Part shown: one piece after another, positions 1 through 64,000 of the stretch | Numbering within the stretch: position 1 is the first letter of the stretch | Layout of the letters: each line of letters begins with the position of its first letter | NCBI RefSeq assembly: GCF_030028105.1 | Contig: NC_092374.1 | Span: 178,584,057 to 178,648,056 of the forward strand | Direction of reading: 5' to 3' | From: Mobula birostris | Lineage: Eukaryota | DNA: 64,000 nucleotides | Made by a program: the position numbers and the translations under genes | Notes under the pieces: model-generated | Seen by the model: only the letters and a program-made list of their open reading frames with translations | Database searches by the model: none | What the model was told of the DNA's origin: nothing

Positions 1-104
1 AAGAGTAAGAATCCCACTCTTGGACACTGTAACTTCCATTTGTAATGGTAAGATAATATAAGTTTGTGTTGACTTAGTGACGTTAATTCTTCATTCTTCC
101 CTAG

Positions 105-380
105 TTGCTCCAGAGGTTCAGGTGTTGAAAAAGAGGCCAACAGCTACTGAGGGCGAGAGTCTGTCATGCATCATCACTCCCTTCTACCCCCGTGCTATCA
201 ATGCCACTTGGCTGAAGAATGGACAGGTTGTCTCCAAGGGCTACGAGGTGACCGTGCTACCAAACTACAATGATACATACTGGATGGAACTAGTCATTGA
301 GCTGCAGGATAATGATACGAACATCTATACCTGTCATGTCAAGCACAGCAGCCTGCCGGGGGCACTGATGGTGCAGGGAG
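105..380 (+). CDS. Gene A, MHC class I alpha3 (C1-set Ig) exon, 276 nt, phase 1/1
   Basis: Acceptor ttcttccctag|TT at 104/105, donor GGAG|gtaggt at 380/381. Encodes VAPEV..LSCIITPFYPRAINATWLKNG..VLPN..YTCHVKHSSLP with the C1-set Cys/Trp/Cys pattern. 276 nt is the usual class I alpha3 exon size. Confidence 0.93.
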
Positions 381-960
381 GTAGGTCATCGTACGGTACA
401 GAATTTGCTTCATTCTGTTGTGGTGGCTCATAAATTCATACAGTACTGAAGGAGGCCATTTGGCTCACCACATACATGCTGACCCTCTGGTGCCAGTCTA
501 TTCCAACCAGTACTTGGTCTGTACTTCGGCCTTCTCTTCCTCGATGATTCAAGTGCTTGTCAGAATTATGATATGAAAATTGATCTTTTGCAACAGCAGT
601 ACAGTGCAAAGACATAAAAGGCGTATGAGCTTAGAACATGGACCAACTCATGAAATTATGATACTGTAGCTATAGGTGAGATTTACTAGCTGGAGGGAAG
701 ACTGCCAGCCCAAGGTGTGTGGATGAGAAGAGTATGTAGGTCTAGACCCAGGTGTGGATTGAAGGGAATAAGCAAAATGGCATTTTGACAGACTAGATGG
801 GCCAAATGGACTGCTTCTGTGCTGTAGTGCTCCATGACTGAAAGATAACATAAATTATAAAATGAAGTAATTAGTGCAAAAATTGGAATAATGAGGTTGT
901 GTTCATGGGTTCATGACTATTCATGAATGGTAGAAGAAAAGAAGATGTTTCTGATTAGTG

Positions 961-2777
961 CAACACACATAAAAGTTGCTGGTGAACGCAGCAGGCCAGG
1001 CAGCATCTCTAGGAAGAGGTGCAGTCGACGTTTCAGGCCGAGACCCTTCGTCAGGACTAACTGAAGGAAGAGTGAGAAAGGGATTTGAAAGTTGGAGGGG
1101 GAGGGGGAGATCCAAAATGATAGGAGAAGACAGGAGGGGGAGGGATAGAGCCAAGAGCTGGACAGGTGATTGGCAAAAAGGATACGAGAGGATCATGGGA
1201 CAGGAGGTCTGGGAAGAAAGACAAGGAGGGCGGGGGGACCCAGAGGATGGGCAAGGGGTATATTCAGAGGGACAGAGGGAGAAAAAGGAGAGTGAGAGAA
1301 AGAATGTGTGTATAAAAATAAGTAACAGATGGGCTACGAGGGGGAGGTGGGGCATTAGCGGAAGTTAGAGAAGTCGACGTTCATGCCATCAGGTTGGAAG
1401 CTGCCCAGACGGAATATAGAATGAAAAGCCTCATCCTGAGAGCAGATGCGGTGGAGATGGAGGAATTGCGAGAAGGGGATGGCATTTTTGCAAGAGACAG
1501 GGTGAGAAGAGGAATAGTCCAGATAGCTGCGAGAGTATCCCCTTCCCGCAATTCCTCCGTCTCTGCCGCATCTGCTCTCAGGATGAGGCTTTTCATTCTA
1601 TGACGAGGGAGATGTCTTCCTTTTTTAAAGAAAGAGGCTTCCCTTCCTCTACTATCAACTCTGCTCTTAAACGCATCTCCCCCATTTCACGTACATCTGC
1701 TCTCACTCCATCCTCCCGCCACCCCACTAGGAATAGGGTTCCCCTGGTCCTCACCTACCACCCCACCAGCCTCCGGGTCCAACATATTATTCTACGTAAC
1801 CTCTGCCACCTCCAACGGGATCCCACCACTAAGCACATCTTTCCCTCCCCGCCTCTCTCTGCATTCCGCAGGGATCGCTCCTTACACAACTCCCTTGTTC
1901 ATTCGTCCCCCCCCATCCCTCCCCACTGATCTCCCTCCTGGCACTTATCCGTGTAAGCGGAACAAGTGCTACACATGCCCTTACACTTCCTCCCTTACCA
2001 CCATTCAGGGTCCCAAACAGTCCTTTCAGGTGAGGCAACACTTCACCTGTGAGTCGGCTGGGGTGATATACTGCGTCTGGTGCTCCCGATGTGGCCTTCT
2101 ATATATTGGTGAGACCCGACGCAGACTGGGAGACCGCTTTGCTGAACACCTACGCTCTGTCCGCCAGAGAAAGCAGGATCTCCCAGTGGCCACACATTTT
2201 AATTCCACATCCCATTCCCATTCTGACATGTCTATCCACGGCTTCCTCTACTGTAAAGATGAAGCCACACTCAGGTTGGAGGAACAACACCTTACATTCC
2301 ATCTGGGTAGCCTCCAACCTGATGGCATGAACATCGACTTCTCTAACTTCCGCTAAGGCCCCACCTCCCCCTCGTACCCTGTCTGTTACTTATTTTTATG
2401 CACACATTCTTTCTCTCACTCTCCTTTTTCTCCCCCTGTCCATCTGAATATACCTCTTGCCCATCCTCTGGGTCCCCCCCCCTTGTCTTTCTCCCCAGAC
2501 CTCCTGTCCCATGATCCTCTCGTATCCCTTTTGTCAATCACCTGTCCAGCTCTTGGCTCCATCCCTCCCCCTCCTGTCTTCTCCTATCATTTTGGATCTC
2601 CCCCTCCCCCTCCAACTTTCAAATCCCTTACTCACTCTTCCTTCAGTTAGTCCTGACGAGGGGTCTCAGCCTGAAACGTCGACTGCACCTCTTCCTAGAG
2701 ATGCTGCCTGGCCTGCTGCGTTCACCAGCAACTTTGATATGTGTTGCTTGAATTTCCAGCATCTGCAGGATTCCTGC
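961..2777 (+). mobile_element. Penelope-like retroelement (RT C-terminus, GIY-YIG endonuclease, 3' region) with an inverted 5' copy; 15-bp TSD
   Basis: ORF 1895-2356 has CxxC and VIYC..C..CGLLYIGETRRRLGDRF.EH (GIY-YIG). TSD TGTTTCTGATTAGTG at 946-960 and 2778-2792. Arms 961-1415/2292-2746 and 1416-1480/1537-1601 are inverted. Confidence 0.9.
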
Positions 2778-3639
2778 TGTTTCTGATTAGTGTCTTCTTT
2801 GTGAGTCCTGTATCTTTTCCCTGATTGCATTAAAGGAGAAGAGGGCATGTCCCAGATGGCAAGGGTCCTGAGTACTGGATGCCACCTTCTTGAAGCACTA
2901 CCGCTTGAAGATGTCTTCGGTGGTGGGGTGGTTTCTGCGCATGATGGAGCTGACTGTGTCAACAATTCTCTGCAGCTTCTTATACTTCGTAGATATCAAA
3001 ATAATTTTTAAACGCTGTGAGAATGTCTGCCTATACCAGCCCCTTAGGCAGAGCATTCCCATCTCCCACTAACCCATTAATTAAAAAAAAATCTTCTCTC
3101 TATTCTCTCTAAATCTCTTAATCCTTGCCTTAAACCTACCTCTACAGTAATAAGCAACTCTGCCATGGGGAAAAGTTTGCTGCTGTTTTATAAAAGAAAT
3201 TAAGCAGGAGCAGTATACAAACTACTGCAGTAAAAAAAAAGCTTTGTTCTTTCAGCATTTTGTACATTTTTCCTTTCAATGCCCCTAACAATTTTGTATA
3301 ATGCCATCAGCTCCTCTCACAACCTCCTCCCATTCAGGGAAATCAAACCCAGCCTCTTCACTGAAACACTGCATCCCAATAAATTCCTGGTGAATCTCCT
3401 GTGTACTCTGTCCCATGCAATCAAATTGTTCCTCTGGGTTGGTGACTGAAAATGCATCAAGTACTTGGGATGTAGCGTAGGTAATGTTTTGTAAAGCTGT
3501 TCCATAATTTCCTTGGTCTTGTATTCTGTGCCCATATTAATGAACACTCGTACCCTGTACACTTTGTTCATCACTATACCTACCTCTTTGACTGACCTGA
3601 TGATGTATCTCCTCAGTAAAGCTGCACCAGAGCTTCACA

Positions 3640-3900
3640 GAACACCATGGTAGTGTAGTTCAGAGTTCAGTTCCAATACCCTCTGTAAGAGTTTGTATGT
3701 TCTCTCCATGAACTGCCTGGATATCCTCTGGCTGCTCCGGTTTCCTCCCATAGTCCACAGACGTACCAGCTAGTGGGTTAATTTGTCATTGTAAATTGCC
3801 CTATGATGAGGCTGGTGTTAAATAGGGGGGTTGTTGGGTGGTGCAGTGCATTGGTCCAGCAGGGGCTGATCTGAACAGTATCTCTAAATAAAACAAATTA
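3640..3900 (+). mobile_element. tRNA-derived SINE (V-SINE/HE1-like), degenerate
   Basis: Core gtttgtatgttctc...gctccggtttcctccca...gggttaatttgtcattgtaaattgccc and an A-rich end; family name assigned from recalled consensus. Confidence 0.6.
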
Positions 3901-5161
3901 TATTTTATGCCCTGATTAATAAATCCTGTAGGCTTTCTTTACCACCCTGTCTATCACTTTGAAAGAGCTGATCAAGTAGCTCCACTCTTCTCTTACACGC
4001 CTCTGAACGTTTCTTTCTTCAAAAAACATGTCCCATGTCCTTGCTGAAAGTTATTATTTACAAGGTTACAGTATCTTCAGATTTTCTCTTGTTTGTGTTC
4101 AGTCGTAAGAAGCAATTATGAGTTATGGGCCAAAGAAACATAATAGACGCTCAAGGAAAGAAACAACTGAGAAGTGATTCGGCCTATGGGTCAAGACCTT
4201 CCTGGCTGAGAAATGACTGATATTCAGAGAAGTCATAGACCCTTACCGAACAAAAACAGGCCCATCTGCACAACTGGTCTATGCCAACCAAAATTCCTAA
4301 CATGGCCCATATACTACCAAACATTTCCTGTCTATCTACTGGTTCCAGTGATTTTTTTTTTGTTTAAAATGTTGTTAATGTAGCTGCCAAAACCATTTTC
4401 TCTTGCATCTCCTTCCCTGTGCTGACAACTTCTGCTTGAGAATGTTGGCCCTCCGGTTTCTATTATATTTTTCACTAATCACCTTAAACCTTTGTCCTAA
4501 AGTTCCTGATGCCCAAATCCTGGGAAAGAGATTGTGCATTCATCCTCTCTATGCTCTTTATGATTTTATACGTTATTCTATATATCTCAACCTCTTACAT
4601 TCAAGGGAAAATAATGCCAAGCTATGCTACTTCCCCTTCTAATTCAAGTGTACCTTTCTTGGCAACATCCTTGAGAATATTTTGTACACCTTTTCCAGTT
4701 TAATGACTTCCTTCCTTTGTCAATATGCATAAGATCACCCCATTCTCCTCAGCTCCAGTGAATAAGACATCGCCCGCACCATACATTCTTTCTTCTTCCC
4801 CCATCTTCTGCTGAGCAGAAGGTACGAAAGCCTGAAAGCACACACTGATGATCAAGGACAGCTTCTATTTTGCTGTTATAACAGTATTGTAGAGTTCCAT
4901 AGTACGGCACGTTTAACCTTTGATGTCACGATCAACCGTATTGTGGCCCTTGCTCCTTACTGTGTGCCTGCTCTCTACTTCCTCTGTAACTGTTACAAGT
5001 TGCTTTGCATTCTGTTATTTTTGCCCCTTGTATTATCTCAATGTGCAATTGTAATGCAATTATCTGTGGATGGCATGCAGTATAAAGATTTTTCAGTGTA
5101 CCTTGGTACATGTGACAACAATATTAAAATATTACCAATTTACCAATCTTTACTTGGTGAG

Positions 5162-5241
5162 TGGGAGCCGGGGAGCCTCGTGGTGCAGGTCCTTTGCTGG
5201 GGCTGATGGCGACACTTACGATGATGATTAAAGTGGTGTAG
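5162..5241 (+). CDS. Gene A, terminal coding (membrane-anchor/GPI-signal-like) exon; exon continues as UTR to 5277 or 5281
   Basis: The first AG after a ~63-nt AG-free stretch is 5160-5161. Phase-1 reading gives (V)GAGEPRGAGPLLGLMATLTMMIKVV-TAG(5239-5241). Homologous to 19777-19853 on the minus strand. Confidence 0.72.
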
Positions 5242-5362
5242 AGGAGCAGCAAGGAGAGAGTCAAGACTTTAGTGCAGGTGGGTAAACACGCAGGTCCTTT
5301 CACTAATCCTGCTTGCTGTCACAGTATTGCTCAACCAATCTCTTCTCGTTTTCCTTTTGCAG

Positions 5363-5930
5363 GTGGGTGTTTGGCCCAAATCTCAAGCTCAGCTCTGAAC
5401 ACAAGCTGGATCCTCTGCCTGGTTTTGTGATTAATGGTTCAACACCTAAGCAAGCTTAGTGTTGGCTCCAGTGCGGGAAATGCTTAGCTGAATCTTCTGC
5501 CACCTTACAGCTCGTCTGTTTTGCAATGTTATAACTTTTTCTTACATCTCACTCAGCGATCAGGTTTCAGTGTTGTGGTGTGTTGAAGTTTCAACTTCTC
5601 ATTCGTAAAGCCCTACTTGACCTGAATAGCTCTTCCCAACCCTAACGCCAATGCAATACTGTATATCAGACCATTGGTGTGAGGAACTACTGCCAAGGCA
5701 AGTTAGTGGGATAAAGCAGTGGAAGATTTACTGGGCATTTGGAAAGACCTGAATGGAAGAGTGAATTCCTGTTGTGAACTCTGGATACCTAAGATGAATT
5801 CTTCCCTTAATATGAGATTGGGAGGGTCCAACATTTTCTTTAAAATAGGAACAGAAACCCCTGGATATTGGTGCAATTTGGGCTGACGTAGAGTTAAAAA
5901 TTAATCTAAGGTTCATAGAGTGGTGTAAAT
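5363..5930 (+). other. Gene A, last (3' UTR) exon, end approximate
   Basis: Intron 5278/5282-5362 has a cactaat branch-like motif and a ttttccttttgcag acceptor. Downstream sequence aligns in inverted orientation with 18541-18917 plus 19553-19650. Confidence 0.55.
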
Positions 5931-6479
5931 ATGCCCACTATCCCTGCTGGTGGTTTGGACAGATCTGTGTTCTTTCCTCTGGAGTGTTGGAGGCATGGTA
6001 AGCCTGATGGGCATTTATATAATCCTCAGCAGCACCAGACAGAGGGTAGTCAGTCTTTTTCCCAGCCCAGAAATGTCCAATGTTAGAGAGCATCACTTTA
6101 GTTTAAAGGAGTTGTTCTTTTTTAATATGCTAAGTCTGGTAGGTGCCTGGAATGCATTACCAGGCGTGATGGTGCAAACAGACATCATACTGGTCATTAA
6201 AAGGCATTTAGACAGACACATGGACCTGTGGGAACGAAGGGATAGGGACCATGCGCAGACAGATACTTAGTTTAATTAGGCATCATGAATAGCATGGTCA
6301 TTATAGGCTGAAGGGCCTATTGCAGTGCTGTAATGTTTTCTGTTCTAAGGTCTAATGCGGTTATTTCCCTGGATCATGTGTACTGTTTGCTATTATGACT
6401 GAAGTGTCAGCCTTTGCTATTGCCTTGTCGATATCACTGGTTGGGTCGAGGAGGACTCTCAGCTTGTTATCTGAAGGCA

Positions 6480-6620
6480 CTATCACACAGCAAGTAGAGC
6501 AAAGCCTCTCTACTCCAGTGACACGGGTTCAATCCTGATCTCCAGCATGGTCCGTGTGGAGTTTGCACATTCTTCCTGTGACGGGTCATGGTCTTCTCAT
6601 CCAGAAATATTTTGGTAGAC
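6480..6620 (+). mobile_element. 5' part of a tRNA-derived SINE
   Basis: B-box-like ggttcaatcc followed by gtgtggagtttgcacattct. Confidence 0.55.
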
Positions 6621-7391
6621 ATTCAGACATCATGAGGCATGGGATCCATAGAAACCTGTCTGCATGGATACGGAATTGGCTTGCCCAAAGAAGGCAGAGG
6701 GTGGTAGTGGTTGGAACGTATTATGTCTGGAGGGAGATTGAACAGTGGAATGTACAGCATAGGAACAGGCTATTTGACTCATAATTTGTACCAAACCAAT
6801 TAAAAAGCAAATCAAAAACACCCAAACACTAATCCGTCCTACCTACATTGTCCATTTCCCTCCATCCTCCTTATATCCATGTGCCTATCCAAACGTCTCT
6901 TAACTGCCTCTAATGTGTTTGCCTCTACCACCATGCCAGGCATCCACAACTCTCAGTAAAGGAACACCTCTCACGTCCCCCTTGAACCTACCCCATCTCA
7001 CCTTCAATGCATGCCCTCTGGTATTAGACATTTCAACCTTGGGAATGGATACTCTCTGTCCACTCTATATATGCCTCACACAATCATGTAAACCTCAGTC
7101 AGATCTGCCCTCATCCTCTGACGCTCCAGAGAAAGCAACCCAAGTTTATCCAGCATCTCATGTTAGCACACGCCCTTTAAACCAGGCAACACCCTGGTGA
7201 AGCTCTTCTGCACCCTCTCCAAAGTCCCGACATCCTTTATATAATGGGGCTACCAGAACTGTCTGCCATACTCAGGATGTGGCCGAACCAGAGTTTTATA
7301 AAGTTGCAGCATAACCTCCTGATTTTTCAACTCATTGCCTCCACTAATAAGAGCAAACATTCCATTGCCTTCTTAACCAATGTACTGTTCA

Positions 7392-7650
7392 CAGCTGAAT
7401 TTAAAGTGCTCCAGCACTTGGATCCAAACATGCAGAATCCAAGTGTGCTTGCCTCTTCACAACTCAGGAACTTGGCGTTAATAGTTAATGTGATAAATAT
7501 TTCAACATTTATAAAATATTTCATCCTGTCTGAAAGATAAAGACAAGCATTGATTCAGGAGAAATTAAAAACCTGCTCTAATTTTACTCCATCTGGAATA
7601 AACCAATCAGAATTACTGATACGTGTAGTTAAACTATTAAAATACCATCG
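7392..7650 (+). repeat. Dispersed direct repeat, copy 1 (copy 2 at 10872-11143)
   Basis: Shared blocks cagctgaatttaaagtgct, cagaatccaa, aagataaag(a/g)caagcatt, taattttactccatctggaa, aaataccatc; roughly 70-75% identity by eye. Confidence 0.8.
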
Positions 7651-7759
7651 AGATAAAGACAAACATTGATTCAAATAATTATCCAGGAGAAATTAAAAAA
7701 CATACTTTTCCAGTACACTGTGGAATTGATCCTTAAACATCCTTCACATGTCTAATGTG

Positions 7760-10620
7760 GACTTGTCAGAGGAGGGTGTTTCCAATTAGCACTTCTTAGT
7801 TCCTGCCTAGTGCCCTCATAATTTAGTCTACTCTAATTTAAAACTCTCCACAAGGACCATACCTAACTTTATCGATACCTGTACTTATACTGAAAGTTGA
7901 GAAGTAGTGGTCACTGCTCCCTAACTGTCCCCATCCACTGAAAGATCAGTCACCCGGCCAGGCTCATGACCCAACAGCAGGTCCAATATGGCCTCTCCAC
8001 TCATTGGACTGTCCGCATATGGATTGAAGAATCCTTTCTGAATACACTGAACAAATTCAACTCCATCTGGCATTCATACCCTATATTCCCTCTGACCTTC
8101 ACCTGTCTGGGGCAGAAAGTTCAGTCCTCAGCAAAGGCCTTCCCTTTGTATCCCGCACCCACTCCTCAGTGAATTCCATGACCGCTATGATACTGAGCTC
8201 TTCCTCTGCCGCTTCCTTCTCCGTGCCTACTTCTTTGGCAAGGACTCTCCAGCTTGCACTGATAAGTCCTTCTCCCGTCCAACCCTCCTCCTCTTCCTGG
8301 ACTCCCTGCTTGGGTCTCCTGCCTGCTCTATATCTTTTCATTGCTAACTGCCTACGAGACATCAACCGTCTTGACTTTACCACTCCTCTCTCCAATCCTA
8401 ACCTCACCAACAAACCCACAGATAAGTGCTGTTCTGTAGTAGTCTGACAGAGTGACCTTTACATTTGTGAGGCCAGTCAACAACTCTCAGACACCTCCTC
8501 TTATTTACCCCTCAAACAGACCCCACTAAGGAGCACCAGCCCATTGTCACCTGCACCATCACTGACTTTATTAACTATGGGGGCTCCCATCCACTGCCAC
8601 CAACCTCATAGTTTCCTTACCCCACACCTCCCATTTCTACCATCTTCCCAATGCCCATCAACCTGCCTGTCCAGATAGAATCATCGTTTCTTCTGGTTCC
8701 TGCCCCACAAAATTTATATCTGCATACCTTGACTCTGTTTTCCCCCCAGTTCAGTCCCTTCCGACCTATATCTGTGATACATCACACGCTCTTGATCTTT
8801 TCAATGACTTCAAGATCCCTGGCCCTGGTCATCTCATTTTCACTATGGGTGTCCAGTCCCTATGCACCTCCATCCCCATCAGGCCTCAAAGCCCTCCTTG
8901 CTGGACCCCAGACCCAACCAGTTCCCTTCCACCACCACTCTACTCTATCTGACAGACTTGTTCCTCACTCTCAATTATTTCTCCTTTGTCTCCTCCCACT
9001 TCCCCCACAAAAGGTGTAGCCATGGGGATTTGCATGGGGCCCAGCCAATGTTCCCTCTAATTTGTAATGACCAGTGTGCACAAAAATCTTGTGCTGTGCA
9101 ATTTTTTACTCAGTGACAACTACATGTGCGCACTAAATAACTTCTTCAATAGAAATAGCATAAATAAGCCTGCAGGCAAATCATTGCAATCTCTACGTTG
9201 TCAAAACTGTCTGCTTCAGAAACTGTAAAATGAAATGTGATTGCGAACAATCATAAAAAATATTTAGCATGCCAACAAGGTAGAAGGTAGAAGGTGACAA
9301 CCTTTTTTTGCACAGTTTGAGTTCCTTTGTGTGCTAGTAGCAAAAGATGTGTGCACTTCACGGGGAACATTGGTCCCAGCTATACCTGCCTTTTTGCTGG
9401 CTACGTGGAACACTCTATGTTCCAAGCCCTCATCGGTATCACTCCCCAGCTTTTCCTACGCTACATTGAAGATACATTAGGGCTGCTTCCTGCACCCATG
9501 TAGAGCTCATTGACTTCATCAACTTTGCATCCATCTTCCACCCTGCCCACAAATTTACCTGATCCATTTCCAACACCTCCCTCCCCTTTCTCAATCTCTC
9601 TGCTTGTATCTCTGGAGACAGTTTATCCACTGAAATCTTTTATAAACCCACTGATTCTCACAGCTACCTGCACTGCACCTCATACCACCCTGTAACTTGT
9701 AAAATTGCCACTCCTTCTCTCAAATCTTCCATCTCTACTGCACTTGCTCTCAAGATGAGGATATTCATTCTGGAACAATTGAAATGTCCTCCTTCTTCAA
9801 AGAAAGGGGCTTTCCTTCCTCCACAATCAATGCTGCCCTCGCCCACATCTCTTCCATTTCACACATGTCTGCCCTCACTCCATTCCCCCATCATCCTACC
9901 AGAGATAGGATTCCTCTTGTCCTCACCTACCAACCCACCAGCCTCAGCATTCAGTACATGATTCTACGCAACTTCCACCATCTCCAACAGGATTCCACCA
10001 CCAAGCACACCTTTCCCTTCACCAGAAAAAGCAGGAATTCCCAGGGCCACCCATTTCAATTCTACTTCCCCTTCTGATGTGTCAGTCCATGTCCTCCTCT
10101 GCTGCCATGCTGAGGCCTCACTCAGCTGGAGGAGTAATATCTTATATTCCGTCTGGGTAGCCTCCAACCTGATGGCATGAACATCGATTTCTTGAACTTC
10201 GAGTAATTGACGCCCCCTTCACCATTTCCCGTTCCCGTTTCCCTCTATCACCTAATCTGCTTACCTGTCCATCACCTCCCCTGGTACTCCTTCTCCTTCA
10301 CTTCCCTCCATGGCCTTCTGTCCTCTCCAAGCAGACTTCCCCTTCTACAACACTTTCTCTCTTTCACCAGTCAACTTCCCAGCTCTTTACTCCACCCCTC
10401 ACCCTCTCCAGGTGTCACCTATCATCTACTACCTTCCACTTCTTCCTCCCCTCCCCTAACGTCATACGCTGACTTCCCATCTCTTTATTTCTAGTCCCAA
10501 TGAAGGGTATCGGCCCAAAATGTCAACTGTTTACTCTTTTCCATAGATGCTTCCTGTCCTGTTGAGTTCCTCCAGCATATTGTGTGTATTATTTTGATTT
10601 CCAGCATCCGCAGATTTTCT
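7760..10620 (+). mobile_element. Degenerate long Penelope-like element (RT region to 3' end), interrupted by a MITE
   Basis: 9755-10200 is homologous to 1600-2356 (MSSFFKERGFPSSTIN..., aacctgatggcatgaacatcga). The RT segment ggtgtagccatggg...cccagctat is split at 9045/9373. Confidence 0.8.
9046..9372. mobile_element. hAT-like non-autonomous DNA transposon (MITE), 327 bp
   Basis: Perfect 10-bp TIR CAATGTTCCC...GGGAACATTG; 8-bp TSD ggcccagc (9038-9045) / gtcccagc (9373-9380), one mismatch. Confidence 0.8.
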
Positions 10621-10871
10621 CTTGTATGTGATTCAACCCCACCTGAACCCCTTTCACTAAGAAGGTCCCAGTTTGTATAAGGGAAGTTGAAATCCCCCAT
10701 GACAATAACATTTTTAAAAATCAAATGATTTTTATTTAGTTATTAACTACAGAAATTTATTAAATTAGAGGAAAATCTAAAATGATTTATAGAAAATCTT
10801 TAAAAATTGAAATTCAACCCCTAATTGCACATTACCACATGGCAAACATATTTCAATGACAGAACACATCG

Positions 10872-11143
10872 CAGCTGAATTTAAAGTGCTGCAGATTTTT
10901 GGAACCAGACATTCAGAATCCAACACTGCTTGCCTCTTTCACAAACTCAGTATCTCGACTTAAATGATGGTTAATATGATGAAAATTTAATCATCTGTAA
11001 AATATTAAGTCATGTCTAAAAGATAAAGGCAAGCATTCATTCAAATAATCTTCCAAGAGAAATTAAAAGCGTGCCCTAATTTTACTCCATCTGGAAAAAA
11101 CCAACCAGAAAAACCGATACAGTTATGCCATGAAAATACCATC
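10872..11143 (+). repeat. Dispersed direct repeat, copy 2
   Basis: Same shared blocks as 7392-7650. Confidence 0.8.
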
Positions 11144-11199
11144 AAATACTCTCCTTCTCTCACATAGAAAGAATTGTGCAACCGGCAAGATGTGATTTG

Positions 11200-12900
11200 A
11201 AGAAGTCAGTACACCAATGAACTTTCTGGGATTAATCATAGAGTCATGGAGAAGTACAGCATAGAAACAGGCCCTTCAGCCCATCTAGTCCATGCCAAAA
11301 CCATTTAAACTGCCTATTCCAGTTGACCTACTCCGGGACCATAGCCCTCCATATCCCTACTCTCCATGTACCTATCCATACTTCGCTTAAGCATTGAAAT
11401 TGAGCTTGCATGAACCACTTGTGTCGGAAGCTCATTCCACACCCTCACAATGCCCTGGGTGAAGAACTTTCTCCTCAGGATCCTCTTAAACTTCTCACCT
11501 GTCACTCTTAAGCCAGGTGTAGTACCAGCCAACCTCAGTGAAAAAGAAAGCCTGTTTGTATTTACCCTATCTATGCCCCTCATAATTTTGTATACCTCTA
11601 TCAAATCTCCTCTCAGTCTTCTAAATTCTAAAGAATACATTCCTAACATATTTAATCTTTCCTTATAACTCAGGTCGTCTTACCCTCCCCCTCCCCCATA
11701 CTCTTGTAGATTTTCTCTTTGAAGATCTCCCTCATCTGTTTCAGCTCCACACATGGATTACTATTCTGGTCTTCCAGAGGACCAATGTTGTCCCTTGCAA
11801 TCCTTTTGCTCTTAACATATCTATAGAATCCTTCGGGATTCTCCTTCACCTTCTCTGCTTGAGCAACTTCATGTCTTCTTGTAGCCTTCCCGATTTTTTT
11901 CTTGAGTGTTCTCTTGCACTTCTTATACTCCATAAGCACCTCATTTGTTCCTCCCTGCCTGTGCCTGCTAGACACCTCCTTTTTCTCTTAACCAGGGCCT
12001 CAATATTTCTTGAAAACCAAGGTTCCCTGCACCTGTTATCTTTACCATTTATATGACAAGTACATACAAGCTTTGTACTCTCAAAGTTTGTTTTTGAAGG
12101 CCTCTAACTTTCCAAGTACACCTTTGCCAGAAAACGGCAATTCACAATCCACACTTACCAGATTCTTTCTTATACCACCAAAATTAGCCTTTCTCCAATT
12201 TAGAATCTCAGCCCGTGCACTAGACCTTTCTTTTTGCATATTTACCTTGAAAATAATGGCATTATGGGCATTGGATGCAAAATGTTGCCCTATACAAACT
12301 TATGTCACCTGCCCTGTATCATTTCCTAACAGCAGATCCAGTATCTATAAGACCGTAAGACACAGGAGCAGAATTCGGCCATCTGGTCCATCAAGTCTTT
12401 TCTGACATTCAATCATGGTTGATTATTTTTTTCTTCTCCTCCTCAACCCCAGTTCATGGCTTTCTCCCTGTAACCTTTGATGCCATGTCCAATCAACATC
12501 CTATCAATCTCTGCCTTAAGTACACCCAATGACCTGGCCTCCACAGCAGCATGTGGCAACAAATTCCACAAATTCACCACCCTTTGAGGGGAATGGCCAC
12601 AGGGGTGCTCTGCTCTAACTGCCTATTTCCATTTCTACTAACAGTCACCCAGCTATTCACCTGCAATTTCAGGGTAACTACTTCCCTGTAACTTTGATCA
12701 GTTATGTCCTCACTCTCCCGTACAAGCCAAAGGTCATCCAGTTGCTGCTCCAGATCCCTAACATGGTCTTCAAGGAGCTGCAGGCAGATGCATTTCATGC
12801 AGATGTAGATCTCCAGGAGATTCTGGGTCTCCCAGTTCTCCAACATCTGGCACGAAGAGCGCATCACAGCTATTTAAATGGTACAGTAAAAGAGGAAACA
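11200..12900 (-). mobile_element. Stacked CR1 LINE fragments (RT 3' end, mid-ORF2, ORF1 zinc-finger region)
   Basis: ORFs 11314-11649 (LYSLEFRRLRGDLIEVYKIM), 11670-11975 and 12574-12867 (YICMKC..QLLEDHVRDLEQQLDDL). Confidence 0.85.
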
Positions 12901-13108
12901 AAAAACAAAAAGGAAACCTTAACAGACGCTTCATAGTCCAACCCAACCTCAGCTTAAAAGTATATTGCTTAAAGGGAAATTACACGCTGCAGATTGCAGT
13001 GAGAATAATTCAAAAGGGGTATATTTAGAAGTATTGTACATAGCCCACAAAATGTCACCGTGATTCACCGGCACCATATTGCAACCTCACCAAACCCCAG
13101 TTTTAGAG

Positions 13109-13270
13109 TCACCCCATAATGTCTGTGTGGCATATCATGGCGAAGGCCTTTTCCCGGACCAACCTGACATGGCAGACATCCAGCCCTCTCTTCTGCACGT
13201 ACTCGACGATATCCCTGAGTAGCTCGAGTCTGTCAGAGATCATCCTGCCTGGTGCAGAATACTGAAGAGA
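13109..13270 (-). mobile_element. L1/Tx1-clade RT fragment
   Basis: QYSAPGRMISDRLELLRDIVEYVQ..LDVCHVRLVREKAFAMICH resembles Tx1 RT (PGRxIxD....RD......SLDQEKAFDRxxH). Confidence 0.6.
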
Positions 13271-14181
13271 AGTGCTGCGGGAGCTCTGCACTGTCAGAGC
13301 AGCGGTATTTCGTAACTTCAGCAGTGATCGGAGACAATACTGAGAGAGCACTGCAGAGTGAATCGAACGGCACTGATGGGCTTGTTGAGGTCTCTGTCGG
13401 TCAGCGTCGACCGTGGATGTGGCATCCGAGCTGTCTAGATACGCAAGCCTGTGCAGTATAATGTGGAGAACGAGTTGTTGCCCATGTAGCAAGCTCCCTC
13501 TCTCCAGGCATCTGCAGAACCGAAAGGAACAACAGGGACCGATACATTTTGGCAGCAGCTGCTTCGCAGGATTTGCCAGTCAGCGATAAACTCAACGTAG
13601 GGACTGTAGCTCCAGATTTTCCCTCATGGGTTTACTCCCAAAGCCTTCCCCATGAGTGGGTATAGCTGCAAGGCAGCAGAAGTTTGAGATCAGAGTTTTC
13701 CTTCTCCTAGATAAATTGCCAACCACGGCTGACGAGACACTTTTCCTGAAGGGACCGGTTTTAAAGTGCCAGTAACGCAGCTTTGGTCCTTCTCCTGGCA
13801 GTAGAAACAGTTCCGCTGGGCTTGGTAGCCACACATGAAGATCAGGAACTGGACTTGGTTGTCAGGCTATTTGAGTCGCACCCCACTGGGAGAATTTAAT
13901 AGATAGGGGCAGCTCATTCCCATTACCACCCCGGCGACAACAACCTTAAGGAACTAAGCGATGAACGTCTGCACTGTTAGAAGGGCAATAAAGTAACACT
14001 CCAATAATCACCTAACTGGCTTTTCAGAGATCACAAAGGTTCAGTATCCGGCTCACCAGGTAATATTTGCCGGGTTCCCTCTCACTCACTGAAACCCTGC
14101 TTCCTCCGTTCCATTTTGAAACCCGTTTCCTGCGCATCTTTTCTACTTGCCTGGTTCATGACAAAATGTATTATCAGATTA

Positions 14182-14716
14182 TGTAATATTTCTTTAAAAC
14201 GAGATAGGAGGCTGGTGAGATACCAATACAAATAATCCTGAGAACCTGCTGATCGAACCCCACCAGATAACCCCAGAACACTGGGTTATCAGGGTTTTAA
14301 TGTGCAGGTCGTCCCCGGGTAACGACAGGGTCCAGGTCCTGAGAACTGGCCATCACCCGGGTTCCTTTGTGTGTGGGGGAGGGTTGTGGGAACAGAAGAA
14401 ACGGGAGAACGATGCAGACACGGGAACAGCGGCCGCCAGAGAGTTACATCCATGCCTCGGTGTCCCTGGAGAAGGTGTATACATGTATACACGACCATTG
14501 CTTTTTCAGGGACTGGTGGGCACCTCAGGGGCTCATGTGTGTTTTGGACAGTCATGACCGTATTATAATATGAAACTGTAAATAGTGTGTATGTCCTGTA
14601 AAATGTATAATATTGATTGTAATCATACGAATAAACCTTGGTTTAAAAATAACGTGCGCCCATCAGCTGGCCTTGTTGACTCAGTGAGAGATGGAGCGAG
14701 TCTGCTCAGCTCTACA
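14182..14716 (+). mobile_element. Solo-LTR-like segment (uncertain)
   Basis: Starts TGTAAT, ends CTACA, has AATAAA near 14630 and is CpG-rich; no clear TSD found. Confidence 0.35.
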
Positions 14717-15719
14717 CAGAGCCCAATTAGTGCGACTTTGGGTGGGGAGAGTGCAGGCACGGTAGATGCCCCGTACCCTCCCCGCAGAAGGTGCCTGCAG
14801 CTCCGTATAAGCTCCTATCCACCTTGGTCTGGCAAATGCACGATTCCATGAGTGTTTATAAGTGTCCATAAATCGGGCGTTTGTAACTGCGGAGTGCCTG
14901 TTCCGCGAACATAAAAAGAGAACCCCCAAGAATTCCAGCCTCAGCACAAGCAAAGTGCTGAAGGAACTCCACAGGCCAGGACCCAGGTGAATCTCGACCG
15001 CATTCCCTCCATAGTAAGATCTGTGAAGCTCCGATATCCCAGTGCGCTCAAGACTTCAGAGGAACCAGACTATCAGAATTTCACGAGTACTGAATGTAAC
15101 CCAATGTAATATCCCAATGCGTTTTCAACTCTTTTAAAGATCTTACGCAATGTTATGATAAATTTTCCTGTGACCCCGGAAGAGTGCACGGGATTAAGAG
15201 CCTGGTCAATTTCCAGGGAGCCTGGCATCCGGGACACTAACAAGTTTCTGGGGAGGCCGAGAACGGGAACTCCGGTACTGTTCCGGGGACCCTGTCAATT
15301 TCAGTAGAGAATAACGGACAGAGTTTGAAGGGAACTCAGAAAATAGACATTGAAGGGAAAACAGAAGTAGAGACCCAAGGGAGTCGCCTCGAACTATGGG
15401 AATTGAGGCAACGGTGAGGTTCGGGGAGCAAGGGAAGTGTTATCTGCGACCCAGATACTGAAACATCAGATTAATCAAAATCTTACCTTGTATATCTCCT
15501 CCCTGGAGTATGAACGCACAATTTTTGGACAAACCTAAATGAACTTATTCACGAAATTTCAATTTGACTGAAAGTTTCCTATAATTTTTAAAACAATTTT
15601 AAAGCAATTTTAGTACCTCGCTCACTTTAGAGCTGAGCTTCACGGTTGAGCTTGTGAGCCAAATCTAGTGATCTGGCTTTAGCCAGTGTGGTCAGAGCCT
15701 GACCATGCTTGCAGGCTCT

Positions 15720-17300
15720 TCAAGAATGTGCTCACTTTCCCACTTCTGTTCAAAGTAATGTTATTATCAAAGTATGTATATGTTACCATATACAACCCTG
15801 AGATTGGTTTTCTATTGGACATACACGGTGAATCCAAGAAACACGATAGAATCATCAAAGGTCTGCACTCAACAGGAGGGAAAAACAAAAAAACTGCAAA
15901 AAACTAACTAAATAAATAAATACGCAAGCAACAAATACAGTACTGAGAACATAAGATGGAGGGACCTTGAAAGTGAGTTCATAGGTTGTGTGAACAGTTC
16001 AGTCATGGAGTGAGGGAAGATATCCCTTCCGGTTTAAAAGCCGAATAGTTGAGGGGTAGTGACTGTTTCTGAAGCTGGTGGTGAAAACCCTGAGGCTCCT
16101 GTACATTCTTGCTGATGGCAGCAGAGAGCAGAGAGCAAGGCCTGGGTGGTGGGCATCCTTGATGATGGATGCTGCTTTCCTGCAGCAGCTCACCATGTAG
16201 TTGTGCTCACTGGTACAGAGGGCTTTAACCGTGATGGACTAGGCTGCATCCACTATTTGTTTGTAGGATTTTCCATTCAAGGGCATTAGTGTTTCCATAA
16301 TAGGCTGTAATGCAGCCAGTCAATGTACCCTCCACCATCCAACTGCAAATGCTTATCAATGTTTTAGATTTTATGCCAAATCTTCACAAAATTAAGGAAG
16401 TAATGGCACTTACTGCAAGACCCAGGACAGATCATCTGAAATAATAGCACCGAGGAATTTAAAGTCTCTCCACATCTTATCCCCCGATGAGGACTGGCTC
16501 ACAGAGCTCTGGTTTCTTCCTCCTGAAGTCAATAATCAGCCCCTTGATCTTGCTGACATTGAGTAAGAAATTGTTGTTGTGGTGCCACTCTGCTAGATTT
16601 TCAATCTGCCTCCTACATGCTAATTCATCACCGCCTTTGATTCAGCCAACAAACTTACATATGGCATTGGAGCTGTGCATAGCCGCACAGCCAAAAGTAT
16701 AAAGCAAGTACAGCAGGGTGCCCTGCACATAGCCTTGTGGTGTATCTGTGCTGATGGACATGTTGCTGGCAATCTGAACTGACTGGTGTTTACATGCCAG
16801 GAAATTGAGGATCCAATTGCACACGGAGATATTAAGGTCAAGGTCTTGAAGCTTATTGATTACTTTGGAGGGGGTGATACAATTAAATGCCTATAAAGAG
16901 TATTGTGATGTATGCACCTTTGCCGTCCTGATGTTCCAGCGTTGAGTGAAGAGCCAATGAAATGGCATCTGTAGTGGACCTGTTGTGAAGGTGTGCAAAT
17001 TGGAATGGATCCAAGATGTTTCTCAGACATGAGTTGATATGTTTCATCACTAACCTCTCAAAATACATCATCTCAGTGGATGTAGGTGCTACAGGATGAT
17101 GGTCACTGGGGCAGGTTACCACATTCTTCTTTGGCACCAGTGAGGTTGAAGCCTGCTTGAAGCAGATCGGTACCTCAGACTGCTGAAGTGAGAGGTTAAA
17201 AGCTTTAAGTGAACACTCCAGCGACATGATCACCAGGGGTCTTTAGTACTCGGCCAGGTGCCCCATCGGGGCTGGATGCTCTCTTGTGGGTCAACTTCCT
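15720..17300 (-). mobile_element. Degenerate Rex1/Babar-type LINE (RT and 3' end)
   Basis: ORF 16883-17233 (FNLSL.QS.VP.CFK...VPKK...ERLVMKHI..LDP.QFA..NRST.DAISLALH) and 15999-16196 (HHPG..L.SLLPS.R.YRS). Confidence 0.85.
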
Positions 17301-18540
17301 GATGAATGCTCTCACAGCAGGTCTGTGACCCTCTTCACGTTCACTTCTCAGGAATGGATTTCATTCATGATCCGTGTGGTATCTTTGTCGTGAAGCTGTG
17401 CAACATAGGAGGAACAATAGTATGGAATGCAGCATCTTCTGTGCTGAGTCATCAATGTACAGACAGAGGGCGACACCCGGAGTGCTGCACTGCTGGGCTC
17501 AGTCCTAAGAATGCTGCACGCAGAGGCCAGTGTTGAGGGAGTGTTGCATTGTCAGCTGGCAATATTACCCTGTCAGGGGGGCAGGACTGAGGAAACACTG
17601 TACCATTTGAAAGAGTAATATGAAGCAAGTGCTCCACTGTAACAGGACATTCCAAGGAAGTGCTGTAACAGCAGAGGTGCGTGCTGAGACAGTTAAAGGG
17701 AGATACTGAGAGACTGCGCTACTGTAAAGATTGATTTTAAGGAAGCACTGAAAGAGAGATATTGAGGGAGAACTGTTCTGTTGAGAGACAGTGCAAGGGG
17801 AGCACTGTGCAACTGGAGAGGTTGTGCCAGTCTCCACTGTTGTAACTAAGGTTCTGATTCACTTTAAGAAGTGGATTATCTGAAGAAGGACCATTGCTGA
17901 GGGGCTGTTATAGTGTCGAAGGTGCAATGCATTGTGCCCCTGGAGACCGCATGTTTAGACACTCAGTCTTGGGAAAACGTTGCGGGATCGCATGTCTGCA
18001 TCTTTAGCGGGGCTGTGCTGATCATGGATTATAATTTCATTATTGTGTTCATTTTTGGCCACTTCATTATCGGAAGGATGTAGAAGCTTGAGGTAGGGTG
18101 CAGTGGAGATTTACCAGGATGCTGCCTGCATTAGTGAGTATGTCTTATGAAGATAGTTTCAGTGAGCTAGGGCTTTTATCTTTGGAGCAAAGAAGGATGA
18201 GAGGTGACTTGACAGAGATATAAAGATGGTAAGAGGCATAAGAAAAATAGATTGAGTGGATAGCCAGAGTTTTCCCATGGTGGAAATGGCTAATATGAGG
18301 GGGAATAATTTGAAGATGATTAGAATAAATTATAGAGGGATGTCAGAAGTAAGTTTTTTTTTACAGTGTGATTGGTGCATTTAATATTTGACATTTCTAG
18401 TCTGTGGAAGAAACTGACTAGCCCATCTCTATATGTCTCTCAGGATTATATAAATCTCTATCAGGTCTGCCCTCAACCTTTAATGCTCCAGAGAAAACAA
18501 TACGAGTTTGCCCAACCATACAACAGGGAAAGTAACAATA

Positions 18541-18546
18541 TTTATT
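18541..18546 (-). terminator. Candidate polyadenylation signal of gene B (AATAAA)
   Basis: tttatt on plus, located where homology to the gene A 3' UTR ends. Confidence 0.45.
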
Positions 18547-18917
18547 CCATTGTATAATCCTCAAATTTTGTACTGTCTCATTCACCAAATTGCCACAACA
18601 TCCCAGAGTTTCTGATCATATTATTAACTAAATGTTGGACCCTGCCAATCTCCAATGAAGAAAAGAATTACTCTTGGCTGTCCAGTGTTCAAAACAGGCA
18701 TTCATACTTCAGAGCAACAATTTGACATATAGCATTTGTGGTGGAATTAGGACTGGAGAGGGACCTTACAAATGAGTGTCAAACATCAGTGCACTGCAAC
18801 ACTGGAACTTGAAATCTTTCTCAGATGTCAGAAAAAATTTAAAACATAGCTAAACGGGAGTTGGTCAAAGCAGCAGAAGATTCAGCCAGCAAGTTCCCAC
18901 AGTGGATGCAACACTAA

Positions 18918-19552
18918 ACCTATCTTCATAAAGATCAGAAGTGGAGAGAATGAGCAATTTCAAGTTCCTGGGTGTCAACATCTCTGAGGATGCAGCTATA
19001 AAGAAGCCAAGACAGCGGCTGTATTTCATTGGGAGGTTGAGGTGATTTTGTTGGTCAACCAAAACACTTGAAAACTTCTACAAATGTACGATGGAGAACA
19101 TTCTGACTGGCTGCATCACCATCTGTTATGAGGGATTACTGGACAAGATTGAAATAAATTGCAGAAACTTGTAAAATTAGTCAGATCTATCAGGGGTACC
19201 AGCCTCCATAGTATCCAAAATATCTTCAAGGAGCGATGCCTTAGGAAGGCTACATCCACCACCACCCAGGACATGCCCTCTTCACACTGGAGCCATCAGG
19301 AAGGAGGCACAGAAGCCTTGGCACAGCTTCTTCCCCTCTGCCAGCCGATTTATCAATGGACATTGAACCCATGAACACCACTTCCTACTTCTTTTATTTC
19401 TGTTATCTTGCACTACTTAGTTTAACTTACAGCCATATATATACTTTACGTAACTCAGTTTTTTATTTATTGTCAATTTCATTGTACTGCTGCCGTAAAG
19501 TTAACAAATCTCACGATCTATGCCAGTGATATTAAATCTGATCCTGATTCTG
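18918..19552 (+). mobile_element. 5'-truncated Rex1/Babar-type LINE in the gene B 3' UTR; 5-bp TSD
   Basis: ACTAA at 18913-18917 and 19553-19557; (ttctga)-type tail; gene A has the empty site (agcttagtgttgg). Confidence 0.75.
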
Positions 19553-19776
19553 ACTAAGCTTGCTGAGGTGTGCAGTCACTCATCAAAAAAACGTGTTTGA
19601 AGCTGGACCCTGTGTTCAGAACTGTGCTTGAGTTAGAGCCGAATGCTGATCTGCAAAGGAGAAAAGAGAGGAGATTGAATGTACAGTCTAATACTGTCAC
19701 AGCAAGCAGGTTTAACAAAGGCATCTGTATGCTTACCCACCTCCAGTGACGCCTTGGTTCTCTCCTTGCTGCACCT

Positions 19777-19853
19777 CTACATCACTCCAAAGATTATCGC
19801 AAACACAGTCATCAGCCCCAACATAGGACCTGCACCATGGGGCTCACCAACTC
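19777..19853 (-). CDS. Gene B, terminal coding (membrane-anchor/GPI-signal-like) exon; exon continues as UTR to 19741 or 19737
   Basis: Acceptor ctttacttggtggacag|GA; (G)VGEPHGAGPMLGLMTVFAIIFGVM-TAG; donors GAG|gtgggt or TGG|gtaagc. Confidence 0.8.
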
Positions 19854-22800
19854 CTGTCCACCAAGTAAAGATCGGTAAATGTATAAATTATTTTATTATT
19901 GTCACCAGTTACCAGGTACAGTGGAAATACATGGTTTGCATTCCGTCCATACAAATCATTACATCAGGATATTAAGGTTGTACAAGGGAAATCAATAACA
20001 GAATGCAGAGTAATGTATTACTTTTACAGAGGATGTGTGGTGCTAGCTGGCACTAGGATGCAAGACCATTAAAAGTTAGATTGTGAGGTCAGATGCCTAT
20101 CTTACTATGTTTGGGGACCACTCAATTTTCTCACAGGAGCACGACAGAAGTGTTCATTGATCATTGTAGTACATGCCTTCAGGCTTTTGTATCTGTGCCT
20201 GATGGGAGTCGGGAGAAGTGGGGCGGGGGGGGAGCGCGGGGTGCTGGGGAGGGTAGTCCTATGTGGATAGTATTGGAAGATAGGAGAATGGAAGGTTTTT
20301 GAGGAAGGAAGGATGTCATTAGGATGGAAAGGATGCAGAGGAGATTCACAAAGATGGTGCCAGGAATGGAATGCTTGAGATATAAGGAGAGATAAGATAG
20401 GCTGGGATTATTTTCCTGGAGTGTAGGGGGCTGAGTTATAGAGAGAGGTATATAAAATTTTGAGGGGCATAGAGAGAGTGCACAATAATTTTTCAGGGCT
20501 CCTGATGGTATAGGTTTAAGTTAAGAGAGAAAAGATGTAACAGGAACCTGAGTGGCAACATGATGGTCAATTTATGGGTGCCAGAAGAAGTGGTTGAGGC
20601 AGACAAGTTAGCATCTTTTAAAAGATACATCCACCAGTACATGGATCTGAAGGGTTTAGGGAGATATGGGCCAGGATAAATGGGACTTCTTTGAACCGGA
20701 ATCTTGATCGACAAAGGTGTGTTGGGCTGAAGGGTCTGTTTCTCTGCTGCAGAATTCTACGAATCTATGACAATCAAACACCCAACAGCCAGGCAGTGAC
20801 CACTTGACAGTCAGGTCTTCCCCACAGTCCCAATTGCTTCTTAGTTGTTCTTTCTGTTGAGTTCTTACTATATTTCTTTGACCAACAGCTCAACTGCTTC
20901 TGTAACATCTGGTGAGCAGAAGGAACAGATTTAATTCGAGTGATAAAAGAGCACAGTAAATAATAACTTCCAAAATGGAAATGGGATATGTTCTTGGAAT
21001 TAAGAAATTTTCAGAGGTGTGTGAGAAGGAGTGGGGCTACTTGAGCAAGTCATTCAAAGTAGAGGACAAGGTGGTTAAGATAGCCTACAGGATGCTGGAT
21101 TTCATTGATTAGGACATAGAATTCAAGAGAAGGGAACTTATGGTGCAGCTTTATGGTGGAGATTCTTGATTAGGTCTTTCAAATTTGTAAATAGGGTGGT
21201 GAAGGAAGTGTATGAGATACCAATTATCAGTGCATAGAATACAAGGGCATGGGAATTATGGTACAGCTTTATAAAACACCGGTGAGGCTACATTCTGAGT
21301 ATTGTTTACAGTTCTGGTCACCAGAGCAGAGGAGAGATGTGATTGCATTGGACAGAGTGCAGAGGAGATTCGCTGGAATGTGGCTCAGATGAAATGGGAA
21401 GAGAGAATGGCTACACTGGTTTTGTTTTCTTTAGACGGGAGGAGACTGAGGATGGACCTGATGGAGTTATACAGAATTATTAGGGGTGTAGATAGGAAAC
21501 ACATAGAAAATGTTGGAAGAATTTTTAAAAATATATATTATTTCTGTTTTTGCACTATTTTAAAATCTGTTCAATATACATATATATAATTACTGTAGTT
21601 GATTTACTTACTTGTTTTATGTTTTTTCTATATTATCAAGCATTGCATTGTTCTGCTGCTGCTAAGTTAACAAATTTCACAACAGATGCCAGCAACAATA
21701 AACCTGATTCTGATTCTGAAGAGTGCTACAGGTTTTACTTGCTGCAGTTTATGCTTCCACTTCATGTGTTTGCTTGAACAGTAGTAAACCCTTCCCCATA
21801 GTAAAGGTGCCTATAACTCGACGTAGGTTTAAGATAATGACTAAGAGGTTTATAGAGAATCTACAGATGAATACTTTCACCAAGGGCGTGTTGGAGTTGG
21901 GAATAGACTGCCTGAGGAGATGGTGGAGGCAGAAACCGTCATAATTTTCAAGACGTACCTAGATGAGCAGTTGAATCATTAGGTTAAAGAAGGGGACGGG
22001 CCAAGTGTTTATGAGAACTAGAGGGTTTGCATGAATCAGACAGGCCGAAGAGCTTCCTTCTCTGCTGCACATGAGCCACCACAGGCAGAATGAAGCAAAT
22101 TCTGTACCGTACGATGACCTACCTCCCTTCGCCTTTGGCAGGCTGCTGTGCTCGACATGACAAGCATAGATGTTCGGGTCGTTGCCCTGCAGCTCAATGA
22201 CTAGTTCCATCCAATATGTATCATTGTAGTTTGGTAGCACCGTCACCTTGTAGCCCTCAGAGACAACCTGCCCATTCTTCAGCCAAGTAGCCTTGATAGC
22301 TCGGGGGTAGAAGGGAGTGATGATGCACGACAGACTCTCGCCTTCAGTAGCTGTTGGCCTCCTTGTCAACACCTGAGTCTTTGGAGCAACTGGGGAAGAA
22401 TCAAAAATTATGTCACCACCTCAACACAGGCTGATGATACCTTACTGTTATAGACTGAAGTTACAGTGTTCAATGTTGGGATTACTCTCACATCCTTCAC
22501 TGCCTCAGAATGTGATCTGCCTCACTATTACACTCACCATCTAATCTGAAATCAGCCTCCCCAGCCCAAGCTCATGCAGACTACAGACAGAGATTACGTT
22601 CATTCATCGGACAGGTCCAGATCAAGGTCACAGGCACTGTTCCCAATCCAACTGTAGTGCAATATCCCAAATTCAGATCATCCTCAAACTGCAAGATGGA
22701 GAATGCCCTCAGCACAGCAGTGGTGATCAGAAAGTCCCTCACTGCCCCAGACTGGGAGATCAGTCAATGTCTCCATTTGGGAGCGCCCTCACTCAAAGAT

Positions 22801-25800
22801 TCAAAGTAGATTAATTTCCAAATTGTTTATACAGAATACAACTCTGAGGTTTACCCTCCGATGCAGCGAAGGAACAAAGAGGCACCAAGGAACCCGTTCA
22901 AAGAAAACATCAAGCACCCAACATGCAGAGAGAGAACAGATTGCACAAACAGCAAAAACTGAGCTAGCAACACAGAGAATATCAAACATCGAAGCAGGGG
23001 TATTTTTGTTCTTAATTGTCCATTCCTTATCTGTTAGGGCATCATAGTGTACTGAGAATGACTCCAGGGGCAGTGTCTCATACTGTGTGTGAGATGTGAG
23101 TATTCTGGGAGACATCCAGTCTCTCGGATAAACACATCTGCACCAGGTGCGTCAAGCTGCGGCTCCTCAGAGAATGTGTTAAGGAACTGGAGCTGCAGCT
23201 CACTGACCTTAGCTTCATATGGGAGAAAGAGGAAGTGATAGATAGGAGCTACAGGGAGGTAGTCACCCTTGGTTTCAGGAGATTGGTAAATGGGTGACTG
23301 TCCGGAGAAGGAGGGGAGATGCTCAGCCAGTGCAGAGTACACCTGTGGTCATACCCCTCAATATAAATGTAACACTTTAGATACCGTTGAAGGGGACAAC
23401 CTACCGGGGGTAACCACAGTGACCAGGTCTCTGGCATTGAATCTGATGCTGTGGCTCAGAAGAGCAGAGAGGTGAAGAAGACTGCAGTGTTGATAGGAGA
23501 TTCCATAGGCAGAAGAACAGGGACAAGATTCTGTGGGCACGATGGAGACACCCAGGTGGTATGTTGCCTCCCAGTTGCCTGGATCACGGATGTCTCGGAT
23601 CAGGTCCATTGCATTTTCAGGAGGGAGGGTGAGCAGCCAGAAATCTTGGTGCATCTTGGCACCAATGAAATGGGTTGATAAGTTGAGGAGGTCCTGAAGA
23701 GAGATTTGAGGGAGCTGTGTAGAAAGCTGTAAAACAGGACCCCAGTGTAGTAATCACTGGATTTCTGCCCGTGCCACGTGCCAGTGAGGGTAAGAATAGT
23801 ATGATTTGGCAGCTGTATGTGTGGCCAAGGAATTAGTGGAGAGGTCAGGGGTTCTCTTCTGGGTATGGCCTGTACAAAAGGGACAGGTTACACCTGAATC
23901 CAAGGGGGCACAATATCCTTGCATGCAGGTTTGCTAGAGTTGTTCAGGAGGGATTAAACTAATTTGACATGGGGATAGGAGCCTGAGTGATAGTGCTGAG
24001 GATGAGGTAGTTGGTTTACAAATGGAGGCAGTGTGTAATGGGACTCCTAGCAAGGAGAGGCTGATGATAGAGCACAATTGTAATCAACAGGATGAGTTGC
24101 AATGTAAAAAGTGGACAAAATCGAAAATGGTGAATACAGGACTAAAGATGTTATATTTGAATGTGTGCAGTATATGGAATAAGGTCAATGAACTTGTAGC
24201 ACAGTTACAGACTGGCATGTATGATTTTGTGTGTATTCGCATTGAAGGATACACATTGTATCAAAAGGGTAGGGAGATGTGGAGGCATTGCTCTGTTGGT
24301 AAAAAATGAAATCAAATCATTAGAAAGGTGATGTAGGGTCAGAAGATATTGAATCATTGTGGGTAGAGCTAAGGAACTTCAAGGGTAAAAAGACCCTGAT
24401 GAGAGTTATATACAGATCCCTAAACTCTAGTAAGGATGTGGTCTACAAATTACAATGGGAGATAGAAAATGCATGCCAAATGGGCAATGTTACAATAGTG
24501 GCGGGGAATTTCAATATGCAGGTAGATTGGGAAAATCAGTTTGTGCTGGATCCCAAGAAGTGGAATTTCTAGAATGCTTGCGGGATGGCTTTTTAAAGCA
24601 GCTCATGGTTGAGTCCACTGAGGTATCAGCTATTCTGGATTGAGTGTTGTGCAATGAACCAGAATTGTTTAGAGAGCTTAAGGTAAAGGTACTCTTAGGG
24701 GTAAGTAATCATAATATAATAGAATTCACCATGCAATTTGAGAAGGAGAGCTAAAGTCAGATATATCAGGATTACAGTGGAGTAAAGGGAATTACAGAGG
24801 CATGAGAGAGGATCTAGCCAAAATTGCTTTGAAAATAACAGTGAAAGGGATGGTGGCAGAACATAAATGGATAGAGTTTCTGGAAGCAATTCAGAAGGCA
24901 CAGTGTATATACAACCCATAGAGGAAGATGTATTCTAAAGGCGAGATGACACAAGGTAGGTGGCTAACGAGAAGTCAAAGCAAACATAAAAGCCAAAAAG
25001 ATGGCATATAATAGAGCAAAAATTAGTGGGAAATTAGAGAATTGGGAAACTTTTAAAACCCAGCAGAAGGCAACTGAAAAAATCATTAAGAAGGATAAGA
25101 TGGAATATAAGAGTAAGCTAGCCAATAATAAAGAAGATGCAAACAGTTTGTATGGATAGATAAAGTGTAAAAGAGAGGTGAGATTGGATTTCAGACTGCT
25201 GTAAAATGATGCTGGAGAGGTAGTAATAGGGGACAACAAAATAGTGGATGAAATGAGGAAGACACTAGCAGTATGCTGGAAGCTTGAGTGTCGGGGAGCA
25301 GGTGTGCGTTAAGTTGCCATTACTAGACAGATGTTTCTTGGGAAAATGAAATGTCTTTAGGTCACCTGGACAGATGGTGTACCTGCTAGGATTCTGCAAG
25401 AGGTGGCTGAAAAGATTATGGAGGCATTAGTAATGATCTTTCAAGAATCTTTAGATTCTGGAATGGTTCTGGAATATTGGAAAATTGCAAATATCTCTCC
25501 ACTCTTCAAGCAGGGAGAGACACAGAAGAAAGGAAACTATAGGCCAGTTCGTCTGACCTCAGTTGTTTGGAGTTGATTGTTCAATGTGGGACTTTGGGGT
25601 ACTTGGAGGCACATGATAAAATAGGACGTAGTCGGCATAGTTTCTTTAACGGAAGATCTGTTGGAATTCTTTAATAAAATAACAAGCCGGATAGACAAAG
25701 GAGAATCAGTGGATGTTGTGTACTTGGATTTTCAGAAGGCCTTTGACAAGGTGTGGCATAGGTAGAACAAGGAAAGAGGTCCTAGTCATAGTCATAGTCA

Positions 25801-28800
25801 TAGTCATACTTTATTGATCCTGGGGCAAATTGGTTTTCGTTACAGTTGCACCATAAATAATAAATAGTAATAGAAATAGTAATAGTAATATTACTATTAG
25901 TAAATAGTAAATAGTAATAGTCATAGAAATAATAAATAGTAATAGAATAGTAATAGAAAATAGTAATAAGTAGTTAAATAGTAATATGTAAATTATGCCA
26001 GTAAATTATGAAATAAGTCCAGGACCAGCCTCTCGGCTCAGGGTGTCTGACCCTCCAAGGGAGGAGTTGTAAAGTTTGATGGCCACAGGGAGGAATGACT
26101 TCCTATGACGCTCTGTGCTGCATCTCAGAGGAATGAGTCTCTGGCTGAATGTACTCCTGTGCCCACCCAGCACATTCTGTAGAGGATGGGAGACATTGCC
26201 CAAGATGGCATGCAACTTAGACAACATCCTCTTTTCAGACACCACTGTGAGAGAGTCCAGTTCCATCCCCACAACATCACTGGCCTTACGAATGAATTTG
26301 TTGATCCTGTTGGTGTCTGCCATCCTCAGCCTGCTGCCCCAGCACACAACAGCAAACAGCAAATTCCCTTCTACTGAGGGAATTTGAGCAACTAGGGACT
26401 AAATTAAAATGCAGAACAGAAAAGGTGGTAATCTCTGGATTACTACTGAGCCATGAGCAAATTGGCATGGGGTTTAGAAGATTAGAGAGTTATATGTGGG
26501 GCTGAAGGATTGGTGTGGGTGGAGTAGGTTTGATTTTGCAGGAAATTGGCACCAGTATTGGGAAGGAGGGAGCTGTACCAATGGGACAGGCTCCAGCTGA
26601 ACTGTGATGGGACCTGGCTGCTCGTGAATCGCATAACCAGGGCTGTGCGTAGGGCTTTAAACTAAATTGTAGGGGGTGGGTTTAGTAGGGGGAATGGGTT
26701 CAACAGATTAGAAATGTATAGATAAAGTAAAAGAGAAAACTGTGGATGAAGATAATGAAAAATCAAAAGATAAAAAAGAGAAAAGTAAGAGTGGAGTAAA
26801 GAAAAGACAAGTTCAAAAGAGAAAAAGATTACAAGATTTTCAAAGCACAATGAGTGAAATGGCACTTTATCTGAATGCCCGTAGTATTCAAAATAAGGTC
26901 AGTGAACTTTTGGCACTAATCACTACAAAGGGGTATGATTTCATGGGCATTACAGAATTGTGGTTGCAGGGTGGAGAGGATTGGGAAGTGAATATCCAAG
27001 GATATCAGGTAATATGGAAGGATAGACAGGAATGTAAGGGAGGTGGGTTAGCGGTCTTAGTTAAGGATGAGACCAGGGTGATCATGAAAGACGATATAAG
27101 ATCTAATGAGCAGAATTTTGAATCCATCTGGGTAGAGATTAGGAATAGAAAAGGGAAATAATCACTGGTGGAAGTTTTCTATCAACCACCGAATTATAAT
27201 ATTACGGTCGCACAGGCAATAAACAGACAAATATCTGTGGCATGTAAGAATGGAACAGCAGTTGTTATGGGAGACTTTAACTTGGGTATAGATTGGGTGA
27301 ATCAAGTTGATGAAGGCAGTCTTAAGGAGGATTTCATAGAATACATCCATGATGGCTTTCTTGAACAACATGTCACTAAACCTACAAGTAAATGTGCTGT
27401 CTTAGCTCTGGTCCTGTGCAATGTATCAGGTAAAATTAGTTATCTTGTAGTTAGGGATCCTCTTGGAAAGAGTGATCACAGTGTGATTGAGTTTCTCGTA
27501 CAAATGGAGGGCGCAATAGTTCGATAGAAAACTAGTGTATTACTGTATGCCTAAACAGTGGAGACTACAATGGGATAAGGGAGGATTTGGCTTGTGTAGA
27601 CTGGGAACACAGACCATATGGTGGGACGGTTGAGGAACAGTGGAAGACTTTAAAAGAGATTTTTCACGGTGTTCAACAGAAGTATATTCCAGTTAAAAGT
27701 GGGGAGCAAGTAAGTTAGCAAGGGTGGGAAATGAAAAAAAGTATCAAACTAAAAGCTCGTTTGTATAAATTTGCCAAGAGTAGTGGGAAAATGCAAGATT
27801 GAGAAAACTTTAAAAAGCAACATAGAACCACTAAGCGAGCAGCGAAGGAAGGGAAGATAGACTACGAAAATAAACTAGCACAAAATATAAAAGCAGATCA
27901 TAAAAGTTGTTATAATTATATAAAGCAGAAAAGGGTGGCTTAAGTGAACATCGGTCCCTTGGAAGACGAGAAGGGGAATTAATATTGGGGAATGAGGAAA
28001 TGACAGAGGCTTTAGATCTACGTTGTGTCGGTCTTCACAGTGGAGGTGGAGGGCACGTCTAACATGCCAAAGACAGATGTTATGGACGCAATGGGAGGAC
28101 GAAATGGCAGAAGTTATAGTAGAGGCTTTGGTGATAGTTTACCAAAATAGAACAATAGAGTTGGGGCTAATGTATTAGCATGGATAGAGGATTGGTTGAC
28201 TAATAGAAAGAAGAGAGTTGGGATACCTGGGTGCTTCTCTGGTTGGCAGTCAGTGGTGAGTGGTGTGCCATTGGGGTCTGTGCTGGGGCTGCAACTGTTC
28301 ATGACATACATTAACGATCTGGAAGAGAGGACTGAGTGTAGTGTATCTAAGTTTTCGTAAAGTATGGAAGCATCTTGAGCCTTGTCAAAGGAACGAAAAG
28401 TAATCCAGGAAATTATAGGCCAGTAAGTTTAACGTCGGTAGTAGGTAAGTTATTGGAGGGAGTACTAAGAGACAGAATCTACAAGCATTTGGATAGACAG
28501 GGACTTATTTGGGAGAGTCAACATGGCTTTGTGCATGGTAGGTCATGTTTGACCAATCTATTGGAGTTTTTCGAGGAGGTTACCAGGAAAGTGGATGAAG
28601 GGAAGGCAGTGGATATTGTCTACATGGACTTCAGTAAGGCCTTTGACAAGATCCCGCATTGGAGGTTAGTTAGGAAAATTCAGTCGCTAGGTATACATGG
28701 AGATGTGGTAAATTGGATTAGACATTGGCTCGATGGAAGAAGCCAAAGAGTGGTGGTAGAGAATTGCTTCTCCGAGTGGAGGCCTGTGACTAGTCGTGTG

Positions 28801-31800
28801 CCACAGGGATCAGTGTTGGGTCCATTGTTATTTGTCATCTATATCAATGATCTGGATGATAATGTGGTAAATTGGATCAGCAAATTTGCTGATGATACAA
28901 AGATTGGAGGTGTAGTAGACAGTGAGGAAGGTTTTCAGAGCCTGCAGAGGGACTTGGACCAGCTGGAAAAATGGGCTGAGAAATGGCAGATGGAGTTTAA
29001 TACAGACAAGTGTGAGGTATTGCACGTTGGAAGGACAAACCAAGGTAGAACATACAGGGTTAATGGTAAGGCACTGAGGAGTGCAGTAGAACAGAGGGAT
29101 CTGGGAAAACAGATAGAAAATTCCCTAAAAGTGGCATCACAGTTAGATAGGGTTGTAAAGAGAGCTTTTGGTACATTGGCCTTTATTAATCAAAGTATTG
29201 AGTATAAGAGCTGGAATGTTATGATGAGGTTGTATAAGGCATTGGTGAGGCCGAATCTGGAGTATTGTGTTCAGTTTTGGTCACCAAATTACAGGAAGGA
29301 TATAAATAAGGTTGAAAGAGTGCAGAGAAGGTTTACAAGGATGTTGCCGGGACTTGAGAAACTCAGTTACAGAGAAAGGTTGAGTAGGTTAGGACTTTAT
29401 TCCCTGGAGCATAGAAGAGTGAGGGGAGATTTGATAGAGGTATATAAAATTATGATGGGTATAGATAGAGTGAATGCAAGCAGGCTTTTTCCACTGAGGC
29501 AAGGGGAGAAAAAAACCAGAGGACATGGGTTAAGGGTGAGGGGGGAAAAGTTTAAAGGGAACATTAGTGGGGGCTTTTTCACACAGAGAGTGGTGGGAGT
29601 ATGGAATGAGCTGCCAGACGAGGTGGTAAATGCGGGTTCTTTTTTAACATTTAAGAATAAATTAGACAGATACATGGATGGGAGGTGTATGGAGGGATAT
29701 GGTCTGTGTGCAGGTCAGTGGGGCTAGGCAGAAAATGGTTCGGCACAGCCAAGAAGGGCCAAAAGGCCTGTTTCTGTGCTGTAGTTTCTATGGTTTCTAT
29801 GGTAATATGGTCTACGCAGGAACTCCTGACTCCTGAAAACTGCTGAATTGCATGTATTTTAAGGTGTAAAAGACCATGCTTGTGCTCACTTTAGCAGAGT
29901 CTTTTAGTGGGCTCTCCATGGTCATGTAAGTAAGTAATTAAACTGAATACTGGGGTCTGTGTCCTTGTTTAATCAGCAATAGTAAATTTCTGTGACACTC
30001 AGAGTAGAGGGGCATCCTTTTAAAAAGGAGATCAGGAAATATTTCTTGAGCCAGAGAGCAGTACATATGTGGAATTCGTTGTTACAGGCAACTTGGCAGC
30101 TGTGGAGGCCACATCTTTACTATATTTAAAGCAGAGATTGATAGATTCTGTATAGTCACGACATGAAGCGATACAGGGAGATGGCAGGACATTGGAGCTG
30201 TGAGGGATAATGGACCAGATGAAATGGTGGAGCTGACTCGATGGGCCAAATGGCCCCATTCTGCTTCTATATCTTATGGTTTTATCAAGTCTAGATGTAC
30301 TCAGTTTAGTTTAGTGCCTTGCCACTAGCCAAATGCTGGCCGCAGATTCAGTCTTCGCTGAAACGCCCAGTGCGCACTGATGCACCCTGATCAAACCACT
30401 TAGAAACAGGAAACAAAGGGTAACCAGAATCCAGAAATACATGAACCCTAAAGTCCCCCAAAAAGAGTCACAACCACGAGCCTCACCGATCAATCCCTGC
30501 ATTGTGGAACCCAAGCCTCCTGCACTTTCCTCCAACAGCAGCTAGTAAAAGGGAGAGGAATACCAGGCAAATGCGGCAGATGGCGCCAAATACCAGCCTG
30601 GCCTCCGCACTTGGCCTCGTCCACTTCAAACTTGCTCAACGCCTCAGCCAGAGAGAAGCAATGGAGCCAATTGTGGGCTTACAGTCCACCTCCAGGCCTG
30701 TAGCCCGTACGCTCCAATTAACTCACTGTTTCAAATTAGGAGATCCCTCATTACTGCAGGTTGGGAAACCCCTAACCATTTTGTTTTCGGAGCTCCTTCT
30801 CATTCCCATATGAGGAGATCCCTCTGCATCTCTGATTGGAAGCTTCCTTACTATCCAGATCTGGAGATCCCTCTCTGTCCCAGATTGGGAACACCATCAA
30901 TTTGTTAGATCATCAAATTGTTCAGTATCCTGATTCATGACAGCCCACACCATCTCGGTCTCAGAGCCCCATAATCGTCTCAGACTGAGGTATCCCTTAT
31001 GTTGCTGTATTGGGAGTTCCCTCACCATCGCAGGATGTTCCACTTGCCTTGCCTTTCCAATGCTTCTTTTCCAAGCTGAACAGCCCTTTGCAAATACCAA
31101 GTGCAGTTACTCTTCGATGCAGTCATGTCAGTGAATCTGAGTTGGCTCAATTGATCATTGAGCATTGCTGGGAAAAGAGCGCCAGAGCATTTCAATGTGT
31201 TCAAATCACAGCTGAACTCTCCGATATCCGGGACGTTGATTTTCAGAATCTCATTGACCGTATCTCCAGATTGTGTGCAGCTCCAGAGTGCCTGTATGTA
31301 GCTGAAGCCTGTAAATTACCAACAGATTAATTAACATTAATAGCTGAAGCTTCCAATACTAGATAATGGTCTGCTAAATACGTAAATGCTATGTGACTAA
31401 GAGGTGCACAAAGTAGTGGGTCACGGTCAGCGACTGTGTACAGTTAAGGCCAAGAGCATGGGGTGAAGTGTCCTATATAGAACATTTGTCAGTGTGTGGC
31501 ACAGATCACAGGGTCTCGAGGAATCAGTAATCAATGTGAGCAACTGTTCAAATGGCAGGGTGGGAGGGGAAAGTTTAAAGAGATTCAATTTGTCATTAAT
31601 GAATGGTAATGTTTTCAAACGTATAGTGAAAAGCATTCGGATTGGTTACATCACAGCTGGTAGGTAAACGCCAAAGCCCTGAAAGCCAAAAGGCTGCGAG
31701 GGTGCTGGATTCAACCAGGCCCATCACAGGCACAGCTCTCCCCATCATTGAGGACATCTTAATTAGCCAGAAAAAGTGGTTCACCTGAGGACTAGGAGAA

Positions 31801-34800
31801 ATTCAGAGTCCAGCAGAGGAGAACAAAGGGCTTAATTAGGAAGGGGAAAAAAGATTATGAGAGAAAACTGGCAGGGAACATAAAAACTAACTGAAAAAGC
31901 TTTTATAGATATGTGAAAAGAAAAAGATTGGTTAAGAGAAATGTAGGTCCCCTACAGACAGAAACAGGTAAATTGACTATGGGAAGCAAGGACGTGGCAG
32001 ACCAATTGAATAACTACTTTGGTTCTGTCTTCACTAAGGAGGACATAAGTAATCTTCCGGAAATAGTAGGGGACAGAGGGTCCAGTGAGATGGAGGAACT
32101 GAGGGAAATACATGTTAGTAGGGAAGTGGTGTTCGGTAAATTGAAGGGATTAAAGGCCGATAAATCCTCAGGGCCAGATGGTCTGCATCCCAGAGTGCTT
32201 AAGGAAGTTGTCCAAGTAATAGTGGATGCATTAGTGATAATTTTTCAAAACTCTTTAGATTCTGGGCTAGTTCCTGAGGATTGGAGGGTGGCTAATGTAA
32301 CCCCACTTTTTAAAAAAGGAGGGAGAGAGAAACCGTGGAATAATAGACCGGTTAGCCTGACATCGGTGTTGGGGAAAATGCTAGAGTCAGTTATCAAAGA
32401 TGTGATAACAGCACATTTGGAAAGCGGTGAAATTATCGGACAAAGTCAGCATGGATTTGTGAAAGGAAAATCATGTCTGACGAATCTCATAGAATTTTTT
32501 GAGGATGTAACTAGTAGAGTGGATAGGGGAGAACCAGTGGATGTGGTATATTTGGATTTTCAAAAGGTTTTTGACAAGGTCCCACACAGGAGATTAGTGT
32601 GCAAACTTAAAACTCATGGTATTGGGGGTAAGGTATTGATGTGGATAGAGTTGGTTGGCAGACAGGAAGCGAAGAGCAGGAATAAACGAGGCCTTTTCAG
32701 AATGGCAGGCCGTGACTAGAGGGGTACCGCAAGGCTCAGTGCTGGGATCCTAGTTGTTTACAATATATATTAATGACTTAGATGAGGGAATTAAATGCAG
32801 CATCTCCAAGTTTGTGGATGACTAAGAGGATGCAGGGTGACTTGGATAGATTAGGTGAGTGGGCAAATTCATGGCAAATGCAATTTAATGTGGATAAATG
32901 TGAGGTTATCCACTTTGGTGGCAAAAACAGGAAAACAGATTATTATCTGAATGGTGGCCGATTAGGAAAAGGGGAGGTGCAACGAGATCTGGGTGTCATT
33001 ATACACCAGTCATTGAAAGTGGGCATGCAGGTACAGCAGGCGGTGAAAAAGGCGAATGGTATGCTGGCATTCACAGCAAAAGGATTCGAGTACAGGAGCA
33101 GGGAGGTACTACTGCAGTTGTACAAGGCCTTGGTGAGACCACACCTGGAGTATTGTGTGCAGTTCTGGTCCCCTAATCTGAGGAAAGACATCCTTGCCAT
33201 AGAGGGAATAGAAAGAAGGTTCACCAGATTGATTCCTGGGATGGCAGGACTTTCATATGATGAAAGACTGGATCGACTAGGCTTATACTCGTTGGAATTT
33301 AGAAGATTGAGGGGGGATCTTATTGAAACATATAAAATATTAAAGGGATTGGACAGGCTAGATGCAGGAAGATTGTTCCCGATGTTGGGGAAGTCCAGAA
33401 CGAGGGGTCACAGTTTGAGGATAAAGGGAAGCCTTTTAGGACTGAGATTAGGCAAAACACAGAGAGTGGAGAATCTGTGGAATTCTCTGCCACAGGAAAC
33501 AGTTGAGGCCAGTTCATTGGCTATACTTAAGAGGGAGTTAGATATGGCTTTGTGGCTAAAGGGATCAGGGGGTATGGGGGGAAGGCTGGTACAGGGTTCT
33601 GAGTTGGATGATCAGCCATGATCATACTGAATGGCGGTGCAGGCTCGAAGGGCCGAATGGCCTACTCCTGCACCTATTTTCTATGTTTCTATGTTAGTTT
33701 GGATTCCTTAACCAACTAGAAAAGCCTTAATGAGACCCTAGATTATATTCTTCTCTCTCTCTAAATCTTGCACAAATATTGTTACATTTATTTTGTTGTA
33801 TGCCTTTGTACATGTGCTGGTTGTACATATTTATTTAAAATTGACTGCATGCTAACATGTCCTGTAATATACCATGCTGCTGCTGTAAGGCAGTAATTTT
33901 ATGGCATTTGTACCCTGTGTATGTCAGCCTATGATCAGAAATGAACTTGAGCTTGAACTTATGCGGAGTGCACAGTACAGAGATCACGTTGAAACACTGT
34001 GCAGTGCACAGTACTCTACGTACAAAGCAGGGGGCACATTGAAGGACTTTGTCAACATGTGGGTCGGAGCAGGGGCTCACAGTGAGAGACTGCGCTGTAC
34101 AGTCTGCGCTGAACCACGTCCACTGCAGAGAGTTACGGCGGAGAATTCTGAAAGCAACATGTTTGTATTCAGTGTCAATAAGCACAGAGTGTGCAACACA
34201 GCAGTTCTGGTCACTCTGTGACGGTGAGGCTTTGGAGTAGGTGCAGAAGATGCTTACCAGATGCTGCCTGGATTGGAGAGATTTGACCCACTTGGGCTGT
34301 TTTCTCTGTTTTAAAGTTGACAGCTGGTATTATTTTTCCATCAGTTGAAATGTCTAATACAAGAGGGCATGGAAAAGGGGGTATGTTCAATGGAGATGTG
34401 CAGGGTAAGTCTTTTCCAGAATAGCGTGTTCCTAAATTGTGCTTCCAGGGGTTGTGGTAGTAGCAGATACAAAGAGGGCGTTCAAGAAGCTTAGGCAAGC
34501 AGGACATGGACATTGTGTAGGCAGAAAGGATGAGATTAGTTTGGCATTTGATTATTAATATAATTAGTTCAGCAGAACATTTTGGGCCAAAGGGCCTGTT
34601 CCTGTGTTGTAGTGTTCTATGTTCTAATGCACGGAGTCCCCACACCAAATTAGATCTGGAAAGCGTCATTGTGGCAGGTGACTAGGTATGAGCCATGGAC
34701 ATCTTAGTTCCAACCATCCTAGACTGAAGCATCCCCAAGTCTGGAGTTGGGGAGTAGGCTTAGGATTAGAGTTTGAGCCAGGCAAAGCCTGTATAGACAG

Positions 34801-35650
34801 TGGGTTTGATTTTCACTGTTTCTCTGAAGAGGTCCGTGGGGAATGAGGACTGGATAATCAGTTTATTTTGAAGGGTCAGAACTTACCCAGAACTTACCCA
34901 GAATTCTTGTAATTGGAGTTAAGGAAGGTAGAGAGCAGAATGGAGATTTGAGAGATTTGAAAGACTTTAAGCTAGATACAACATAATCGGATCTAATAGA
35001 ACATCAAGATATTGGCAATATGCAAGTCACTGTGATACTCAAAGGGTAGTGGAGATCAAAGACACTCACTAATCAATGAGGTGAGTGGCTTCAGATATGT
35101 TGAGAGGAGCTCATGAAGCTGATCGGTTATTTCTTTCTGTTCTTTCCAGTAGTCGGTCGATAAGCCATCTGCGATCCACTGGTACTTGACTTCTACTTCA
35201 TGCAGTGTGTTGTCGTAGTAGTCTATCTGCAAGTCATCGAGCATCCCAATCCTGAAGAAAGCTGGCATTTCGGGAATGCTGATGGATTGGAAGTAGTAAT
35301 ATATCAAGCTGTGTGAGCCTGAGTAAAAGGACAGAGAGAGAGGAGTGTCACAAAACAACAAAGGATGCTCACAATTTATAAGGCACAAATTGGGAGTTTG
35401 ATGGCATACTCGCCACTTGAATGGATTAATACACATCCAAACAGACATCCTACTGGATCAGGCAGCACTCCCACCCCTCTTTATTAGCTCCCCAAACACG
35501 AGCAACCAACACTATGAAAACTTGCTTCACTGCTCTGGTCATTTACAAAATCCTAAGCAGATACTCACTGAAGCCAATCCAACAGAACAACCCAAACCCC
35601 AGCACGAAGGAGGTCAAGGGCAGCAGGGAAACAGGAGCACCAACTCCCAT
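19777..35650 (-). CDS. Gene B, complete non-classical MHC class I heavy-chain gene; join complement(35569-35650, 35070-35318, 31048-31308, 22123-22389, 19777-19853); 311 aa
   Basis: Exon lengths 82+249+261+267+77 = 936 nt = 311 codons plus stop. All introns are phase 1. Order is leader, alpha1, alpha2, alpha3, anchor. No internal stop. Confidence 0.88.
22123..22389 (-). CDS. Gene B, MHC class I alpha3 exon (267 nt)
   Basis: Acceptor ttcttccccag|TT, donor GGAG|gtaggt. About 89% nt identity to 105-380, with a 9-nt in-frame deletion near the 3' end. Confidence 0.93.
23030..25760 (+). mobile_element. Degenerate CR1 (ORF1 SGNH-esterase region, APE, RT start)
   Basis: AVLIGDSI...VCCLP....VHLGTNEMG (23451-23678), WVELRNFKGKKTL (24357), DFQKAFDKV-like end near 25730. 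Confidence 0.85.
25785..26370 (-). mobile_element. Rex1/Babar-type LINE 3' fragment with (catagt)n tail and an AT-rich (aatagt)n microsatellite at 25850-25990
   Basis: ORF 26006-26362 ends PLRCSTERHRKSFLPVAIKLYNSS; tandem repeats visible directly. Confidence 0.75.
26370..28360 (+). mobile_element. Degenerate CR1 (ORF1 end, APE endonuclease, RT pieces)
   Basis: ALYLNARSIQNK...GITELWL...WVEIRN (26742-27161), VMGDFNL (27168-27527). Confidence 0.85.
28385..29803 (+). mobile_element. Young 5'-truncated CR1 with an open 450-aa RT ORF, in gene B intron 3
   Basis: ORF 28375-29727 with YMDFSKAFDK, PQGSVLGP and FADDTK; tail tttctatggtttctatgg. Confidence 0.95.
31048..31308 (-). CDS. Gene B, MHC class I alpha2 exon (261 nt)
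   Basis: Acceptor taatttacag|GC; frame open: SFSYIQALWSC...NCTWYLQRAVQLGKEALERQ, with Q96/C101/C164 equivalents and the typical GKExLER end. Donor is CAAG|gcaagt (GC). Confidence 0.88.
31780..33693 (+). mobile_element. 5'-truncated CR1 in gene B intron 2
   Basis: ORFs 31913-32719 and 32782-33621; close relative of 53500-55457. Confidence 0.92.
35070..35318 (-). CDS. Gene B, MHC class I alpha1 exon (249 nt)
   Basis: Acceptor ccttttactcag|GC, donor ATTA|gtgagt. SHSLIYYY..F..IGMLDDLQIDYYD...QWI....DYW matches the class I alpha1 pattern (SHSLxY, G.vDD.Q...yD, W51, Y59-W60). Confidence 0.92.
35569..35650 (-). CDS. Gene B, leader (signal peptide) exon
   Basis: ATG in context ctataATGG; MGVGAPVSLLPLTSFVLGFGLFCWIGF is hydrophobic; donor TTCA|gtgagt is phase 1; 250-nt intron to alpha1. 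Confidence 0.82.
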
Positions 35651-35703
35651 TATAGGGTTGCTTCTAAGTCAGAGGCAAACATACTGGAACATAAGTCCAC
35701 CAT
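35650..35703 (-). promoter_or_regulatory. Candidate upstream ORF (17 aa) whose TAA overlaps the gene B ATG (TAATG)
   Basis: ATG GTG GAC...ACC CTA TAA/TG GGA; A at -3 and G at +4 for both ATGs. Confidence 0.4.
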
Positions 35704-37699
35704 GATAGCGAGGAAGCCAAGGTTCAAAGAGAAGCAGAAGACATTTCCGGGGCACCTGTGCAGAAATTCTGATCATCGCAGCAAAGGTGACAGAGAAAGA
35801 GGACAGAAAAGAGGTAGTGGAGTCCCACAAGAGGCAGAGTGGGAAGATTAAAAGTAAAGATAGTTGTTGGAGTCTGTAGGTTGAAAGGACATTTGTGAAT
35901 GTAGTGAGGGTAGGAAAGGAGCTGAGTGATGTAGCCCAAGTGAGATTGAAAGTTAGCAGTCATTTCAAGAGGACTAGAATATAAAAGCAAATGTGTAATG
36001 TTAAGATTTCATAAAGCACTGGCGAGGCCTCATGTGGAGTATTGTGAGCAGTTTTGGGCCCCTTAGGAAGGATGTGCTGAAACTGGAGAGGGTTTAAAGA
36101 AGGTTCATGGAAATGATTCCTGGATTGAAAGGTTTGCCACATAAAGAGTATTTGATGGTTCTAGGCCTGTGTTCACTAGAATGCCGAAGAATGAGGCGGG
36201 ACCTAATTGAAACCGGTCACATGGTGAAAGTCCTTTATAGAATGAATGTGGAGAAGATGTTTTCTATGGTGGGAGAGTCAAAGACCAGAAGACACCGTTT
36301 CAGAATAGAGGGGTGTCCTTTTAGAACAGAGATGAGGAGGAATTTTTTTTTAGACAGAGAATGGTGAATCTGTGGGATCCTTTGCCACAGGCAACTTAGC
36401 AGCAGTGGAGGCCAAGCCGTTATGTATATTTACGGCAGAGGTTGAGAGATTCTTGACTGGTCAGGACATGGAGGGATACAGGGAGAAGGCAACAGATTGG
36501 AGCTGAGAGTAAAATTGGATGAAATGGCAGAGCAGACTTGCTAGGCCAAATAGCCTAATTTTGCTCCTATATCTTATGGTCTTATGGTAACAAGACTGTT
36601 CCAGGTATCCAAGTGCAGAAGAGATTTTCCAGAATGCTTCCTGGATTAGAGGACATAAGAATTGAACTGAATTGAGTTGAATTGACTTCATTACTTACAT
36701 CCTTCATATACAAGAGGAGTAAAAATCTTTACATTATGTCTCCGTTCAAGTGTGCAATGTAGAATTGTAGTAATTTATAATAAATATTATGTACAACAGG
36801 ATAGTCAATATAACATAGAAATACAGTTGCATCAGCATGAACTAAGCAGTCTGATGGAAGAAGCTGTCCTGGAGCCTGTTGGTCCTGGCTCTTATGCTAC
36901 AGTACCATTTCCCAGATGATAGCTGCTGGAACAGTTTGTGGTTGGGTTGACTCGGGTCTCCAATGATCCTTCAGACCCTTTTTACATACCTGTCCTTGTA
37001 AATATCCTGAATAGCGGGAAGATCACATCTGCAGATGTGCAGGGCTGTCCTCATCACTCTCTGCCGAGTCCTGCGATTAAGGGGGGTACGGTTCCCTTAC
37101 CAGGAAATGATACAGCCAGTCATGATGCTCTCATTCGTGCCCCTGTAGAAAGTTCTTAGAATTTGGAGAGGGGCCATACCAAACTTCTTCAACCGTCTGA
37201 GGTGAAGGAGATGCTGTTGTGCCTTTTTCACCACACAGCTGGTATGTTCAGACCATTTGAGATCCTCGGTGATGTGTATGCGGAGGAGGAGTTGTTCTCT
37301 GGAGTGACAGAGACTGAGGGAAGATCTGATAGACGTTTATAAGATTACAAGAGCATCCCAGGGTCAAAATATCTAACACTAGAGGGCATATATTTCAAGT
37401 GAAAGGGAATAAATTCAGAGGATATTTGTAGGCCAATGTTAATTTTACAGAGTGGTCAGTGTCTGGAATCAGCTGTGAGGGCTGGTGGTGGAGGCAAATA
37501 CAATAGAGGTATTTAAGAAACACTTAGAAAGGCTCATGAATTGCAGAGAATGGAAGGATATGGACATTGGCAGAAGGGTTTAGATTAGTTAGGCATTTAG
37601 TTACCGGTTTAATTAATTTGACACAACATCTTGGGCTGAAGGGCATATCCCAGTTCTGCACTGCCTGGTGTTGTCATCTCAGAGAAAGATATCATAGGA

Positions 37700-37870
37700 T
37701 TCCCCTGGTTGCTCTGATTTCCTGACACACCCCAGAGGTGGGTGGATTGGTGGGCTAATTGGCTGCTTTAAATCACCCCTGAGGTGTGTGTGAGTGGTGG
37801 TATCTGGGAAGGTGTTGATGCGAATGAGGGAAGAATAAGATTAGATGAGTGTAAATGGGTGGTTGACGAA
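37700..37870 (+). mobile_element. Degenerate SINE (same family as 3640-3900)
   Basis: ggattcccctggttgctctgatttcctgacacac...ggctaattggctgctttaaatcacccct parallels the SINE core. Confidence 0.45.
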
Positions 37871-38629
37871 CCCAGGAGGACAGTACTGACTCTGCAGGAG
37901 AATCACTTTCTTTAAAATCTTGACATTACTGACTAGCTGCATCAAAACCTGGGACAGAATCTACAATAGACAGGAATACAAGAGCTGCAGAGAGTGGTAG
38001 TCACAGCCTGATCCACCATGGGCACATCCTACTCCAACACTAGCAGTATCTACAGGAGGCACTGCTTCAAGAAGGCAGCATCTACCATCAAGGATTCCCA
38101 CTATTCGCATCATGCAGTCTTCTTGCTGCTACTGTCAGGCAGGAGGCACAGAAAACTGACATCCCACAACATCAGGTTCAGCAACAACTACTTTCCTACA
38201 GACATCAGTTCTTGAACCAATCTGCACAATCCTAACCCTACAACAGCAATGAAACACTACAGACTGCCTCTTGCACCTTTCAGACCATAAGACATAGGGG
38301 GCAGTTTTAGGCTATTCAGCCTGTCAAGTCCTTTCCGCATTCCATCATGGCTGAATCCAGATCCCACTCAACCCCATACACCTGCATTCTTGTCATATCT
38401 GACCAATCAGGAAATGACCAACTTCAGCGTTGAATATATACACAGACTTGGCAGTCTGTGGCAGAGCATTCTACAGATTTAATGCTCTCTGGCTAAAAAA
38501 AATTCCTCCTTACCTCTGTTCTGAGGGGCCACCGCTCAATTTTGAGGCTGTGCTCTCTAGTTCTGGATATTCCACCATTGGAAACATCCTCTCCACATCC
38601 ACCCCAACAAGTGCTTTCAACATTCAGTA

Positions 38630-41600
38630 GGTTTTAATGAGATCACTCCACATTTTTCTAAACTCTAGTGAGCCAGAGGTCGTGGTACATATAGGTACCA
38701 ATGATATAGGTAGGAAAAGGGGAGAGGTCCTGAAAGGAGAATATAGGGAGTTGAGAAAAAGGACTGCAAAGCTAGTAATCTTGGGATTACTGCCTCTGCT
38801 ATGCGACAGTGAGAGTAGGAATGCAAAGAGGTGGAGGATAAATGTGTAGCTGAGGGATTGGAGCAAGGGGCAGGGATTCAAGTTTTTGGATCATTGGGAC
38901 CTCTTTTGGCGCAGGTGCGACCTGTACAAAAAGGACGGGTTACACCTGAATCCTAGGGGGACCTATATCCTGGCGGGGAGATTTGCAAGGGCTATGAGTT
39001 GACTTTAAACTAGAATGGGTGGGGAGTAGGAATCAAATTAAAGAGACTAGGAGAGAGGAGGTTAGTTCACAAATAGAGAAACCTAGTAGACAGTGTGTGA
39101 GGGAGGATAGGCAGGGGACAGAGATCAGGAGCACTCAGACCAAAGATGTAGGGGACAAGGAAGAAAAAGAAAATAAATTTGTTTGCTCCATTAAGAGTAA
39201 AAAGAGAGTAGGAGGTGGAGAGTTTCTTAAATGCATCTATTTTAATGCTTGGAGCATTGTAAGAAAGGTGGATGAGCTTAGAGCATGGATTGATATCTGG
39301 AAATACGATGTTGTAGCTATTAGTGAAATGTGGTTGCAGGAGGGGTGTGATTGGCAACTAAATATTCCAAGATTTTGTTGCTTCAGGTGTGATAGAATAG
39401 GAGGGGCAAGAGGGGGAGGTGTTGCATTGCTTGTCAGAGAAAATATAACAGCGGTCCTCTGGCAGGATTGATTAGTGGACTCATCCAGGGAGGCTATTTG
39501 GGTGGAATTGAGGAATAGGAAAGGTGTAGTGACACTTATAGGGGTGTATTATAGACCACCTAATGGGGACCGAGAACTGGAGGAGCAAATTTGTAAGGAG
39601 GTGGCAGATATTTGTAGTAAGCACAAGGTTGTGATTGTGGGAGATTTTAATTTTCCACACATAGACTGGGAAGCCCATTCTGTAAAAGGGCTGGATGGTT
39701 TGGAGTTTGTCAAATGTGTGCAAGATAGTTTTTTGCAGCAATACATAGAGGTACCAACTAGAGAAGGGGCAGTGTTGGATGTCCTGTTAGGGAATGAGAT
39801 AGGGCAGGTGACAGAGGTATGTGGTGGGGAGCACTTCGGGTCCAGTGATCACAATACCATTAGTTTCAATATAATTATGGAGAAGGATAGTACTGGACCC
39901 AGAGTTGAGATTTTTGATTGGAGAAAGGCTAACTTTGAGGAGATGTGAAGGGATTTAGAAGGAGTGGATTGGGACAACTTGTTTTATGGGAAGTATGTAA
40001 TAGAGGAATGGAGGTCATTTAAAGGTGAAACTTTGAGGGTACAGGATCTTTATGCTCCTGTTAGGATGAAAGGAAAGGTTAAAAGTTTGAGAGAGCCATG
40101 GTTTTCAAGGGATATAGGAAACTTGGTTTGGAAGAAGAGAGGGATTTACAATAAATATAGGCAGCTTGGAGTTAATGAGGTGCTCGAGGAATATAAAGAT
40201 TGTAAAAAGAATCTTAAGAAAGAAATTAGAAAAGCTAAAAGAAGATATGAAGCAGCTTTAGCAAGTAAGGTGAGAATAAATCCTAAGGGTTTCTACAGTT
40301 ATATAAATAGCAAAAGGATAGTGAGGGATAAAATTGGTCCCTTAGAGAATCAGAGTGGATAGCTATGTACGGAGCCAAAAGAGATGGGGGAGATTTTGAA
40401 CAATTTCCTTTCTTCGGTATTCACTAAGGAGAAGGATATTGAATTGTGTAAGGTAAAGGAAACAAGAAAGGTAGTTATGGAAAGTATGATGATTAAAGAA
40501 GAGGAAGTACTGGTGCTTTTAAGGAATATAAAAGTGGATAAGTCTCTGGGTCCTGACAGGATATTCCCTAGGACCTTGAGGGAAGTTAGTGTGGAAATAG
40601 CAGGGGCTCTGACAGAAATATTTCAAATGTCATTAGAAACAGGGATGGCGCCGGAGGATTGGCGTATTGCTCATGTGGCTCCATTGTTTAAAAAGGGTTC
40701 TAAGAGTAAACCTAGCAATTATCGGCCTGTGAGTTTGACATCAGTGGTGGGTAAATTGATGGAAAGCATTCTTAGAGATGGTATATATAATTATCTGGAC
40801 AGACAGGGTCTGATTAAGAACAGTCAAAATGGATTTGCGTGTGGAAGGTCATGTTTGACAAATCTCATTGAATTTTCTGATGACATTACTAGGAAAGTTG
40901 ACGAGGGTAAAGCGGTGGATGTTGTCTATATGGACTTCAGTAAGGCATTTGATAAGGATCCACACGGAAGGTTAGTTAGGAAGGTTCAATCGTTAGGCAT
41001 TAATATCGAAGTAGTAAAATGGATTCAGCAGTGGCTGGATGGGAGATGCCAGAGAGTAGTGGTGGTTAACTGTGTGTCAGATTGGAGGACGGTGTGTAGT
41101 GGTGTGCCTCAGGGATCTGTACTGTGTCCAGTGTTGTTTGTCATATATACTAATGATCTGGATGATGGGGTGGTAAATTGAATTAGTAAGTATGCATATG
41201 ATACTAAGATAGGTGGCATTGTGGATAATGAAGTAGGTTTTCAAAGCTTGCAGAGAGATTTAGGCCAGTTAGAAGAGTGGACTGAAAAATGGCAGATGGA
41301 GTTTAATACTGAAAAATGTGAGGTGCTACATTTTGGTAGGACTAATCAAAATAGGACATATATGGTAAATGGTAGGGCATTGAAGAATGCTGTAGAACAG
41401 AGGGATCTAGGAATAATGGTGCATAGTTCCCTGAAGGTGGGATCTCATGTGGATAGGGTGGTGAAGAAAGCTTTTTGTATGCTTTATAAATCAGAGCATT
41501 GAGTATAGGAGTTGGAATGTAATGTTGAAATTGTATAAGGCATAAGTAAGGCCAAATTTGGAGTATTGTGTGCAGTTCTGGTCACCGAATTATAGGAAAG

Positions 41601-42110
41601 ATGTCAATAAAATTGAGAGAGTACAGAGGAAGTTTACTCAAATGTTGCCTGGGTTTCATCTCCTAAGTTACAGAGAAAGGTTGAACAAGTTAGGTCTTTA
41701 TTCTTTGGAGCATAGAAGGCTGAGAGGGGACTTGATAGAGGTGTTTAAAATTATGAGGGGGATTGATAGAGTTGATGTGGATAGGGTTTTTCCATTGAGA
41801 GTGGGGGAGATTCAAACAAGAGGACATGAGTTGAGAGTTAAAGGGCAAAAGTTTAGGGGTAACATGAGAGGGAACTTCTTTACTCAGAGAGTGGTAGCTG
41901 TGTGGAACGAGCTTCCAGCAGAAGTGGTTGAGGCAGGTACGATGTTGATGTTTAAAGTTAAATTGGATAGATATATGGACAGGAAGGGAATGGAGGGTTA
42001 TGGACTGAGTGCAGGTCGGTGGGACTAGGTGAGTATAGGAGTTCGGCACGGACTAGAAGGGCCGAGATGGCATGTTTCCATGCTATAATTGTTATATGGT
42101 TATATAGTTA
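38630..42110 (+). mobile_element. CR1, ORF1 C-terminus plus nearly full ORF2 broken by stops
   Basis: ORFs 38637-38849, 39019-39471, 39475-39948, 39964-40362, 40384-41181, 41221-41502 and 41558-42028 form colinear APE-RT. Confidence 0.95.
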
Positions 42111-43781
42111 CAGGTCCAAAGTTGCCAAACACTCCTCATACATTAACCCCTTCATTCCCAGAATCATCCTCCTGAACCTCCTCTGTACTATCTCCGATGA
42201 TAACATGTCCTTCCTGAGATATGGGGCTCAAAACTGTTCACAATGCTTTAAGTGTGGCCTGATTAGTGTCTTATTATTATCTCCTGGCTTTTCTTGAAAG
42301 ATCATGTCCAATGCATCTGTTATCTCTTCAGCAACCTCTCTCAAGACTCTGGGACGTAGTCCATCTGGCTCAGGTGACTTATCCACTTTAAGACCTTTGA
42401 AGTTGGCTAGCACCTTTTCCTTTGTAACAGCAAAGCACCCACTCCTGCTCTCTGACACTCACGGACCTCTGGTACACTGCTAGTGTCTTCCACAGTGAAG
42501 ACAGATGCAAAGTACCCATTAGGGCCTTTTGCCAATTCTTTGTCCCGCATTACTGCCTCACCAGCATCATATTCCAGTGGTCTAATATCAACTCTCACTT
42601 CCCTTTTACTCTTTATGTAACTGAAAAAACTTTTGGTGTCCTGCTTCATATTATTGGCTAGTCAGTCCTCATATTTCATCTTTTCCCTTCTTATAGTCTT
42701 TTCAGTTACTTTTTGTTGGATTTTAAAAGCTTCCCAATCATCCAACTTCCCACTCACATTTGTTACCTTATATGCTGTTTCCTTGACGTTTATGCAATCC
42801 TTAACTTTCTTTGTCAGCCACAGTTGCCTACCTCTGCCATTTGAGAACCTCTTTGGTGCATATCTATCCTGCACCTTGTGAACTATTCCAGAAACTTCAG
42901 CTCTGCTGTCATCCCCACTTCAATCCACCTGGGCAAGCTCCTCTCTCATGCCTCTGTCATTCCCTTTGTTCCATTGTGATACTGATACATGTGAGTTATG
43001 CTTCTCCCTCTCAAATTGCAGAATGAATTCAATCATATTTTGATCACTGACTCCTAAGGAATCCTTTATGTTCAGCTCCCTAATAAGATCTGGGTTATTA
43101 CAGCATATCTGTAGATGTGAACTTCCCACTATTCAGGACATTTACAAAGACAGGTGTGTAAAAAGGGCCCGAAGGATCATTAGGGACCTGAGTCACCCCA
43201 ACCACAAAATGTTCCAGCTGCTACCATTTGGGAAACGGTACCACAACATGAAAGCCAGGACCAAGAAGGACAGCTTCTTGCACTCGGCCATCAGACTGCT
43301 TAATTCATGCTGGCACAACTGAATTTCTACGATAATATTGTCTATCCTGTTGTACATAATATTTATTATAAATTACTATAAATTACACATTGCACACTTA
43401 CATGGAGACGTAACTTAAAGATTATGAAGGATATAACTAATAGTCAATTCAATTCAATTCAATTCAATCTACAACACCCTTGATGTGAAGCTCCCAGCTT
43501 TGGACTTCCTTCAGCCACAGCTCTGTGATCCCCACAATGCCATACAGACCAATCTTTAACTGCGCCATGAGTTCATCCACCTTATTCCAAATACAGCACC
43601 TTCAGTCCTCCATTCTTTGCCCTTTTGAATTTTGCCTCTGTGGTACAATTTAACTCGTTGCTTTGTCTGCAATTGTGCTCAATCATTGGCTTGTCCTTCC
43701 TTACATACATGTTACACCCATCATCTTCTTGTAAACCTGCTGGCTCATCCTCAGCTCTATCATCCTGGTTCCCATTCCCCC

Positions 43782-45757
43782 TGCGGATGAATTATGAGGT
43801 CAAGTCCCTTTTAAAGGCTAGAGCTGCGGCTTTTAGGTCCGGGGATACCAGTCACTACACGGAATCCAGGCATGAACTCCGGAAAGCCATTAAGGGTGCC
43901 AAGAGGCAATATCGAGCCAAATTGGAAGCCCAGGATAACCAGAGGGGTGCCGGTAGACTATGGCAGGGTCTAAATGAGATCACTGGGCGCAAAGAAAAGG
44001 CTGGGAACATCAATAACAGTGGTGCTTCTCTTCCTGACGAACTTAACGTATTCTACACAAGATTCGAACAGAAGAGGAGCGTCCCACTCCCTCCGGATGA
44101 ACCGGACCTGGTGGCATCGAGATTCATCATCACCGAGGAGGACGTTAGAAGTGCCTTCCTGAAGATAAATCCAAGGAAGGCGTCGGGCCCAGATGGTGTC
44201 CCAGGACGGGTTCTTCGGGCCTGTGCAAGCGAGCTAGCTGGAGTGCTTGCTGACATCTTCAACTGCTCTTTGCTTCAGTCTAAGATCCCCTCGTGTTTTA
44301 AGAAGGCAATGATAATCCCAGTGCCAAAGAAGAGCAAGGTGGCATGCCTGAATGACTATCGACCTGTAGCTCTGACATCAACTGCTATGAAATGCTTCGA
44401 GAGATTGGTTATGGCACACATCAACCACAGCCTACCGGTCAACCTCGACGCTTTGCAATTCGCCTACTGAAGCAACAGGTCAACGGCAGGTGCCATCTCT
44501 CTGGTCCTACATTCCTCCTTAGAACACCTGGAGAATAAAGACACATACGTAAGGCTCCTTTTCATTGACTACAGCTCTGCCTTTAATACCATCATTCCAA
44601 ATAAACTGATTCCTAAGCTCCGGAACCTGGGCCTTAGCACTCAGATCTGCAGCTGGATCTTCAACTTCCTCACAGACAGGACCCAGGCTGTAAAAATAGG
44701 GGACAAGCTCTCCTCTACAATCACTCTGAGCACCGGTGCCCCACAAGGCTGTGTACTCAGCCCCCTGCTGTACTCACTGTACACCCATGATTGTGCAGCC
44801 GTTTCCATCAAACTCAATATATAAGTTTGCTGAAGACACAACAATTGTAGGCCATATCTCGGGTAATGATGAGTTTGGGTACAGAGAGGAAATTAAGAAC
44901 CTGGTGGCATGGAACAAAGACAATAACCTATCCCTTAACGTCAGCAAGTCGAAGGAATTGGTCGTTGACTTCAGAAGGAGTAGCAGACCGCACGACCCAA
45001 TTTACATCGGTGGCGTGCAAGTGGAACAGGTCCAAAGCTTTAAGTTCCTCGGGGTCAATATCACAAATGACCTGACTTGGTCCAACCAAGCAGAGTTCAC
45101 TGCCAAGGAGGCCCACCAGCACCTTTACTTCCTGAGAAAACTAAAGAAATTTGGCCTGTCCCCTAAAACCCTCACTAATTTTTATAGATGCACCTTAGAA
45201 AGCAGGGTGCATCACAACCTGGTATGGAAGTTGTCCTATCCAAGACTGAAAGAAGCTGCAGAAGATTGTGAACACAGCGCAGCACCTCACACAGACCAAT
45301 CTTCCGTCTGTGGACTCACTTTGCACTGCACGCTGTCGAAGCAGTGCTACCAGGATAATCAAGGACACGACCCACCCAGCCAACACACTTTTCGTCCCTC
45401 TTCCCTCTGGGAGAAGTTTTGGGAGCTTGAAGACTTGTATGGCCAGATTTGGGAACAGCTTCTTTCCAACTGTGATAAGACTGCTGAACGGATCCTGACT
45501 GGATCTAGGCCATACCCTCCAAAAATCCGGACCTGCCACTCAGTTTTTTTGCACTACCTTATTTCCCATTTTTCTATTTATGATTTATAATTTAAATTTT
45601 AATATTTAATAAATTTAACTATTTTTAAGATTTATAATATTTTATATTTGTAATCCAGGGAGCGTGAAGCGTAGAATCAAATATTGCTGTGATGATTGTA
45701 CGTTCTAGTACCAATTGTTTGGCGACAATAAAGTAAAAAGTATAAAGTATAAAGTAT
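43782..45757 (+). mobile_element. Rex1/Babar-type LINE, 5'-truncated, with frameshifts
   Basis: ORFs 43625-44470 and 44736-45590 ([30 protein letters not shown]); tail aaagtataaagtat. Confidence 0.9.
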
Positions 45758-45954
45758 TCGTTTAAACCACTCCCAACAGCTCCAGTAAATTTGCCCGCAA
45801 GAATATTGGTCCCCCTTGGATTCAAGTGCAACATGACCCTTTTGTACAGGTCTCACCTGCCCCAGAAGAGGGGTTCAATTATCCAGAAATCTGAATCCCT
45901 CTCCCCTGCTCCAATTCTTCAGCCACACCTTTACCTGCCTCCTCATTCTATTCC

Positions 45955-48900
45955 TTTTTTTTGTAATTTATTTTTTATTGAATTTCATCATCAAACATTT
46001 CTATAAGTTGTATTTCATATACTGTACATATTTATCATATAATCATATTTGTCACAAATCTCCGCATAATATTTATCTGAGGTATACACTTACAGAAAAG
46101 AGAGGAAAGAAAGAATAATCGAAAGAAGAAAACTATGTACATAGTAGGGAGTGATCTTTTTTTTTAACAACATATTCATTGACTTGTGAGAATAAAATCA
46201 GGCCTATGAGGTGTTATGTAGTTAAACCAATTTTTCCAGCATGAATAAAATTGTTCCAACTTATGATTAACAGATGCTGTTACCTTCTCTATTTTGTACA
46301 TGTTCATTGTAATTTCCATCCATACGTTTAGAGTTGGGCTGTCCTGTGATAATCTTTTCCCCGGAAAAGTCTTTTTACCAGCCACCAGCAGTACATTCAT
46401 TAAATATTTATCTCTTTTCAACCGTTCTTGAGGTATATACCCAAAGTATATGGTCTTACTCTCTAAGGGTATTTCACATTTAAAGATGTCTTGTAGGGCA
46501 TTATTTATCCCACTCCAGTAGTCTTTGATAACGGGGCATTCCCAGAAAATATGATAATCGTTTGCATTTTGATTTCCACAATTTCTGCAGCAAACAGGGG
46601 GGTTGTTATCATAATGGGATTTCTGTGAGGGTGTAATAAAATATCTTATCAAGTTTTTCCACCTGAACTCCCTCCATTTCTGTGAACTGGTACACTTCCA
46701 TTGATACCTCCATATTATTGTTCAGTCTTCCTCAGATATTATCATCCCTCCTTCCTTCTCCCATTTTGTTTTAATGTATGAAGTTGAATGCATTTTAAGA
46801 TTTGACAAATCCTTATTCATGCTTGAAATGATCATACTACCATTGTCTGAATTATATGCTTTTCTAAACAGCTCTATCAGACACGCACTTGCCTTGGTTA
46901 CATTTTTAACCTTCTTATTAACATACTGTCACATTTGTAAAAGTCTTGTTTTTCTAACGCGTGTTTCTCTTTGAGCATTTCAAAACTGAACAGTGTTCCT
47001 TCTTTCATTATATTGCAAATAGCTGTTATTCCTTTAGCTGTCCAGTCCTTAAATCTAGCATCCAGTTTATTCGGTGTAAAATCCTAGTCATAGGCACACC
47101 ATTTAAGAATCGCAATGTCTCTCTCCGGTTTACATTCTTTTATAATAGTTCTCCATATCTTAAGAGTCAATTTCACCTACGGGTTGTCAATATTATTTAT
47201 GTAACTGTAGGTTGTTATCAGCCAAAATTGCCTGTATGGGGATGGAACGTATCATCTCCTCAATGTTTTTCCATTGTGTGTCATATGATGGGTTGCACCA
47301 GCATATCACAGCTCTCAACTGTGCTGCAAAATAATAATCTCTAAGAGAGGCAGGCCACAGTCCCCCTTTTCCTTGGCTAATTGCAAAGTTTTGAGACAAA
47401 CCCTAGGCCTTTTACCTTGCCATATATATCTTAATAGCATCTTGTTCCTCTCATTGAATTGATTTTGGTTAATCTCTATTGGTAGGGTCTGAAAGAAATA
47501 TAGTAGTCTGGGCAGTATATTCATTTTAATAGATTCAATCCTTGAACTGAGACCAAGAAAAGGGATTAGGTTCCACCTTGTTATATCTTCCTTAACTTTT
47601 TATATATTGGCTGATAATTGCATTCCGATAATTTTGCCAAATCTTTTGGCATAATGATGCCCAAATATTTGACGGACTCTGTTTGCCATGCCTAAGTATA
47701 TCTACTTTCAATTTCTCTTGGTGGACTATAGTTATGTGAAAGTAGTTCGGTTTTATCTATATTGATCTTGTATCCTGCTAATTGGCCATATTGTTCAAAG
47801 GATTGCATCAATTTAGGTAAAGAGACTGTTGGTTGCCCAAGATAGATCAAAATGTCATCCACGTGTAAGGGGGTTTCGTCTTTTATGTCACTGCGTAGGC
47901 TAATTAAAATGGCTTCTTTGTTATGTTATACTTGGGAATGCTTCTTTGTTATGTTAAACGCTGAGCAAGTTCTTGCGCTAGTAGCTTGTTTTGGGTTAGA
48001 TTGCGATAAGAAGATGTTACGAACCAATTGGGATAGTTGTTAGGTTTTTGGTATCTGTAAGATTTGTATGCGCGGGGTTTTGGAGGGAGAAGGCGGGAGA
48101 GAGAGAGAGAGAGACAGAGGATGGACCAGGTGCTGTGATGTCCGCTAACGGGGTCAGACCCCGAGCGGGGCGTTCGGAGAGGAGAGGAGACCCAGACGGA
48201 CTCGTGTGGAGCATCTGGTTGACCACTATTGTTGGTCCCAGGCGGCCGGTCAAGGTGGTCCGAGGGGTTGCAGGGTGAAGAAGAAGGTCCTGAGCTCCAA
48301 CTGTTTGTGTACGAAGTGATTGAACTTTGATAAGTGTGGCGCCTTTTATTTTCCTTTTACATTTTATTCTCTATTAATTATATAGTTCCAGTAATATCTA
48401 TAAACTGTAAATCATTTAATTGTATCTGGTGTATTTGTCTGTTATTTGGGTGGGGTGGGGTACACCACACAATATCCACACAAACTAATTACCCAGTTTG
48501 GCGGGGTCGAGGGCTGTTTCCCTAGACGACAGCGAGCTGAGCGACCCTGAGGTTGGCCGGGGGGCCTACGCACGTAACAGGCCAATTTATGCTCTGTCCC
48601 TTTAATAGTAATTCCCCTGTTATCTTCATTTTGTCTGATGTATTGAGCTAATGGTTCCAGATATAATGCAAAGAGTAGCGGTGACTATTCACAACTCTGT
48701 CTCGTGCCCTTTTCTAGGGTAAAACTATTAGATAAATATCCGTCGATTTTAATCCTGGCAGTAGGATTGTCGTATAGTGCTTGTATAGTTTTAATAATTA
48801 TGTCATGTAGACCAAATCTATGTGAAACTCCATAGAGAAAATTCCAATTAACTAAATCAATTGACTTTTCAGCGTCCATGCTTATCACTATTGCTTCCAT

Positions 48901-51900
48901 TTCATTTTTTTTACATGACCATAATGTGAAGTGTCCTTCGTATATTGTCTTGTGTTTGGTATTGTTGTATGAAAACCTGTCTGATCATTTTGTATCAGTG
49001 TGAGTAGAAACTCTTCTAATCGTTTGGCCGTGATGGAGGTAAATATTCTATAATCCACATTAAGAACAGATATTGGTCTAAATGACCCACATTCCATTTT
49101 ATCCTTGCCTTCTTTCCATATAGCTGAGCTTATCGCCTCCTTCCAGCTGGGTGGCATTTGTGCTTTTCTCAGGGCCCAGATCAGTGTGGGGAGTAAAGCA
49201 GGGATTAACTCACTTCTAAACTCTTCATACCACTCTGCTGTATATCCATCTGATCCTGGTGACTTGCTTAATTTAAGCCTACTAAATGCAGTTTTTAGTT
49301 CAGCTTTAGTTATGTCAGCAGTCATCGTTCTATTTTGTTCTTTGCTTAAAGTGGGTAACTCTAAAGAATTCAGGAAGGTGTCAATTTGGGTTAAGTTTCC
49401 CCCTTGTAACCTTGGAATATAGAGTTTTGTAAAACATTTCAAAAGCTTCATGAATTTCACTTAGCTTATTCTTTTTATCACTTTTGTTCTTGGATCCCTA
49501 ATTCCATGAATTGTATTTTCTGCTCCTTTTTTTTTCAGTTTCCACGCCAGTATTTTCATAGATCTGGATCCACTTTCGTAGTGTCTCTGTTTCAGAAACA
49601 TTAAATTTTTTTCTAATTTCTTGTGTAGCCAAACTATTAATTTCATTCCTAATTTTTAATTGCCTCTAGTATATCCTGTGCCAAACTCAGTTTGTGTTTT
49701 TTTCTAGTTCCTTCAGCTTATTTTGTAATTCCTCTAATGTTCTATTCCTTTTTTTTTCTTATATGAAGATATCACTATAATTTTCCCTCTTAAGACAGCC
49801 TTCAGAGTATCCCATAGAATGGGAGGTGAAACCTCTCCATTATCATTGAATTCTAAGTAAAGACCAATTTCTTTTTTAATTTGTTCCTTAAAATAGGGAT
49901 CACTGAGTAGACATGAATTTAGTTTCCAAATAGTATTCTTTGGTTGTAGGTCAAAATCAACAGATAAATATATAGGTGCATGGTCACTTACATCTATTGT
50001 CCCAATTCCACAGGTGATTATTTTGTCTCTGTCTTTTCCAGATATTATGAAATAGTCTATTCTTGTATATATGGAATGGGGGGCAGAATAATGAATGTAA
50101 TCCCTTCTGTCAGCAAAAATGTCCTTCCATATATCAATTAGTCCAACATCCTCATAAAGAGTGTTAACTTTCTTATGTAAGGACTTTGTTTCATAAGTTT
50201 TCCTATTGGAAGAGTCTAGCTTTGGTTGTAATTGTAAATTTAAGTCTCCCCCACATATCAAGAGACCTTCTGTTTCCGTTACCATAATATTAGTAATTTT
50301 CTGGAGGAAACTAGTATCACTTCCTGGGGGTGCATATATATTCAATAAAGTAACTGGATTTCCACCTATATTCCCCTTACCAGAATATATCTGCCCTCCT
50401 TATCTCCCAATTTGAATACTTCTTCAAAATTTAGCTTACTTGAGATGAGAATAGCAACTCCTATTCTATGTCCTGATTTATATGAGGAAAAAAACAAATT
50501 AGTGAAGCCCATTCTCTTTAATTTTCCATGCTCATTATCACTTAAGTGAATTTCCTGTAAATATACTACATGGGCTTGTTCTTTTTTCATTTTTGATAGA
50601 ATTTTACTGCACTTGACTGGATTCAACAGCCCATTGACATTAAAAGAAATGAATTTTACTTTGTCCTTAGCCATGTGTATTTATCTGTTAGTATATAATT
50701 GAAATTTGCAGAATATAACTCAATCGATCTACTCCCTGAACAAATAAGAGCCAAGAAACGCGAATAATAAAAAAAAAGGTAACGAAGCTGTGCTTCCAAG
50801 GCTGGGGTCTCTAGATGACTCTGGGTTGGGCTAGAAGAAAAGTCTAGCCGTGGGGTATAGTCCCTCCTACCTGTGGGTTGAGGGCCCCCGCTGCAGTACA
50901 TATAAAAGTAAGTTTAAAAAAACTACGTCTATTCCACAGAAATGATTTGCCTGTGTATTCCTCCCGTGTATATATTCTCATTTAGGTGGGGAAAAAGGAA
51001 TGAATAACTGATTTTTTTTTAAATTGAGTAATATAAAAACCACATCATAACACGTATTTCTCGAGATAGGTATATCACCGTCTATTTTTGCTTCTGTTTA
51101 GTTTATCAGCACTTTTAATGTTAGCCAAACCTTATGGCTGTTCTGGAGGTGGTGAGGGTTGTCTTCGGAGAACTCAGTCTCTTCCTAATATTCTTCTCTC
51201 GTCCTGTTCCTGTCCCCTGCTTTCTCGGTTCTCTTACTATTTCCCAAGCAGTTCGGGACAACTGCTCAGCCAGACTTTCCCCTGGTTTGACCACGCTCAT
51301 CGACAGTCCTCGGTTGTTCACATCTGTAGACGCCTGGTACAGTCATATTCCTTCTTGGTAAAATACTCTCAGTTTAGCAGGGTACGGGGTTTGAAACTTA
51401 ATCTTTTTGTCCTTCAATATTCGTTTCCCTTCGGAATACTCCTTCCGTTTCTGTAGGACCGCCAGGGGGTAATCATGATCGAAGTATGTTAACTTCCCGT
51501 TCCAAAAAACCCTCTTCTTACCCCAGGCCCTTCGTAGAATCTCCGCCTTGCTCTCGATTCGGAGAAATTTAAGTACAATGGATCGCGGTTTACTTTGTCT
51601 GTCTCTGGCAGGCCGCTGGGCGAGAGAACGATGTGCCCTTTTTATTTCCATCTCCATATTCGGGGGAATCTCCAGCGCTTCCCGCAGCAGCGTATCTGCA
51701 AAGTCTATCATCGACAATCCCTCCGCTCCTTCGGGAACATTATAAATCCTGATATTTTTCCGTCGCGATCTTCTCTCCTGGTCAAGCAATTTACTTTCCT
51801 GTTGATTTAGTATTTTTATCGTCTTACTTCGTATCTGTTCCACGTTTTGCACGCGATCTTCCACCTTCTCAATTCGAGTCTCAGTCATCGCTATTTTCTG

Positions 51901-52223
51901 ATTGACGTTGGCGAGCTCTGACTTTATATCATTGAGTTGCTGCTTTATATCATTTTGGACTCCACTTATCTCTTCCAGAATCTTCATCATATTTGCCGCT
52001 TCGCCTGCACGAGGCCCGGCTGTACCTCTCTCTTCCATAGGCTCCGCAGTGGGGCTTTCTTTTTAATCTCCATTCTTTCTCCCCATTCTTGCCCCCCCCC
52101 CGCTTATCAATTCAGATGTGTTCGAAAGATCTTAGATTTGATGCATTAACGGGGCAAAATATCCGTTTTTCCGGAGCAGCTGTTGATCTGAACTGCCATT
52201 CTGAACGATGACGTCACCGGAGC
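45955..52223 (-). mobile_element. Full-length L1-clade LINE (ORF1 51343-52038; disrupted ORF2 50674 to ~46176), 17-bp TSD, poly(A) tail
   Basis: TSD CCTCCTCATTCTATTCC at 45938-45954 and 52224-52240; T-run at 45955. ORF1 has a coiled coil plus RSRRKNIRIYNVPEGAEG/RAHRS/PRSIVLKF; ORF2 has APE (SFNVNGL, LQEIHL, GGDLN, RIDY), RT and the C-terminal CxxC..HIFWEC motif. Confidence 0.95.
47864..48570 (+). mobile_element. Solo LTR (Gypsy-like, 707 bp) inserted in the L1 RT; 4-bp TSD
   Basis: CACG at 47860-47863 and 48571-48574; starts TGTAAG, ends CCTACG (CA to CG). Removing it restores L1 HKLACYVDDILIYL. Confidence 0.85.
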
Positions 52224-52729
52224 CCTCCTCATTCTATTCCCATCCTCACTGTCACGTGGAACAGGCAGCAATCCTGAGATTTTAATACTCCTGAGGTCCT
52301 GCTCCTCAGCTTCTTTCCTAACTCCTGTATTCTTTTCTCAGGACTTCGTCCCTTTTCCTTCCTAAATCATTGACACCAATATGTACCACGGCTTCTCTTT
52401 GTTCACCCTCTCTTTTCAGGATATTGTGGACGCGTCCAGAAACATCTCAGACCCTGGCAGCTGGGAGCCATCTGTGTGTATCGGCCTTTGCCCCAACTGA
52501 CTCCCATTGCCTAGAGCGAATAACCATCGACCCCGCCATACAGTGCAAATGCTTTGGTGCGGATACGGTGTAAGGCACCCAATGATCAGCCACGACACAA
52601 ATATCAAACAATATATCAAGTGCGAGTAAAGAACTATGCTTTATAGCAAGTTTTGGTGATGGGTTAGTAGCAACAACTGAAAGAAAAGGTGCCACATAAG
52701 TAACTTATCAGTCTAACACCAGTCATGAA

Positions 52730-55457
52730 AGAAAAGGAGGTGGGGTGGCGTTGCTGGTTAAAGAAGAGATTAACGCAATAGAAAGGAAGGACATAAGCCG
52801 GGAAGATGTGGAATCGATATGGGTAGAGCTGCGTAACACTAAGGGGCAGAAAACGCTGGTGGGAGTTGTGTACAGGCCACCTAACAGTAGTAGTGAGGTC
52901 GGAGATGGTATTAAACAGGAAATTAGAAATGTGTGCAATAAAGGAACAGCAGTTATAATGGGTGACTTCAATCTACATGTAGATTGGGTGAACCAAATTG
53001 GTAAAGGTGCTGAGGAAGAGGATTTCTTGGAATGTATGTGGGATGGTTTTTTGAACCAACATGTCGAGGAACCAACTAGAGAGCAGGCTATTCTGGACTG
53101 GGTTTTGAGCAATGAGGAAGGGTTAATTAGCAATCTTGTCGTGAGAGGCCCCTTGGGTAAGAGTGACCATAATGTGGTGGAATTCTTCATTAAGATGGAG
53201 AGTGACATAGTTAATTCAGAAACAAAGGTTCTGAACTTAAAGAGGGGTAACTTTGAAGGTATGAGACGTGAATTAGCTAAGATAGACTGGCAAATGACAC
53301 TTAAAGGATTGACGGTGGATATGCAATGGCAAGCATTTAAAGGTTGCATGGATGAACTGCAACAAATGTTCATCCCAGTTTGGCAAAAGAATAAATCAAG
53401 GAAGGTAGTGCACCCGTGGCTGACAAGAGAAATTAGGGATAGTATCAATTCCAAAGAAGAAGCATACAAATTAGCCAGAGAAAGTGGCTCACCTGAGGAC
53501 TGGGAGAAATTCAGAGTTCAGCAGAGGAGGACAAAGGGCTTAATTAGGAAGGGGAAAAAAGATTATGAGAGAAAACTGGCAGGGAACATAAAAATGGACT
53601 GTAAAAGCTTTTATAGATATGTAAAAAGGAAAAGACTGGTAAAGACAAATGTAGGTCCCCTACAGACAGAAACAGGTGAATTGATTATGGGGAGCAAGGA
53701 CATGGCAGACCAATTGAATAATTATTTTGGTTCTGTCTTCACTAAGGAGGACATAAATAATCTTCTGGAAATAGTAGGGGACAGAGGACCCAGTGAGATG
53801 GAGGAACTGAGTGAAATACATGTTAGTAGGGAAGTGGTGTTAGGTAAATTGAAGGGATTGAAGGCAGATAAATCCCCAGGGCCAGATGGTCTGCATCCCA
53901 GAGTGCTTAAGGAAGTAGCCCAAGAAATAGTGGATGCATTAGTGATAATTTTTCAAAACTCGTTAGATTCTGGACTAGTTCCTGAGGATTGGAGGGTGGC
54001 TAATGTAACCCCACTTTTTAAAAAGGAGGGAGAGAGAAACCGGGGAATTATAGACCGGTTAGCCTAATGTCGGTGGTGGGGAAACTGCTGGAGTCAGTTA
54101 TCAAAGATGTGATAACAGCACATTTGGAAAGCAGTGAAATTATCGGACAAAGTCAGCATGGATTTGTGAAAGGAAAATCATGTCTGACGAGTCTCATAGA
54201 ATTTTTTGAGAATGTAACTAGTAGAGTGGATAGGGAAGAGCCAGTGGATGTGGTATATTTGGATTTTCAAAAGGCTTTTGACAAGGTCCCACACAGGAGA
54301 TTAGTGTGCAAACTTAAAGCACATGGTACTGGGGGTAAGGTATTGATGTGGATAGAGAATTGGTTAGCAGACAGGAAGCAAAGAGTGGGAATAAACGGGA
54401 CCTTTTCAGAATGGCAGGCGGTGACTAGTGGGGTACCGCAAGGCTCAGTGCTGGGACTCCAGTTGTTTACAATATATATTAATGACTTGGATGAGGGAAT
54501 TAAATGCAGCATCTCCAAGTTTGCGGATGATACGAAGCTGGGTGGCAGTGTTAGCTGTGAGGAGGATGCTAAGAGGATGCAGAGTGACTTGGATAGGTTG
54601 GGTGAGTGGGCAAATTCATGGCAGATGCAATTTAATGTGGATAAATGTGAAGTTATCCACTTTGGTGGCAAAAATAGGAAAACAGATTATTATCTGAATG
54701 GTGGCTGATTAGGAAAAGGGGAGGTGCAACGAGACCTGGGTGTCATTATACACCAGTCATTGAAAGTGGGCATGCAGGTACAGCAGGCGGTGAAAAAGGC
54801 GAATGGTATGCTGGCATTTATAGCGAGAGGATTTGAGTACAGGAGCAGGGAGGTACTACTGCAGTTGTACAAGGCCTTGGTGAGACCACACCTGGAGTAT
54901 TGTGTGCAGTTTTGGTCCCCTAATCTGAGGAAAGACATCCTTGCTATAGAGGAAGTAGAAAGAAGGTTCACCAGATTGATTCCTGGGATGGCAGGACTTT
55001 ATTATGAAGAAAGACTGGATGAACTGGGCTTGTACTCGTTGGAATTTAGAAGATTGAGGGGGGATCTGATTGAAACGTATAAAATCCTAAGGGGATTGGA
55101 CAGGCTAGATGCAGGAAGATTGTTCCCGATGTTGGGGGAGTCCAGAACGAGGGGTCACAGTTTGAGGATAAAGGGGAAGCCTTTTAGGACCGAGATTAGG
55201 AAAAACTTCTTCACACAGAGAGTGGTGAATCTGTGGAATTCTCTGCCACAGGAAACCGTTGAGGCCAGTTCATTGGCTATATTTAAGAGGGAGTTAGATA
55301 TGGCCCTTGTGGCTACGGGGATCAGGGGGTATGGAGGGAAGGCTGGGGCAGGGTTCTGAGTTGGATGATCAGCCATGATCATAATAAATGGTGGTGCAGG
55401 CTCGAAGGGCCGAATGGCCTACTCCTGCACCTATTTTCTATGTTTCTATGCTTCTAT
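52730..55457 (+). mobile_element. CR1 ORF2 (APE C-terminus and RT) with 3' tail
   Basis: ORFs 52745-54067, 54067-54708 and 54724-55359; tail ttctatgtttctatg. Confidence 0.95.
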
Positions 55458-58400
55458 GTCTAGTGCATATAATGTTTTAATACGTTGGAGCTCACGCCTC
55501 CGATTCCATCCACAACTTCCTTACGAGACTCCGGCCACCATCCGAACCCCCGAGGTCCGGTATCTGCCGCCCTGGAGCTGCTGTCCGTTCCCCGCATGTC
55601 TGTCCTCTCTGCTCGCCTTCCGAAAAAGCCCGCGCTCCTCAACTCAGCACACACATACAAGATAACATAACATGACTTCCATTGGCTAACAAATGAATAC
55701 CATTTCCATTATCACTAAGTATAACCCAAACATGCGGTTACACAGAACTCCCGGCTCAGCAGTTAGCAGTATGAGAAGCCATTTTAGTATAACACTTCAG
55801 AGAAGCCACTTTGGTAATAAGCAATTAACAGTTAACTGTCCGTCTAGTATTACTGAGAACCCTACCTTCTCCCCCCACCGAATTATTTTATGCCCCATGA
55901 CACTCCGATAATTTGCCATCCCTTCCTGCAGAACGCACAGTCCAATCCACGTGCAGAAAGCAGTGATCTGACTCTCCAAAACGGTAGAGATCACACCTTG
56001 TTCCCTGGGTGCTACATAGGCCAACCTCTCTGGGGGTTTCCGACTTCTCTGAGGCCTACGTACCCCGTCTTCTAACCCTTCCGCTTCGGGCACTACAGCG
56101 GACGCTTTAAAACTACGAGGCGAATCCTCCCCCGCGCAGTCACTCAAGCCCCTCTGCACCTCGGAACCCTCTATCTCTGGTTCAGCGCCCTGCGGTACCA
56201 CAGACTGCCCCTCACTAGCCCTGTCTAACCCAGTGGGGGAAAGGCCAAGAGTCTCTTCCTCCATCACAGGAGAATCAGCGAACGGCAGAATGTACCAACC
56301 ATCCCAGTCATCATCCTCTGAATCGGTCTCCCTCAGAGGGGCTGGGCTCAGGCCTGTCTCTCCCAGGGTAGGCACGTCCTCCACCTTGTGGGGACGCAGA
56401 GTCCTGGTGTTGGGTGCAGACGCCCGGTCAGGCTCTCGCTCTACCTGTAATCTTGCCCCAAGAGCAACAGGTGATTCCGATGGAGAAACCTGACAGGCCC
56501 TTTTCCATCCTTGGGCCGCACCCGGACAACCGGTAGGTTTGGCATCTGACTCTGCACCACATAAGGCGTGGCTGCCCAGCGATCAGACAGTTTGCGTTTT
56601 CCTGGTAATCCCAGATTCCTGATGAGGACTCGGTCTCCCGGCAGGAGTTGCGAGAATTTTACTTTCTGGTCATACCTCCTCTTATTTCCCTGATTCTGCC
56701 GGGCGACCGCCTCCCTGGTCAACTCGTAAGCGCTTTTCCGTTCTTTCCTCATATCAGACACAAACTTCAGGTAAGGCTTCGGCAACACCTCACCCGCATC
56801 AGTCCCGAAACAAAGGTCAATGGGCAACCTTGCCTCGCGCCCAAACATAAGACAATAGGGAGAGTAACCAGTAGCTTCATTACGTATACAGTTGTAACAG
56901 TGAACTACATGCCCAATATGTTGACTCCAACAATTCTTTTTGCTGATCTCCAGAGTCCCGAGCATGTCTAGCAGCCGCCAATTGAATCTTTCCGGCTGGG
57001 GATCGCCCTGCGGATGATAGGGCGTGGTCCTCGATTTCTCAACCCCCAGCATGCCCAGTAACTCATAGATGAGCTTAATCTGAAAATCTCGTCCCGATCA
57101 CTATGTATCTGCCGAGGAAGGCCATAATGCACAAAATACTTCTCCCATAGCACTTTTGCCACTGTGATCGCCCTCTGATCCTTCGTAGGAAAAGCTTGAG
57201 CATACCTGGTGTAGTGGCCCGTGATGACCAAGACATTCTCTGTGTTGCTGGCATCGGGTTCTATGGCCAGGAAATCCATACACACCAGGTCCAAAGGCCC
57301 CGCCCTCTGCAAGTGGGACAAAGGGGCAGCTGCCCGGGCAGCGTCTTCCCGCCGTTTGCAACGAATGCAGGACTTGCAGTACTCTTCAATCTCCGTCCTC
57401 ATCCGGGGCCAGTAAAATCGATCCTTGAGCAATCCATAGGTTTTTTCCACCCCCAACGTCCAGAGTCATCACGGAGGGACTTCAAAACAACCTTCCGATA
57501 CTTCTCCGTCAGGACCAGCTGCCATCACCGAGGTCGATCCGGGGGTGACGTTACCCGGTACGGTATAACATTTGGTTCTTCAACCTCAACGGAAGCCATT
57601 CACTCAGTAACAGAGACCCTGAGTCGTGCTTAGCCTTCTCCGCCTGTGTCACATCCCCCTCTTCCACGGCATGCCAGACAGGGCCAATGTCCGGGTCATC
57701 TCGCTGAGCAGCAGCCACTTCCCCAGGGCTCAACCCCGGCAGCGTGGTCTTCAGAGCAGTCAGGTCACAGTAATCTGGAGGCATGGTGTCATCAGATACC
57801 CCCAATGAGTCCACTGCTCGATCCGGCCTCTCCTTCTCCTCAGCCTGCACGGTGATAGCAAGCTGGCACATTGCCTTCACCCCGGATGCAGCGACACTCT
57901 CCCACTCCTCGTCCCTCCCCGGCTCCTCATGGCCCCGTCGGGACAGCGCATCTGCGGCAACATTCCGGCTCCCCGGCCGGTACTTCAGGCTGAAACCATC
58001 CACAGACAAAGCAGCCAGCCACCGATGGCCTGTGGCATCCTGTTTCGCCAAGGTCAGGATGTAGGTGACTGGGTTGTTGTCTGTCCTCATCTCAAACTTG
58101 GCCGCGTAGAGATAGTCACTCAGTTTATCCACCACAGCCCATTTCAATGCCAGGAACTCCAAATTATGAGTGGGATAGTTTCTCTCCCAGGGTGACAAAC
58201 TCTGGCCGACAAAAGCCACAGACCTCAGGCCAGCTCCCTGATCCTGGTATAAAACGGCCCCTAACCCCTCATGGCTGGTGTCAGTGTGTAGCACATAGGG
58301 CAGTCGTGGGTCCGCAGAAGGCAGTACCGGCGCCTGAGTCAGCATCTCCTTCAGTGACTGGAAAGCCGCTTCACATTGGCCATTCCACCTCCGTCTGAAG

Positions 58401-60680
58401 AGATCTGACTGCTTGAAATATTCTCCAAGCTCCCGCCCTTTCCTCCCTTTCCCCCTCTATCCTGGGTGGGGGGGGCGGGTAGCCACGCAGAAGTTGATTC
58501 AAGACATGACTCACCTTGGCATAGCCCTTCACGAAACTCCAATAGTACCCACAGAACCCCAGGAATGAGCACAGAGCACTCATGGTCTGGGGCCTCAACC
58601 AAGAGATCACCGCTTCGCTCTTAGCTGGGTCTGCAGCTACTCCAATTCTGCGAGACGATGCGTCCAACATAGCCAACAGATGTCTGGTAGAACTGGTACT
58701 TGTCCAGGGAAAGTTTTAACCCTTCCTGCTTCAGCCAGTTGAGCACCTTCATCAGTCTCGCTTCGTGTTCTTCCAAGGTGGATCCAAATACTATGAGGTC
58801 ATCCAAATATACCAGCACTTCGAGTTGGTGCATATCCCCAACTGTCTTCTCCGTAACCCTTCTGGAAAGTGGCAGGGGCCCCAGATATGCCCTGGCGTAT
58901 CCTTTCGAACTGGTAAAATCCCAGAGGGCATATAAAGGCCGTCTTCTCCTTATTGGCCTCACTCATCGGGATCTGGTAATACCCACTCCTCAAGTCCAAC
59001 ACGCTAAACCACTTCGCCCCACTCAGACAGGCCAGCGCGTCTTTGACCCGTGGGAGTAAAGATTGGAGCGACTAGGGTTGTATACACTGGAATTTAGAAG
59101 GATGAGAGGGGATCTGATTGAAACATGTAAGATTTGTATGTTAGAGGCAGGAAACATGTTCCCAATGTTGGGGGAGTCCAGAACCAGAGGCCACAGTTTA
59201 AGAATAAGGGGCAGACAATTTAGAACGGAATAGAGGAAAAACTTTTTCACACAGAGGGTTGTGGTTCTGTGGAATGCTTTGCCTCAGAAGTCAGTGGAGG
59301 CCAATTCTCTGGATTCTTTCAAAAAAGAGTTAGATAGAGCTCTCAAAGATAGCGGAGTGAAGGGATACGGGGAGAAGGCAGGAAAAGGGTACTGATTGTG
59401 GATGATCAGCCATGATCACAGTGAATGGTGGTGCTGGCTCGAAGGGCTGAATGGCCTACTCCTGCACCTATTGTCTATTGACCGTGTACTGATCAGGGAC
59501 CGTGCGCCTGTTCAGTGTTCCATAGTCCACACACATACGAACCTTCCCATTCTTCTTTCGGGCCACTACGATAGGAGACGCATAAGGGCTTCGGGAATCC
59601 GTGATGATCCCAGCCTCCTTCAATTTACACAAATACTGCCGCACGTCTTCCACGTCTGCAGGGGCCAGGCGCCGTGATCGTTCCCTAAACGACTATCCTC
59701 AGTCACCCATATGGTGTGGCGAGTGCTCCTGGATCAACCCACATCAAACTCATCAAGGGAAGTAACATCTGCCATCGTCAACACCTTCTCCACCAGCCTC
59801 CGCTTCCAAGCCTCCGGCACAGGTGATGCCCCAAAGTTCAAAGCTTCAGCAGTCAACTTGCGCCTTTTTCCCGACAGCTCTCCCCCAACTGGCTTCACGG
59901 GGGCGCTGTGCATCACCGTCACCTGGAACAAATGCGCCAGAGGCATTCCTCGCTTGAAGGTGACATCCCGTGCGGTAGTGTTCCTGATGATCACACTAGC
60001 CTGCGTGCCTGTACCACCGAGAGCTTCTGCAACTCGTGTCTCAACAAAACCGCAGCAGGGAATCTCGACTCCCCCTTGAGATCTTCCGGGGTGTCCACTA
60101 AAAGGGTTTCAACCTCAAGCACTCCCAGGAATCGAGGGATCCCCATCACTCTTGCTACTTCACCCAGCTGTACCACCCTGGGCTTCGACTGGGCACACCA
60201 CACAGTGCCTCGTTCACACGCTGCATCCCACCCTGGGCGACCCCACACTTCCTCAAAAGCAGCTCAGAACACTGGGTGCACTGACAGGGTCTCCGAAAAA
60301 TCTTCACCCGCCTTCTCCTTCTAGGCTCCCAGGAGTCTCCGCACAATAGGGGTGTTGGTCCCCACCAGAATTGACAGCCCCCCCCCCAGCGTCTCACTGG
60401 GGTCTGGGCAAACCAGTACCAGGGCCTTATGAGCCTCAGACACCCCAGCTCAGCTTCCAGGAACTCCAATTTCACAGACAAATAGCCATCGTACGGGTAA
60501 TCACCATCGCGGATACCCCAAATTTCAAGTGCACTGAAAGGTGTCAGGGGTAAATGCGCCAGATACTGATTGTAGAATGACGGTACAGTAATGTGACCTG
60601 TGACCCGGTGTCGAGTACGGCTTTTGCACCTATCCCTTCTATCCGGATCGACACGCTGGATTGGGGTCCCACCAAACCTT
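55458..60680 (-). mobile_element. Degenerate Ty3/Gypsy LTR retrotransposon (protease, RT, RNase H, integrase, PPT, partial 3' LTR)
   Basis: Protease AVLDTGSQVTL near 60590-60650; RT MCVDY..LN, LDLRSGYYQIPM, VYLDDLIVF; RNase H LHTDTS..GLGAVL; integrase YHPQG..ERFN, GDRVL. Polypurine tract 55867-55879, LTR from ~55866, truncated by CR1. Confidence 0.92.
59058..59478 (+). mobile_element. Short CR1 3' fragment inserted in the Gypsy RT
   Basis: CR1 3' end (ctggaatttagaaggatgagaggggatct...cctactcctgcacctattgtctatt) splits Gypsy DQYTV|PRVKDAL. Confidence 0.85.
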
Positions 60681-62750
60681 CCGGGAAGGAATGGATTCTC
60701 AATATTCCTGGATTTCAGTGCTTTAAAAGGGATAGAGAGTGTGGAAAAAGGGGAGGAGGGGTGGCATTACTGGTCAGGGATACTATTACAGCTACAGAAA
60801 GGGTGGGTAATGTAGCAGGATCCTCTTTTGAGTCAGTTTGGGTGGAAGTCAGGAACAGGAAGGGAGCAGTTACTCTACTGGGGGTATTCTATAGGCCCCC
60901 TGGTAGCAGCAGAGATACAGAGGAGCAGATTGGGAGGAAGATTTTGGAAAGATGCAAAAATAACAGGGTTGTTATCATGGGTGACTTTAACTTCCCTAAT
61001 ATTGATTGACACCTGATTAGTTCCAAGGGTTTAGATGGGGCAGTGATTGTCAAAAGTGTCCAGGACAGATTCCTGTCACAGTATGTGGACAAGCCAACTA
61101 GGGGGAATGCCACACTAGATCTAGTACTAGGTGATGAAACGGGGCAGCTCACAGATCTCTCAGTGGGTGAGCATCTGGGGGACAATGACCACCACTCCAT
61201 GGCCTTTAGCATTATGATGGAAAAGGATAGAATCAGAGAGGACAGGAAAATTTTTAATTGGGGAAGGGCAAATTATGAGGCTATAAGGCTAGAACTTGCG
61301 GGTGTGAATTGGGATGATGTTTTTGCAGGGAAATATACTATGGACATGTGGTCGATGTTTAGAGATTTCTTGCAGGATGTTAGGGATAAATTTGTCCCAG
61401 TGAGGAAGATAAAGAATGGTAGGGTGAAGGAACCATGGGTGTCAAGTGAGGTGGAAAATCTAGTCAGGTGGAAGAAGGCAATATACATGAGGGTTAGGAA
61501 GCAGAGATCAGATGGGTCTATTGAGGAATATAGGGAAGCAAGAAAGGAGCTTAAGAAGGGGTTGAGAAGAGCAAGAAGGGGGCATGAGAAGGCCTTGGCA
61601 AGTAGGGTAAAGGAAGACCCCAAGGCATTCTTCAATTATGCGAAGAAAAAAAGGATGACAGGAGTGAAGGTAGGACTGATTAGAGATAAAGGTGGGAAGA
61701 TGTGCCTGGAGGCTGTGGAAGTGAGCAAGGTCCTCAATGAACACTTCTCTTCGGTATTCACCAATGAGAAGGAACTTGATGGTGAGGACAATATGAGTGG
61801 GGTTGATGTTCTGGAGCATGTTGATATTAAGGGAGAGGAGGTGTTGGAGTTGTTAAAATACATTAGAATGGATAAGTCCCCGGGGCCTGATGGAATATTC
61901 CCCAGGCTGCTTCAGGAGGCGAGGGAAGAGATCACTGAGCCTCTGGCTAAGATCTTTATGTTCTCATTGTCCACGGGAATGGTACCGGAGGATTGGAGGG
62001 AGGTGAATGTTGTCCCCTTGTTCAGAAAAGGTAGTAGGGATAGTCCGGGTAATTATAGACCAGTGAGCCTTATGTTTGTGGTGGGAAAGCTTCTTAGAGA
62101 TAGGATCTCTGGGCATTTAGAGAATCATAGTCTGATCAGGGACAGTCAGCATGGCTTTGTGAAGGGTAGATCGTGTCTAACAAGCCTGATAGAGTTCTTT
62201 GAGGAGGTGACCAGGCATATAGATGAGGGTAGTGCAGTGGATGTGATCTATGTGGATTTTTGTAAGGCATTTGACAAGGTTCCACATGGTAGGCTTATTC
62301 AGAAAGTCAGAAGGCATGGGATCCAGGGGAGTTTGGCCAGGTGGATTCAGAATTGGCTTGCCTGCGGAAGGCAGAGGGTCATGGTGGAGGGAGTACATTC
62401 AGATTGGAGGATTGTGATTTGTGGTATCCCACAAGGATCGGTTCTGGGACCTCTACTTTTCATGATTTTTATTAACGACCTGGATATGGAAGTAGAAGGG
62501 TGGGTTGGCAAGTTTGCAGATGACACTAAGGTTGGTGGTGTTGTAGATAGTGTAGAGGATTGTCAAAGATTGCAGAGAGACATTGATAGGATGCAGAAGT
62601 GGGCTGAGAAGTGGCTGATGGAGTTCAACCCAGAGAAGTGTGAGGTTGTACACTTTGGGAGGACAAACTCCAAGGCAAAGTACAAAGTAAATGACAGGAT
62701 ACTTGGTAGTGTGGAGGAGCAGAGGGATCTGGGGGTACATGTACACAGAT
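60680..62750 (+). mobile_element. CR1 ORF2 fragment (APE-RT), truncated by the next insertion
   Basis: ORFs 60593-61009 (3' part) and 61043-62750. Confidence 0.92.
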
Positions 62751-64000
62751 CCATAGAAACCATAGAAACTACAGCACAGAAACAGGCCTTTTGGCCCTTC
62801 TTGGCTGCGCCAATCCATTTTCTGCCTAGTCCCACTGACCTGCACACGGACCATATCCCTCCATACACCTCCCATCCATGTATCTGTCCAATTTATTCTT
62901 AAATGTTAAAAAAGAACCCGCATTTACCACCTCGTCTGGCAGCTCATTCCATACTCCCACCACTAGTGAAGAAGCCCCCACTAATGTTCCCTTTAAACTT
63001 TCCCCCCCCCTCACCCTTAACCCATGTCCTCTGGTTTTTTTCTCCCCTTGCCTCAGTGGAAAAAGCCTGCTTGCATTTACTCTATCTATACCCATTATAA
63101 TTTTATATACCTCTATCAAATCTCCCCTCATTCTTCTACGCTCCAGGGAATAAAGTCCTAACCTATTCAACCTTTCTCTGTAACTGAGTTTCTCAAGTAC
63201 CGGCAACATCCTTGTAAACCTTCTCTGCAATCTTTCAACCTTCTTTATATCCTTCCTGTAATTTGGTGACCAAAACTGAACACAATACTCCAGATTCGGC
63301 CTCACCAATGCCTTATACAACCTCATAATAACATTCCAGCTCTTATACTCAATACTTTGATTAATAAAGGCCAATGTACCAAAAGCTCTCTTTAAGACCC
63401 TATCTCCCTGTGACGACACTTTTAGGGAATTTTGTATCTGTATTCCCAGATCCCTCTGTTCCACTGCACTCCTCAGTGCCTTACCATTAACCCTGTATGT
63501 TCTACCTTGGTTTGTCCTTCCAACGTGCAATACCTCACACTTGTCAGTATTAAACTCCATCTGCCATTTTTCAGCCCATTTTTCCAGCTGGTCCAAGTCC
63601 CTCTGCAGGCTCTGAAAACCTTCCTCACTGTCTACTACACCTCCAATCTTTGTATCATCAGCAAATTTGCTGATCCAATTTACCACAATATCATCCAGAT
63701 CATTGATATAGATGACAAATAACAATGGACCCAGCACTGATCCCTGTGGCACACCACTAGTCACAGGCCTCCACTCAGAGAAGCAGTTCTCTACCACCAC
63801 TCTCTGGCTTCTTCCATTGAGCCAATGTCTAATCCAATTTACCACCTCTCCATGTACACCTAACGACTGAATTTTCCTGACTAACCTCCCATGCGGGACC
63901 TTGTCGAAGGCCTTACTGAAGTCCATGTAGACAATATCCACTGCCTTCCCTTCATCCACTTTCCTGGTAACCTCCTCGAAAAACTCCAACAGATTGGTCA
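62751..64000 (-). mobile_element. Young CR1 RT 3' part, runs off the window
   Basis: ORF 62826-63989 is nearly identical to 28560-29727; tail (catagaaac)n at 62751-62770. Confidence 0.95.

Follow-up and report, generated by a model that had tools for sequence, protein, structure and literature searches.

Genes A and B, which converge tail to tail in the 64,000-nucleotide window of Mobula birostris DNA analysed here (A on the plus strand, B on the minus strand), are two old paralogues of UFA, a nonclassical MHC class I lineage of elasmobranchs, and in both of them the last coding exon stops directly after a short hydrophobic run, with zero cytoplasmic residues encoded beyond it. UFA as a gene family is already known; its GPI-signal-like end is a prediction made from sequence. 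We consider GPI anchoring the best explanation of this end, a well-supported and probable reading, and it appears that the tail-less state arose a single time, before sharks and rays separated.

The assignment to UFA is based on sequence and fold. The best PDB match of gene B is 8gm8 (phmmer E 6.5e-62), whose title reads 'Crystal structure of shark nonclassical MHC class I, UFA' and whose chain comes from the nurse shark (Ginglymostoma); the UGA structure 9ch4 follows at 5.8e-29 and other class I molecules at 1e-20 or weaker. Foldseek with the AlphaFold model of gene B (pLDDT 69, class I fold) also places 8gm8 at rank 1 (E 1.3e-26, 40% identity). Since 8gm8 is the top match by both routes, genes A and B are UFA. 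Pfam assigns PF07654 to alpha3 and PF00129 to alpha1, the latter at E 5.4e-6, just below the gathering score for a single exon. The nurse shark protein, about 40% identical to gene B and in the same clade as genes A and B, likewise has a shorter helix region in alpha2 and no longer has the anchors for the peptide termini. Of the eight classical class I residues that hold the peptide termini, only Y7 and Y59 are retained; the Y84/N86 segment is deleted, and T143, K146, W147, Y159 and Y171 are replaced. The earlier suggestion that the molecule might not be a peptide presenter fits this loss. A search with the alpha3 exon against 1.84 billion representative proteins, followed by two word-index searches, returned a family of compact proteins of 305-321 aa, all from elasmobranchs. 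The family is found in rays and sharks alike (17 species, ten orders), the batoids being Mobula birostris, M. hypostoma, Hemitrygon akajei, Hypanus sabinus, Pristis pectinata, Narcine bancroftii, Amblyraja radiata and Leucoraja erinacea, and the sharks Cetorhinus, Carcharodon, Mustelus, Pristiophorus, Heterodontus, two Chiloscyllium species, Heptranchias and Ginglymostoma. An identity with UEA, which we take to be a shark-only lineage and hence unlike the present family, was rejected, because the family occurs in rays and matches the UFA structure.

Two papers describe UFA, a lineage that sharks and rays share, as CD1-like, lipid-binding and linked to the MHC, one from unpublished data (PMC10751288) and one from a personal communication (PMC12562908); the window yielded no framework genes. 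An independently evolved GPI-linked class I family in a cartilaginous fish, as the earlier note had it, therefore needs rewording: the independence from the mammalian molecules stands, but the family is not new, UFA having already been named and crystallised (8gm8). For the further proposal of a stress or NK-type ligand we found no evidence at all, the literature pointing instead to the CD1-like, lipid-binding UFA (PMC10751288, PMC12562908). Our literature search returned no paper citing 8GM8 or detailing UFA, and nothing on GPI in cartilaginous-fish nonclassical class I; the UFA anchor is mentioned in no searchable paper, and the primary UFA paper, which lies outside that search, may cover it.

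The exons of gene B (alpha1, alpha2, alpha3 and anchor) are all open and intact within the window, and the gene is identical from alpha1 to the C-terminus to the RefSeq protein XP_072113437.1 (P0161, Mobula birostris). On the minus strand, alpha1 occupies 35070..35318, matching the RefSeq model, and alpha2 31048..31308. The alpha2 donor at 31046-31047 is GC rather than GT (GC-AG, AAG/gcaagt); a nearby GT would break the frame, and the RefSeq protein agrees with the GC-AG splice. The alpha3 exon, a C1-set Ig domain, lies at 22123..22389 and ends in phase 1, and the last coding exon, the former transmembrane exon, at 19741..19853, where it encodes G285 (split) to M309, the stop and 36 nt of 3'UTR. 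RefSeq UFA proteins begin with a typical leader (signal peptide). The leader of the RefSeq gene B model, MESWSGPVSLLVTALSLCSVAGQQAG, was found nowhere in the window, including the 28 kb upstream of alpha1, which would mean a very long intron 1 or a RefSeq model that has taken its leader from a neighbour. A leader-like exon, open but diverged and unused by RefSeq, sits at 35569..35650 (minus strand), 250 bp upstream of alpha1; it is signal-peptide-like and in the right phase.

Gene A enters the window with its alpha3 exon (105..380, plus strand); its alpha1 and alpha2 exons are located before the window start. Its alpha3 and anchor exons are identical to the C-terminal half of the fused model XP_072115050.1 (P0186), and from the way P0186 ends, ...MVQGVGAGEPRG..., the acceptor of gene A must be the AG at 5160-5161. 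This 581-aa model joins two neighbouring, nearly identical A-type UFA copies, of which gene A is the second; the fusion is likely an annotation artefact of tandem duplication.

Read in phase 1 from the alpha3 donor at 22123, the last exon of gene B (19853-19741, acceptor acAG) gives (G)VGEPHGAGPMLGLMTVFAIIFGVM and then TAG, that is, (G)VGEPHGAGP followed by the 15-residue hydrophobic run MLGLMTVFAIIFGVM (19780..19824) and the stop at 19777..19779. In gene A the last coding exon (5162..5277), whose phase fits the alpha3 donor at 380, reads (V)GAGEPRGAGPLLGLMATLTMMIKVV and then TAG, that is, (V)GAGEPRGAGP followed by LLGLMATLTMMIKVV, a run of 15 residues (5194..5238) with a Lys at -3, the stop at 5239..5241 and 36 nt of 3'UTR. 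The remaining two frames of the anchor exon are closed. In an alignment the two TAGs occupy identical columns, and in both genes a small-residue triplet, G-V-G or G-A-G, starts 10 residues before the run. The earlier note had described exactly this, a stop at the same position in both genes right after a short hydrophobic segment, the triplet and the missing tail, and reading the exons bears it out in every detail; its span, 19737-19853, is the gene B anchor exon plus 4 intron bases. RefSeq models use the identical anchor exon and stop.

Beyond the stop, the 36 bases at 19741..19776 in gene B would read RCSKERTKASLE and those at 5242..5277 in gene A RSSKERVKTLVQ, each ending at a GT donor (gtgggtaa) that opens a short intron (19651..19740 in gene B, 5278..5362 in gene A) followed by a further exon. 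That exon starts at 5363 in gene A, and in gene B the portion aligning with skate mRNA covers 19559..19650, all of it 3'UTR. Since the post-stop codons resemble the start of a class I cytoplasmic tail, we regard the exon as a former transmembrane exon cut by a stop and the post-stop stretch as the remnant of juxtamembrane cytoplasmic codons, now 3'UTR. Between A and B the anchor exon has pN 0.26 and pS 0.30 over 75 coding bases, a short sequence in which residue identity appears weakly constrained.

The stop is conserved well beyond the manta. All 29 complete UFA C-termini, from the 17 species, end at the same place, a conserved Pro being followed by 13-17 residues with little or no charge and then by the stop, a constancy that is not chance. 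They cover four batoid orders (Myliobatiformes, Rhinopristiformes, Rajiformes, Torpediniformes) and six shark orders (Lamniformes, Carcharhiniformes, Orectolobiformes, Heterodontiformes, Pristiophoriformes, Hexanchiformes). A sense codon with a full tail, which the earlier note had named as evidence against its reading, occurs in none of the 29, and the stop position it proposed to follow in other rays and sharks is kept in all 17 species, the nucleotide-level comparison being that with skate mRNA contigs. No member of the UFA hit lists (length window at most 1.75 times the query) and no within-cluster RefSeq isoform has a cytoplasmic tail. The RefSeq isoforms vary at the N-terminus or by skipped exons, and only two from Narcine bancroftii, X2 and X3 (P0169, P0188), have short hydrophilic sequences in place of the hydrophobic end; these could be soluble forms produced by alternative splicing.

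In a maximum-likelihood tree of the ectodomain, for which the tail columns were removed, all tail-less proteins fall on one side of a branch with SH-aLRT 99, so that one change of state suffices, and the nearest relatives outside the UFA clade, including UGA, have a transmembrane segment and a tail. Within the clade the gene tree follows the shark/batoid split. On this tree the tail-less end would have arisen once, before the shark-ray split. Genes A and B represent two types of end, ...MMIKVV in gene A and its Hemitrygon and Hypanus orthologues, and ...IIFGVM in gene B. The A-type/B-type split precedes that between Pristis and the Myliobatiformes (moderate support, 86), and the idea that A and B are recent duplicates was rejected, since their divergence is older than the branching of Pristis.

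What kind of anchor this end provides can be approached through the published rules for GPI signals. Under these rules omega and omega+2 are small and omega+1 is anything but Pro; a hydrophilic spacer, 8-12 residues long, then leads to a terminal stretch of 15-20 hydrophobic ones (PMC10491789). In gene B the best omega candidate, G285-V286-G287 (19846..19853, minus strand, the first base of G285 being 22123 in the alpha3 exon), lies 24 residues from the end, with an omega+1 that is not Pro and a small omega+2; gene A offers G-V-G or G-A-G. G285 is nearly invariant in the family alignment, and at least one rule-compliant omega/omega+2 triplet occurs 22-28 residues from the end in each of the 14 sequences scanned. 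With omega at G285 the spacer, EPHGAGP, has 7 residues, just below the quoted 8-12 (PMC10491789), and in other species it has 7-10. The candidate sits only 2-3 residues past the Ig domain, and in the AF2 model of gene B residue 280 and those after it have pLDDT < 50, as a flexible linker plus signal should. Apart from the slightly short spacer, the GPI-signal layout put forward in the earlier note matches the published rules as a sequence pattern (PMC10491789).

The hydrophobic segment itself is marginal. On the Hessa scale, the best 19-mer of UFA proteins scores +1.2 to +5.8 kcal/mol (gene B about +2.1, gene A about +4.7), with the skates at about 0, as against -1.3 to -4.3 kcal/mol for six tailed class I-like proteins, including the UGA-lineage protein P0137 (about -3); these values are approximate, the hydrophobicity and omega scores, including the Hessa values behind them, being crude re-implementations of our own. 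Window-9 Kyte-Doolittle sums counted from omega are 13.5-31 in UFA and overlap those of proven GPI signals, 17.7-39.6 (PMC9520029). A charge 2-3 positions before the end occurs in several members, K in the gene A type and R or E in some sharks.

The same end could instead stay uncleaved, making UFA a tail-less type I membrane protein held by a short transmembrane anchor, an arrangement that we judge unlikely although it deserves more weight than the other alternatives. It would agree with the descent of the exon from a true transmembrane exon, as indicated by the basic post-stop codons and the donor site, and the skate versions, at about 0 kcal/mol over 19 residues, are hydrophobic enough to remain membrane-spanning. 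However, most members have only the 13-17 uncharged residues after the conserved Pro, at +1 to +6 kcal/mol and with no flanking positive charge, whereas tailed class I molecules, including UGA, have segments of 19-25 residues at -1 to -4, and small-residue omega candidates are conserved at the right distance. GPI anchoring is thus a well-supported prediction, given the marginal hydrophobicity compared with true class I anchors, rather than a demonstrated fact.

Gene B shows signs that its own copy could be impaired. It lacks 9 bases, encoding three residues (L-M-V), of alpha3 strand G at 22123-22135 (minus strand; ...SSLPKA---KGGVG). These residues are present in all other UFA family members, save that the Mobula hypostoma orthologue P0184 has the same deletion, and the AF2 model of gene B has no strand past 270-276. 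Together with the absence of the RefSeq leader exon from the window, this deletion suggests that the gene B copy may be compromised. One could therefore read the stop as a pseudogenising truncation common to two decaying copies, whose product is degraded or never made, a reading that would also draw on the diverged local leader exon and on the merging of gene A with its neighbour by RefSeq. Against this, none of the upstream exons is interrupted, the stop persists at its place in 17 species on both sides of the shark-ray split with the ectodomains intact, skate transcripts occur in many sequencing runs, and the nurse shark member folds and was crystallised. We consider such a non-functional truncation improbable, clearly more so than an uncleaved membrane anchor.

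Transcripts from skates show how the exon is used. Two intron-less skate contigs from sequencing runs (L001, L002) carry the TAG at the homologous position, and their protein falls in the same 90%-identity cluster as a Leucoraja erinacea RefSeq protein, a cluster of 42 member sequences from many runs. Both contigs join the post-stop sequence to the next exon at a site homologous to the manta junction, that of gene B being spliced in this way in L001. A cDNA with a different anchor exon, the possibility raised in the earlier note, is not what the skate contigs show; they use the same exon and TAG. The last exon junction lies 36 nt past the stop in the manta and about 42 nt in the skate. A distance of about 50 nt or less from the stop to the last junction spares a transcript from nonsense-mediated decay, and the manta junction, 36 nt after the stop, is close enough to avoid it. 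The post-stop bases of manta and skate are homologous, yet a 5-nt indel follows directly after the stop, leaving no conserved post-stop reading frame, which argues against programmed read-through; read-through as the main explanation was rejected on this ground. That a tailed isoform is also made, by TAG read-through or an alternative exon, so that the tail-less form would be one of two anchors, is very improbable: the recognisable homology of the post-stop sequence and the short in-frame extensions (17 aa in gene B, 23 aa in gene A) could speak for it, but the indel shifts the frame between skate and manta, the extensions are unlike in length and sequence, and no RefSeq isoform or database member examined has a tail.

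GPI anchoring of UFA could have come about as follows. In the common ancestor of sharks and rays, a class I transmembrane exon would have gained a stop at the membrane/cytoplasm boundary, and what remained of the exon would serve as a GPI-attachment signal, in which a small-residue omega site, most likely G285 in gene B, is followed by a brief spacer rich in Gly and Pro and by a marginal hydrophobic segment of 15 residues. We infer that, after translocation into the ER, GPI transamidase would remove roughly the last 24 residues and attach the heavy chain (alpha1-alpha3), presumably together with beta2-microglobulin, to the GPI lipid. UFA would then reside in the outer leaflet without a cytoplasmic sorting signal, and the former cytoplasmic codons and their intron would persist as 3'UTR. 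The crystallised chain of 8gm8 ends at ...ALRVT, before the anchor region, and is thus silent on anchoring.

A related arrangement is found in the mouse. In the class I gene Qa-2 (Q7/Q9) a stop shortens the transmembrane exon and leaves vestigial cytoplasmic exons behind it; the product has a GPI anchor, and a soluble splice form exists. The manta UFA genes share this gene anatomy, and the Narcine isoforms without the hydrophobic end could parallel the soluble form. Qa-2 binds peptides, and is young and species-restricted; it is mammalian and of independent origin, whereas the UFA stop predates the shark-ray split. MICA*008 and the ULBPs are not known to pair with beta2-microglobulin, and the ULBPs lack an alpha3 domain. 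MICA*008, ULBP2 and ULBP3 are class I-like and GPI-anchored, as proposed for UFA, but they are NKG2D stress ligands and not UFA orthologues, and nothing in this analysis ties UFA to NK receptors. Furthermore MICA*008, which is GPI-anchored through a truncating mutation in the transmembrane region (PMC10316631), is an allele, whereas the UFA truncation is lineage-wide. Because the tail-less state is confined to one elasmobranch UFA branch whose nearest relatives have a transmembrane segment and a tail, UFA is not a member of the Qa-2, MILL, ULBP, RAE-1 or MICA*008 families and would only work alike. The GPI-signal-like layout of UFA, which in silico follows the published rules, is kept lineage-wide and is transcribed in a skate, arose independently of its mammalian counterparts.

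As for CD1, its isoforms belong to the type I membrane proteins; the tail of most of them bears a tyrosine-based motif for endosomal sorting, and CD1 trafficking depends on the tail. As UFA has no tail, any endosomal sampling by UFA would have to differ from that of CD1, to which it is reported to be similar in its binding groove and in binding lipid (PMC10751288, PMC12562908). A second CD1-like elasmobranch class I lineage has been described in shark UGA (9ch4; PMC12562908), represented here by P0137, nearly identical to the 9ch4 structure (E 1e-138). UGA resembles UFA in domain plan, but it has retained an ordinary transmembrane segment, at about -3 kcal/mol, and behind it a basic tail in the cytoplasm, both of which UFA lacks; the basic tail of P0137 is without an obvious tyrosine motif, and the protein offers a natural control for UFA. 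With CD1 trafficking being tail-dependent and UFA CD1-like, tail-less UFA and its tailed sister lineage UGA form a direct, testable contrast, through which one could learn how early jawed vertebrates arranged the presentation of lipid antigens.

To our knowledge, GPI-anchored MHC class I-like molecules have so far been mammalian only (Qa-2, ULBP/RAE-1, MILL, MICA*008). If the prediction holds, elasmobranchs would have reached the same solution independently and through the same kind of genetic change, a stop codon within the transmembrane exon, and kept it lineage-wide. We put at about even the chances that UFA is the oldest GPI-anchored MHC-like lineage known, its anchor fixed once before the shark-ray split and kept in every copy, a tail-less CD1-like lipid binder in the outer leaflet for several hundred million years. 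Lipid loading by UFA would then happen either on the surface or along the route by which GPI proteins recycle, and the molecule could be released in soluble form; escape from nonsense-mediated decay would be what keeps the 3'UTR intron so close (36-42 nt) behind the stop.

Two further features of the family and the locus were seen. UFA is described as single or low copy (PMC12562908), as against at least five or six distinct UFA proteins in Mobula birostris and in Hemitrygon akajei. In several stingray copies (P0163-P0166, P0168) the extra pair of alpha2 cysteines is reduced to one residue or gone altogether; in P0166 and P0168 the conserved C164 is missing too. In the window, apparent retroelements fill introns and flank on both strands, at 381-5161 and at ~47000-64000, with long open frames resembling reverse transcriptase, endonuclease and integrase, for example at 52700-54064 and 61010-62899 on the plus strand and at 62829-63998 and 56444-58456 on the minus strand.

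Follow-up and report, generated by a model that had tools for sequence, protein, structure and literature searches.

On the strength of its sequence, we identify a locus in Mobula birostris, the giant manta ray, as a non-classical MHC class I gene of the UFA lineage that is intact and has an existing annotation. The window, i.e. the whole 64,000-nt stretch of DNA that was analysed, contains two genes of the UFA type and otherwise only retroelements. We consider it very probable that the gene studied here belongs to a tandem set of at least five UFA paralogs, and that its product is a class I heavy chain that would be paired with beta2-microglobulin and a hydrophobic, non-peptide ligand, would end in a tail-less or GPI-anchored C-terminus and would receive its leader from a remote exon of the family type. 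The RefSeq model of the gene, misnamed "MR1-like", can now be placed in the UFA lineage.

Exon structure, transcripts and the first exon

Five minus-strand exons, all in phase 1 and all with AG acceptors, splice in the model into a 936-nt frame coding for 311 aa (Table 1). The coordinates and frame of this model, proposed in a sequence-only reading of the window, were reproduced exactly, but the leader exon that it included gained no support and the intron between alpha2 and alpha3 requires a GC donor. From alpha1 through the anchor exon, 283 codons are open over four exons with intact splice sites; this part (residues 29-311) is 100% identical to RefSeq XP_072113437.1 (P0129), and the orthologue in M. 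hypostoma shares this structure at 91% identity. In Pfam searches, alpha3, which reads as a normal C1-set domain, was matched by C1-set at 3e-14 and alpha1 by MHC_I at 4e-6, under the cut-off, while neither alpha2 nor the anchor exon had a match. The retroelements that the same reading had seen filling the introns were recovered as LINE reverse-transcriptase and endonuclease ORFs, those of intron 3 including an RVT_1 domain (7e-36) at 28375-29724 and an endonuclease at 27168-27524.

Table 1. Positions in the window of the exons, introns and flanking sequence of the gene
Feature	Positions	Strand	Remarks
Leader-like exon, local	35569..35650	-	ATG at 35650; GTGAGT donor; phase 1; diverged homologue of the family leader
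alpha1 exon	35070..35318 (35318-35070)	-	83 codons; phase 1; AG acceptor; GTGAGT donor
Intron 2	31309..35069	-	3,761 nt; LINE reverse-transcriptase fragment at 31913-33621 (+)
alpha2 exon	31048..31308	-	87 codons; extra Cys pair; GC donor AAG/GCAAGT
Intron 3	22390..31047	-	8,658 nt; GC-AG; filled with plus-strand LINE fragments
alpha3 exon	22123..22389	-	Ig C1-set domain
Anchor exon	19777..19853	-	connecting peptide and 16-17-residue hydrophobic end; TAG at 19779-19777; without cytoplasmic tail
Post-stop sequence	19741..19776	-	reads as the start of a basic cytoplasmic tail (RCSKERTK...), then GTGGGT donor; conserved in the paralog at 5242-5277

The donor of alpha2 makes the intron that follows it a GC-AG intron; working GC donors have AAG/GCAAGT as their consensus. 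GT donors lying 4 and 22 nt downstream of the end of alpha2 were rejected, as they are out of phase and lead to a stop. Transcriptome-like contigs that match the gene exactly join alpha1 (35069-35150) to alpha2, skipping precisely intron 2, and an exact contig of 115 nt spans 31193-31307 in alpha2. This gene-exact RNA evidence amounts to only about 200 nt at a low depth of about 10, versus 40-75 for a P0125-like paralog, to which the better-covered contigs belong. Contig alignments end exactly at 31048, the GC donor, while the contig records themselves continue. No junction read was seen for the alpha2-alpha3 and alpha3-anchor junctions; the former is drawn from the RefSeq model together with the contig end points, and the latter from the RefSeq model. 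Spliced transcripts, by which the sequence-only reading had wished its gene to be judged, are represented at the alpha1-alpha2 junction by these transcriptome-like contigs, which run up to the GC donor; none of the contigs covers the local leader.

RefSeq gives both this gene and its orthologue in M. hypostoma a leader that is typical of the family and differs from the leader-like exon adjacent to alpha1 in the window. A tblastn search of the window with the RefSeq leader gave no match beyond the six residues APVSLL of this local exon. Since the gene extends over 50.4 kb, the RefSeq leader would lie some 34 kb farther upstream, beyond the window, and the mRNA would most likely start with this family-type exon; the orthologue in M. 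hypostoma covers the same 50 kb and possesses a complete family leader. The local exon is homologous to the family leader (APVSLL...C...G) but diverged, having lost the conserved MESW...SLCSVAGQQAG pattern. The stretch 35553-35700 has zero depth in five RNA-like runs though alpha1 and alpha2 are covered, and only DNA runs contain it; a motif scan upstream of the exon found no ISRE, X, Y or CCAAT boxes, and a LINE fragment lies about 450 nt upstream. Neither RefSeq isoform uses this exon, isoform X2 beginning at an internal Met, without a signal peptide. We consider that the local exon is probably not the one in use.

Conversely, the local exon, 250 nt upstream of alpha1, might be the true first coding exon and the 311-aa protein the actual product, with the remote RefSeq exon being an artefact of read mapping between near-identical paralogs. 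The exon offers an ATG, an open frame, a phase-1 GTGAGT donor and a hydrophobic core, lies at the usual short distance from alpha1 and retains recognizable homology to the family leader; the paralog P0125 extends over just 18.5 kb, which indicates that short first introns occur in the family. Moreover, the contigs with a family-type leader derive from a paralog (8 differences in 234 nt), and the remote exon of the RefSeq model may indeed be such an artefact. Nevertheless, an open frame of 27 codons is by itself weak evidence, and the missing RNA coverage, the RefSeq isoforms, the orthologue, the lost leader pattern and the upstream sequence described above all speak against the local exon. We regard its use as rather unlikely and infer that the gene takes the remote exon of the family type.

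The same observations bear on the proposal that the gene is a decaying or non-functional copy of the tandem array, with a degenerate first exon of its own and weak transcription. The divergence of the local leader, the low depth of the gene-exact contigs relative to the paralog, the isoform that lacks a signal peptide and the reliance on a non-canonical donor could all be read in this way. Against this, the four exons from alpha1 onward are open with intact splice sites, the orthologue is equal in structure, the gene-exact contigs are correctly spliced, the GC donor has the form of working ones, and a dN/dS of 0.26 was obtained for alpha3 against the alpha3 of the paralog. We consider decay very improbable, and retain the interpretation of an intact gene.

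Placement in the UFA lineage

Among solved structures, PDB 8GM8, entitled "shark nonclassical MHC class I, UFA" (nurse shark; P0146 is its sequence), is the best match for alpha1 (3e-15), alpha3 (4e-23) and the whole chain, and the sole PDB match for alpha2 (7e-8), in which both proteins have the motif C-D-x-x-T-x-x-C. The identity between the two is about 40% over the whole ectodomain, and 8GM8 is also the closest Foldseek match (E 4.6e-27, TM 0.75) of an AF2 model of the gene product (pLDDT 82.6). In a maximum-likelihood IQ-TREE analysis of 49 rows, the gene and 27 shark and ray proteins, including the nurse-shark UFA, form a clade with support of 100/100 and a stem of 0.82; a UGA-like group is its sister (100/99) in this careful tree, and the UAA-like sequences occupy a distant part of it. 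A quick tree of 59 rows gave the same result for the UFA clade. The gene belongs to the UFA lineage, to the exclusion of the other class I lineages.

The sequence-only reading was correct in describing the gene as intact, divergent and non-classical, with groove domains that are short, an additional Cys pair and a missing cytoplasmic tail. Its further view that these features match no recognized lineage, and may denote an uncharacterized one, does not survive: it had listed UBA, UCA, UDA and UEA and omitted UFA and UGA, and the gene nests in a described lineage that already has these features. The poor recognition of alpha1 and alpha2 by Pfam, the inconsistent RefSeq names across the family (MR1-like, CD1d-like, ZAG-like, HFE-like and Q7-like) and an additional 3-residue deletion in the alpha2 helix of the ray copies of the studied type might be adduced for a new chondrichthyan lineage or sublineage, but such a reading is refuted at the lineage level by the clade shared with nurse-shark UFA, the identity to the 8GM8 ectodomain and the clade-wide occurrence of the short alpha1, Cys pair and tail-less end, and we hold it to be extremely improbable. 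UEA, which had been considered since it is multicopy, was rejected on the grounds that the PDB title and the tree point to UFA; UEA is reportedly absent from rays. A literature search for a primary paper on UFA or UGA, or for mentions of 8GM8 and 9CH4, returned nothing relevant. UFA has been mapped to an MHC class Ib cluster together with UDA and UEA in a study whose supplement labels the genes only as 'MHC-Ib' (PMC10751288).

Among the matches, there is one UFA copy per shark species and there are at least five in each of Mobula birostris and Hemitrygon akajei. UFA has so far been called single- or low-copy, and the difference between one copy in sharks and at least five in mantas and stingrays is mildly new and may interest comparative immunologists. 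We tentatively put forward, as a plausible scenario, that in myliobatiform rays a single-copy CD1-like UFA gave rise to at least five diverged paralogs without tails, arranged in tandem and comprising two sublineages that predate the manta-stingray split, with copies of the studied type further shortening their alpha2 helix. This would represent a ray-specific diversification of lipid presenters analogous to that of mammalian CD1a-e, in the course of which the studied gene would have exchanged its original first exon for another, 34 kb upstream.

The groove, the membrane anchor and comparison with known systems

The sharks, skates and rays of the UFA clade have in common the short alpha1, the additional Cys pair and the hydrophobic C-terminus without a tail, i.e. 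the three supposedly odd traits are old, lineage-wide characters shared since the shark-ray split. The Cys pair is found in 22-23 of the 28 UFA-clade rows, with F/W at these positions in UGA-like rows; it lies in the alpha2 beta-hairpin and is capable of forming a disulfide. Of the conserved residues that fix the two ends of a peptide in classical class I molecules (Y7, Y59, Y/R84, T143, K146, W147, Y159 and Y171, by our own number mapping from an alignment that includes UGA-like and UAA-like rows), just the equivalents of Y7 and Y59 are kept: hydrophobic or neutral residues stand opposite 143, 146 and 147, a deletion removes the region around 159, and Ala occupies position 171. By this alignment, the classical UAA-type set is incomplete in the studied gene. 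At the level of the alignment, the alpha1 helix is shortened and Leu-rich, which together with the loss of the peptide anchors suggests a hydrophobic, lipid-binding groove. The predicted heavy chain would thus combine this alpha1 helix with an alpha2 platform bearing the extra Cys pair and a C1-set alpha3, pair with beta2-microglobulin and hold a hydrophobic, non-peptide ligand. UFA has been described as CD1-like (PMC10751288), and a review reports, as a personal communication, that UFA and UGA bind lipids, and that the shark UFA structure binds CD1d-like lipids (PMC12562908); the literature cited leaves orthology with CD1 unsettled.

Every full-length member of the clade terminates behind the hydrophobic stretch, and the tail-less hydrophobic end is present in 26 of the 31 listed rows, which come from sharks, skates and rays; the remaining five are two aberrant models, an isoform from Narcine, a Heterodontus sequence with an end of 10 residues, and the ectodomain from the PDB. 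The position of the TAG is identical in the window paralog, and the stop, to judge from the tail-like sequence behind it, is a nonsense codon of long standing, common to the whole lineage, in an exon that formerly encoded transmembrane and cytoplasmic parts. The C-terminus runs through G-V-G and E-P-H-G-A-G-P to 15 hydrophobic residues before the stop. Judged by eye, this is compatible with a signal for GPI anchoring, which comprises small residues at the omega site, a polar spacer of short length and a hydrophobic end of 12-20 residues with nothing after it. The chain would sit on the membrane via a GPI anchor or a tail-less one and, with either type, would be without the tyrosine sorting motif that directs most CD1 isoforms to endosomes. 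With a shared nonsense codon and a former tail that can still be read downstream of it, GPI-anchored or tail-less display of a putative lipid presenter becomes directly testable.

Of the known systems, nurse-shark UFA (8GM8) is the closest, being the best match for each domain and a member of the same clade, with an 83-residue alpha1, the Cys pair and loss of the anchors for the peptide C-terminus, and full-length shark UFA orthologues share the tail-less hydrophobic end; unlike 8GM8, the ray gene lacks three more residues, ahead of the Cys in the alpha2 helix. UGA (9CH4) is the sister clade and second-best PDB match in sequence (P0037 matches 9CH4 at 1e-138), but it keeps F/W at the sites of the Cys pair, the T/K/W and Tyr anchors, a longer alpha1, and a real transmembrane segment with a cytoplasmic tail. 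The classical shark UAA (6LUP) resembles the ray gene in its five-exon phase-1 layout, C1-set alpha3 and Tyr7 and Tyr59 equivalents, whereas the ray gene is without the conserved positions 84, 143, 146, 147, 159 and 171, has shorter groove domains and has no tail. Mouse Qa-2 (H2-Q7), a GPI-anchored class Ib molecule, is likewise a class I heavy chain with a truncated transmembrane exon and a short hydrophobic C-terminus, and NCBI names the Hypanus copy 'Q7 alpha chain-like'; however, Qa-2 binds peptides and arose recently in the mouse classical lineage, and GPI anchoring of UFA is a prediction. As for a specific relationship to CD1, Pfam gives only MHC_I and C1-set, no CD1 chain is among the top Foldseek matches, and Foldseek ranks structures of classical class I, YF1 and MR1 before CD1, the lipid-presenting class I-like family known from mammals, birds and reptiles. 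The likeness to CD1 lies instead in the proposed function, a hydrophobic lipid-binding groove (PMC10751288, PMC12562908), and, in the case of CD1a, in having no endosomal sorting motif, as in the ray gene.

Exon structure and transcription of gene A

Gene A is an intact class Ib gene of UFA, a nonclassical MHC class I lineage described from sharks. The five phase-1 exons put forward in the sequence-only reading could be reproduced exactly as a 936-nt, 311-codon frame on the minus strand, with introns of 250, 3,761, 8,658 and 2,269 nt. The retroelements it had reported in the introns are likewise present, as plus-strand LINE reverse-transcriptase and endonuclease ORFs (RVT_1, 7e-36) within the two long ones. 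Pfam recovers a weak MHC_I domain in alpha1 and a C1-set domain in alpha3, with no domain detected in alpha2. The alpha2 donor, absent from the earlier account, is AAG/GCAAGT (31046-31047, -), which makes the alpha2/alpha3 intron one of the GC-AG type in its consensus form. GT donors 4 and 22 nt past alpha2 were rejected, being out of phase and reaching a stop once spliced to alpha3.

Window positions of the gene A exons and of the retroelements upstream of alpha1
Feature	Position	Strand	Remark
Leader-like exon	35650-35569	-	ATG at 35650, donor GTGAGT
Alpha1 exon	35318-35070	-	part of spliced phase-1 frame
Alpha2 exon	31308-31048	-	part of spliced phase-1 frame
Alpha3 exon	22389-22123	-	part of spliced phase-1 frame
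Anchor exon	19853-19777	-	TAG at 19779-19777
Retroelements (LINE ORF2 copies, LTR element)	55797-58962	-	
	39019-42028	+	
	52745-55359	+	
	60593-63989		

An alpha1 query against 1.8 billion representative sequences matched proteins from rays and sharks, about 310-320 aa long, and follow-up searches recovered further ones. The RefSeq protein P0129 (XP_072113437.1, Mobula birostris) is 100% identical to the spliced model over residues 29-311, from alpha1 through the stop, which identifies the window as DNA of the giant manta ray. Over this stretch the exons were correctly assembled in the sequence-only reading, and gene A was already annotated, GC donor included; its M. hypostoma orthologue (P0150) is 91% identical.

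The RNA-like sequencing runs labelled M. birostris behave as transcriptomes, since they show zero depth on unique intron sequence and yield contigs that skip introns. Two contigs exact to gene A, of 197 nt (run X1) and 132 nt (run X2), contain the alpha1-alpha2 junction (35070-31308). In paralog contigs of 248, 363 and 1,059 nt the alignment to gene A ends exactly at 31048 while the records continue, as predicted by use of the GC donor and not the +4 GT. The alpha3-anchor junction is taken from the RefSeq model. Gene-exact depth is low for gene A (about 10), versus 40-75 for a paralog resembling the protein P0125. The transcript of this paralog is the best-covered one of UFA type in the RNA-like runs (35088-35321; depth 14-75 over X27, X2 and X3, against about 10 for gene A).

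Local and remote candidates for the first exon

P0129 begins with MESWSGPVSLLVTALSLCSVAGQQAG, a signal peptide typical of the family, whose coding sequence was not found anywhere in the window. RefSeq gives gene A a span of 50,372 bp versus 15.9 kb in the sequence-only model, which places the first exon about 34 kb upstream of alpha1, a few kb past 64000. The M. hypostoma P0150 gene spans 50,326 bp and has a complete family leader; that of P0125 spans only 18.5 kb. We consider this remote leader to be probably the first exon of gene A. Alternatively, the local leader-like exon could be the real first coding exon, and its homology to the family leader is recognisable (APVSLL...C...G). However, its sequence has diverged from that leader, nothing resembling a class I promoter module is present in the 650 nt upstream of it, and about 450 nt upstream there is a LINE fragment. 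In the RNA-like runs, which carry the same species label, the local exon has zero depth, and it is present in DNA runs only. On these grounds, together with the two RefSeq spans, we rate the local exon an unlikely candidate and favor the remote leader; the leader exon assigned from sequence alone is probably an error. Contigs with ...SLCSVAGQQAG at the 5' edge of alpha1 were rejected as evidence for a gene A leader: they differ from gene A at 8 of 234 positions and share the alpha1 end of P0125, and hence stem from the P0125-like paralog.

Retroelements fill nearly all of the 28 kb upstream of alpha1: LINE ORF2 is present in several copies, alongside an LTR element in which an RNase H domain was recognised (RT_RNaseH, 2.8e-23). 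A tblastn search turned up no class I exon relic there. A TATAA motif (35651-35656, -) overlaps the ATG of the local exon, and RefSeq isoform X2 (P0151, 267 aa) begins at a Met inside alpha1 (MPAFF...). Speculatively, transcription beginning shortly after that ATG would account for the start of isoform X2.

The UFA clade and its copies in rays

By sequence, the best solved structure is nurse-shark UFA, 8GM8_A (alpha1 3e-15, alpha2 7e-8, alpha3 4e-23, whole chain 6.5e-62), which is the sole real match for alpha2 and has the same extra Cys pair. It is also the structure closest to the ectodomain as modelled with AF2 (pLDDT 82.6; E 4.6e-27, TM 0.75). The entry, released in 2024, is titled "Crystal structure of shark nonclassical MHC class I, UFA"; 9CH4, released in 2026, has the same wording for "UGA". 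A careful IQ-TREE run on 49 rows places gene A in one clade with 27 proteins from sharks, skates, sawfish, electric rays, stingrays and mantas, among them the nurse-shark 8GM8 sequence (P0146); the clade has 100/100 support and a stem length of 0.82 changes per site. Its sister group includes P0037, which matches 9CH4 at 1e-138, while UAA-like sequences, matching the classical UAA structure 6LUP, fall elsewhere; a separate quick tree of 59 rows agrees. The suggestion of an uncharacterised lineage is accordingly not borne out, as the tree firmly places gene A inside a lineage that has been described before and shares its features.

The odd traits that had prompted it, a short alpha1, an extra Cys pair and no tail, are all present in gene A, but they characterize the UFA lineage as a whole. 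An alpha1 of 83 residues is common to all clade members, and the Cys pair, at residues 117 and 124 of the mature chain, occurs in 22-23 of 28 clade rows. The C-terminus directly follows 14-16 hydrophobic residues in 26 of the 31 rows listed (sharks, skates, rays); of the other five, one is the PDB ectodomain, two are aberrant models, one is a Narcine isoform and one is a Heterodontus protein with a shorter end. Gene-A-type ray copies have a further 3-residue deletion ahead of the alpha2-helix Cys.

UFA has been called single- or low-copy in a review (PMC12562908). Among the matches there is one UFA gene per shark species; in rays the number of distinct proteins is at least five for M. birostris, at least five for Hemitrygon akajei, at least three for Hypanus sabinus and two for Pristis. 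Two sublineages are older than the manta-stingray split. A second UFA-type gene in the window (alpha3 104-364, anchor exon 5165-5241, both +) lies tail-to-tail with gene A, 14.5 kb apart. Its alpha3 is 86% identical to that of gene A in protein and differs from P0122 at 3 of 86 residues; alpha3 dN/dS between gene A and this neighbor is 0.26, consistent with constraint. The anchor-exon acceptor is ACAG/GA in gene A, and the neighbor has GTGG/GA at that site; an AG 3 nt upstream would keep the frame and add one codon, which is missing from RefSeq P0122. In 231-aa RefSeq isoforms of gene-A-type copies from Hemitrygon and Hypanus (P0001, P0117, P0138) the alpha2 exon is skipped, giving leader-alpha1-alpha3-anchor; NCBI names these 'zinc-alpha-2-glycoprotein-like' or even 'class II DQ beta-like'. 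The M. birostris 'uncharacterized protein' P0152 (XP_072115050.1, 581 aa) is twice the normal length and clusters with the gene-B type at 90% identity; it may represent two genes fused in one model, or else an additional copy.

Tail loss and proposed function

The TAG is at the identical position in gene A and the window paralog, and behind it in both (19741-19776, -; 5242-5277, +) the basic start of a cytoplasmic tail is still readable. Next comes a GTGGGTAA donor, conserved between the two, and a TTTGCAG acceptor lies about 85 nt further along. Given the shared stop, with readable tail and donor behind it in both genes, the loss of the tail is due to an old nonsense codon and not a recent lesion; the remnant and donor look like a fossil tail exon boundary, now in the 3' UTR.

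The C-terminus of gene A runs from small residues through a 7-residue spacer with Pro to 15 hydrophobic residues and the stop, an order that by eye fits a putative GPI signal; alternatively, it would be a tail-less transmembrane anchor. As neither would provide a tyrosine sorting motif, we infer that the ligand would be loaded along the secretory pathway or on the surface instead of in late endosomes. The heavy chain would probably pair with beta2m, and its groove would probably hold a hydrophobic ligand.

Both the UFA lineage and the annotation of gene A were already known. UGA has F/W where the UFA clade has its Cys pair. Of the classical peptide-terminus anchors, gene A keeps the Tyr7 and Tyr59 equivalents alone in the alignment, under our own mapping of the numbering. 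The UFA binding region has been called CD1-like (PMC10751288), and structure and mass spectrometry, cited as a personal communication, point to lipids like those of CD1d (PMC12562908).
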